NCBI RefSeq assembly: GCF_000284115.1
Contig: NC_017080.1
Location: 2,250,001 to 2,282,000 of the forward strand
Direction: 5' to 3'
From: Phycisphaera mikurensis NBRC 102666
Lineage (GTDB): Bacteria > Planctomycetota > Phycisphaerae > Phycisphaerales > Phycisphaeraceae
Length of the DNA: 32,000 bases
The position numbers were made by a program, and so were the translations under genes. Shown one piece after another: positions 1 through 32,000 of this stretch (position 1 is its first letter; each line of letters starts with the position of its first letter). The notes under the pieces are model-generated. The model was not told the origin of the DNA and did no database searches. It saw nothing but the letters and a program-made list of their open reading frames with translations.

Positions 1-1889
1 GCTACGTCTTCGAGGCCGTCGACGGCGACGCCCGGGCGTTCCTCGGCGCCGGCGGCGTGGCGGGCGGGCTCGACGCGGCGGAGCCGTTCGCCACCGAGCT
101 GACGCCGGGCTTCCAGACGCCCGAGTGGGCGAAGGACGCCGTCTGGTACCAGGTCTTCGTCGAGCGCTTCCGCAACGGCAACCCCGCCAACGACCCCGGC
201 GCCTACCCCTACGAGAACCTGCTGCCGTGGACCAGCGACTGGTGGGAGACGCACACCGCCTTCGGCGAGGCGGCCGGCGAGGAGAACTTCTACGAGGGCG
301 CCGGCAACGTGTGGGCCCGCCGCTACGGCGGCGACATCCAGGGCCTGCAGGAGGCGCTGCCGTACCTGAAGGAGCTCGGCATCACCGCCCTGTACCTCAA
401 CCCGATCTTCGAGGCCGACTCGATGCACAAGTACGACACGGCGGACTTCCGCCACGTCGACGACAACTTCGGGATCCTCGCAGAGAAGCGCTTCGAGCAG
501 GTGGCCGGCGAGACCGACGACCCGGCGACGTGGAAGATCACGCCGTCGGATCGGGTGTTCCTCGACTTCCTGGAGGTCGCCCACGCCCAGGGCTTCAAGG
601 TCGTCATCGACGGCGTGTTCAACCACACCGGCACCGCGCACCCCTTCTTCCAGGACGTGCTCATGCACGGCCCCGAGTCGGAGTACGCCGACTGGTTCGA
701 GGTCACCGACTGGGGCGACCCCGCGAACTGGGGCAAGCCGGAGATGGCCGGCGAGCCCGGCGGCATCCAGTACAACGCCTGGGACGGGCCCAGCGGCGCG
801 CTGCCGGTGTTCAAGAACGACCCGCAGACCGGCTTGGCGCCGGGGCCGCGCGAGCACATCTTCGCGATCACGAAGCGGTGGCTGGATCCCGACGGCGACG
901 GCGACCCCAGCGACGGCGTAGACGGCTGGCGGCTCGACGTGCCCGGCGACATCGCCCACCCCTTCTGGATCGACTGGCGGAAGGTCGTGAAGGATGTCAA
1001 CCCCGACGCCTACATCGTCGGCGAGATCTGGCCCTGGGCCCACCCCTGGCTCCAGGGCGATCAATTCGACGCGGTCATGAACTACCAGTTCGCGATGCCC
1101 GCGACCGACTTCTTCGCCGACGTGGAGAACCCGATGCCGCCGAGCGTCTTCGCCGAGCGGATGCTCCGCGTGGCGTACGGCTACCCCATGCAGGTCGCGC
1201 TCGCGCAGCAGAACCTCTACGGCAGCCACGACACCGACCGCTTGGCGTCGATGTTCGTGAACACGGACCGTCCCTACGACGGGATGAACCGGATCCAGGA
1301 CTCGGACCCGAGCTACGACAAGCGGAAGCCCGACGCCGAGGAGTGGGCGCGGATGCGGCAGGCGGTCGTCTTCCAGCACGCCTTCCTCGGGGCGCCGATG
1401 ACCTACTACGGCGACGAGGCCGGGATGTGGGGCCCGGACGACCCGAGCAACCGGGCGCCGATGGTGTGGCCGGACGCGGGCACCTTCGAGCAGGAAGGCG
1501 TGGGCTTCGACCCGGAGATGTACGCCTTCTTCCGCCGCGTCATCGCGATCCGCCAGCACCTGCCGGCGCTGCAGCGGGGCGCCTTCAACGTGGTGCTCGC
1601 CGACGACGACGCCGGCGTGTTCGCCTTCGAGCGGGTGCTCGGAGACGAGCGGGTCGTGGTGGTCCACAACCGCAGCGGGCGGGCCCGCGACGTGGAGGTG
1701 CCGGTGGACGCCGAGCGGGTGCTCGACCTGCTGGACCCGGCGACGGCTTCGGTGCCCGCGCCGGATCTCGCGGACCCGCAGCGGCCGGAGCTGGAGGTCC
1801 GCGGCGACGGCCCGGTGCTGCGGGCGAGCGGCGGCGAAGCCACCGTGCGGCTGCCCGCCTGGGGCAGCGCGATCCTCGTCGCTCCATGA
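1..1889 (+). CDS. GH13 alpha-amylase-family glycoside hydrolase (neopullulanase/cyclomaltodextrinase-like), 5'-truncated by the window edge
   Basis: The frame is open from position 3 (YVFEAVDGDARAF...), so the GTG at 57 in the track is probably internal. GH13 catalytic motifs are visible: GGDIQGLQEALPYLKELGITALYLNPIFEADSMHKYD, GFKVVIDGVFNHTG, DGWRLDVPGDI, YIVGEIW, YGSHDTDR. Confidence 0.9.
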   Translation, partial: YVFEAVDGDARAFLGAGGVAGGLDAAEPFATELTPGFQTPEWAKDAVWYQVFVERFRNGNPANDPGAYPYENLLPWTSDWWETHTAFGEAAGEENFYEGAGNVWARRYGGDIQGLQEALPYLKELGITALYLNPIFEADSMHKYDTADFRHVDDNFGILAEKRFEQVAGETDDPATWKITPSDRVFLDFLEVAHAQGFKVVIDGVFNHTGTAHPFFQDVLMHGPESEYADWFEVTDWGDPANWGKPEMAGEPGGIQYNAWDGPSGALPVFKNDPQTGLAPGPREHIFAITKRWLDPDGDGDPSDGVDGWRLDVPGDIAHPFWIDWRKVVKDVNPDAYIVGEIWPWAHPWLQGDQFDAVMNYQFAMPATDFFADVENPMPPSVFAERMLRVAYGYPMQVALAQQNLYGSHDTDRLASMFVNTDRPYDGMNRIQDSDPSYDKRKPDAEEWARMRQAVVFQHAFLGAPMTYYGDEAGMWGPDDPSNRAPMVWPDAGTFEQEGVGFDPEMYAFFRRVIAIRQHLPALQRGAFNVVLADDDAGVFAFERVLGDERVVVVHNRSGRARDVEVPVDAERVLDLLDPATASVPAPDLADPQRPELEVRGDGPVLRASGGEATVRLPAWGSAILVAP

Positions 1890-1938
1890 TGCCGGCCGCC
1901 CGCCTGGGCTTGGTTCCCCCTCCTCCTCCGGACTCCCG

Positions 1939-2949
1939 ATGCGAATGCTCCCTCTGCTCATCCTCGCCGCCGCCGCCGCGACGCTCCCCGCTTGCGCGAC
2001 GACCCGACCCGAAGCGGCGCCGCCGGCGTCCGCCCCGCCGCGGGCGTTCGCCGACGCCGTGGGGCTCGACAACGGCCGGGTGCGGCTGGAGGTCTCCCCC
2101 GCGGTCGGCCGCGTGGTGCACTTCGGGCCGGTGGGCGGGCGGAACCTGCTGTGGGTGGCCCCAGCGGGTGCGGCGACGACGCCGGGCGCCGACGGGCAGG
2201 CTTACGACAACGTCGGCGGCGACAAGCTCTGGCCGACCTCGCAGGCGCTGTGGGAGGCGGCGACGGGGAACCGGATCTGGCCGCCGGACGGCGTGCTCGA
2301 CGGCGCGCCCTGGGAGCTGGTCGTGGCCGACGCCGACCGCGTCGTGATCCGCAGCCCCGAGAGCGACGACTACAAGCTGGTGGTGACGCGGGAGTTCCGC
2401 CTGGAGGGTGCGGGTGCGCGGATCCGCAACACGCTGCTGCGGACCGCGGCGAACCCGTTCCCCGTGTCGGCCTGGACGGTGACCCAGGTGCCGATGCCAA
2501 GGACCGCCCTCCTGGACGCGGCGGGCGATCGCCCCGCTGGCACGCCGGCGTCGCGGCCCCTCACGCCGGAGACGCCGGACCGCATCGCGGGTCGGCTGGG
2601 CGTGGCGGGCGCGGCCGGGGCCGACGCCGGCGCCGTCGCGTGGGAGCAGGCGGGCCCGCTGCACGCGAAGCTCGGCAGCTTCGGCCGCTGGGTGGCCGCG
2701 GTCTACGACGACCTGACCTTCCTGCAGCGCACGGCGTACGACCCCGCCGGCGGCTACCTCGACGCGTCCAGCGTGCAGGTCTACCGCGGCGAGCCCTACC
2801 TGGAGCTGGAGCTCTGGAGCCCGCTGGCACAGCTCGCGCCCGGCGAGGAGCTGAGCAACGAGGTGGTCTGGGAGCTGATCGAGGCGCCGGCGGAGCGAGC
2901 CACGGCGGAGCTCCTGCGGCGGGACGCGGAAGCGGAAGCAGGCCGCTGA
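1939..2949 (+). CDS. Hypothetical lipoprotein of unknown function, possibly a mutarotase-like/DUF4380-like fold (assigned from memory only)
   Basis: ATG start. N-terminus MRMLPLLILAAAAATLPAC has a signal peptide plus a lipobox Cys. Amino-acid composition looks protein-like, unlike the overlapping Arg/Pro shadow frames. Lies 50 nt downstream of the GH13 gene on the same strand. Confidence 0.6.
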   Translation: MRMLPLLILAAAAATLPACATTRPEAAPPASAPPRAFADAVGLDNGRVRLEVSPAVGRVVHFGPVGGRNLLWVAPAGAATTPGADGQAYDNVGGDKLWPTSQALWEAATGNRIWPPDGVLDGAPWELVVADADRVVIRSPESDDYKLVVTREFRLEGAGARIRNTLLRTAANPFPVSAWTVTQVPMPRTALLDAAGDRPAGTPASRPLTPETPDRIAGRLGVAGAAGADAGAVAWEQAGPLHAKLGSFGRWVAAVYDDLTFLQRTAYDPAGGYLDASSVQVYRGEPYLELELWSPLAQLAPGEELSNEVVWELIEAPAERATAELLRRDAEAEAGR

Positions 2950-2987
2950 ACCGGGGCACTTGCGCCCCCCGCCCCCGGGGGTGAGCG

Positions 2988-3683
2988 TCAGGCGCCGGCG
3001 ACGAAGCGTTCGGGCAGCTCGGACAGCGTCTCCCGCATCGCCGCCTCGCCGCCGAACTGGAAGCCGAGCTGGGTCGTGTAGGCGGCGCAGGCGTCGAGCT
3101 TCGCCGCGAGCGCGGCGGGCCGCGCCGGCACGGCCTCGCCGCGGGTGCGTTCGGCCACGCCGCAGCGCAGCACGTACGGGGTGTCGAGCCAGTGGAGGCG
3201 GCGCCCCGGCGGGACGGCCGATCGGGCCGCGGCGATGACGTGCAGGTGATCGGCGTGGTTGCCCAGGCCGTGCGGAAGGTACACGCGGTCGGCCCCGCAG
3301 AATCCGCGGATCGCGGCCGAAACGGCGGCCTCGGTGCCGCGGTCCGCGGGCCGCACGCCGGCGAAGAGCTCCGCAGCGCTCCCGTAGCCGCGGTGAGGCG
3401 CCTCGGGCAGGTCGAGGTGGTGGACGCGGTCGCGGGCGAGGCCGAGGCGGGCGGCGGCGGCGAGGTCTTCCCTCCGGCGGAGGGCGAGGTAGTCGGCGTC
3501 CGCCGGCAGGCCCTTGTCCAGCTGGCAGGCGAGGGCGAACCCGGCCGGGTCCGGAACGCTGCGCGTGAAGACGGTGACCAGGTCGACGCGCCAGCCGTCG
3601 GCGACGAGCTGCGCGAGGGTGGAGCCCGCGGAGAAGGCCGCGTCGTCGAGGTGGGGCGAGAGGAAGACGGCGGAGCGGGTCAC
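2988..3683 (-). CDS. PIG-L/LmbE-family N-acetylglucosaminyl deacetylase
   Basis: N-terminal VFLSPHLDDAAFSAG matches the PIG-L SPHxDD metal-binding motif, and a later HADHLHV matches the HxDH motif. About 230 aa. The GTG start overlaps the upstream GT4 stop as GTGA (3680-3683). Confidence 0.85.
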   Translation of the reverse strand: MTRSAVFLSPHLDDAAFSAGSTLAQLVADGWRVDLVTVFTRSVPDPAGFALACQLDKGLPADADYLALRRREDLAAAARLGLARDRVHHLDLPEAPHRGYGSAAELFAGVRPADRGTEAAVSAAIRGFCGADRVYLPHGLGNHADHLHVIAAARSAVPPGRRLHWLDTPYVLRCGVAERTRGEAVPARPAALAAKLDACAAYTTQLGFQFGGEAAMRETLSELPERFVAGA

Positions 3684-4900
3684 AGCAGGTGAGGCTTCGC
3701 CCGGTAGACGCAGGGCTCCGGCTCGCCTTCGAGTTCATCGAAGGCGTCGCGGGGCGGCGACGCGAGGACCGCCTCGTACACCCGCTCGATCGCGCCGGCG
3801 ATCACGGGCCAGGCGAAGTTCTCGCGGACGCGCCCGAGCGCGGCCGCGGCGAGCCGCTCGCGGAGCGGGGCGTCGTCAAGCAGGCGCCCGATCGCGGCGG
3901 CCAGCGCGGGGACGTCCGACACGGGCACCAGGAGGGAGTCGCGGCCGTCCTTCAGGCAGTCGACCACGCCGGTGGTCTCGCAGCTGACGATCGGCAGGCC
4001 GGTGGCCATCGCCTCGAGGATGGTGTTGCTGAAGCCCTCGGCGTGCGTGGGGCTGACGAAGAGGTCGGCCTCGCGGTAGACGGCCGGGGCTTGGGCGTAC
4101 GCGGCCGCGCCGGTGGCGGTGGCCCCGGGCGTGCCGGCGCACCGCGCGGCGACCTCCTCCTGGTCGGGGCCGATCCCGCTGACGCGGAGGACCACGTTGC
4201 GGCCGTCTGCGCGCAGCCGGTCGAAGGCGTCCAGCAGCTCGATCACGCCCTTCCGGCGGTCGACGCGGCCGTGGTAGAGCAGGCGGACCGGCGAGGACGC
4301 CGCGCCGGGCGCCCGTCCCGGCCGCGGGTGGAACCGGTCGGTGTCGACGGCGCCCGGCACGACGGTGAAGCCGGAGCGCGGCACGTCGAGCCGATCCGCG
4401 ACCGTTCGGGCGAAGCCGTCGCTGCCGATGATGACGGCGTCGCTCTGCGTGCAGACGCGCCGCATCGCGACGCGGTGCGTCGCGCAGCACTCCCCCACCC
4501 AGTGGCCATCGCCGCCCTGGATGCTGACGACCGCGGGCAGGCCCAGCTTGCGGGCGACGCGGAGGGCGGCGAAGCCGGTGGGGTAGCCGTACTGCGCGTG
4601 GACGAGGTCGAAGGGCCGCTGGGCGTGGCGACGCTCGACCTCGGCGGTCATCACCGCCATGTCGGCCTCGAAGTCGCCCCGCTCCTGCTCGTGCGTGCTC
4701 TCGAAGCCGACGACCTCGGCGCCCGGGATCGCGGGGGGCTCGCCGCCGCCGTAGACGCCGGCGCTCGCGCCGCCGTAGTACTGGCTGAGCATGGTGACTC
4801 CGTGGCCGCGCGCGACCAGCTGGCGGACCATGTTGTCGGCGTACACCGCCATGCCGCTGACCGTGGGGAAGTAGCGGCGGGAGAGGAAGCAGATCCTCAT
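3680..4900 (-). CDS. GT4-family glycosyltransferase (MshA/BshA/PIG-A-like retaining GT-B)
   Basis: N-terminus MRICFLSRRYFPTVSGMAVYADNMVRQLVARGH. C-terminal EX7E region EGFSNTILEAMATGLPIV followed by GVVDCLKDGRDSLLVP. I prefer the ATG at 4900, which has GGGAG 8 nt upstream; the track ORF extends to a GTG at 4921. Confidence 0.85.
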   Translation of the reverse strand: MRICFLSRRYFPTVSGMAVYADNMVRQLVARGHGVTMLSQYYGGASAGVYGGGEPPAIPGAEVVGFESTHEQERGDFEADMAVMTAEVERRHAQRPFDLVHAQYGYPTGFAALRVARKLGLPAVVSIQGGDGHWVGECCATHRVAMRRVCTQSDAVIIGSDGFARTVADRLDVPRSGFTVVPGAVDTDRFHPRPGRAPGAASSPVRLLYHGRVDRRKGVIELLDAFDRLRADGRNVVLRVSGIGPDQEEVAARCAGTPGATATGAAAYAQAPAVYREADLFVSPTHAEGFSNTILEAMATGLPIVSCETTGVVDCLKDGRDSLLVPVSDVPALAAAIGRLLDDAPLRERLAAAALGRVRENFAWPVIAGAIERVYEAVLASPPRDAFDELEGEPEPCVYRAKPHLL

Positions 4901-4970
4901 CGCGCACGCTCCCGGAACCACCGGGGCGACGAGCCGACGCGGGGCCGCGGAGCGGGTGGCGCGAGGCGGC

Positions 4971-6443
4971 TCATGAAGGCTCCTCCGCGAGGGCGATGGC
5001 GTGCACCTCCGGCTCGCGGTAGAGCGCGTACAGCGGCTCCATCCGCTCGTCGAGCTTGGGCGTTGCCAGCCACGCGTCGCGGCCGTCGGGCAGCGGCACG
5101 GGCCGGGCGCCGGCGGGCGGCCGGCCGTAGCCGGCCAGGTCGCTGCCGCGGCCGACGAGCCGGTCGAGGTTGCGGGCGCCGATGCGGTGGTACGTCACCG
5201 TCTCGACCTCCATCTCCGGCACGATCGCCTTGCACGCGGCGAGGCCGGTCGGACCGTCGGGCAGGCAGTCCAGGTGGAAGACGTCCAGGCCTTCCGCGGC
5301 GTACCGCGCCAGCACCTCGTCGAGCAGCTTCTCGGGCGTGTCGACCCGTGCGGGCTCGACGGTCGGCAGCTCGCTGAAGCGGACCGTCGCCTCCACGCGG
5401 AAGATCGTCGGTTCCAGCAGCGCCATCGTCTCCTCGGCGGTGAGGTTCACGAGGTCGCGCACGCCCTCGAAGCTGCGGGACTCTTCGACCGTCGCGGGGT
5501 TCGCCCGGAACGCGGCGAGGTAGCCGTCGGGGAAGAGGTGCTCCATCCGGTCGAGCGGACCGTGGCTGAAGAACTTCCGCACCCGGCTGGCACAAAACTC
5601 CAGCAGCGCCTTCTGCAGCGCGGCCTCGCGATCGGGGTGCGCCGCCTCGCCACAGCCCGAGAGCATCACCGGGTGCGGGCACGCCGCGGGGTCCCGCTCG
5701 TGCCCCACCACGTACAGGTTGGTCATGCCCAGGTTCGTGTCGGCGAGCTTGACGATGACCTCGATGCCGAGTTTGTCGAGCGTCGTCAGCAGATTGCGGC
5801 TGATCGGATCCTCCACGCGGTCGAGATCCACGCGGATGCCGCGGTCCAGGGCGCGGTAGCCGGCGGAGTTGCCGTCGCGCTGCACGAGCTCGAGGAGCCC
5901 GTGGCCGAGCGCCCGCTCGTAGGTGTCCCCGGCGCCGTTGCCGTTGCTGACCGGCTGGTACAGCGGCCGCTCGCCCTCGGCGAGCCGGAGGTCGTAGGTG
6001 TGGGTGACGGCGGCTTCCACCGGGATCCAGGCCTCGGGCTGGTCGGCCCAAGCGACGCCGTCGACGTGCCGGCGGACCTTCACCCACGTCAGCTCGCGGT
6101 GCTCGTCCCACGCGGTGCCGGCGGGCAGCCGCAGGCGGCGGGGATCCACGGCGTCGAGGCCTTCGGCCCGCAGGCCGTGCAGGCTCGCGACGCGCCGCTG
6201 CAGCGCAGCCCCGGCGCGGTGCGCCGCGGTCTGCTCCAGGAGCTCGGCCCACGTGCCCACCAGCGCCCGCGTGTCGCTGGGCCCGTAGCCGATGCCGTTG
6301 ATCATCTCGCCGTCCTCCTGCCACTGCGTGACGCTCCAGACGGGCACACCGGTGACGTCGAGCGGCGTGATCGCGAACTCGAAGCTCCTCGCTTCGGGCG
6401 CGAGGCGGCGGAGGCGGTCGAGGGTGGTCTGGAGGTCAGGCAT
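4971..6443 (-). CDS. YcaO-domain protein (ATP-dependent amide-activating superfamily), stand-alone
   Basis: Four regions align to the E. coli YcaO sequence as I remember it. NGIGYGPSDTRALVGTWAELLEQ matches NGKGATKKAALASALGEYFERL. VSNGNGAGDTYERALGHGLLELVQRDG matches VSNGMSAGNTRNEARVQGLSEVFERY. GEAAHPDREAALQKALLEF matches GAHPDFGVALERTVTELL. ACKAIVPEME matches CRIIVPGMS. The ATG at 6443 overlaps the upstream MBL stop by 8 nt. Confidence 0.88.
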   Translation of the reverse strand: MPDLQTTLDRLRRLAPEARSFEFAITPLDVTGVPVWSVTQWQEDGEMINGIGYGPSDTRALVGTWAELLEQTAAHRAGAALQRRVASLHGLRAEGLDAVDPRRLRLPAGTAWDEHRELTWVKVRRHVDGVAWADQPEAWIPVEAAVTHTYDLRLAEGERPLYQPVSNGNGAGDTYERALGHGLLELVQRDGNSAGYRALDRGIRVDLDRVEDPISRNLLTTLDKLGIEVIVKLADTNLGMTNLYVVGHERDPAACPHPVMLSGCGEAAHPDREAALQKALLEFCASRVRKFFSHGPLDRMEHLFPDGYLAAFRANPATVEESRSFEGVRDLVNLTAEETMALLEPTIFRVEATVRFSELPTVEPARVDTPEKLLDEVLARYAAEGLDVFHLDCLPDGPTGLAACKAIVPEMEVETVTYHRIGARNLDRLVGRGSDLAGYGRPPAGARPVPLPDGRDAWLATPKLDERMEPLYALYREPEVHAIALAEEPS

Positions 6444-7281
6444 TCGGTGCGGGTTCGGGGATCGGGAAGGGGTCGGCGGAGGGATCGCCCGCCAGCTGGG
6501 CGTCGAGCAGGGCCATCGCCGCGGCTTTGCCGCCGGAGGTCACGACCTCCCAGGGCGTGATGACGGCGTCGAAGTCCAGGGAGGCGAAGAGGTCGCGGTA
6601 GCGGCGGGCGTCGCCGTGGGTGATCGGGATGTGCGCGTCATAGGCCTTGTGCGTCGAGATCGTCTCGGCCACGCCCACCGTCTGCCCCTGCTCGGGGAAG
6701 GTGAACTTGAGCGCGTCGCCGCAGTACAGGCGGCCGTTGACGGCGTCGTGGAGGACGGTGTGGTCGGGGGTGTGGCCGGCGGTCCGGTGGAGGGCGAAGC
6801 CGGGCGCCAGCTCCCACGCCTCGTCGAAGGGGAGGGTCACCGAGAACGCCTGGCACCACGGCAACGCCTCCGCCTGGAAGACGGCCCGCGGCTCGAAGCG
6901 GTCGGCCACCCGCCAGAGGCCGCCGTACACGTGCGCGTGGCTCGCGGCGAGGAACGCGACGCCTCCGCGCGCCTGGAGGTGGTCCAGCGCCGCCTCGTCG
7001 TACCAGCCGCAGCCGTCGAAGTGCGCGTTGCCTCCGGGCGTCTCGATGAGGTAGCCGCTGCTACCGATTCCGATCGACGGGGTCGTGGTGAAGCGGGTGA
7101 CGCCGGGCAGCGGCTCGTCCCAGGACACGGCCTGCCGCGCGTCAACCTGCGCCGGCGTGGCGAAGGCGTAGCCGCCGGGCGGCAGCGGGTGCCGGTAGTC
7201 CTCGCAGACCGGGCAGGCGACCGGCTCGGCGGGACGCTTCTGCCAGAAGCCGCAGTTCTCGCAGACGTAGGGGCTCAGCAC
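6436..7281 (-). CDS. MBL-fold metallo-hydrolase-like protein with an N-terminal CxxC...CxxC zinc ribbon
   Basis: N-terminus VCENCGFWQKRPAEPVACPVCEDY contains two CxxC pairs. MBL-like elements are AASHAHVYGG (a degenerate HxHxDH), GHTPDHTVLHD and YCGDAL. GTG start at 7281. Confidence 0.7.
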   Translation of the reverse strand: MLSPYVCENCGFWQKRPAEPVACPVCEDYRHPLPPGGYAFATPAQVDARQAVSWDEPLPGVTRFTTTPSIGIGSSGYLIETPGGNAHFDGCGWYDEAALDHLQARGGVAFLAASHAHVYGGLWRVADRFEPRAVFQAEALPWCQAFSVTLPFDEAWELAPGFALHRTAGHTPDHTVLHDAVNGRLYCGDALKFTFPEQGQTVGVAETISTHKAYDAHIPITHGDARRYRDLFASLDFDAVITPWEVVTSGGKAAAMALLDAQLAGDPSADPFPIPEPAPNA

Positions 7282-7301
7282 GCGGGGTCCTTTGCGGCGA
7301 C

Positions 7302-7385
7302 GGCGTGCCCGGTGGCCTCGGGTCCGCCCGACGCACCCCGGCCCGCCGCGCGTGTCCGCGTCGGGCGTGCCCGGTGCCGCCTCGG
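7302..7385 (-). repeat. Direct repeat GGCGTGCCCGGTG...GCCTCGG (two copies, 62 nt apart) flanking a 9-bp inverted repeat, in the only large gap inside the operon
   Basis: Copies at 7302-7321 and 7364-7385; the first 13 nt are identical. The inverted repeat pairs CGCCCGACG (7325-7333) with CGTCGGGCG (7359-7367). Confidence 0.5.
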
Positions 7386-7407
7386 CGTCGTTGCAGCGGG
7401 AGCGGGT

Positions 7408-8469
7408 TCACCGGGCACGGGCTCCCTCCCCGGCGCAGCGGTCCAGCAGCCGCATCGTGTGCAGGTCTTCGTCCGGGTCGAAGCCGGCGAAGCTCCCGCG
7501 GAGGCAGGCGTCGGCGAAGGCCTCGACGAGGTTCAAGAAGGGGCTGCGGCCCTCCGGCGGGAAGCGGTGCGTCTTCGCGGATCCGTCTGCCGCCCGCGTG
7601 ATCGTCAGCGTTCCGCCGGGGTCCTGGCCCATCGTGTTCTCGCAGCGGGCCATGGCTTCGGTGCCGTACACCTCCAGCGTGCGGCGTGGGAAGGTTTCGG
7701 GGCGGTTGTAGGCGACGGTGTGGCTGAGCAGCACGCCCGAGGCGGTGCGGGCGGAGATCGCCGCGCCGTCGTCCACGGGCGTGTCGGTGTGGACGCGCCG
7801 CTGGAGGAAGCAGGAGACGTCCTCGATCCGCTCGCCGACCAGCCGCTGGAACAGGTCCAGCCCGTGCGGGGCGAGGTCGATCATGGCCCCGCCGCCGGCA
7901 CGCCGGGGATCGACCCGCCAGTTGTCGTGCGCTTCGGCGTTGGGCGGGGCCCAGTCGCGGCCGGTCCAGCAGGCGTAGTGGATGCGGACGCAGGTGAGGG
8001 TGCCGAGCTCGCCGGCGTCGATCCGCCGCTTCAGCTCCAGGTGGGCGGGGTGATGCCGCTGGTCGAAGGCGGTGGCGATGGGCACACCCGAGCGTCTCGT
8101 CTCGGCCACCATGCGCTGCGCCTCCTCGGCGTTGCGGGCGGTCGGCTTCTCGCAGAGCACCGGCTTCCCGGCGTGGCAGGCGGCGATGGACGCGGCGGCG
8201 TGCAGGTGGTTCGGCGTGCAGACGTAGACGGCGCCCACGGCGGGGTCGGCGAGCAGGGCCTCCAGCGAGCCGTGCGTGCGGTCGGCGCCGAGCGCTTCGG
8301 CCGCGGGCCGACGCGGATCGAAGGCCGCGGCGAGGTGGCCGTTGCGGCTGGCGCGGACCGCGGGCGCGGCGTAGTCCGTGGCCAGCCAGCCGCAGCCGAC
8401 CACGCCCCAGCCGACGCGGGCGCCGATCAAACCGAGTCCCCCGTGCCGCAGCCGCCCCAGTCGCTCCAC
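7408..8469 (-). CDS. Gfo/Idh/MocA-family NAD(P)-dependent oxidoreductase (inositol/sugar dehydrogenase-like)
   Basis: Rossmann N-terminus [20 protein letters not shown], then [30 protein letters not shown] (the family EKP motif). The track start is the GTG at 8469. A TTG at 8430 would give a TTGA overlap with the upstream stop and a more typical N-terminal length. Confidence 0.85.
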
Positions 8470-9374
8470 AGGCCGGCCGCCTCGAGCACGCGCCGCTGCA
8501 GCGCCTGCTCCGGCGCCTCGTGCACGATGTTCATGCCCACCACCGCGTCCGCGAGGACGAAGCCGGCGGACTCGGCGTGCCAGGCCATCTCCAGCGTGCG
8601 GTCGATCACGTCGGCCGCGTGGAAGCAGCGGGCCTCGGGGGTGTCGGTGCGCCTCGTGTGCCGGAGCGCCGCCCGCACGGCCGAGGCGAGCGGCGCGTCC
8701 AGCTGCTCGTAGGCCTTCTCGAAGGCCGCCGACGTCACCCGCTCGGCGAGGCCATGGGCGGCGAGCAGGCGGTCACCGGCGAAACCCACGTCGGGCAGGC
8801 TGGCATTGAAGAGGTGGTGGGCGAGGCCGATCGTGCAGACCACGCCGGCGTCGGCGCCGAAGGCCTCGCTCATCAGCACGGCGTAGGCGGCCGTCATCCC
8901 ACAGTGGTCGCCGTGGCTCTCGGCCGGCTCCAGGTAGAGCCGGGGCATCGACGGGTGCGTGGCACCGGCGCGGGGCTGGTCCATCAGCACGTCCACGAAG
9001 CCGGGCGGCCGCGCGCCGCACGCGTGGGCGCCCGCCGCGTCGGCCAGCGCGTCGGCGGAGGGCAAGAATCCGCGGACCGCGGCCGAAAACACGGCTCCGG
9101 CCTCGCGGTCCGCGGCGCCGTGGGCAGAGAGCAGCTCCGGCGTGAGCCCGGCGAGCGCGACCTGCGCGACCAGCCGGCCGGCGAGAGCCGAGGCCACCCC
9201 CGCCGGCGTCGCACCGGAGGCGAGCCGGCCCCACGCGTCGGCGAAGGCCCGATCGACCAGCGACCGCCGCCCACCGCCCGCCGTGCGGACCCGCTTAAGG
9301 CCGTTCATCCGCCGCAGCAGCGGCGCGAGGCGCGCGAGCGCCTCCGCCTCGTCGTTCGAAAGCCCCACGTTCAC
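8427..9374 (-). CDS. HD-superfamily-like protein (YfbR/HD_3-like, divergent); function unknown
   Basis: Only the last ~315 codons of track ORF 8427..9890 look protein-like. The GTG at 9374 overlaps the upstream stop as [21 protein letters not shown] resembles the ENVSEHSLQVA region of Yfb[15 protein letters not shown] resembles YHDASEVLTGDLP, and [12 protein letters not shown] resembles KQADALCAYLK. The assignment is from memory and tentative. Confidence 0.5.
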
Positions 9375-10561
9375 CGCGTGGCCGCCGCTTCCACCCCGAC
9401 CCGCTCCTGCAGCTCGCGGATGCTCGCGAGCATGGCCTCGTCGTCGATCTCGTGCACGTCCACCGGATCGCCCGGCTCGCGGATCAGCGTGATCGTGAGG
9501 CGGCCGCCGAGGTGCTGGCGGAACTCCTCCAGCCCGTCCATGAGCTCCTCGGTGCGGGCGAGCGCGGGGTGCGAGGCGAGCAGCCGGAGGTCGTCGAGGC
9601 AGCCGAGGATCCGCTCGCAGTCCCGGGGCGGGAGTCCGAGGACGCGGCGGCTGTAGAGGCAGTCGATCGCGAGGCCGATCGCCACGGCGTCGCCGTGGCT
9701 CAGCGAGAAGTCGGTCATCGCCTCGAGCTTGTGCGCCGACCAGTGGCCGAAGTCCAGCGGGCGCGCCTCCAGCGCCTCGAAGGGGTCGCCGCCCTCGGTG
9801 ATGTGGCGGAGGTGCCACAGGGCGCTCTCCTTGATGACCGGCAGGGCCGCCCGCATGTCGCGCTGGGCGATCCGCTTCGCGTCCCGGCACAGGCGCCCGA
9901 AGGCGTCGGCGTCCTTGAGGAGGAAGACCTTCACCGCCTCGGAGAAGCCGGCCCGGAAGGCCCCGTCGGGCAACGACTCCAGCAGCTTGGCATCATTGAT
10001 CACCGCCCACGGCACGGCGAAGGTGCCCTTCCAGTTCTTCTTGGAGAAGAGGTTCACCGCGTTCTTGACGCCGATGCCGCTGTCGTCCTGCGCGAGGGTG
10101 GTGGTGGGCATCCGCACGAGGCGGACGCCGCGGTGCGCCACGGCGGCGGCGTAGCCGACCGCGTCGAGCACCGCTCCGCCGCCGATGACCAGCACGTAGT
10201 TGCGGCGGTCGACGTCGAGCTTGTTGAGCCGCGAGAGCAGGTTCTCCACCACCGCGGGGTCGTTCTTGACGCCCTCGCCGCCGTCGACGCGGACGATGCC
10301 GCCGACCTGCTCGAGGCGGTCGGGGTGCCGGTCGAACAGGTCGGTCACGCGGTCCACCAGGTCGGGCTCGCCATCGGCCACGCCGCCGTCGATGACCGGC
10401 ATCACGCGGACGCGTCCTTCGGCGGGTTCGAAGACGCCCAGCAGGGCTTGTTCGTCGTCGCCCAGCGCGTCGGCGGTGAAGCGGAGCCGGTGACGGAACG
10501 GGACGGAGAAGTCCACGTCGAAGCGGGCGGACGCGTTGGCGGGGTCGAGATCCTGAGGCAT
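9371..10561 (-). CDS. 3-dehydroquinate-synthase-superfamily sugar-phosphate cyclase (EEVS/DDGS/DOIS-like or AroB-like)
   Basis: ATG at 10561 (MPQDLD...); the upstream part of the track ORF is shadow sequence. Motifs: [95 protein letters not shown]. These correspond to the nucleotide-binding, substrate and metal sites of DHQS-fold enzymes. Confidence 0.85.
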
Positions 10562-10592
10562 TGCGGAGCGAGCGGGGGTTGTGCCGTACGGT

Positions 10593-10604
10593 CGACGGTA
10601 GCGC
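10593..10604 (-). promoter_or_regulatory. GCGCTACCGTCG element, a candidate -10 region for the seven-gene operon
   Basis: On the minus strand TACCGT (10600-10595) lies 33 nt upstream of the cyclase ATG at 10561. It is followed by the 8-bp palindrome CCGTACGG (10584-10591). Confidence 0.3.
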
Positions 10605-10672
10605 CCCCGGGAGCGGCCGGCCACCGCCCCGCGCTGGGTTTGCGGCTTGTCCTGGTGCGAAAGCCGGGCGGA

Positions 10673-10698
10673 CCCCGCCCCGTGCCGCGGGGGCGGGG
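10673..10698 (+). promoter_or_regulatory. GC hairpin (9-bp stem CCCCGCCCC/GGGGCGGGG, 8-nt loop) in the modA leader/divergent promoter region
   Basis: Perfect complementarity, read directly. It lies 27 nt upstream of the preferred modA GTG at 10725. Confidence 0.35.
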
Positions 10699-10724
10699 CT
10701 CGGGTCTCCGATAGCGTCGGGAGC

Positions 10725-11498
10725 GTGCGTGCCCGGACCCCCAGCAAGCCCCCGGACGCGGCGGTGCGAGCCGGACGCCTGCTGAGCCTGCTCGTCGCGC
10801 TCGCCGCCGGGGCGGCGGCGGGGTGCGGGGAAGCCGGCCCGCCGCCGCTGCGGGTGGGCGTGGCCAGCAGCCTCGGGGGCGTGGTGGACACGCTGATCGG
10901 GGGCGACGAGCGGGTGGAGGTGGTCGCCGCCTCGTCCGGGCGCCTGGCGGCGCAGACGCGGGCGGGCGCCGGCTTCGACGTGCTGGTCCTCGCCGGCACC
11001 GAGCGGATGGAGCGGCTCGCGGAGGAAGGCCGGGTCCTGCCGGCGACCGTGCGAGAGGTTGCGGACAACCGGCTCGTGCTGGCGGCCCGCCGGGCGGATC
11101 CGACGCGGCCCGGGGCGCACCGGGTCCTGGCGGTCGCCGAGCCTGCAACGGTCCCGCTGGGCCGCTACACGCGGCAGGCGATCGCCAGCGGGCGGCTCCG
11201 CACGCCGCTGCCGCCGGCCGTGGTCTACGGAGCCTCCGCCGCACAGGTCGCGGCCTTCCTGCGGGCGGGCGAGGTGGATCTGGCCTTCCTCTACGCCTCG
11301 GACGCCGGCCCCGGGAGCGGCTTGCTCGTGGTGGAGGAGGTCGCCGGGGACGCGCACGAGGCGATCGCGTACCCGGGAGCGGTGGTGGCGGGCGCGGCCG
11401 ATCCCGCACGCGCGGCGGCTCTGCTCGGGTCGTTGACGGACGGCCGCGGCCGCGCCGCCTTCCGCGCCGCGGGCTTCAGCGACCCGCCCGGCGGGTAG
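10725..11498 (+). CDS. modA: Molybdate ABC transporter substrate-binding protein
   Basis: LRVGVASSL...VVAASSGRLAAQTRAGAGFDVLVLAG...GRYTRQAI...AQVAAFLRAGEVDLAFLYASDA is ModA-like. The preferred GTG at 10725 gives a signal/lipobox-like LLSLLVALAAGAAAGC. The track ORF starts at a TTG at 10647. Confidence 0.8.
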   Translation: MRARTPSKPPDAAVRAGRLLSLLVALAAGAAAGCGEAGPPPLRVGVASSLGGVVDTLIGGDERVEVVAASSGRLAAQTRAGAGFDVLVLAGTERMERLAEEGRVLPATVREVADNRLVLAARRADPTRPGAHRVLAVAEPATVPLGRYTRQAIASGRLRTPLPPAVVYGASAAQVAAFLRAGEVDLAFLYASDAGPGSGLLVVEEVAGDAHEAIAYPGAVVAGAADPARAAALLGSLTDGRGRAAFRAAGFSDPPGG

Positions 11499-11508
11499 CG
11501 TCGGCGCC

Positions 11509-12147
11509 GTGCTGCTGCCCTCGCTGCGACTGTCGCTGGAGGTCGCCCTGCTGGCCACGCTGCTCGCGGCCGCGCTGGCGGTGCCGCTGGCTTGGGCGGC
11601 CCGCGCCGGGCGGCGGCGGCGGCGGGCCACGCGGATCGTCGAGGCCGCGGTCCTGCTCCCGCTGGTGCTCCCGCCGACCGTCGTCGGCTACGCCGGCGTG
11701 CGGATCCTCGGCCGCGACGGCCCGGCGGGCTGGCTCGGCGTGCCGCTGGTGTTTACGCTGCCGGCCGCCGTGCTCGCGGCCGCGCTCGTCGCGCTCCCGC
11801 TGGTCTACCTGCCGACGCGGGCGGCCTTCGACGCCCTCGAGCCGGACCTGCTCGACGCGGGCCGCCAGCTCGGGGCCGGCCGCTACGCCCTGCTCCGGCA
11901 CGTCGCCTTCCCGCTGGCCCGCGCCGGGCTCGCGGCGGGGCTGGTGCTCGGCTTCGCGCGGGCCCTGGGCGAGTTCGGGGCGACGGTCATGGTCTTCGGC
12001 TGGCAGCCCGGGCGGACGACGCTGCCCATCGCGATCTACGCCGCCTTCGAGCGCGGCGACCTGCGGGCCGCCGCGGCGCCCGCCGCCTGCCTCGCGCTGC
12101 TCGCGCTGGGCGCCGTGCTGCTGGAGCGGGCGCTGCGGCGGCGGTAG
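11509..12147 (+). CDS. modB: Molybdate ABC transporter permease
   Basis: Multi-TM protein with the ABC permease EAA-type loop LDAGRQLGAGRYALLRHVAFPLARAGLAAG and GEFGATVMVFG. Lies directly after modA. Confidence 0.85.
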   Translation: MLLPSLRLSLEVALLATLLAAALAVPLAWAARAGRRRRRATRIVEAAVLLPLVLPPTVVGYAGVRILGRDGPAGWLGVPLVFTLPAAVLAAALVALPLVYLPTRAAFDALEPDLLDAGRQLGAGRYALLRHVAFPLARAGLAAGLVLGFARALGEFGATVMVFGWQPGRTTLPIAIYAAFERGDLRAAAAPAACLALLALGAVLLERALRRR

Positions 12148-12151
12148 CGAA

Positions 12152-12166
12152 GCTCTACCCTCGCCC
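12152..12166 (+). promoter_or_regulatory. GCTCTACCCTCGCCC element (TACCCT is a -10-like TAnnnT) ending 1 nt before the xseA ATG
   Basis: Exact 15-mer shared with 14481-14495. TACCCT lies at 12156-12161, 6 nt upstream of the ATG at 12168. The element begins 5 nt after the modB stop. Confidence 0.4.
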
Positions 12167-12167
12167 G

Positions 12168-13490
12168 ATGCCCGCGCTCTTCGGCGATGACGCTTCCGAG
12201 CCCGCCGGCGCGAGCCGATCGCCGGGCGTGGCGGCCGACGCGCCCTGGCCGGTGTCCCGCCTCGCCGCCGGGATCCAGGCGGCGCTGCAGGAGGGCTTGC
12301 CGCGGAAGCTCCGGGTGGTGGGGGAGATCTCGAACCTCTCGGCCCGGAACCACTGGTTCTTCAGCCTCAAGGACGGCGACGCCAGCATCCGGGCCGTCAT
12401 GTTCGCCTCGGCCGCCCGCCGGGTCGCCTTCGAGGCACGCGACGGTCTCTCGGTGATCGCCACCGGCCGCGTCGACTATTACGCCGCGCAGGGCAGCGTG
12501 CAGCTGTACGTCGACGCGCTGCAGGCGGTGGGCGAGGGCGAGCTGGAGGCGGCGTTCCGGCGGCTCGCGCTGGAGCTGCGCGAGGAGGGTCTCTTCGCCG
12601 CGGAGCGGAAGAAGCCGCTGCCCGCCTACCCGCGGTCGGTCGCGGTGGTCACCTCCCGCAGCGCGGCGGCGCTGCAGGACGTCCGCGACACGGCCCGGCG
12701 CCGCTGGCCCGGCTGCCGGCTCGTGCTGGTGGACGTGCGGGTGCAGGGGCCCTCGGCCGCGCCGCAGGTCGCGGCCGCGCTGGCCCGTCTCTCCGCAGAG
12801 GGAGCCGCACTCGGCATCGACGCCGTGCTGCTCACCCGCGGCGGCGGGAGCATCGAGGACCTCTGGGCCTTCAACGAGCCGGACGTCGTCCGGGCGGTCG
12901 CCGCCTGCTCGCTGCCCACGGTCGCCGCCATCGGCCACGAGACCGACACGACGCTCGCCGAGCTCGCCGCCGACGCGCGGTGCGCGACCCCAACCCAGGC
13001 GGCGATGACGCTGGTGCCCGACGAGCGCCGGCTCCGCGAGCAGGCCGTGCAGCTGGAGCGGCGCCTCACGCTCGCCGCCGGGCGTCGGGTGGAGGCCGCC
13101 CGCGCCCGGGTGGAGGCCGCGGCCCGGCACCGGCTCTTCACCGAGCCCGCCCGGCTCGTCGCCGACGCCCGCGACCGCGTCGCCGCCGCCGAGCGCCGGC
13201 TGCACGCCGCCGTGCCGCGGCGCCTCGCCGCCGCCCGCGACCGGCTCCTCGCCGCCGAGCGGACGCTCGCCGCCGTCGGGCCGCAGCGCGTGCTCGCCCG
13301 CGGCTACACCTACACCACCGACGGATCCGGCCGGCCGCTCAAGACCGCCGAGGCCGCCGCGGGCAGCGCCAAGCTCGTGACGCGCTTCGCCGACGGCGAG
13401 GTCCGCAGCGTGCCGGAGCGGCGGGCCCGGCCGCGGCCGCCGCGCAGGCGTGGGCCGGACCCGGACACCGGCGGCCTCTTCTGCTCCTAA
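12168..13490 (+). CDS. xseA: Exodeoxyribonuclease VII large subunit
   Basis: ATG at 12168 (MPALFG...). OB-fold region VVGEISNLSARNHWFFSLKDGDASIRAVMF, catalytic region VAVVTSRSAAALQDV...LTRGGGSIEDLWAFNEPDVVRAVAACSLPTVAAIGHETDTTLAELAAD, and a coiled-coil C-terminus. Confidence 0.9.
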   Translation: MPALFGDDASEPAGASRSPGVAADAPWPVSRLAAGIQAALQEGLPRKLRVVGEISNLSARNHWFFSLKDGDASIRAVMFASAARRVAFEARDGLSVIATGRVDYYAAQGSVQLYVDALQAVGEGELEAAFRRLALELREEGLFAAERKKPLPAYPRSVAVVTSRSAAALQDVRDTARRRWPGCRLVLVDVRVQGPSAAPQVAAALARLSAEGAALGIDAVLLTRGGGSIEDLWAFNEPDVVRAVAACSLPTVAAIGHETDTTLAELAADARCATPTQAAMTLVPDERRLREQAVQLERRLTLAAGRRVEAARARVEAAARHRLFTEPARLVADARDRVAAAERRLHAAVPRRLAAARDRLLAAERTLAAVGPQRVLARGYTYTTDGSGRPLKTAEAAAGSAKLVTRFADGEVRSVPERRARPRPPRRRGPDPDTGGLFCS

Positions 13491-13518
13491 AGCCCCGTAC
13501 CGGGTCCCGAGCGGCCCG

Positions 13519-14325
13519 TCACTGCGCGTTCAGGCTCCAGTCGTACTCCAGGAACGACACCGCCTTCACCGCGCCGGGCAGGTCCGCGTGCTCGTCGAGG
13601 TAGGCCGCGGGGTCGCCGAACTCGTCGTCGTACCAGTCCATCAGCTTCGTGACCGCGACCGCGCCGCCGCCGTTCCACACCAAGAAGCGCGGCTCCTCCA
13701 CCGTCAACGAAGCCGCCCGCTGCTCGTTCATCTGCCGCTGCACCGCCTCGGCCGTGTACGCCTCGCCACGCAGCGGCGGGCAGGACCACGCCCCGCAGTT
13801 GACCGCGAAGTGGTAGCGGGCGTCGCCCGCGAGCGGCTTGATGTGCTCCTTCTCCAGCTGGTTCAGCGAGATCGTGCGGCCATCGTGCTTCACCCGCGGC
13901 GTATCGAAAACGGCCCCGTCCTCGACGTCGAGGATGCTCGTCACGCCGCCGCGGGTGCCGGCGCCGTTCTCCACGAGCAACCGCAGCACGCTCGCGTTGT
14001 ACACGTTGATCAGGTGCGCCAGCCGGGCGTCGTCGGAGGCGTCCGAAGCGACGCCCGCCGCGTCGAGATCCAGCAGCGCGTGCGTCTTCGGGTTCGACGC
14101 GAGGCCGCGGTAGTCGACGAGCCCCTCGGCGTCGACGAAGTGCCCGAGCAACCAATCGAATCCGGCCGTGGGCGAGACCCGGGTCTCCCCCCGCGCATGC
14201 ACCGCGACCATCACCGCCAGCAGCAGCAGCCCGAAGATCGCCTTCCTCAGGTCGCCGGGCCGGCGGAGGCTGCGCGACGGGACGGAGGTGCGGGAGCGAT
14301 CTCGGGAGGCGAGGAAGAACTTCAT
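13519..14325 (-). CDS. DUF547-domain protein with an N-terminal membrane anchor
   Basis: [28 protein letters not shown] and [11 protein letters not shown] match the DUF547 pattern (from memory). The ATG at 14325 gives MKFF...[14 protein letters not shown], a TM/signal segment. Confidence 0.75.
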
Positions 14326-14480
14326 GGCGAGCCGGTGCTGCGGACGCGGCGAGTGCCGCACAGAGAGAGCCGGGAGATTACCCAACCCGCCTGGTCCCGC
14401 GCGGCCCCGCGCGGCCCCGCCGCGGACCGCCGGCGGGATCCGCTCGCGGAGCCGGCGGTCCGCGGCTCCCCGCTGCCTCG

Positions 14481-14495
14481 GCTCTACCCTCGCCC
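14481..14495 (+). promoter_or_regulatory. GCTCTACCCTCGCCC element abutting the uvrB ATG
   Basis: Exact 15-mer shared with 12152-12166. TACCCT lies at 14485-14490, 5 nt upstream of the ATG at 14496. No Shine-Dalgarno sequence fits in between. Confidence 0.4.
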
Positions 14496-16826
14496 ATGCC
14501 CACCGACTCCGAGACCGACGAGGAGGAAGCCATCGACGACTCCGGCTTCTTCAAAGGCCGCGACGGCGGCGGAGTCACCCCCTCCGCCGCCCACCGCGAC
14601 CGGCCCTTCCGGCTCGACAGCGCGTTCAAGCCCATGGGCGACCAGCCCACGGCGATCGCGTCGCTGGTCGAGCGGATCTCTTCGGGCGAGCGCTTCTCCA
14701 CGCTGCTGGGCGCCACCGGCACCGGCAAGACCTTCACGATGGCCCACACCATCGAGAAGCTCCAGCGCCCCACGCTGATCATCAGCCACAACAAGACCCT
14801 CGCCGCCCAGCTCTACGAGGAGATGAAGGAGCTGTTCCCCGACAACGCGGTCAGCTACTTCGTCAGCTACTACGACTACTACCAGCCCGAGGCGTACATC
14901 CCCCAGCGGGACATCTACATCGAGAAGGACTCGTCCCGCAACGACGACCTGGACCGCCTCCGCCTGGCGGCCACCTCGGCGCTGGTCTCCCGCCGCGACG
15001 TGATCGTCGTCGCCAGCGTCTCGTGCATCTTCGGCCTCGGCTCGCCGGACGAGTACAAGAAGCACGTCGTCGCGCTCAACGTCGGGCAGTCGATCAAGCG
15101 GCGCGACCTCCTGCGGTCCTTCGCCGACATGCAGTACAGCCGCAGCGAGTACGACCTCAAGCGGGCGAGCTTCCGCGTGCGCGGCGACGTGATCGAGATC
15201 GTCCCCGCCGGCGAGGAGTACGCCGTGCGGATCGAGATGTTCGGCGACGAGATCGAGAGCCTGAACCTCGTGAACCCGCTCACCGGCGAGCTGCTCGCCG
15301 ACGAGCGGGCGGTCTTCATCTACCCCGCGGTGAACTACGTGCTGCCCGAGGACGAGCAGAGCCGGGCGATCTCGGCGATCAAGGAGGAACTCGACGAACG
15401 CGTCGCCGAGCTGCGCAGCGAGGGCAAGCTGCTGGAGGCCCAGCGCCTGCTCGCCCGCACCAAGTACGACCTCGAGCAGCTCGAGGAGCTGGGCTTCTGC
15501 AACGGCATCGAGAACTACAGCCGCCACCTCGACGGCCGCCCCGCCGGCAGCATGCCGTACACGCTGCTGGACTACTTCCCCGACTCCACGCGCGGCATGT
15601 ACACCGGCGGCTTCGAGGAGCGTGGCCCCGACGGCGAAAAACCGGAAGGCCGCAACCCGAGCATGGCCGATCGCGTGCACGAGCGGCCCGACGGCACCGT
15701 GTGGACCGGCCCCGCCGGCGAGGCCTCCGCGGGCGACTGGCTGATGATCATCGACGAGAGCCACGTCACCCTGCCGCAGCTGCACGCGATGTACCACGGC
15801 GACCGGCACCGCAAGGAGACCCTCGTCGAGCACGGCTTCCGCCTGCCCTCGGCGATGGACAACCGGCCGCTGACCTACGACGAGATCGAGAAGAAGTGGC
15901 CGCAGGTCGTCTTCGTCTCCGCCACCCCCGGTGCGTACGAGCTGGAGAAGTCCGGCGGCGAGGTCGCCGAGCAGGTCATCCGCCCGACCGGCCTGCTGGA
16001 CCCGGTCATCGAGGTGCACCCCGCCGAGGGCCAGGTGCCCGACCTGCTCGAACGGGCCCGCAAGCGGGTCGCCGCCGGCGAGCGGATCCTGGTCACCACG
16101 CTCACGAAGCGGCTGGCGGAGGACCTCGCCAGCTACCTCGCGAAGAACGACATCAAGTGCCGCTACCTGCACAGCGACATCGAGACGCTCGACCGCGTCG
16201 TGCTGCTCCGCGAGCTGCGCGAGGGCGACTTCGACGTGCTCGTCGGCGTGAACCTGCTGCGCGAGGGGCTGGACCTCCCCGAGGTGTCTCTCGTGTGCAT
16301 CATGGACGCCGACAAGGAGGGCTTCCTCCGCTCGGGCCGCTCGCTCATCCAGCAGATCGGCCGGGCGGCCCGCAACCAGAACGCGTACGTGGTGATGTAC
16401 GCCGACGAGGTCACGCCGAGCATGGCCGAGGCGATGGAGGAGACCGAGCGGCGCCGCGAGAAGCAGCTGGCGTACAACGCCGAGCACGGCATCACGCCCA
16501 GAACGATCAAGAAGGCGATCCGCCGCGGCATCGAGAACGAGCTGCGCGCCCGCAAGACCGCCCGCGAGGCCGCCACCCCCGAGGGCAAGGAATACGACCG
16601 CGAGGAGCTGCTCGGCGAGCTCCAGAAGGCGATGATGGAGGCCGCCCAGAACCTCGACTTCGAGAAGGCCGCCGCCCTCCGCGACAAGATCAAGGAGGTG
16701 AAGGAGGCCCCGAACCTCGGCAAGATCACGCTGACCAGGGGCGAAGCCGCCGCCGTGAAGCCCGGCACGCCGGGGACGAAGGTGAAGAAGAAAAAGAAGA
16801 AGAACGCGAAGAAGCGGGAGGGCTGA
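14496..16826 (+). CDS. uvrB: Excinuclease ABC subunit B
   Basis: [17 protein letters not shown], Walker [29 protein letters not shown], helicase motifs [13 protein letters not shown] and QQIGRAARN, and the C-terminal UVR motif [18 protein letters not shown]. Confidence 0.96.
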
Positions 16827-16840
16827 CGGGGTCGCCGCGG

Positions 16841-16861
16841 CTGCCCGCGGCCCGCGGGCAG
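16841..16861. terminator. Hairpin between convergent uvrB and the membrane-protein gene (candidate bidirectional terminator)
   Basis: CTGCCCGC (16841-16848) pairs with GCGGGCAG (16854-16861) around a 5-nt loop. No clear U-tract. Confidence 0.4.
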
Positions 16862-16891
16862 GCCGGAGGCCGCTGCCCGTCCGTGAAGCAC

Positions 16892-18145
16892 TCAGGCCGG
16901 TCGGGCGCGGGTCGCCCACGCCGCCCAGCCGCAGACGATCCAAGCGGTCAGGCAGTCGCTCGCGTAGGCGAGCTTGAAGCCGTCGCGGGTGCAGGCGGCG
17001 AGGGTGACCAGCCAGGCGGCGGCGAAGAGGCCGGCGGTCCACGGCTTCATCCCGGTGCCGCGGCGGGCGGCCAGGGCGACGGCGATGAACAGCGGGAGCG
17101 CCCAGGCCATGTCGAAGCCGCTGCGCCACAGCGGCAGCACGGTGCGGCCGAGCGCCAGAGCGGTGGCGTCGGTGTAGAGATTCCAGTTCTGCAGGAGCGA
17201 GAGGGCGAAGCAAGCGGCGGCGACCCAGGACCAGCGGCCCGCCGCCGCGTCGTCCCCGCACGCGGCGCGGAGGCAGAGGGCGCCGGCGATGAGGTACATC
17301 GCCATCGGCAGGCTGGAGGCGAAGTCGCCGCGGGCGGCGAGCTGCAGCTCCTTGAAGGGGATGGAGAGCATCCACGCGGCAAGCGCCGGCGCAGCGCAGG
17401 CCGCGGCGAGCAGCGCCAGCAGCGCGACGCCCCGCGCGGGGAGGACCAGGGCGTGGCGTCCGGCGGGGTCGCCGGCCGGAGTCCCCGCGCGCGAGCGGCG
17501 ACGCAGCCGCACGGCCGCGAGGAGCAGGAGGAAGAAGCCGACCAGCTCGGTGCCCTCCTCGACGAGCATCCGCAGGGGCAGCAGCGCGGGCGGCCACGCG
17601 ACCGCGTGCTCGAGGTGCTCCTGCACGAAGACGGTGCCGAAGAGCGCGTAGGCGGCGAGGACCAGGGCCCAGGCGTTGCCGAGAGCGCGTCGCCGGAGGA
17701 ACAGCACGGCGACGGCCGCGAGCGCGGGCACGGCGAGGACGGCCGCGAACCGCTCGAGCGAGAGCCCCAGCGACGCCGGGACGAGGAGGTCGAAGCGCTC
17801 GTGCAGGGACCCGGCCTCGTCGACGCACAGGCTGAAGGCGACGCCGGCCGTCACCGCCGCGGCGGCGGCGGCGAGGGGCTCGGCCCTCCGCAGGGCGGCG
17901 GCGGCGGAGCCCATGAGCAGGCCGGCCCACAGCAGCGAGCAGGCCGAGAACCAGGCCGCGATGTTGGATTCGCGGCCGAGGTCGAGCGGGCCGAGCGCGA
18001 GGCCCAACGCCTCGGGCCAGGTGCGGACGAGGTACGTGAGCCCGGCGAGGGCCGCGGCGGCGATGGCCCAGCCGAGCAGCCACCGCCGGGCGGCGGCCTC
18101 GGCTCGGGTGCGGGGGGCGGGTGCGGGGGTGGGGGCGCTGCTCAT
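16892..18145 (-). CDS. Polytopic integral membrane protein of unknown function
   Basis: ATG at 18145 (MSSAPTPAP...). About 417 aa with many hydrophobic segments (LLGWAIAAAALAGL, AAWFSACSLLWAGLLMG, WALVLAAYALFGTVFV, LVGFFLLLLAAV and others). I recognise no family. Confidence 0.6.
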   Translation of the reverse strand: MSSAPTPAPAPRTRAEAAARRWLLGWAIAAAALAGLTYLVRTWPEALGLALGPLDLGRESNIAAWFSACSLLWAGLLMGSAAAALRRAEPLAAAAAAVTAGVAFSLCVDEAGSLHERFDLLVPASLGLSLERFAAVLAVPALAAVAVLFLRRRALGNAWALVLAAYALFGTVFVQEHLEHAVAWPPALLPLRMLVEEGTELVGFFLLLLAAVRLRRRSRAGTPAGDPAGRHALVLPARGVALLALLAAACAAPALAAWMLSIPFKELQLAARGDFASSLPMAMYLIAGALCLRAACGDDAAAGRWSWVAAACFALSLLQNWNLYTDATALALGRTVLPLWRSGFDMAWALPLFIAVALAARRGTGMKPWTAGLFAAAWLVTLAACTRDGFKLAYASDCLTAWIVCGWAAWATRARPA

Positions 18146-18260
18146 CGTCGCTGAGGATCGGGCGGCCTCGGCCCCCGCCTGCACACGGGCCGCCGCGCGG
18201 CGCACGAGATTGTCAACAACCGGGTTGCCGATCCCGCCCGGCGGCGTCATCCTCCCCGCC

Positions 18261-20711
18261 ATGCCGCGCACCACCGAGACCCTCTCCGACTGGGCCTTCG
18301 CCCCCACCGACGACGCCGCCGCGGTGGAGCCGGGTTTCGACGCGGCGTCCTTCGCGCCGGTTCGGGTGCCGCACGACTGGTCGGTGGAGCACGGCTTCGA
18401 CGAGCGTCTCGAGGGCTGCACGGGCTACCTGCCCGGCGGCTTCGGCACCTACCGCCGAGCGTTTCCGACGCCGGAGGTGCCGGCGGGCGGCCGCGTGCGG
18501 CTGACCTTCGACGGCGTCTACAACCGCAGCGAGGTCTGGCTGAACGGGCGGCGGATCCACCAACACCCCTACGGCTACAGCCCCTTCACGCTGGATCTCA
18601 CCGACCAGCTGGCACCCGCGGACCAAGAGAATCTGATCGCCGTGCGGGTGGACCGAACGCGCTACGCGGACAGCCGCTGGTACACGGGCTCGGGGATCTA
18701 CCGCGCGGTGACGCTGGAGGTGGTGGAGGCGCTGCACGTGGCGCACGATGGGGTCTTCGTCACCACGCCGGAGGTCTCCGACGGCCACGCCTCGGCGACC
18801 GTCCGCACCGAGGTCGTCCACGCCGGGGCGGGGGAGGTCGGCTTCGTGCTGCACCAGCGGGTGCTCGGGCCGGACGGGGCGGAGGCGGCGAGCACGCGGG
18901 CGGGCTTCAACTCGGCCGACGCGGGCGTGCGGGCGGTGGAGCAGACGCTGGAGATCGCGGACCCGCAGCGCTGGTCGCCGGACGCGCCGACGCTCTACAC
19001 GCTCCAGACGCGGGTCGAGCGGGCGGGCGAGGTCGTCGACGAGGTGGAGACGCGGATCGGCTTCCGCACGCTGGAGCACGACGCGGCGCGGGGGTTCTTC
19101 CTCAACGGGCGGCCGACGCCGATCCGCGGCGTGTGCCTGCACCACGACGGCGGGTGCGTCGGGGCGGCGGTGCCCGACGCGGTCTGGGAGCGGCGGCTGC
19201 GCACGCTCAAGGACGGCGGCTGCAACGCCATCCGCACCGCCCACAACCCGCCTTCCGCGGCCTTCCTCGACCTGTGCGACCGCATCGGCTTCCTCGTCCA
19301 GGACGAGTTCTTCGACGAGTGGGAGTTCCCCAAGGACAAGCGGAAGAACTGCCGCGAGCAGTCGGTCGACGCGATCACCCGCGGCTACTGCGAGCACTTC
19401 CCGACCCACGCCGAGGCCGACCTGAAGGCGGTGATGCGGCGCGACCGCAACCACCCCTGCGTGTTCCAGTGGAGCATCGGCAACGAGATCGAGTGGACCT
19501 ACCCGGCCTACGTGGAGGCGACGGGCTTCTTCAACATGGACTGGCAGGGCAACTACTTCTGGAGCCTGCCCCCCAACGACCGGGCGACGATCCGGGCCAC
19601 GATCGAGGCGGCGGGCCCGGACCCCTGCGGCGAGACGGCGCAGCGGCTGGCCGGCTGGACGCGCGAGCTGGACACGACGCGGCCGGTCTTCGCGAACTGC
19701 ATCCTGCCCTCGGCGAGCCTGGAGACGGCCTACGGGGACGCGCTCGACGTGATGGGGTTCAGCTACCGCCGGGTGATGTACGACTACGCGGGCAGGCACC
19801 ACCCCGAGAAAGCGGTGATGGGCGGAGAAAACCTCGGCCACGCGCACGAGTGGCAGGCCGTGCAGGAGCGGGACCGCGTCGCGGGGCTCTTCCTGTGGAC
19901 CGGCATCGACTACATGGGCGAGAGCGACGGCCAGTGGCCGCGGAAGAGCACCGACAGCGGCCTGCTCGACGCCGCCGGCTTCGTCAAGCCCGCGTGGCAC
20001 CTGATGCGCACCCTGTGGCGGCCGGAGGTCCCGCACACGCACATCACCACGCAGACGCTGGACGACTCGCTCTACCGGGTGGACGCCGACGGCCGCGTGC
20101 TCGAACGGGAGCCGGGGCAGTGGGAGCGGCGGCTGTGGGGCTGGCACGGCGTGGAGGAGCACTGGAACTGGCGGAAGGGCGAGATCGTGATCGTCGAGGT
20201 GGCGAGCACGGCGGGCGAGCTCGACCTCGTGCTCAACGGCCGCAGCCTCGGCGCACGCCGGCGCGAAGACTTCCCCGATCGGCTCTTCAAGTGGGCGGTG
20301 CCCTGGGAGGCCGGCGAGCTGCGGGCGGTGGGCGGCGGGGCGGACGTGGGGATCCGCACCGCCGGCCCCCCCGCCACGCTGAAGCTCAGCCGCGGGCCGT
20401 CGGCGATGGCGGTGGCGGTGCGGTCACCCGACGCCCACCATGTGGAGGCCCGGCTGCACGACGCCGACGGCCGCCGCGTGCGGCACGCGGAGGCGGAGCT
20501 GACCTTCCGGCCCGACGGGCCGGGGAAGGTGCTGGGCGTGGACAACGGCTCGCCGCGGAGCGTGCAGCCGTACGCGAGCGACCGGCTGACGACCTCGCAG
20601 GGGCGGGCGCTGGCCATCGTCGGGGAGGCCGGCGGAGGCCGGCCGCTGCGGGTGACGGTGACCGGGCCGGGGCTGGCGGCGGCGACGCTGGAGCTCGACG
20701 CCGGCGCCTGA
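18261..20711 (+). CDS. GH2-family glycoside hydrolase (beta-galactosidase/beta-glucuronidase-like)
   Basis: ATG at 18261. Sugar-binding domain VRVPHDWSVEHGF...FDGVYNRSEVWLNGRRIHQHPYGYSPFTLDLT and RWYTGSGIYR. TIM barrel CNAIRTAHNPPSAAFLDLCDRIGFLVQDE and HPCVFQWSIGNEIEW. No signal peptide is evident. Confidence 0.85.
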   Translation: MPRTTETLSDWAFAPTDDAAAVEPGFDAASFAPVRVPHDWSVEHGFDERLEGCTGYLPGGFGTYRRAFPTPEVPAGGRVRLTFDGVYNRSEVWLNGRRIHQHPYGYSPFTLDLTDQLAPADQENLIAVRVDRTRYADSRWYTGSGIYRAVTLEVVEALHVAHDGVFVTTPEVSDGHASATVRTEVVHAGAGEVGFVLHQRVLGPDGAEAASTRAGFNSADAGVRAVEQTLEIADPQRWSPDAPTLYTLQTRVERAGEVVDEVETRIGFRTLEHDAARGFFLNGRPTPIRGVCLHHDGGCVGAAVPDAVWERRLRTLKDGGCNAIRTAHNPPSAAFLDLCDRIGFLVQDEFFDEWEFPKDKRKNCREQSVDAITRGYCEHFPTHAEADLKAVMRRDRNHPCVFQWSIGNEIEWTYPAYVEATGFFNMDWQGNYFWSLPPNDRATIRATIEAAGPDPCGETAQRLAGWTRELDTTRPVFANCILPSASLETAYGDALDVMGFSYRRVMYDYAGRHHPEKAVMGGENLGHAHEWQAVQERDRVAGLFLWTGIDYMGESDGQWPRKSTDSGLLDAAGFVKPAWHLMRTLWRPEVPHTHITTQTLDDSLYRVDADGRVLEREPGQWERRLWGWHGVEEHWNWRKGEIVIVEVASTAGELDLVLNGRSLGARRREDFPDRLFKWAVPWEAGELRAVGGGADVGIRTAGPPATLKLSRGPSAMAVAVRSPDAHHVEARLHDADGRRVRHAEAELTFRPDGPGKVLGVDNGSPRSVQPYASDRLTTSQGRALAIVGEAGGGRPLRVTVTGPGLAAATLELDAGA

Positions 20712-20727
20712 ACGGCCGCTGGAGAGC

Positions 20728-20747
20728 CGCCTCTCGGGCGAGAGGCG
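20728..20747 (+). terminator. Hairpin 17 nt after the GH2 stop codon
   Basis: CGCCTCTC-GGGC-GAGAGGCG is an 8-bp stem with a tetraloop, followed by ATCCTTCCC (a weak T-tract). Confidence 0.4.
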
Positions 20748-21046
20748 ATCCTTCCCGCTCACAGCTCCAGCGGGGTTCTGCAGCGGCCGTCACGGCCGGG
20801 CATGGCTCGCCAGCCCGGGCCTCCCCAAGGGTGCGTCTTTCGCGCCTTCCGTGGGTCCCCCGGAATGCGCTCGCGGGGTGCCACGCCCGCCCGGGGGCGG
20901 GGTCCGCCTCCGCGTGCGGTCCTGCCCCCTGGAGGGCCTCAACCGTCGACGCGTTCTCCAAAACGGCCGATGCCGGGGTGGCGAGCATCCGGATCGTCCG
21001 AAGCGATGTGTCGAGGTTCAAGCTCCCAAGCTCGTGGGACCCCGCC

Positions 21047-21086
21047 CCGCATCGGCTCGGACGCCCGGGTGGGTCCCGGGATGCGG
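21047..21086 (-). terminator. Stem-loop immediately downstream of the rpsA stop codon
   Basis: On the plus strand CCGCATC (21047-21053) pairs with GATGCGG (21080-21086), enclosing an inner CCCGGG/CCCGGG helix. No U-tract. Confidence 0.3.
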
Positions 21087-21087
21087 C

Positions 21088-23055
21088 TTACTTGTTGAAG
21101 TCGCTGAGCGAGAGGCCGCCGAGGCCCTGGCCCATGCCGCCGCCGCCGCCGAGGCCGCTCTTGAGGTTCCGCTTGTCCAGGCGGGGCTTGGCCTTCGGCT
21201 GGTTCTGCATCAGCTGCGCCTCCTCGGCTTCACGCGCCTCGCGCGGGCTGGGCTTGGTGCGGAGCGACAGGGCGATCTTCCGCTTCTCGGGCTCGACGCT
21301 CTTGACCTTGAACGTCTTCTCGTCGCCGACCTGGAGGACGTCGGTGACCTTGTCGACGCGGCGGTCGGCGAGCTCGGAGATGTGCACCAAGCCCTCGACG
21401 CCGGATTCGAGCGCCACGAAGGCGCCGAAGTCGGTGACGGTGGTGACCCGGCCCTTCACCGACTCGCCGGCGGAGACGCCCAGGCCGTTGCCGCCGCCCT
21501 CGCCGCCCTCGCCCGTCGCCCAGGGATCGCCCGCGGCGGCCTTGAGCGACAGCGTGAAGCGCTTCTTCTTCGTCTCGATCTTGAGGATCTGCACCTTGAC
21601 GGCGTCGCCTTTCTTCACGACGTCCTCCACCTTCTCGGTGCGGTTCCACGCGAGCTCGCTGATCGGCAGCAGGCCCTCCACGCCGGGCTCGATTTCGGCG
21701 AAGGCGCCGAAGGTGGTGGTCTTGACGACGCGGACGCTGATGTTCTCGCCCTCGGTGTAGCGATCGGCCAAACCCTCCCAGGGGTCGGGCGTGGTCTGCT
21801 TGATGCCGAGCGCGATCCGCGGGCGGTTGCGCTTCTTCTTGCCGCCCTTCTGCGGCGTCGCCGCCTTCACGCCGCCGCCCGCGGTGCCGCGGTCGGTGGC
21901 GGAGCCCTGCGCCTCGGGGGCGGGCTCGTTCGCGTCTTCGCCGTGGAGGTTCTCCAGCTTGAGCACCATCACGCTGACCTTCTGACCCACGGAAAGCACG
22001 TCGCCGGGCTTGTCGATGCGGTTGTGGGCGAGGTCGCTGACGTGCAGCAGGCCCTCGACCCCGCCGAGGTCGACGAAGGCCCCGAACGCCATGAGGTTGG
22101 TGACGGTGCCCTCGCGGGTCTGGCCGACCTCCAGCTCCTTGAGCAGCTTCTCGCGGCCGACCGCCCGCTGCCGGTCCTGCAGCTTGCGACGCGAGAGCAG
22201 CACCTTCTTGTGGCGTCGGTCGATCTCGGTGACCTCGGCCTCGACCTTCTGGCCGTGGAAGACCGACAGGTCCTCCACGCTGCCCACGTCGACCTGGCTG
22301 GCGGGCATGAAGGCCTTGATCGAGCCGGCCAGCTCGAGCTCCAGGCCGCCCTTGTTGCTGCCGGTGACGCGGGCCTCCACGGCGTTGCCCACCTCCAGCT
22401 CGTCCCACGTGCCGCGGCTGATCGCGCCCTCGCGGGAGAGGAAGACCAGGCCCTCGGCCTCGTCGGCGTGGTCGACGACGAAGTCCATGAGCGCGCCGAT
22501 CCGCGGCGGGTGCTCGAATTGCTGAGCCGGGACGATGCCCTGGAGCTTGGCCGGGCCTCCGGAACCGAGGTTCGCTCCGTCGCTCTGCAGGTCGACGAAG
22601 ACGTCCTCCCCGCGGAGCGCGGTGACGGTGCCGCGGCGGACCTGGCCGCGGGCGACCTTGCCGCCGGGCTTGGGGGCGGCGCGGTTCGCCGGGTTCTCCT
22701 CGCCGCCGGCGGACGCGTTCATCAGCGCGTCGGCGTCGACGCCGGCGAGGGCCTCGGCGAGCTCGTCGTCGACCGAACGCTCGGGCGCCGCGTCGGGGAT
22801 CGTCGACGCGGCGACCGCCTCGGCCTCCTGGTTCATCGCCCGCTCCATGGCGGCGTCGGCGTCGGCGTTCGGCTGCGCCGCGGATTCCGGCGTGCCGCCG
22901 GGCACCGGATCGGGCATCGACTCGACGTTGGCGGCGGTCTGCGGCTCCACCGCCGGGGGCGCTGCCGGCCGGGGCATCTCCGGCTGGGCCTCGGCGGGCG
23001 GGGTGTCGGGGGTGGGATCGACGGCGGACGGGTCGTTGGAGGCGGGCGCTTCCAT
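21088..23055 (-). CDS. rpsA: 30S ribosomal protein S1-like, five S1 domains with low-complexity extensions
   Basis: ATG at 23055. Repeated S1/OB signatures: GTVTNLMAFGAFVDLGGVEGLLHVSDLA, VRVVKTTTFGAFAEIEPGVEGLLPISELA, GRVTTVTDFGAFVALESGVEGLVHISELA, plus two more divergent N-terminal domains. Confidence 0.85.
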   Translation of the reverse strand: MEAPASNDPSAVDPTPDTPPAEAQPEMPRPAAPPAVEPQTAANVESMPDPVPGGTPESAAQPNADADAAMERAMNQEAEAVAASTIPDAAPERSVDDELAEALAGVDADALMNASAGGEENPANRAAPKPGGKVARGQVRRGTVTALRGEDVFVDLQSDGANLGSGGPAKLQGIVPAQQFEHPPRIGALMDFVVDHADEAEGLVFLSREGAISRGTWDELEVGNAVEARVTGSNKGGLELELAGSIKAFMPASQVDVGSVEDLSVFHGQKVEAEVTEIDRRHKKVLLSRRKLQDRQRAVGREKLLKELEVGQTREGTVTNLMAFGAFVDLGGVEGLLHVSDLAHNRIDKPGDVLSVGQKVSVMVLKLENLHGEDANEPAPEAQGSATDRGTAGGGVKAATPQKGGKKKRNRPRIALGIKQTTPDPWEGLADRYTEGENISVRVVKTTTFGAFAEIEPGVEGLLPISELAWNRTEKVEDVVKKGDAVKVQILKIETKKKRFTLSLKAAAGDPWATGEGGEGGGNGLGVSAGESVKGRVTTVTDFGAFVALESGVEGLVHISELADRRVDKVTDVLQVGDEKTFKVKSVEPEKRKIALSLRTKPSPREAREAEEAQLMQNQPKAKPRLDKRNLKSGLGGGGGMGQGLGGLSLSDFNK

Positions 23056-23162
23056 GGCTTGCACTTCGTTTCTGGGGATCGACAGCGGACACCGCGCCGG
23101 AGCCGGCCGCGGGGCGGAGAGGTTACACCGAGGCCGCCGCTCTCCGCGGCGTCCCGCGCGTT

Positions 23163-23777
23163 TCAACGCCGGCTCACGTGCGGGTTGCCGCGGGCGTAGA
23201 AGCGAAGCGGGGCCGCGGCCCACTCGCCGGCGTAGTCGACGCCGATCCGCGGACGGACGACGATTCTCGCGGAAGCGAGGCACCGTCCGCGGGTGCGCTC
23301 GACGAAGAGCCGCGGGCTGGTCAGCGTGTCGGTGCCGTCGTCGGCGAGCGAGATGCCCAGGGCCTGGCTGAGCTTGCCGGGACCCGAGCCCAGGTCCGTC
23401 TGCTGCTTCGCCTTCGCCCGCCGCGCGAACATCGTCGGCAGGCCCTCGGTCGGCTCGATCGCGCGGACGAGCACCGCCGTCGGCTCGCCGGCCGCGCCCG
23501 TCGACAGGTTCAGCAGCGCGTGGATCCCGTAGTTCAGGAAGACGTACGCCGTCCCCCCGGGCTCGAACATCGAGGCGTTCCGCTCGGTTCTGCGCCAGCC
23601 GAAGGTGTGCGCGGCCTTGTCCTCGACGCCGAGGTAAGCCTCGGTCTCGACGATGAGCCCGGCGAGGCGCTCGCCATCGGGTTGGACCACCACGAGCCGC
23701 TGGCCGAGCAGGCGGCGCGCGACGCTCACCGGGTCGGCTCGGTAGAAAGCCGCGTCCAGCCGCGGACCGTGGCTCAT
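23163..23777 (-). CDS. mpg: DNA-3-methyladenine glycosylase (AAG/Mpg family)
   Basis: ATG at 23777. FYRADPVSVARRLLGQRLV, IVETEAYLG..DKAAH, GTAYVFLNYGIHALLN, AVLVRAIEP and GPGKLSQALGI are typical of the Mpg/AAG family. The start overlaps the upstream stop as ATGA. Confidence 0.85.
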   Translation of the reverse strand: MSHGPRLDAAFYRADPVSVARRLLGQRLVVVQPDGERLAGLIVETEAYLGVEDKAAHTFGWRRTERNASMFEPGGTAYVFLNYGIHALLNLSTGAAGEPTAVLVRAIEPTEGLPTMFARRAKAKQQTDLGSGPGKLSQALGISLADDGTDTLTSPRLFVERTRGRCLASARIVVRPRIGVDYAGEWAAAPLRFYARGNPHVSRR

Positions 23778-24853
23778 GGCGCGTCCGCGGCCGGACGGTC
23801 CGCGGCGCGGGCATCCGCGGCGGCCCGCACCACCTCCACCAGCGCGCCCGGACCCTCGGCCACGACGTCGCACGCCGGCACCCCCAGCTCGCGCTCCAGC
23901 CGCTCACGCTCGGCCCGCAGCCGGTCCGGATCGTCCCGCCCGCGGCGGCCGTTGATGGCGACGCCGAGCAGCTCGCAGCCGGATTGCTCCCCCGCCGACG
24001 CTCGGACCACCGCGGCGAGGCGGACCGGATCGGGCACGGCGAGGCTCGGCCGGCCGTGCAGGTGCGGCCGGCCGGGCTCGCAGCAGAGGATCAGCCCGTG
24101 CGGCTGGCTGCCGGCGAGCAGGCCCCAGGTGACGGCGGAGTAGCTCGGGTGCAGCAGCGACGCCTGGCCCTCGACGACCGTCACCTGGTGGTGGGCGTGC
24201 CGCCGCACGAGCGCCTCGGCGGCGCCGTTGAGGAAGTCGCCGACCACCGCATCGATCGGCACGCCGCCGCCGCTGAGCATCATCCCGGTCTGGCCGGTCG
24301 CGGCGAAGGCGGCGTCGATCCCGGCCTCGATCAGCCCCCGCGTCAGCTCCCAGGCCGTCACCATCTTGCCCACCGAGCAGTCGTTGCCGATCGTGAGCAC
24401 CCGGAACGCCCCGCCGATCGGCCCGCCCGTGGCGACCGTCCGCTCGGCGAGCGCTTCGGCTCGCAGGTCCACCAGCTCCGCCTGGCTCCGGCTCGCCGCC
24501 GCCGCGACGTCGGCATCGGCCCCGAGCCGGTCGTGCATCCCGCTGACGATTCTCAGCCCGCGCGCCGCCGCGTCGAGCACCGCGGGCTTGAGCTCCGGCG
24601 GCAGCTTCCCGCCCGCGGTCGCGACGCCGAGGTAGACGGCGGTGGCGCCGAGCGTGGTGGCCTCCTCCACGGAGGCCACCACGGGCGGCGCGTTCAAGAC
24701 GGGCATCAACGCGGCGAGGTCCCGGCCGACGAAGCCGGGATCCACGACCGCGACGACCTCATCGCGCCGGTAGCGGATCAGCGCCACCGCGGTCTTGGCC
24801 GCGACGGGCTCGCCCGCCTTGCCGCCGGTGAGGATCGCGATGCGCTCGGCCAT
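23774..24853 (-). CDS. DUF1611-domain protein (DgcN-like/P-loop-like family)
   Basis: About 359 aa. The central TIGNDCSVGKMVTAWEL matches the GTDxxxGK signature I remember for DUF1611. ATG start, with a TAnnnT-like hexamer 6 nt upstream. Confidence 0.7.
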   Translation of the reverse strand: MAERIAILTGGKAGEPVAAKTAVALIRYRRDEVVAVVDPGFVGRDLAALMPVLNAPPVVASVEEATTLGATAVYLGVATAGGKLPPELKPAVLDAAARGLRIVSGMHDRLGADADVAAAASRSQAELVDLRAEALAERTVATGGPIGGAFRVLTIGNDCSVGKMVTAWELTRGLIEAGIDAAFAATGQTGMMLSGGGVPIDAVVGDFLNGAAEALVRRHAHHQVTVVEGQASLLHPSYSAVTWGLLAGSQPHGLILCCEPGRPHLHGRPSLAVPDPVRLAAVVRASAGEQSGCELLGVAINGRRGRDDPDRLRAERERLERELGVPACDVVAEGPGALVEVVRAAADARAADRPAADAP

Positions 24854-24900
24854 GGCCAGACCGTACGGCAGCGGTCGGACCGCCGAGACGCAGCTTGTAG

Positions 24901-26007
<1,107 letters not shown>

Positions 26008-26044
26008 GTCGGAGCGGTCCCGCCGGGTCGATGCGGTCAGCGGG

Positions 26045-26072
26045 GCCCGCGGCGCCGGCGGGAGCCGCGGGC
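26045..26072 (+). terminator. GC hairpin downstream of gap
   Basis: GCCCGCGGC (26045-26053) pairs with GCCGCGGGC (26064-26072) around a 10-nt loop. No U-tract. A competing or crossing 9-bp helix pairs 26018-26026 with 26055-26063. Confidence 0.35.
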
Positions 26073-26203
26073 GACCTCGGAATCTTGGGGCGTCCGATGC
26101 AGGGGCATCGGGCGGTTCGCCGCTGCGCGGAGGGTTCCGGCTTCGCAAAGGCCGTCCCCCGAGGTGGCGATGAGGCAGGATGGGGAATTGCATGACGTCG
26201 TGC

Positions 26204-26220
26204 CCCCTTTGCCAAAGGGG
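26204..26220. promoter_or_regulatory. Perfect 8-1-8 inverted repeat CCCCTTTG-C-CAAAGGGG (candidate operator)
   Basis: Read directly. It lies in the AT-richer intergenic region about 170 nt upstream of the PEP-CTERM gene start. Confidence 0.35.
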
Positions 26221-26261
26221 ATACTGCTAATTTTCTTGTCGGCAATCCGCTCCAGCCTCTT

Positions 26262-26297
26262 GGATGCGCGGGCTGGTCGGCTTAGGATGCGGCGGGC
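26262..26297 (+). repeat. Tandem direct repeat GGATGCG(C/GC)GGGC, two copies 23 nt apart
   Basis: Copies at 26262-26273 and 26285-26297. They lie about 100 nt upstream of the PEP-CTERM gene. Confidence 0.35.
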
Positions 26298-26338
26298 CCC
26301 GGCCCCCGAGCCTCGAATCATCTCGCTCGGTTGCTCAG

Positions 26339-26375
26339 CCGCCAGAAACGACTGGCGGATCTTCCGGTTCTTTTC
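26339..26375 (+). terminator. Intrinsic-terminator/attenuator-like hairpin plus T-rich tail just upstream of the PEP-CTERM gene RBS
   Basis: CCGCCAG-AAACGA-CTGGCGG (26339-26358) is followed by ATCTTCCGGTTCTTTTC, then AGGAG (26376-26380) and the ATG at 26388. Confidence 0.4.
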
Positions 26376-26387
26376 AGGAGTTTTCTC

Positions 26388-27095
26388 ATGCGTCCGCTTC
26401 CTCTGCTATCCGCTGCGCTTTCCGCGCTTGTTGCCGCCCTTCCCGCCGCGGCAGCGACGGTCGTTTTCGAAGACGATTTCGATGACGAAAACGCTCCTTC
26501 ACACCGCTTCGTTCGCAACTACACCGGCTTCGCCAACTTCGAGGTCACCCGCGGCGGGGTCGACCTCATCGGCAACGGCCGGCTCGATCACCTCCCCGGC
26601 AACGGCCTCTACGTCGAGCTCGACGGCAAGAAGGGGACCGGCGGGGGCACGCTCCGCTTCAACGCCGACCTCGACGGCCTCGCGGGTCCGCTCGAGGTCT
26701 CCTTCGACCTCGCGGGCAGCCAGCGGCAGAGCGGCGGGGTCGTCGTGTCTCTTCAGGGCGAGAGGACGCGGTACAACTTCAACCGCGACGACGACTTCAG
26801 GACCTTCACCCTCCGCACCGAGTCGGCGGAGGACTTCGAGCTGCTCTTCATCCAGGGTGGCTCCGACGGCATCGGCATCCTGCTGGACAACGTCGTGATC
26901 ACGAGCCTCGCGGAGGCGGGGGACGGGGGGGCCGGGGGGGACGGGGGGCACGGCGGAGGCGATGCGGACGAAGGCAACGGCGGAGCCGACACCGGCACCG
27001 CTCGCCCGGCGGTGGCCGTGCCCGTGCCGGGCGCCGCCGCGGCGGGGATCCTGCTGCTCGGCGGCCTCGCCGCCCGCCGCCGCCAACGAGACTGA
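26388..27095 (+). CDS. PEP-CTERM-anchored secreted protein
   Basis: ATG at 26388 with AGGAG 7 nt upstream. Signal peptide MRPLPLLSAALSALVAALPAAAA. C-terminal sorting signal VPVPGAAAAGILLLGGLAARRRQRD (a PEP-like motif, a TM helix and an Arg cluster), preceded by a Gly/Asp-rich spacer. Confidence 0.78.
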   Translation: MRPLPLLSAALSALVAALPAAAATVVFEDDFDDENAPSHRFVRNYTGFANFEVTRGGVDLIGNGRLDHLPGNGLYVELDGKKGTGGGTLRFNADLDGLAGPLEVSFDLAGSQRQSGGVVVSLQGERTRYNFNRDDDFRTFTLRTESAEDFELLFIQGGSDGIGILLDNVVITSLAEAGDGGAGGDGGHGGGDADEGNGGADTGTARPAVAVPVPGAAAAGILLLGGLAARRRQRD

Positions 27096-27118
27096 CGACG
27101 CTTCCGGGGAGTCCGATC

Positions 27119-27149
27119 GCGCCCGCGGTGTCAAGCCCGCGGGTGCTTT
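27119..27149 (+). terminator. Hairpin plus short T-tract downstream of the PEP-CTERM gene
   Basis: GCGCCCGCGG (27119-27128) pairs with CCGCGGGTGC (27137-27146), including one G-U pair, around an 8-nt loop. TTT follows at 27147-27149. Confidence 0.45.
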
Positions 27150-27286
27150 CGCGCGCTGCGCAGCCCGCGGGGCTTCTCCGCGACTCGGACATCCCGCAGC
27201 CCGGCGGTCCGCGGGACGCCGCGGAGCGGACCCCGGGGGCGTGGTTTGCTTCCCGATCGGGCGCTGGCGCGGGCGGCCGCGGCGTG

Positions 27287-27298
27287 GCGCTACCGTCG
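27287..27298 (+). promoter_or_regulatory. GCGCTACCGTCG element (TACCGT -10-like) 5 nt upstream of the SRAP GTG start
   Basis: TACCGT lies at 27291-27296 and the GTG at 27302. The same 12-mer occurs on the minus strand at 10593-10604. Confidence 0.35.
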
Positions 27299-27301
27299 GG
27301 C

Positions 27302-28015
27302 GTGTGCGGACGCGTCCAGATCAAGATGACCTCGCGCGAGGCGGCCGAAGCCTTCGGCGCCGACGCCCGCTGCGACGCCGCGGTGTTCGAACGCTGGAAC
27401 GCGGCGCCTTCGCAGCGGCTCCCGCTGCTGCAGCCCGCCGCTTCGGGGGGCCTGGAGCTCGCGGCCGCGGATTGGGGCTTCTCCAAGCCCGGCGGTGGCG
27501 GTCCCCGGCCAATCAACGCCCGCAGCGAAACCGCACCCCGCAGCGGCTTCTTCTCGGCGGCGTGGCGGCGGGGGCGGGCCGCCCTGCCGGTCACGGGCTT
27601 CTTCGAGTGGCAGGCGCCCCAGGCGGACGCGGCTCCGCCGCTGTTCGGTGGCGACGCCTCCGCCGCGCGAAAAACGCCCTGGCTGATCGAGCGAGCGGAC
27701 GGCCGGCCCTTCGCGCTCGCGGCGCTGCGCAACGAGGCGGGCTTCTGCGTGCTGACGACCGCGCCCAACGCCGCGGTGGCCCGGATCCACGACCGGATGC
27801 CGGTGGTGCTCGACCGGGCCGCGCTGGAACGCTGGCTCGACCCCCGGGCCGAACCCGACGCGCTGCGTCCTCTGATGAGGCCGTGCCCGGCCGAGGATCT
27901 CCGCTTCACCCGGGTCGCGGACGCGGTCAATGCGCCCGCCAACGAGGGGCCGGCCGCCGCCGAACCCCGGGCGGAGCCGGTCGCGGGGGCTACCTTCGCC
28001 GCCCCCGCGGCCTGA
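27302..28015 (+). CDS. yedK: SOS-response-associated peptidase (SRAP/YedK, abasic-site processing protein)
   Basis: A GTG at 27302 gives the N-terminus M-CGRV, placing the family's catalytic Cys at position 2. Other motifs: NARSETA, PVTGFFEW, RPFALAAL, TTAPNAAVARIHDRMPVVL. Confidence 0.82.
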   Translation: MCGRVQIKMTSREAAEAFGADARCDAAVFERWNAAPSQRLPLLQPAASGGLELAAADWGFSKPGGGGPRPINARSETAPRSGFFSAAWRRGRAALPVTGFFEWQAPQADAAPPLFGGDASAARKTPWLIERADGRPFALAALRNEAGFCVLTTAPNAAVARIHDRMPVVLDRAALERWLDPRAEPDALRPLMRPCPAEDLRFTRVADAVNAPANEGPAAAEPRAEPVAGATFAAPAA

Positions 28016-28055
28016 ACGGCCGCACCGCACGCCGCCCCCCTGACCCGACCCGCCC

Positions 28056-29357
28056 TTGGCCATCCTTCTTTCCATCGGCGACGAGCTGGCCCTGGGCCAG
28101 ACCGTCGACACCAACACCGCCTTCATGGCCGCCGGCCTCGCGGAGCGCGGCGTGATGACGCGGATGCACCTCACGGTCGCCGACGAGCACGCCGCGCTCG
28201 CCGCGGCGTTCCGCCAGGCGGTGCGGCTCGAGGCCGCGTCGCCCGACCCCGCCCCGGGCCTGGTCATCGCCTCCGGGGGCCTGGGGCCGACCGAGGACGA
28301 TCTGACCCGCGAAGCCCTCGCCGAGGCGATGGGCGTGGGCCTCGGAACCGACGAGGAGGCGCTCGCGGCCGTGCGTTCGTTCTTCAGCGGCATCGGCAAG
28401 GCGATGCCGCCGCGCAACGAGATCCAGGCGCAGAAGCCGATCGGCAGCCGCTTCCTGCCCAACCCCCACGGCACCGCCCCCGGGATTCACGCGGTGATCG
28501 AGGGCGTCAACGTCTTTGTGACGCCCGGGGTGCCGCGGGAGATGCGGGCGATGTTCAGCGACGCGATCCTGCCGCTCGCGGTGCCCGACGACGACGGCGG
28601 CGGCGTGCTCGTCACGTCCAAGGTGGCGACCTTCGGCATGGGCGAGTCCGACGTCTCGCAGCGCCTCGCGGCGATCATGGCGCGCGGGCGAAACCCCACC
28701 GTCGGCACCACGGTCGCGGCGGGCTACTGCTCGGTGCGGCTGCGGGCCGAGGCGGCGAGCGGGCGCGAGGCGCGGGCGATGCTTGAGGCGGTGGCGGGCG
28801 AGGTGGAGGCGGCGCTGGGCCCGGTGTGCTTCGGCCGCGACGAGGAGACGCTGGAGAACGCGACCGTCACGCTGCTGCTGGAGAAGGGGCTGACGGTGAC
28901 GACGGCGGAATCGTGCACCGGCGGGCTCGTCTCGGAGATGCTCACGCGGGTGCCCGGCTCTTCGGGCTGCTGCCGCGGCGGCTGGGTGACGTACGACAAC
29001 GCGATGAAGAGCGCCGAGCTGGGGGTGGCCGCCGCCACGCTGGCGCAGCACGGCGCGGTGTCGGCCGAGGTGGTCAAGGAGATGGCCGAGGGGGCCCGCG
29101 AGCACGCGCGCTGCGACTTCGGGATCGCCCTCTCCGGCGTCGCTGGACCCGGCGGCGGGACCCAGGAGAAGCCGGTCGGCACCGTGTGGATCGCGCTCGC
29201 CGGCGGCGCCGGCGTCCGCGCCTGGCGGGGCCGCTTCCGCGGCGACCGGGCAACCGTCCGCGACCGCGCCGCCAAGTGCGCCCTGCAGCTGCTCCGCCTC
29301 CGCGTGCTCGGGGAGGACACCCGGAGCATCCAGTGGCTGCAACCGGAAGCGCCGTGA
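28056..29357 (+). CDS. cinA: CinA-family competence/damage-inducible protein (MoCF-binding domain plus PncC-type NMN deamidase domain)
   Basis: TTG start. N-terminal ILLSIGDELALGQTVDTNTAFMA. C-terminal TTAESCTGGLVSEMLT, GVAGPGGG and GTVWIAL. Confidence 0.85.
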   Translation: MAILLSIGDELALGQTVDTNTAFMAAGLAERGVMTRMHLTVADEHAALAAAFRQAVRLEAASPDPAPGLVIASGGLGPTEDDLTREALAEAMGVGLGTDEEALAAVRSFFSGIGKAMPPRNEIQAQKPIGSRFLPNPHGTAPGIHAVIEGVNVFVTPGVPREMRAMFSDAILPLAVPDDDGGGVLVTSKVATFGMGESDVSQRLAAIMARGRNPTVGTTVAAGYCSVRLRAEAASGREARAMLEAVAGEVEAALGPVCFGRDEETLENATVTLLLEKGLTVTTAESCTGGLVSEMLTRVPGSSGCCRGGWVTYDNAMKSAELGVAAATLAQHGAVSAEVVKEMAEGAREHARCDFGIALSGVAGPGGGTQEKPVGTVWIALAGGAGVRAWRGRFRGDRATVRDRAAKCALQLLRLRVLGEDTRSIQWLQPEAP

Positions 29358-30130
29358 ATCCGGCCCCGCCGCGACCCCCCGCCGGCCGCATCGACCTGCA
29401 CAGCCACCTGCTGCCGGGGCTGGACGACGGCTGCCGCAACCTCGCCGACAGCCTCGCCTGCGTCCGCGGCCTGCTCGCGATGGGCTACCGCGGCGCCGCC
29501 TGCACGCCGCACTTCTGGCCCGCGCAGTTCCCCGCGGTCTCCGCGGCGCTGGTGGCCGAGCGTGTGGCCGCTCTCCAGCGGGCGATCGATCGCGAAAAGC
29601 TGCTCTTCCGGGTGTGGCCCGGCGGCGAGGTGCGGCTGTTCGAGGACGCCGACAAGTGGATGAACCTCCACGGCTTCCCGATCCTCGGCGGGGCCGGCGG
29701 CGGCCGCACCGCGGTGCTGATCGACTCGTGGCGCGGCGACTGGCCGAGGCACTGCGACCGCACCGTCGACGCGATCCTCGCCCGCGGCCTGACCCCGGTG
29801 CTCGCTCACCCGGAGCGGAGCCCCACCCGCTTCGGCTTCGGCCGCCTTCTGGACCGCCTCGCCCGCCGCGGCGTGCTGCTGCAGGGCAACCTCCGGTCCT
29901 TCGGTGGCGGGGAGGGCCCCAGGGCGTTGTCGCTGGCGCGGAGCTTCCTCCGCGACGGCCGCTACGCCTGCGTCGCGTCGGACACGCACCGCGCCGAAGG
30001 GATCCAGGACCGCCGCCGCGGGCTGGAGGCGCTCGCCGATGAGACCGACGCCGACACCCTCCGCCGCCTCACCACCGACGCGCCCCGGCGGCTCCTGAAC
30101 CTCGACGCCGAGGACGCCGCCGGCGGATAA
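29354..30130 (+). CDS. CpsB/YwqE-like PHP-family protein-tyrosine phosphatase
   Basis: The GTG at 29354 overlaps the cinA stop as GTGA. IDLHSHLLPGLDDG is the CpsB N-terminal metal motif. Later motifs are LAHPER and ASDTHR. Confidence 0.7.
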   Translation: MNPAPPRPPAGRIDLHSHLLPGLDDGCRNLADSLACVRGLLAMGYRGAACTPHFWPAQFPAVSAALVAERVAALQRAIDREKLLFRVWPGGEVRLFEDADKWMNLHGFPILGGAGGGRTAVLIDSWRGDWPRHCDRTVDAILARGLTPVLAHPERSPTRFGFGRLLDRLARRGVLLQGNLRSFGGGEGPRALSLARSFLRDGRYACVASDTHRAEGIQDRRRGLEALADETDADTLRRLTTDAPRRLLNLDAEDAAGG

Positions 30131-30142
30131 GGTGGCTTCGCC

Positions 30143-30216
30143 GCCTCCGTAGCTCAGTTGGATAGAGCACGGCTTTCCTAAAGCTGAGGTCGGAGGTTCG
30201 AGCCCTCCCGGAGGCA
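30143..30216 (+). tRNA. tRNA-Arg (anticodon CCU)
   Basis: Cloverleaf folded by hand. The 7-bp acceptor pairs gcctccg with cggaggc. D arm gctc/gagc. Anticodon stem cggct/agctg with loop ttCCTaa. 5-nt variable loop. T arm ggagg-ttcgagc-cctcc. Discriminator A. CCA is not encoded. Confidence 0.92.
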
Positions 30217-30386
30217 TCCTCCGCGACTCGCGCACCGGGCCGTTGCCCGGGCGTCACGCCGCTGGCGGGGTGGCGGTCGCCGCGGGCGGCGCCGACGGTG
30301 CCGGCGTCGGTGCCCGGATCCGCGTTCTCGCGGCTCGCCCCGAGCGCGGCGTGACACGGGACGGGCTGCTCATCGCCCGTGCCGGT

Positions 30387-31559
30387 TCACGGCGTCAGGA
30401 CGACCTTGATGCAGCCGTCGGTCTTGTTCTTGAAGCGGTCGTAGGCGGCGGGCGCCTCGTCGAGGCTCGCGTGGTGGGTGATGACGAACGACGGGTCGAT
30501 CTCGCCGTCGACGACCTTCTGCATCAGCGGCTCGAGGTACCGCTGCACGTGCGTCTGCCCCATCTTGAACTGCAAGCCCTTGTTCATCGCGGCGCCCCAG
30601 GCGAGGTCGACCTTGCCGAAGTAGACGCCCGGGCAGCTGACCTTGCCGCCCTTGCGGCAGCAGCGGATGATCTCGTTGAGCACGTTCGGCCGGTCGCTGC
30701 CCAGGTGCAGCGCCGTCTTCGCGTCCTCGAGCGTGTCGGCGACGAGGCCGCCGGCGTGGTTCTCCGCCCCGACGCCGTCGACGCAGCAGTCGGGCCCGCG
30801 GCCGCCGGTCATCTCCTGCAGCCGCTCGTAAACGTCCTCCTGAGAGAAGTCGATCGTCTCGGCGCGGCCGTGCGTCCGCGCCATCTCCAGCCGCTCGGGC
30901 ACGCGGTCGATGGCGATCACGCGGCCGGCGCCCAGCATCCACGCGCTCTGCATGACGAACTGTGCCACGGGGCCGCAGCCCCAGACCGCGACGGTCTCGC
31001 CCTCCTGGATGTCGCAGTTCTCCGCGGCCATGTAGCCGGTCGGGAAGATGTCCGACAGCAGCACGACCCGGTCGTCGCTGAGGTCCTCGGGCACCTTGAT
31101 CGGCCCGGTGCGGTCGGCGAAGGGCACCCGCAACGCCTCGGCTTGGCCGCCGGCGTAGCCGCCGAGCATGTGCGTGTAGCCGAGCATGCCCGAGGGCGTG
31201 TGGCCCATCTGCTTCTGCGCCATCTCCGCGTTGGGGTTGGTGTTGTCGCAGAGCGAGAACCGCGTGGACGCGCAGAAGAAGCAGCGACCGCACGCGAGCG
31301 TGAAGGGCACGACGACGCGGTCGCCCTTGGCCAGCCGCGTGACGGCGGAGCCCACCTCCTCCACGACGCCCATCGGCTCGTGGCCGATCACGTCGCCGTG
31401 CCGCATCGCCGGCGCGGCGCCGGTCATGATGTGCAGGTCGGAGCCGCAGATGCCCGAGGCGGTCACGCGGATCACCACGTCTCTCTCGTCCTCGATGCGG
31501 GCGTCGGGCACCTCGGTCGTGCGGATGTCGTTGCGGCCATGCCAGGTGACGGCTTTCAT
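30387..31559 (-). CDS. Zinc-dependent alcohol dehydrogenase-family protein (glutathione-independent formaldehyde dehydrogenase-like)
   Basis: ATG at 31559 with GGAG upstream. [19 protein letters not shown], the structural-Zn region [24 protein letters not shown], and the Rossmann segment [12 protein letters not shown]. Confidence 0.85.
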
Positions 31560-31671
31560 CGGTGATCTCCGGTTCGGTGGCGGGCGAGCCGGAGCGGGTG
31601 CGCCGGCGCGGAGTGCTAGCGCATCGCTGGACTTGCGTCCACCGCGGACGCGGCAAAACCTGCACGGACCG

Positions 31672-32000
31672 TCAGGAAGCTGGAGGCCAGTGCGCGATCC
31701 TCGGCCACCCGTCCACGCTCCCGTTGAAGAAGTAGACCCACGCCTCCACCCGGTCCACGGGCGCCTTCTCCCGCCGGAAGAGGTGCGGCCGCGGGCAGCC
31801 GGCACCGCAGCCCTCCCAGGCGTCCAGCACCGGCCAGAGCTCCCGCGGACCGTGCACCTCGAAGAGCATCCCGGGCACGCGGTCCGCGGGCGTCGAAGCC
31901 GGGAGCAGCGCCGGCCAATCGCCGGCGTCGTGCAGGCGTCCGGCCACCCGAGCCGCGCCCAGCGCCCGCGTGTGTCGACGCATCGCGGCCGCCACCGCCG
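31672..32000 (-). CDS. Gamma-glutamylcyclotransferase (AIG2/GGACT-like) family protein, N-terminus outside the window
   Basis: [14 protein letters not shown]...VPGMLFEV...LDAWEG...FRRE fits the AIG2-like pattern. The expected N-terminal YGTL motif is absent, and the frame stays open to position 32000. Confidence 0.5.

Follow-up and report, generated by a model that had tools for sequence, protein, structure and literature searches.

A YcaO-containing operon of cyclitol and amino-sugar enzymes in Phycisphaera mikurensis is a variant of a cluster found in about ten phyla

What might a bacterium make with an operon in which cyclitol and amino-sugar enzymes stand beside a YcaO protein? We analysed such an operon within a 32-kb window of the Phycisphaera mikurensis genome (the window being the whole stretch of DNA under study). 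The cluster to which it belongs is unstudied and occurs in about ten phyla. A literature search found no paper on its gene combination, in agreement with a preliminary description that had put the pathway forward as a candidate for an undescribed one. We put at about 0.5 the probability that the seven genes work together as a single operon for the biosynthesis of a soluble, modified cyclitol derived from an inosose or deoxy-inosose and usually carrying glucosamine, with the YcaO and metallo-beta-lactamase (MBL)-fold proteins activating a non-peptide carbonyl. The cluster probably makes a small molecule not yet known, through new chemistry.

A packed seven-gene operon

GC3 frame analysis and open reading frame listing revealed seven co-directional, tightly packed genes on the minus strand at positions 2988–10561:

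9371–10561, minus strand: G1, EboD-type sugar-phosphate cyclase (DHQS fold), 396 aa (Pfam, NCBIfam, ebo-operon identity, neighbour-joining tree)
8427–9374, minus strand: G2, atypical HD-superfamily protein, 315 aa (weak Pfam HD_3, family alignment, profile, AF2/Foldseek)
7408–8430, minus strand: G3, Gfo/Idh/MocA NAD(P) oxidoreductase, 340 aa with TTG start (Pfam GFO_IDH_MocA)
7282–7407, minus strand: G3–G4 spacer, 126 nt (junction sequence read directly)
6436–7281, minus strand: G4, MBL-fold protein, 281 aa (weak Pfam Lactamase_B, AF2/Foldseek)
4971–6443, minus strand: G5, YcaO-domain ATP-dependent enzyme, 490 aa (Pfam YcaO)
3680–4921, minus strand: G6, GT4 retaining glycosyltransferase, 413 aa, or 406 aa from the ATG at 4900 (Pfam GT4 families)
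2988–3683, minus strand: G7, PIG-L/LmbE-family zinc deacetylase, 231 aa (Pfam PIG-L)

Direct reading of the junction sequences bore out exactly the overlaps previously claimed at four of the six junctions: GTGA at G1/G2 (9371–9374) and G6/G7 (3680–3683), TTGA at G2/G3 (8427–8430) and the 8-nt ATGCCTGA at G4/G5 (6436–6443). The G5–G6 gap, also read directly, is 49–70 nt. The G3–G4 spacer is the sole sizeable gap within the operon and contains CACCGGGCACGCC twice; its fold was not better than that of shuffled sequence, and orthologous planctomycete loci have no gap at this position. Because G3 orthologues have just 4–10 residues ahead of the GWGxVGCGW Rossmann motif, translation of G3 more likely begins at the TTG at 8430 than at the GTG at 8469. 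For G6, the ATG at 4900 ('MRICFLS') is likelier than the upstream start. Pfam confirmed the earlier domain calls for all seven proteins, with weak matches for G2 and G4, and the operon gave no PADLOC matches.

Gene order across phyla

Of 245 species genomes that were confirmed, we examined the best 80. YcaO orthologues in these 80 genomes, from about ten phyla, lie within a single shared gene order: cyclitol synthase, HD-like, (SAM methyltransferase), Gfo/Idh/MocA, MBL, YcaO, (TIM barrel), GT4, PIG-L. This order is kept in Planctomycetota, Bacteroidota, Rhodothermota, Gemmatimonadota, Actinomycetota, Acidobacteriota, Myxococcota, Verrucomicrobiota and Alphaproteobacteria. When 81 loci were clustered, just nine same-strand families were conserved, those of the shared order, with the HD-like family at 65 loci and the optional methyltransferase at 43. 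The HD-like, Gfo and MBL genes adjoin YcaO in 59–60 of the 62 loci with full flanks. Since the arrangement recurs across about ten phyla, it is far beyond chance; together with the existence of MBL–YcaO fusions, this conservation supports the previous proposal that the genes are one functional unit.

The most frequent form of the cluster has a MIPS-like (inositol-phosphate-synthase-family) gene and a TIM barrel, often with the methyltransferase added. The MIPS-like gene fills the first slot in every non-planctomycete locus and in 53 of the 62 full loci, 47 of which also have the TIM barrel, GT4 and PIG-L. The G1-type cyclase is found in six of the 62, never alongside the TIM barrel. G1 and the MIPS-like gene at the first position represent non-orthologous displacement, and the P. 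mikurensis operon is a reduced planctomycete variant of the pan-phylum cluster. Glycosylation is not universal: six Actinomycetospora loci have neither TIM barrel, GT4 nor PIG-L, and three planctomycete loci are without PIG-L, so the glucosamine part may be an add-on rather than part of the core.

This gene content makes it very improbable that the operon serves the catabolism or salvage of inositol or of a GlcNAc-containing compound. Although the Gfo and TIM-barrel proteins bear a weak likeness to IolG and IolE, which act in inositol catabolism, the first gene of the cluster is a cyclitol synthase (G1 or MIPS-like), a glycosyltransferase is included, and conserved transporters, kinases, aldolases and IolB/C/D/J homologues are lacking.

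Cyclitol and amino-sugar enzymes

G1 matched Pfam DHQ_synthase (108 bits) and DHQS_C (80 bits) and scored 461 bits against NCBIfam PRK06203 (cut-off 333), as compared with 183 bits against the canonical aroB model TIGR01357 (cut-off 305). It is 45.8% identical to a '3-dehydroquinate synthase' in the ebo operon of Azospirillum B510 (eboA-TatD-NPP-[gene]-eboE-UbiA). In a neighbour-joining tree, G1 was sister to two alphaproteobacterial/cyanobacterial homologues, one within an ebo operon, and lay far from an aroB-like sequence. On this sequence evidence, G1 is an EboD-type cyclase, not AroB and not of the DOIS/EEVS type. The product of EboD has been reported as deoxy-inosose. The cyclitol-type cyclase proposed in the preliminary description is thus upheld as a cyclitol start, the same slot being filled elsewhere by a MIPS-family gene, but its type is that of EboD (PRK06203) rather than DOIS/EEVS.

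RefSeq labels G1 a 3-dehydroquinate synthase, and an eboD orthologue about 60% identical to it stands alone in other Planctomycetes, as might be expected of a housekeeping enzyme that happens to lie beside an unrelated six-gene operon. We regard this explanation as most unlikely, given the sub-threshold aroB score and the grouping with the ebo-operon gene; moreover, G1 is joined to G2 by the GTGA overlap and fills the MIPS slot in two planctomycete classes. Weighing against our best reading, the lone eboD orthologues and the agreement of the cluster-linked G1 copies with the species tree suggest that G1 may also serve other ebo genes located at different sites in the genome. [quoted passage not shown] However, neither the operon nor the 32-kb window has eboA, eboB (TatD), eboC (UbiA), eboE or eboF, and the partner enzymes of G1 are wholly different.

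The closest solved structure to G3 was 1,5-anhydro-D-fructose reductase (E 7e-33), inositol dehydrogenases being more distant; its score against NCBIfam iolG (111 bits) was under the cut-off. For G6, the closest solved structures were MshA (7qsg, E 9e-18), then PimA and BshA. G7 matched Pfam PIG-L (55.9 bits), carries the zinc motifs PHLDD and HADH in its translation, and most closely resembles teicoplanin pseudoaglycone GlcNAc deacetylases. Both proteins scored far under the cut-offs of the MshA, BshA and BshB models (G6 under MshA and BshA in NCBIfam), so the donor and acceptor are putative. The GlcNAc transfer and deacetylation module envisaged earlier gains from the proximity of G6 to MshA and the zinc motifs of G7, but GT4 and PIG-L are missing at some loci.

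In most phyla, the combination of a cyclitol-phosphate synthase, GT4 and PIG-L resembles the early steps of mycothiol synthesis (Ino1, MshA, MshA2 and MshB), which likewise involve no membrane components; BshA/BshB of bacillithiol are an analogous pair. By contrast with mycothiol, the P. mikurensis operon has four extra conserved genes (HD-like, Gfo, MBL and YcaO) and an EboD-type cyclase in place of MIPS. As previously claimed, the operon has no MshC-type Cys ligase, MshD or aminotransferase gene; none occurs anywhere in the window either. The 2-deoxystreptamine route (BtrC, BtrM/BtrD and NeoM/NeoL) also uses a DHQS-fold cyclase giving deoxy-inosose and a glycosyltransferase with a PIG-L-type deacetylase giving a glucosamine pseudodisaccharide. 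Here, however, the cyclase is not DOIS, the operon has no PLP aminotransferase, radical-SAM enzyme or second dehydrogenase set, and the cluster is pan-phylum rather than confined to actinomycete/Bacillus specialised metabolism.

A membrane glycolipid head group, such as that of a GPI-like or PIM-like glucosamine-inositol phospholipid, with G6 and G7 acting as counterparts of PIG-A and PIG-L, appears an improbable product. PIG-A/PIG-L and PimA belong to the same enzyme families as G6 and G7, PimA is the second-best solved match for G6, and most clusters are headed by a MIPS-like gene. Yet the neighbourhood shows no conservation of a CDP-alcohol phosphatidyltransferase, an acyltransferase, a flippase or any other membrane protein, none of the seven proteins has a clear transmembrane segment, and the planctomycete variant would begin with a phosphate-free deoxy-inosose, which could not enter phosphatidylinositol synthesis.

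G2 scored 18.3 bits against Pfam HD_3, under the cut-off, and its Micromonospora orthologue 28.3 bits, over it. Its N-terminal half is helical (roughly 130 aa) and its C-terminal half is YfbR/HDDC2-like, with the HD dyad replaced by HH (H186 H187). The family alignment revealed a QPRAGxTxP motif and invariant E152, H154, H157, H186, H187, N190, D195, H252, D255, D258 and H285. The profile matched PH0347 (2cqz) and HDDC2, and the AF2 model (pLDDT 93) best matched 2cqz and 4l7w. G2 may be a metalloprotein that works as a phosphohydrolase on a phosphorylated intermediate. Running against our best reading, G2 is kept in the G1 variant, where a cyclitol phosphate is not expected.

The YcaO and MBL-fold proteins

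G4 matched Pfam Lactamase_B weakly (16.7 bits), and its AF2 model (pLDDT 92.7) confirmed a predicted MBL fold, matching 2p97 (Ava_3068, function unknown; E 7e-10) and then B1 lactamases. It has an N-terminal zinc ribbon (CxxC...CPxC), an incomplete HxHxDH motif (SHAHVYG) and invariant H115, H117, H170, H174, D189, H211 and D215. In Salinibacter and several other lineages, the MBL domain is fused N-terminally to YcaO, which suggests that G4 is a dedicated YcaO partner. We know of no other YcaO system with a dedicated MBL-fold partner.

G5 matched Pfam YcaO (163 bits) and is 100% identical to a P. mikurensis protein. Its E67/E70 and E185/Q188/R189 are invariant, and we interpret them, in the light of YcaO structures, as the ATP/Mg site. 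Its closest solved structure was MJ1094, a member of the McrA-thioamidation family by NCBIfam methan_mark_1, followed by LynD. Judged by sequence, G5 and its relatives stand apart as a clade of their own: out of 1.84 billion, 102 representatives matched at E<=1e-30 and just 823 at E<=1e-3.

To our knowledge, every YcaO substrate characterised so far is a peptide or protein. The YcaO and MBL proteins might accordingly act on a ribosomal peptide or protein whose gene lies elsewhere, possibly a pathway enzyme, by backbone thioamidation or amidine formation, with the sugar genes making a separate product or a peptide-borne glycan. The kinship with MJ1094 fits this explanation, as do three loci that have a G5-clade YcaO without any partner gene and a conserved 55-aa C-terminal tail on Rhodothermales G2 orthologues. 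Recent reports describe uL16 as the substrate of E. coli YcaO, its gene not being described as adjoining ycaO, and a peptide/protein substrate for ItfB. We nevertheless consider the explanation unlikely. The G2 tail is confined to one lineage, no conserved small ORF was found near the 80 loci, and the operon interior leaves no room for a precursor peptide. No E1-like, Ocin-ThiF or TfuA partner occurs in the operon or among the conserved families, and YcaO keeps its place, flanked by MBL and the sugar genes, in about ten phyla. G5 resembles the TfuA-independent, thioamide- or amidine-forming YcaOs (MJ1094/Mcr marker 1, EcYcaO-uL16 and ItfB) in standing without an E1-like partner and in conserving the putative ATP-site glutamates, but differs in lacking a substrate gene in the operon and in having its MBL partner, sometimes fused, amid carbohydrate genes.

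For the cyclitol product that we favour, we infer the following substrates, sequence of reactions and chemical roles of YcaO, MBL and G2. G1 would cyclise a hexose 6-phosphate to 2-deoxy-inosose, and G3 would set the oxidation state of the ring. G6 would move GlcNAc from UDP-GlcNAc onto the cyclitol, and G7 would take off the acetyl group. G5 and G4 would spend ATP to activate a substrate carbonyl, either the acetamido or the inosose C=O, the oxygen of which would then be swapped for nitrogen or sulfur. The operon has no ATP-grasp or NRPS-like ligase, and its cyclase is of the C6 EboD rather than the C7 DDGS type, unlike the mycosporine-like amino acid pathway (DDGS, O-MT and ATP-grasp). We take the likeness to that pathway to be no more than a lead: it shares with the cluster a DHQS-fold cyclase, an optional SAM methyltransferase and an ATP-dependent enzyme that could swap a ring carbonyl oxygen for nitrogen.

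Operon layout and gene order across phyla

Third-position GC analysis combined with an ORF listing placed seven genes on the minus strand within positions 2988–10561 of the window, the G+C content of which is about 74%:

9371–10561, minus strand: G1, EboD-type cyclase
8427–9374, minus strand: G2, HD-like protein
7408–8430, minus strand: G3, Gfo/Idh/MocA protein
6436–7281, minus strand: G4, MBL-fold protein
4971–6443, minus strand: G5, YcaO protein
3680–4921, minus strand: G6, GT4 protein
2988–3683, minus strand: G7, PIG-L protein

The overlaps from which a preliminary description had proposed a coupled operon were read from the sequence at the same places (GTGA at 9371–9374, TTGA at 8427–8430, ATGCCTGA at 6436–6443 and GTGA at 3680–3683). 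Intergenic space within the operon did not exceed 126 nt, the length of the G3–G4 gap (7282–7407); the gap between G5 and G6 was about 50–70 nt. On the basis of orthologue N termini we favour TTG at 8430 as the start of G3, and ATG at 4900 ('MRICFLS') is the likelier start of G6. The G5 protein was 100% identical to a Phycisphaera mikurensis protein. Pfam recovered all seven of the domain families named in the preliminary description, although HD_3 (G2) and Lactamase_B (G4) scored under their cut-offs in the window proteins; these two calls were backed by family profiles, AF2 models (pLDDT 93) and Foldseek.

The flanking genes were unrelated to the operon. Downstream lie a convergent DUF4380 gene and an alpha-amylase gene, and upstream lies a divergent modA/B-like ABC transporter. 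Altogether the flanks (57–2949 and 10647–32000) encode the alpha-amylase, the DUF4380 protein (with a signal peptide), the modA/B-like transporter, DUF547, UvrB, a GH2 glycosidase, a four-S1-domain protein, DUF1611, GAPDH, CinA and a zinc alcohol dehydrogenase. Several high-GC3 flank ORFs had no Pfam match, such as 16892–18421 (minus strand), which overlaps the GH2 ORF, and 26962–28155 (plus strand).

We scanned one genome per GTDB species for YcaO motifs, confirmed 245 relatives and took the best 80 of the 245 loci with 10-kb flanks, which were compared by tblastn with the window proteins and by all-against-all clustering of ORFs. The co-occurrence of the operon genes in other genomes, on which the earlier proposal depended, was borne out by this neighbourhood comparison. 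One order recurred in these best 80 loci: cyclitol synthase, G2, (SAM methyltransferase), G3, G4, G5, (AP_endonuc_2 TIM barrel), G6 and G7, where brackets mark optional genes. ORF clustering of the loci revealed no further conserved same-strand family besides this set. The loci came from Planctomycetota, Bacteroidota, Rhodothermota, Gemmatimonadota, Actinomycetota, Acidobacteriota, Myxococcota, Verrucomicrobiota, Chloroflexota and Alphaproteobacteria.

Among the 62 loci with complete flanks, 47 carried a MIPS-like gene, the TIM barrel, GT4 and PIG-L. Six planctomycete loci carried G1 and never the TIM barrel, and three of these six had no adjacent PIG-L. Another six, all from Actinomycetospora, had the MIPS-like gene without TIM barrel, GT4 or PIG-L. 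The remaining three were atypical: two consisted of YcaO alone (L022 and L034), and one from a Chthoniobacterales MAG (L029) kept Gfo, MBL, GT4 and PIG-L without a cyclitol synthase. In the latter (3630–11527), GT4 and PIG-L lie between two YcaO paralogues, one MBL-fused (848 aa) and one free, with no MIPS, G1 or G2 gene near. L022, L033 and L034 encode YcaO proteins of the same clade (42–47% identity) without any partner gene; that of L022 adjoins an AstE/AspA-like deacylase, and the L022 record, labelled Halobacteriales archaeon, is possibly mis-binned. The Actinomycetospora loci (L050, L051, L057, L058, L059 and L063) kept the MIPS-like gene, G2, methyltransferase, Gfo, MBL and YcaO. In these clusters, either the pathway ends at the aglycone or housekeeping MshA and MshB are borrowed. 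The only annotated one, L050, has an IclR regulator after YcaO. Of the 81 clustered loci, 43 have the SAM-dependent methyltransferase (~385 aa; for example, L037 6993–8141 and L027 6813–7976) between G2 and G3, among them the planctomycete loci L032 and L040; neither the P. mikurensis operon nor the window contains it.

Predicted cyclitol synthesis and glycosylation

G1 scored 461.5 bits against the EboD-type NCBIfam model PRK06203 (cut-off 333) and 183.4 bits against the canonical aroB model TIGR01357, below the cut-off of 305. It was 45.8% identical, over 92% of the length, to an Azospirillum B510 plasmid gene annotated '3-dehydroquinate synthase', which is flanked by EboA/TatD/NPP and EboE/UbiA and so lies in an ebo operon. 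In a neighbour-joining (NJ) tree, all planctomycete G1 copies formed the sister group of this gene and a homologue from Gloeothece; an aroB-like sequence lay far away. On the basis of the TIGR01357 score, the similarity to the Azospirillum gene and the tree placement, we rejected the reading of G1 as housekeeping AroB, which the preliminary description had itself named as an objection; this reading is largely excluded, and we consider it highly improbable.

None of eboA, B, C, E or F was found beside G1 in the operon or window. A 2026 preprint on thallusin (10.64898/2026.05.21.724671) describes ebo genes as scattered in Planctomycetota, and Actinomycetota ebo clusters that lack eboD and instead carry ino1 (MIPS) and two isomerase/dehydratase genes. 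Our data match both points: G1 homologues of about 60% identity stand alone in other Planctomycetes, and G1 alternates in the clusters with the MIPS-like gene plus TIM barrel. Because the cluster-linked copies track the species tree in the NJ analysis, G1 is probably the eboD orthologue of the lineage, which here leads the operon, and other ebo genes might depend on it as well. For EboD, a cyclase characterised recently and reported to yield a deoxy-inosose, the operon would be a second metabolic context. It would also be a second, independent case of the displacement between EboD and inositol-phosphate synthase, which helps to define the shared intermediate.

The MIPS-like protein of the relatives contains the Pfam MIPS domains, yet is far from actinobacterial INO1, and the TIM barrel shows weak similarity to IolE and IolO. 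G3 most resembled 1,5-anhydro-D-fructose reductase and further reductases or dehydrogenases of cyclic ketoses. From such established family assignments we infer the substrates. The exchange of the EboD-type cyclase for the MIPS-like gene and TIM barrel argues that the two routes lead to a shared cyclitol of the deoxy-inosose or dione type. In one scheme that fits, deoxy-inosose would be oxidised by the Gfo protein to a trihydroxycyclohexane-1,2-dione in the first route; in the second, inositol would pass through an IolG-like Gfo step and then an IolE-like dehydration by the TIM barrel, giving a product of identical constitution.

The next steps would be the addition of GlcNAc by GT4 and its deacetylation by PIG-L. 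The nearest solved relatives of G6 were MshA, PimA and BshA, and G7 was nearest to GlcNAc deacetylases, with a PIG-L score of 55.9 bits (cut-off 28.2) and the zinc motifs HxDD and HxxH present in translation as 'PHLDD' and 'HADH'. The operon differs from the mycothiol pathway: G6 scored 71 bits against the MshA equivalog TIGR03449 (cut-off 462.5), G7 had no MshB match, and neither the MshC ligase nor the MshD acetyltransferase was present in the operon, as had been noted previously, or in the window. It differs likewise from the bacillithiol pathway, as G6 scored 81 bits against the BshA equivalog (cut-off 273.7) and the Salinibacter G7 orthologue 19.8 against BshB1 (cut-off 182.5). A lipid head group of the GPI/PIM type is improbable as the product: the membrane enzymes are missing, and none of the seven proteins has a clear transmembrane segment. 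A catabolic operon is largely excluded, with as small a chance as the housekeeping AroB. The operon is best classed with the cyclitol–aminosugar pathways, mycothiol-like or paromamine-like.

The YcaO protein and its MBL-fold partner

G5 contains a YcaO domain (Pfam, 162.9 bits) in which E67, E70, E185, Q188 and R189 were invariant in 13 orthologues; we take the conserved glutamates to be the ATP/Mg site known from YcaO structures. Its nearest solved relative was the thioamide-type archaeal YcaO MJ1094. The clade is compact and well separated, with 102 fifty-percent-identity representatives among 1.84 billion proteins at E ≤ 1e-30, a number that rises only to 823 at E ≤ 1e-3. G4 adopts an alpha-beta/beta-alpha MBL fold (AF2 pLDDT 92.7; Foldseek probability 1.0 to 2p97 and B1 lactamases), its best structural match being an uncharacterised Anabaena protein, and its Pfam score was 16.7, under the cut-off of 22.7. 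In the family motif S-H-A-H-V-Y/F-G, HxHxDH is reduced to HxH, and the second-site D and H are missing. Salinibacter ruber, like several further lineages, encodes MBL and YcaO as a single polypeptide, which is strong evidence that the two act together.

YcaO enzymes are much studied, yet to our knowledge known from peptide and protein backbones only. Across 81 loci and the window, we found no conserved small ORF of 25–110 aa outside the called genes that could be an adjacent precursor peptide for G5. We rejected a RiPP reading: only antisense shadow ORFs appeared, and a 55-aa tail on G2 of Rhodothermales-type loci had no homologue in the window or any other lineage. No E1-like/Ocin-ThiF or TfuA partner was detected among the operon proteins or the scanned representatives of conserved neighbour families. 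A protein or peptide substrate for this YcaO is unlikely in our estimate. Neither a peptide nor a known YcaO partner is present. The most economical reading is that YcaO and MBL would activate a small-molecule carbonyl in an ATP-dependent manner, after which ammonia, an amine or sulfide would attack it. Peptide precedents for such carbonyl chemistry are amidine formation by ItfB with NH4Cl and thioamidation. We assign a probability of about 0.45 to the proposal that this is the first YcaO to act on a non-peptide small molecule, which with its previously unrecognised MBL partner would exchange a carbonyl oxygen for nitrogen or sulfur on an inosose or GlcNAc–cyclitol, giving a new amino-, amidino- or thio-cyclitol glycoside without a PLP aminotransferase. 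A defence role, prompted by a Pfam 'GT4-conflict' match, was discarded after PADLOC gave nothing for any of the seven proteins.

The preliminary description knew of no such pathway, and our literature search likewise found no description of this gene combination. The operon possibly holds an unprecedented YcaO function: a conserved YcaO that lacks a peptide, sits among carbohydrate genes and has an MBL of its own, either fused or next to it, would extend YcaO chemistry to small molecules. The cluster also predicts a metabolite not yet known, common to Planctomycetota, Bacteroidota, Rhodothermota, Gemmatimonadota, Actinomycetota, Acidobacteriota, Myxococcota and others. Some source genomes came from saline, desert-crust or glacier samples, and we know of no defined low-molecular-weight thiol in many of the cluster-bearing lineages. 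If the proposal is correct, small-molecule YcaO chemistry would be spread over some ten phyla of soil, saline and glacier bacteria, and the product would be a candidate low-molecular-weight thiol, or a candidate for use as compatible solute or sunscreen. Cultivable hosts such as P. mikurensis, Salinibacter ruber, Hymenobacter, Micromonospora and Streptomyces allow a direct test of the finding.

The G3–G4 spacer and the HD-like protein

The 126-nt spacer between G3 and G4 is unique to the window, other planctomycete loci having no gap there. It contains the 13-mer CACCGGGCACGCC twice on the minus strand (7302–7314 and 7364–7376) and may bind a protein or hold an internal promoter. A regulatory RNA was rejected, as the spacer folded no better than shuffled sequence (z = 0.23).

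The C-terminal half of G2 has an HDDC2/YfbR-type HD fold: its profile matched 2cqz (E = 2e-4) as well as HDDC2, Foldseek gave a probability of 1.0 with TM(target) 0.65, and an orthologue scored 28.3 bits on HD_3, over the cut-off. The canonical H...HD...D ligands are incomplete, the dyad being an invariant H186-H187, and H154, H252, D258 and H285 are also invariant. The helical N-terminal half (~130 aa) had no solved match. Residues 26–33 ('LKRVRTAG') and 133–139 ('QPRAGAT'), encoded within 8427–9374, both resemble the HDDC2 motif 'LKRVPRTGW', which suggests that this half arose by duplication of the HD fold and then degenerated. An HD-domain oxygenase of the MIOX/PhnZ type is a candidate function for G2; against it, PhnZ was a weak Foldseek match (probability about 0.2) and the nearest relatives are phosphohydrolases. 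G2 is kept even in clusters where no cyclitol phosphate is expected.

The C-terminal tail of G2 in the Rhodothermales-type loci (~55 aa) is conserved as 'SGSYERGGHGAVPA..PLAGGPG.EDGR.L.DGT..AHLERRELGS' and may act in docking or as a peptide substrate tethered to the protein. It occurs in L016 (7733–7894), L017 (7700–7840), L019, L021 and L024 (proteins P0295, P0306, P0308, P0341 and P0344), and several of these loci come from MAGs labelled just Bacteroidetes.

Follow-up and report, generated by a model that had tools for sequence, protein, structure and literature searches.

A YcaO protein paired with a zinc-ribbon metallo-β-lactamase-fold partner in a putative cyclitol-aminosugar operon of Phycisphaera mikurensis and other bacteria

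The window analysed here, that is, a stretch of 32,000 nucleotides of Phycisphaera mikurensis NBRC 102666 (contig NC_017080.1, positions 2,250,001 to 2,282,000), contains a seven-gene operon in which a YcaO protein is encoded next to a zinc-ribbon protein of the metallo-β-lactamase (MBL) fold. Most likely, these two proteins form a non-RiPP, two-component and ATP-dependent carbonyl-activating enzyme working on a glucosaminyl-cyclitol intermediate, in which the YcaO is most likely the ATP-utilising, carbonyl-activating subunit, although this assignment is putative. That ATP is used by the YcaO half of such an enzyme, in a small-molecule pathway outside RiPP biosynthesis with a cyclitol-aminosugar as the substrate, is given slightly more confidence than doubt. 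The general claim, namely a non-peptide cyclitol-aminosugar substrate and an obligate MBL partner, has far more support than the specific reaction, which we infer to be either C=N ring closure or an exchange of oxygen for sulfur or nitrogen. To our knowledge, YcaOs are known only as modifiers of peptide or protein backbones, in which they form azolines, thioamides or amidines.

The YcaO gene occupies positions 4971 to 6443 of the minus strand and encodes 490 amino acids from an ATG start. As the initial annotation had it, the product is a YcaO: residues 52-412 match the Pfam family YcaO with E = 1.5e-47 and 162.9 bits, the gathering cut-off being 25.7, and this passing score makes it a member of the YcaO superfamily (PF02624/IPR003776). 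The 8-nt overlap with the upstream MBL gene reported at the same time is also confirmed by the coordinates of the YcaO ATG (6443-6441) and the MBL TGA (6438-6436). The ATP/Mg motifs checked were the ExxE helix, NGxxxG, ExxERD and ExxxSR, and the claim that the protein carries them stands for E67/E70, N167-G-x-G-A-G172, E185, R189-D190, E282 and S286-R287, all invariant in the clade, but not for two positions: Gly63, a clade-specific residue, replaces the Ser preceding ExxE, and Gln188, invariant in both YcaO paralogue groups (a second paralogue is present in about 22 related loci), replaces the second, Mg-binding Glu of ExxERD. Because the canonical Mg-binding Glu is replaced clade-wide, the ATP chemistry of these proteins could differ. 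The clade has a conserved C-terminal motif, LYxLYREPxxH, and the PxPxP motif is represented in the window protein by PVPLP about 40 residues before the C-terminus, while in the family its first position is mostly Arg and its last is variable. None of the curated YcaO subfamily cut-offs of NCBIfam is reached by the window protein; the best-matching curated family is TIGR03266, “methan_mark_1” (82.5 bits, cut-off 365), and SagD/TIGR03604 gives 75.9 bits (cut-off 219.25). In a profile search against PDB sequences the best match of the clade is the archaeal MJ1094 (PDB 6PEU, 3e-29), whereas E. coli YcaO (4Q84) is matched with E = 0.0076 over 43 residues only. By sequence, the clade lies closest to the thioamide-forming YcaOs of archaea and at a great distance from the E. 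coli protein; its neighbourhood is also highly conserved, and membership in the E. coli-type clade, which the initial annotation had named as one of two outcomes that would speak against its reading, was not found.

These relationships deserve a closer comparison. MJ1094, which thioamidates a glycine of McrA, is like the window YcaO a single-domain protein with no E1-like domain, and it resembles it further in needing no leader peptide and in having a substrate that is not encoded adjacently. The window YcaO differs from it in its MBL partner, in its sugar/cyclitol operon, in its aerobic bacterial hosts lacking MCR and in the Gln of ExxERD. The TfuA-associated thioamide YcaOs (thioviridamide, thiopeptide and MCR types) share the two-gene logic of a YcaO plus a small accessory protein, but the accessory protein in the window is a zinc-ribbon MBL-fold metalloprotein, and TfuA and a precursor peptide are both missing. 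The azoline-forming cyclodehydratases (LynD, TruD, McbBCD and BalhCD) have the ATP-binding fold in common with it and, in some lineages, the fusion to a partner, and their cyclodehydration is the model for the mechanism preferred below; in contrast to them, the partner here is an MBL instead of an E1-like/RRE protein, PxPxP is unconserved, and neither a dehydrogenase nor a precursor accompanies the enzyme. E. coli-type YcaO likewise has no local peptide gene, but it is a protein of 586 amino acids with a TPR domain and no conserved neighbourhood, unlike the window YcaO, whose neighbourhood is conserved across phyla.

The partner is encoded at positions 6436 to 7281 of the minus strand (281 amino acids) and has an N-terminal CxxC...CxxC ribbon followed by the MBL fold. 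The YcaO had at first been described as stand-alone, with no partner protein, and this description did not hold: the MBL gene adjoins YcaO in all of the 74 related loci with upstream sequence, and in 17 of them, from Bacteroidota and Verrucomicrobiota, the two are joined in an uninterrupted fusion ORF. Natural fusions occur in Salinibacter ruber and Hymenobacter, and the database holds MBL+YcaO proteins of 780-835 amino acids. Because of this invariable adjacency or fusion (Rosetta-stone evidence), the MBL-fold protein is a dedicated, conserved partner of the YcaO. Its family is small, with 27 representatives at E < 1e-30 among 1.84e9 proteins, and its Pfam MBL score (16.7) is under the cut-off of 22.7. 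According to the AF2 model (pLDDT 93.5), however, the protein has the αββα MBL fold: Foldseek places 2p97, a putative metal hydrolase, first at 8e-11 and then B1 MBLs, with a probability of 1.00 to both and 491 matches at E ≤ 1e-3. As a guide to function these matches are uninformative, the best being an uncharacterised structural-genomics protein and the next generic B1 lactamases. The invariant residues are S114-H115-x-H117, H170, D189, K192 and S209-x-H211; in motif 2 the D-H of HxHxDH is replaced by Y/F-G while the HxH, H170, D189 and H211 ligands are invariant, a pattern that likely reflects a mononuclear or altered metal site.

Relatives were found in more than 280 genomes. The operon comprises a carbocycle synthase (AroB-like, or an inositol-phosphate synthase (MIPS) plus an IolE-like TIM barrel), an HD-like protein, a GFO/IDH/MocA oxidoreductase (GFO), the MBL, the YcaO, a GT4 glycosyltransferase and a PIG-L deacetylase, and 48 fetched loci hold the last six together. 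It occurs in at least nine phyla, all of them aerobic bacterial phyla (Planctomycetota, Bacteroidota, Armatimonadota, Abditibacteriota, Verrucomicrobiota, Gemmatimonadota, Acidobacteriota, Actinomycetota and Myxococcota), and is tightly packed, median intergenic gaps across related loci running from -4 to +8 nt. The core conserved everywhere is carbocycle synthase, HD, GFO, MBL and YcaO. GT4 and PIG-L are co-conserved in nearly all loci; however, they are relocated as a unit in L014 and L015, and the Actinomycetospora loci retain only MIPS-HD-MT-GFO-MBL-YcaO with no local GT4 or PIG-L, so that by this modular gene order MBL-YcaO belongs with the cyclitol genes and not with GT4/PIG-L. Thirteen related loci include a methyltransferase, which the operon of the window does not have, and a few clade members (L023, L047 and L052) are found without the operon. 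Among the cultured carriers are Phycisphaera-like, Micromonospora, Streptomyces and Rubrobacter strains, and many related loci stem from MAGs that, to judge by their names, were recovered from lichen, desert crust, halite and glacier streams, a hint at a stress-protectant role of the proposed operon metabolite.

The carbohydrate/cyclitol context that the initial annotation saw around the YcaO is supported by the cyclase, GFO, GT4 and PIG-L assignments. The first gene (9371 to 10561, minus strand, 396 amino acids, ATG at 10561) encodes an AroB-family sugar-phosphate cyclase of the PRK06203/NF004852 type, with the Pfam domains DHQ_synthase and DHQS_C and 460 bits to NF004852 (NCBIfam cut-off 333). 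It belongs to the AroB-family fold and keeps the equivalents of the Zn and phosphate ligands (E194, H271, H287, K152, N162, K197, R264 and H275). Compared with dehydroquinate synthase (DHQS), K250 is changed to L/R and N268 to D, but the same motif is common to thousands of stand-alone AroB-like homologues, so the reading of the enzyme as a clearly non-DHQS cyclase was withdrawn; assignment to DOIS, EEVS or DDGS was dropped as well, the protein being equidistant from the DHQS, EEVS, DOIS and DDGS structures. The family is very large and includes 60%-identical stand-alone homologues in other Planctomycetes, which are probably housekeeping enzymes; therefore, the AroB-like gene alone does not fix the nature of the carbocycle. 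A transketolase gene adjoins in five loci, which fits a supply of E4P or SH7P alike. In 29 related loci the cyclase is replaced by the inositol-phosphate synthase and the TIM barrel, whose best match is IolE; convergence of both variants on 3,5/4-trihydroxycyclohexane-1,2-dione is speculative.

The second gene (8427 to 9374, minus strand) occurs in both operon variants and encodes an HD-like protein of 315 amino acids with an N-terminal helical domain and a YfbR/HDDC2-type HD fold, an HH in place of the HD dyad and a weak Pfam HD_3 match; E152, H154, H157, H186, H187, N190, D195, D255, D258, R259 and H285 are invariant. With its AF2 model (pLDDT 94), Foldseek ranks HDDC2 and PF0395-type HD hydrolases first, though as weak matches (E 0.05). 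A MIOX/PhnZ-type diiron oxygenase was considered as well; the nearest matches are YfbR/HDDC2 phosphohydrolases with PhnZ far down, but all of them are weak. The third gene (7408 to 8469, minus strand, 353 amino acids, alternative starts at 8430 and 8403) encodes by Pfam a GFO/IDH/MocA NAD(P)-dependent sugar/cyclitol oxidoreductase; its nearest NCBIfam model is IolG, under the cut-off of that model, and its best PDB match is 1,5-anhydro-D-fructose reductase (9e-33). Downstream of YcaO lies the gene of an MshA-like GT4 retaining glycosyltransferase (3680 to 4900, minus strand, ATG at 4900, Pfam GT4/GT1 domains), for which the public gene call likewise gives 406 amino acids. Its best PDB matches are the D-inositol-3-phosphate glycosyltransferase MshA (6e-17), then PimA and BshA, and its NCBIfam scores are 71 for MshA (cut-off 462) and 81 for BshA (cut-off 274). 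The last gene (2988 to 3683, minus strand, 231 amino acids), whose start overlaps the GT4 stop by 4 nt, encodes a PIG-L/LmbE-family de-N-acetylase (Pfam PIG-L 7.9e-15) with the GlcNAc-pseudoaglycone deacetylases Orf2*/Dbv21 as best PDB matches. PADLOC gave no match for any of the seven operon proteins, and a defence-system reading was dropped. Upstream, the divergent intergenic region between the operon and a modA-like gene starting at 10647 on the plus strand (10562 to 10646) is presumed from the frame plot and the sequence to hold the promoter; no sigma-70 consensus and no Rfam element were recognised in it, and the search for a regulatory RNA or leader gave only a distant tRNA in Rfam and no informative sigma-70 promoter or terminator.

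Several known pathways follow a similar logic. The early steps of mycothiol biosynthesis (Ino1 MIPS, MshA GT4, MshA2 phosphatase and MshB PIG-L) have their counterparts in the MIPS variant, in which a cyclitol-phosphate synthase, GT4, a candidate phosphatase (the HD-like protein) and PIG-L would give a GlcN-cyclitol, and the GT4 plus PIG-L pair is also reminiscent of BshA/BshB of bacillithiol and PIG-A/PIG-L of GPI biosynthesis. However, the GT4 is far under the MshA and BshA cut-offs, MshC/BshC cysteine ligases and MshD are found neither in the window nor among the conserved flanking families, the operon adds GFO, the TIM barrel, MBL and YcaO, and the window has an AroB-like cyclase in place of MIPS. 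In the 2-deoxystreptamine core the same cyclase/GT4/PIG-L trio (BtrC DOIS, BtrM and BtrD) builds a pseudodisaccharide, but the present operon has no aminotransferases, radical-SAM enzyme or Zn dehydrogenase, and in many non-actinomycete phyla its chromosomal surroundings are of a housekeeping kind. The mycosporine-like amino acid pathway (DDGS cyclase, O-methyltransferase and ATP-grasp or D-Ala-D-Ala-ligase-like enzymes) pairs an AroB-family cyclase with enzymes that use ATP to put an amine in the place of a carbonyl/enol oxygen. By analogy only, the methyltransferase of the 13 loci and the second YcaO of the roughly 22 may be set beside its O-methyltransferase and its two condensation steps; in contrast, the operon has no ATP-grasp, its cyclase, at 78 bits to 5TPR, is not of the DDGS type, and a C6 ring would be expected from the MIPS variant.

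Neither a peptide gene nor a canonical partner was found, as the initial annotation had reported for the window. The gaps between GFO and MBL (7282 to 7407) and between YcaO and GT4 (4901 to 4970) are non-coding, the latter with no ORF, and the sole start-codon ORF is one of 47 amino acids, rich in Arg, Pro and Ala (7275 to 7418), which overlaps both neighbouring genes and has no conserved counterpart elsewhere. In related loci the corresponding gaps have medians of 2 nt and 8.5 nt, respectively, and in many loci every gene overlaps the next by 4 nt, which leaves no room for a peptide gene. The search for a conserved short ORF was extended to about 70 orthologous loci and gave nothing beyond an artefact cluster of low-complexity Arg/Pro sequence and the shadow ORFs of real genes; no Cys/Ser/Thr-rich precursor was seen adjacent to YcaO in the gaps or across loci. 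Among all GC3-supported ORFs of the 32-kb window, Pfam detected no ThiF/E1-like protein, TfuA, nitroreductase/FMN dehydrogenase or lanthipeptide enzyme. An E1-like/Ocin-ThiF (RRE) partner or fused domain is equally absent from the conserved flanks of 80 loci, and TfuA from the related loci.

The pairing with the MBL and the keeping of a cyclitol operon in at least nine phyla suggest a small sugar-like substrate rather than a peptide. In the proposed pathway, the cyclase, or in the other variant the inositol-phosphate synthase with the IolE-like TIM barrel, would make a cyclitol and GFO would set up a keto-cyclitol, in keeping with the resemblance of GFO to keto-sugar reductases and IolG and of the TIM barrel to IolE. 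GT4 would then attach GlcNAc as MshA does, and PIG-L would take off the acetyl group and free the 2-amino group as MshB does. YcaOs use ATP to phosphorylate the oxyanion of a tetrahedral adduct and then expel phosphate; here, the YcaO would phosphorylate the carbinolamine formed by the freed GlcN amine and the neighbouring cyclitol carbonyl and, by expelling phosphate, cyclodehydrate the pseudodisaccharide to a cyclic C=N (imine/enaminone). The MBL subunit has a conserved 3-His/Asp/His metal site and may bind the sugar-cyclitol substrate in the right orientation or else process the product, and GFO may afterwards reduce the C=N. This cyclodehydration is the preferred guess, but a tentative one that is more probably wrong in its details than right. 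All characterised YcaOs known to us act on a peptide or protein backbone amide, and we know of no precedent for a ketone-derived carbinolamine or a sugar as the substrate. Literature searches linking YcaO with inositol, cyclitol, MshB or MBL found nothing, and those on dehydroquinate synthase with glycosyltransferase found nothing relevant.

The initial annotation proposed a non-peptide amide such as that of an N-acyl amino sugar, and of this the non-peptide substrate in cyclitol chemistry gains considerable strength from the operon in at least nine phyla and from the lack of a conserved short ORF, whereas the amide itself fits poorly. In such a reaction YcaO-MBL would activate the 2-acetamido carbonyl of a GlcNAc-cyclitol to give a thioamide, amidine or oxazoline. 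Amide O-phosphorylation is the chemistry of every known YcaO, the nearest relatives are thioamide-forming enzymes that take free sulfide, a GlcNAc-transferring MshA-like GT4 is in the operon, and other enzyme families are known to turn the acetamido groups of sugars into acetamidino groups at the expense of ATP. However, the co-conserved PIG-L would destroy that very amide, MBL-YcaO goes with the cyclitol genes even in Actinomycetospora loci lacking a local GT4/PIG-L, and no sulfur-transfer or amidotransferase gene is conserved near the related loci, so we regard this activation as rather unlikely. Less probable again is a swap in which YcaO-MBL puts an external nucleophile, sulfide or ammonia, in the place of the keto-cyclitol oxygen and GFO reduces the product to a thio- or amino-cyclitol without a PLP aminotransferase, the MBL delivering or handling the nucleophile in a TfuA-like manner. 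The universal core of carbocycle synthase, HD, GFO, MBL and YcaO, the absence of an aminotransferase from the operon and the nearness of the clade to sulfide-using YcaOs would suit this exchange, as would the weak best sequence matches of the MBL profile to the thioester hydrolases PqsE and glyoxalase II and the occurrence of distant zinc-ribbon-MBL relatives beside DsbA, GGT, GST or rhodanese genes; but these pointers to sulfur are weak and common among MBLs in general, the operon has no conserved ThiS/MoaD, cysteine desulfurase or rhodanese, and action of a YcaO on a ketone is without known precedent.

A protein or peptide substrate encoded elsewhere, like the McrA glycine or the ribosomal protein uL16, with the sugar genes as merely co-regulated neighbours, is given a slim chance. 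Synteny alone is not decisive against it, because MJ1094, the closest solved relative, modifies a protein encoded elsewhere; E. coli YcaO thioamidates the backbone of uL16 with no local substrate gene (PMC13063428), and the clade members L023, L047 and L052 dispense with the operon. On the other hand, the same six or seven genes keep their synteny in at least nine phyla, where translational coupling and a gene fusion occur as well, whereas the distant E. coli enzyme has no conserved neighbourhood, and the isoelectric point of the YcaO, considered as a pointer to a basic protein substrate as for E. coli YcaO, is about 5 and thus unremarkable. An ordinary RiPP system (azoline, thioamide or amidine) with a missed precursor gene is very improbable and largely refuted, for although short precursor genes are easily missed in DNA of 74% GC, the gaps of the window hold no such ORF and none is conserved across the roughly 70 loci, many operons are overlapped throughout, RRE/E1/ThiF, TfuA, dehydrogenase and protease are lacking, and the YcaO scores under the SagD and methan_mark_1 cut-offs with PxPxP not conserved.

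The glucosaminyl-cyclitol reading, in its fullest form, would make this the first YcaO to act on a non-peptide small molecule, exchanging, with the MBL and ATP, a carbonyl oxygen in a glucosaminyl-(keto)cyclitol for nitrogen or sulfur in the biosynthesis of a new and widespread metabolite; we place this somewhat short of an even chance. If true, the metabolite would be a cyclic imine/enaminone, a “sunscreen-like” pseudodisaccharide, or a thio-cyclitol serving as a low-molecular-weight thiol, and the early steps of its inferred pathway resemble mycothiol or aminoglycoside biosynthesis. The clade unites three unusual features, namely an MBL partner instead of E1-like/RRE or TfuA, no peptide gene, and a cyclitol-aminosugar operon. 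It offers a concrete system for the long-standing question of the role of “orphan” YcaOs, and the genome-mining rules would gain a new accessory-protein class, because RiPP miners now flag such loci wrongly or ignore them. The clade would extend YcaO chemistry to small molecules and would point to an undescribed metabolite widespread across phyla.

Since the G + C content of the window is 74%, its genes were chosen by third-position GC and frame plots. Seven genes on the minus strand, all in one direction, form a single compact unit: an AroB-family cyclase (9371-10561, its ATG read off the sequence), a 315-aa HD-like protein (8427-9374, overlapping the cyclase stop by 4 nt), a GFO/IDH/MocA oxidoreductase (GFO, 7408-8469), a 281-aa Zn-ribbon protein of the metallo-β-lactamase (MBL) fold (6436-7281), a 490-aa YcaO with an ATG start (4971-6443; Pfam PF02624, E = 1.5e-47, residues 52-412), a GT4 glycosyltransferase (3680-4900) and a PIG-L deacetylase (2988-3683, overlapping the GT4 stop by 4 nt). 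The flanks hold housekeeping or unrelated genes throughout, including GH13 amylase-family, DUF4380, modA/modB-like, xseA, uvrB, GH2, rpsA, MPG, gap, cinA and SRAP genes. A 510-aa high-GC3 ORF between uvrB and GH2 (16892-18424, minus strand) and the ORFs around 26164-27942 have no Pfam match, and a tRNA-Arg (CCT) (30143-30216, plus strand) is the sole RNA gene detected in the window.

The initial annotation described this YcaO as stand-alone, and that description has to be abandoned as far as a partner protein is concerned. A database search gave more than 390 relatives of the YcaO, many of which are proteins of 770-835 aa carrying both Lactamase_B and YcaO domains. Eighty related genomic loci, which are the top matches from a pattern-seeded scan and so no unbiased census, were fetched together with the contexts of selected proteins, and the operon genes were mapped in them by tblastn. 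Upstream sequence is available for 74 loci, and in every one of them an MBL orthologue directly precedes the YcaO; in 17 loci the two form one unbroken ORF. Such fusions occur in Bacteroidota (Salinibacter and several Hymenobacter) and Verrucomicrobiota, and Hymenobacter has both fused and split forms. This is a Rosetta-stone fusion pattern, and the MBL protein is a partner dedicated to the YcaO.

The MBL family is narrow: of 1.84 billion cluster representatives, 27 match it at E < 1e-30 and 159 at E < 1e-10. Its invariant residues are a CxxC...CxxC ribbon, S114-H115-x-H117, H170, D189, K192 and S209-x-H211, and the Asp-His pair with which the canonical HxHxDH ends is absent. The AlphaFold model (pLDDT 93.5) has the MBL fold and is nearest to an uncharacterised "metal-dependent hydrolase" of Anabaena (2p97, E 8e-11), with the B1 β-lactamases next. 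Because the ligands are conserved, the metal site is predicted to be catalytic and is probably mononuclear. Distant Zn-ribbon-MBL relatives, about 30% identical, are also found without YcaO (L084:7270-8822 and L085:1154-5223, in loci of other genomes); in one case there is a 4-nt overlap with the gene of a DsbA-like thioredoxin, and GGT, GST and aminotransferase genes are near, while another relative is near rhodanese and methyltransferase genes. These neighbours give a faint hint of thiol/sulfur chemistry in the subfamily.

Other observations of the initial annotation were borne out. The YcaO ATG (6443-6441) and the TGA of the upstream gene (6438-6436) give the 8-nt start/stop overlap, and when every supported ORF of the 32 kb was searched with Pfam, neither a ThiF/E1-like protein nor a TfuA, a nitroreductase-type dehydrogenase or a lanthipeptide enzyme came up. 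As to a precursor peptide, the gap 4901-4970 contains zero ORFs and the gap 7282-7407 no credible peptide gene, being spanned only by a 47-aa GTG ORF (7275-7418, minus strand) which is rich in Arg, Pro and Ala, overlaps both the GFO and MBL genes and is not conserved. This ORF is of the kind that high-GC DNA typically gives when translated off frame, and is most likely artefactual. When all 18-110-aa ORFs within and around the operons were clustered, no conserved peptide family was obtained; apart from a low-complexity artefact, the clusters contained ORFs that merely shadow real genes.

The closest relatives of the window YcaO are in Phycisphaerae/Tepidisphaerales genomes. In NCBIfam, it reaches the cut-off of no curated YcaO family, scoring 82 bits against 365 for methan_mark_1, 76 against 219 for SagD/TOMM and 71.4 against 75.65 for TIGR00702. 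A profile of 23 clade members was compared with all PDB sequences, and its top match was the thioamide-forming YcaO MJ1094 of M. jannaschii (3e-29), followed by the cyanobactin heterocyclases TruD, LynD and MusD (1e-13 to 7e-11) and the M. kandleri YcaO (4e-9). E. coli-type YcaOs thioamidate ribosomal protein uL16 (PMC13063428); identity with this type was rejected, as the clade profile gives E. coli YcaO just 0.0076. The ATP/Mg motifs (E67/E70, NGxGAG, E185, R189-D190, E282 and S286-R287) are invariant in the clade. Two positions deviate throughout it: Gly63 stands where Ser is usual, and the second Glu of ExxERD is Gln188. PxPxP, a motif of azoline-forming enzymes, shows no conservation. Clade-specific invariant polar residues (GCGEAAHPDR 265-272, R289-K290, H294, K405, Y418, R420, R424 and a C-terminal LYxLYREPxxH) could form a new substrate site.

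A second YcaO paralogue of 493-505 aa, about 40% identical to the first, follows PIG-L in about 22 loci of Armatimonadota, Abditibacteriota and Verrucomicrobiota (e.g., L039:13452-14933 and L032:10636-12153; further loci in L027-L034, L036-L039, L042-L044, L049, L051, L053, L054, L056-L058, L060 and L083). It shares the Gly63 and Gln188 deviations and the ELxQRD and LYxLYREPxxH motifs; the window has the first type only. Clade members without the operon are few (L023, L047 and L052), and the orphans of L047 and L052, both from Chloroflexota, belong to the second type. The L052 orphan adjoins a sugar ABC transporter. In L023, a hypersaline "Halobacteriales" MAG, a clade-1 YcaO 47% identical (9962-11446) stands without MBL and without the operon, adjoined by an AstE/AspA-type N-acyl-amino-acid deacylase (11523-12680).

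The HD-like, GFO, MBL, YcaO, GT4 and PIG-L genes are all present in 48 of the fetched loci, which belong to Planctomycetota, Bacteroidota, Armatimonadota, Abditibacteriota, Verrucomicrobiota, Gemmatimonadota, Acidobacteriota, Actinomycetota (Rubrobacter, Micromonospora, Streptomyces and Actinomycetospora) and Myxococcota. The YcaO has neither a peptide gene nor a canonical partner and is placed inside a cyclitol-aminosugar operon conserved across phyla. In variant A, to which 18 loci and among them the window belong, the AroB-like cyclase is the first gene of the operon. In variant B (29 loci), inositol-phosphate synthase takes this place and an AP_endonuc_2 TIM barrel is added after the YcaO; the best solved relative of this barrel is, weakly, the inosose dehydratase IolE (6.5e-5). 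In five variant-A loci, a transketolase gene is just upstream of the AroB-like gene (L038:1307-3148, L006, L008, L037 and L043), which fits a dedicated supply of erythrose-4-phosphate or sedoheptulose-7-phosphate to the cyclase. Further accessory genes in subsets of loci are a GalE-like epimerase (10 loci), a BT1/MFS transporter, a second GT4 and a SAM-dependent methyltransferase of 380-420 aa between the HD-like and GFO genes (13 loci, e.g., L067:6991-8139, L065:6551-7813 and L046:6936-8144), the last being found in Actinomycetota, Acidobacteriota, Myxococcota and some Planctomycetota and absent from the window.

Gene order is modular, as the GT4-PIG-L pair has moved together in L014/L015, and four Actinomycetospora loci (L074, L075, L081 and L082) retain only the inositol-phosphate synthase, HD-like, methyltransferase, GFO, MBL and YcaO genes, GT4, PIG-L and the TIM barrel all being absent within 10 kb. 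By this order, the MBL-YcaO pair has a closer link with the cyclitol module than with the aminosugar one. These Actinomycetospora are mycothiol producers and might borrow MshA and MshB; alternatively, the YcaO-MBL step might be independent of the aminosugar. Many of the carriers among L005-L083 are MAGs, and their names alone point to lichen, Negev desert crust (AVDCRST), halite nodules (QS_/QH_), glacier-fed streams (GFS/GL) and soils. Hymenobacter, Rubrobacter, Micromonospora endolithica and Streptomyces desertarenae are among the carriers in culture. Carriers may be enriched in irradiated or desiccated habitats, or this may be a sampling bias.

Beyond domain identity and synteny, function is inferred here throughout. 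The AroB-like enzyme is above the cut-off of the NCBI model PRK06203, entitled "3-dehydroquinate synthase" (a putative function), of a very large family (more than 8000 matches), and is equidistant from the solved DHQS, EEVS, DOIS and DDGS structures. The PRK06203-type motif, GGDPFE...RPLD[FY]GHWSAHKLE, departs from classical DHQS at two positions, K250 and N268, and 60%-identical homologues with the same active-site motif stand alone in other Planctomycetes (L090:8001-9185 and L091:8001-9164). Because inositol-phosphate synthase and the TIM barrel replace this cyclase in variant B, a polyhydroxylated (keto)cyclohexane is suggested as the carbocycle. GFO is similar to keto-sugar reductases and IolG, and by this similarity would form or reduce a ring ketone. 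The best solved relatives of GT4 are MshA (D-inositol-3-phosphate GlcNAc transferase, 6e-17), then PimA and BshA, and those of PIG-L are GlcNAc-glycoside deacetylases of teicoplanin-type pathways; all scores are far under the NCBIfam equivalog cut-offs. The operon logic resembles the first steps towards mycothiol, GPI and 2-deoxystreptamine, in which GlcNAc is placed onto a cyclitol and then de-acetylated, and by this analogy the operon would likewise yield a GlcN-cyclitol. The AF2 model of the HD-like protein (pLDDT 94) has a YfbR/HDDC2-type HD fold behind an N-terminal helical domain, with weak structural matches (E 0.05). Its residues 186-187 are an invariant His-His against the His-Asp of HD-domain phosphohydrolases, and Asn stands where YfbR has Glu; the protein could be the sugar-phosphate phosphatase. 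Its metal site may be 3-His/1-Asp, in which case a phosphatase of the simple kind is not the necessary reading.

The MBL partner, the lack of a peptide gene and canonical partners, and the conserved operon argue for a non-RiPP, small-molecule role of the YcaO, a general statement which we hold to be slightly favoured. As its chemical step, a cyclodehydration-type reaction is put forward tentatively. The cyclase or GFO would produce a cyclitol carbonyl, which would be attacked by the neighbouring GlcN amine freed by PIG-L to give a carbinolamine; the YcaO would phosphorylate the carbinolamine oxygen with ATP, and expulsion of phosphate would leave a cyclic C=N, the substrate being bound or processed by the MBL subunit. 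This scheme employs every module and would account for the constant presence of the deacetylase, but it gives the MBL and HD-like proteins no definite role; to our knowledge, cyclodehydration on such a carbinolamine has no YcaO precedent. Classical amide activation, by which the acetamido group of GlcNAc would become a thioamide, amidine or oxazoline, is orthodox YcaO chemistry, but it is at odds with both the co-conserved deacetylase and the modularity of gene order and is considered doubtful. Exchange of the keto-cyclitol oxygen for sulfur or nitrogen with external sulfide or ammonia, followed by reduction by GFO, is hinted at by the closeness of the clade to sulfide-using YcaOs, by weak thioesterase-like matches of the MBL and by the thiol-metabolism neighbours of its distant relatives, and we regard it as unlikely. 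A protein substrate encoded elsewhere is quite unlikely. That a RiPP precursor was overlooked is scarcely to be expected, for the intergenic medians are -4 to +8 nt at most operon junctions and several genomes, e.g., L038, have a 4-nt overlap at every junction, and therefore there is no space for a precursor gene.

A full-text search, covering literature other than subscription-only, for YcaO joined with inositol, cyclitol, MshB, metallo-β-lactamase, or dehydroquinate synthase plus glycosyltransferase gave nothing relevant, and PADLOC gave no match. What is new here is a YcaO with a new class of partner and, probably, a new class of substrate; a non-peptide substrate, if demonstrated, would constitute categorically new YcaO chemistry.
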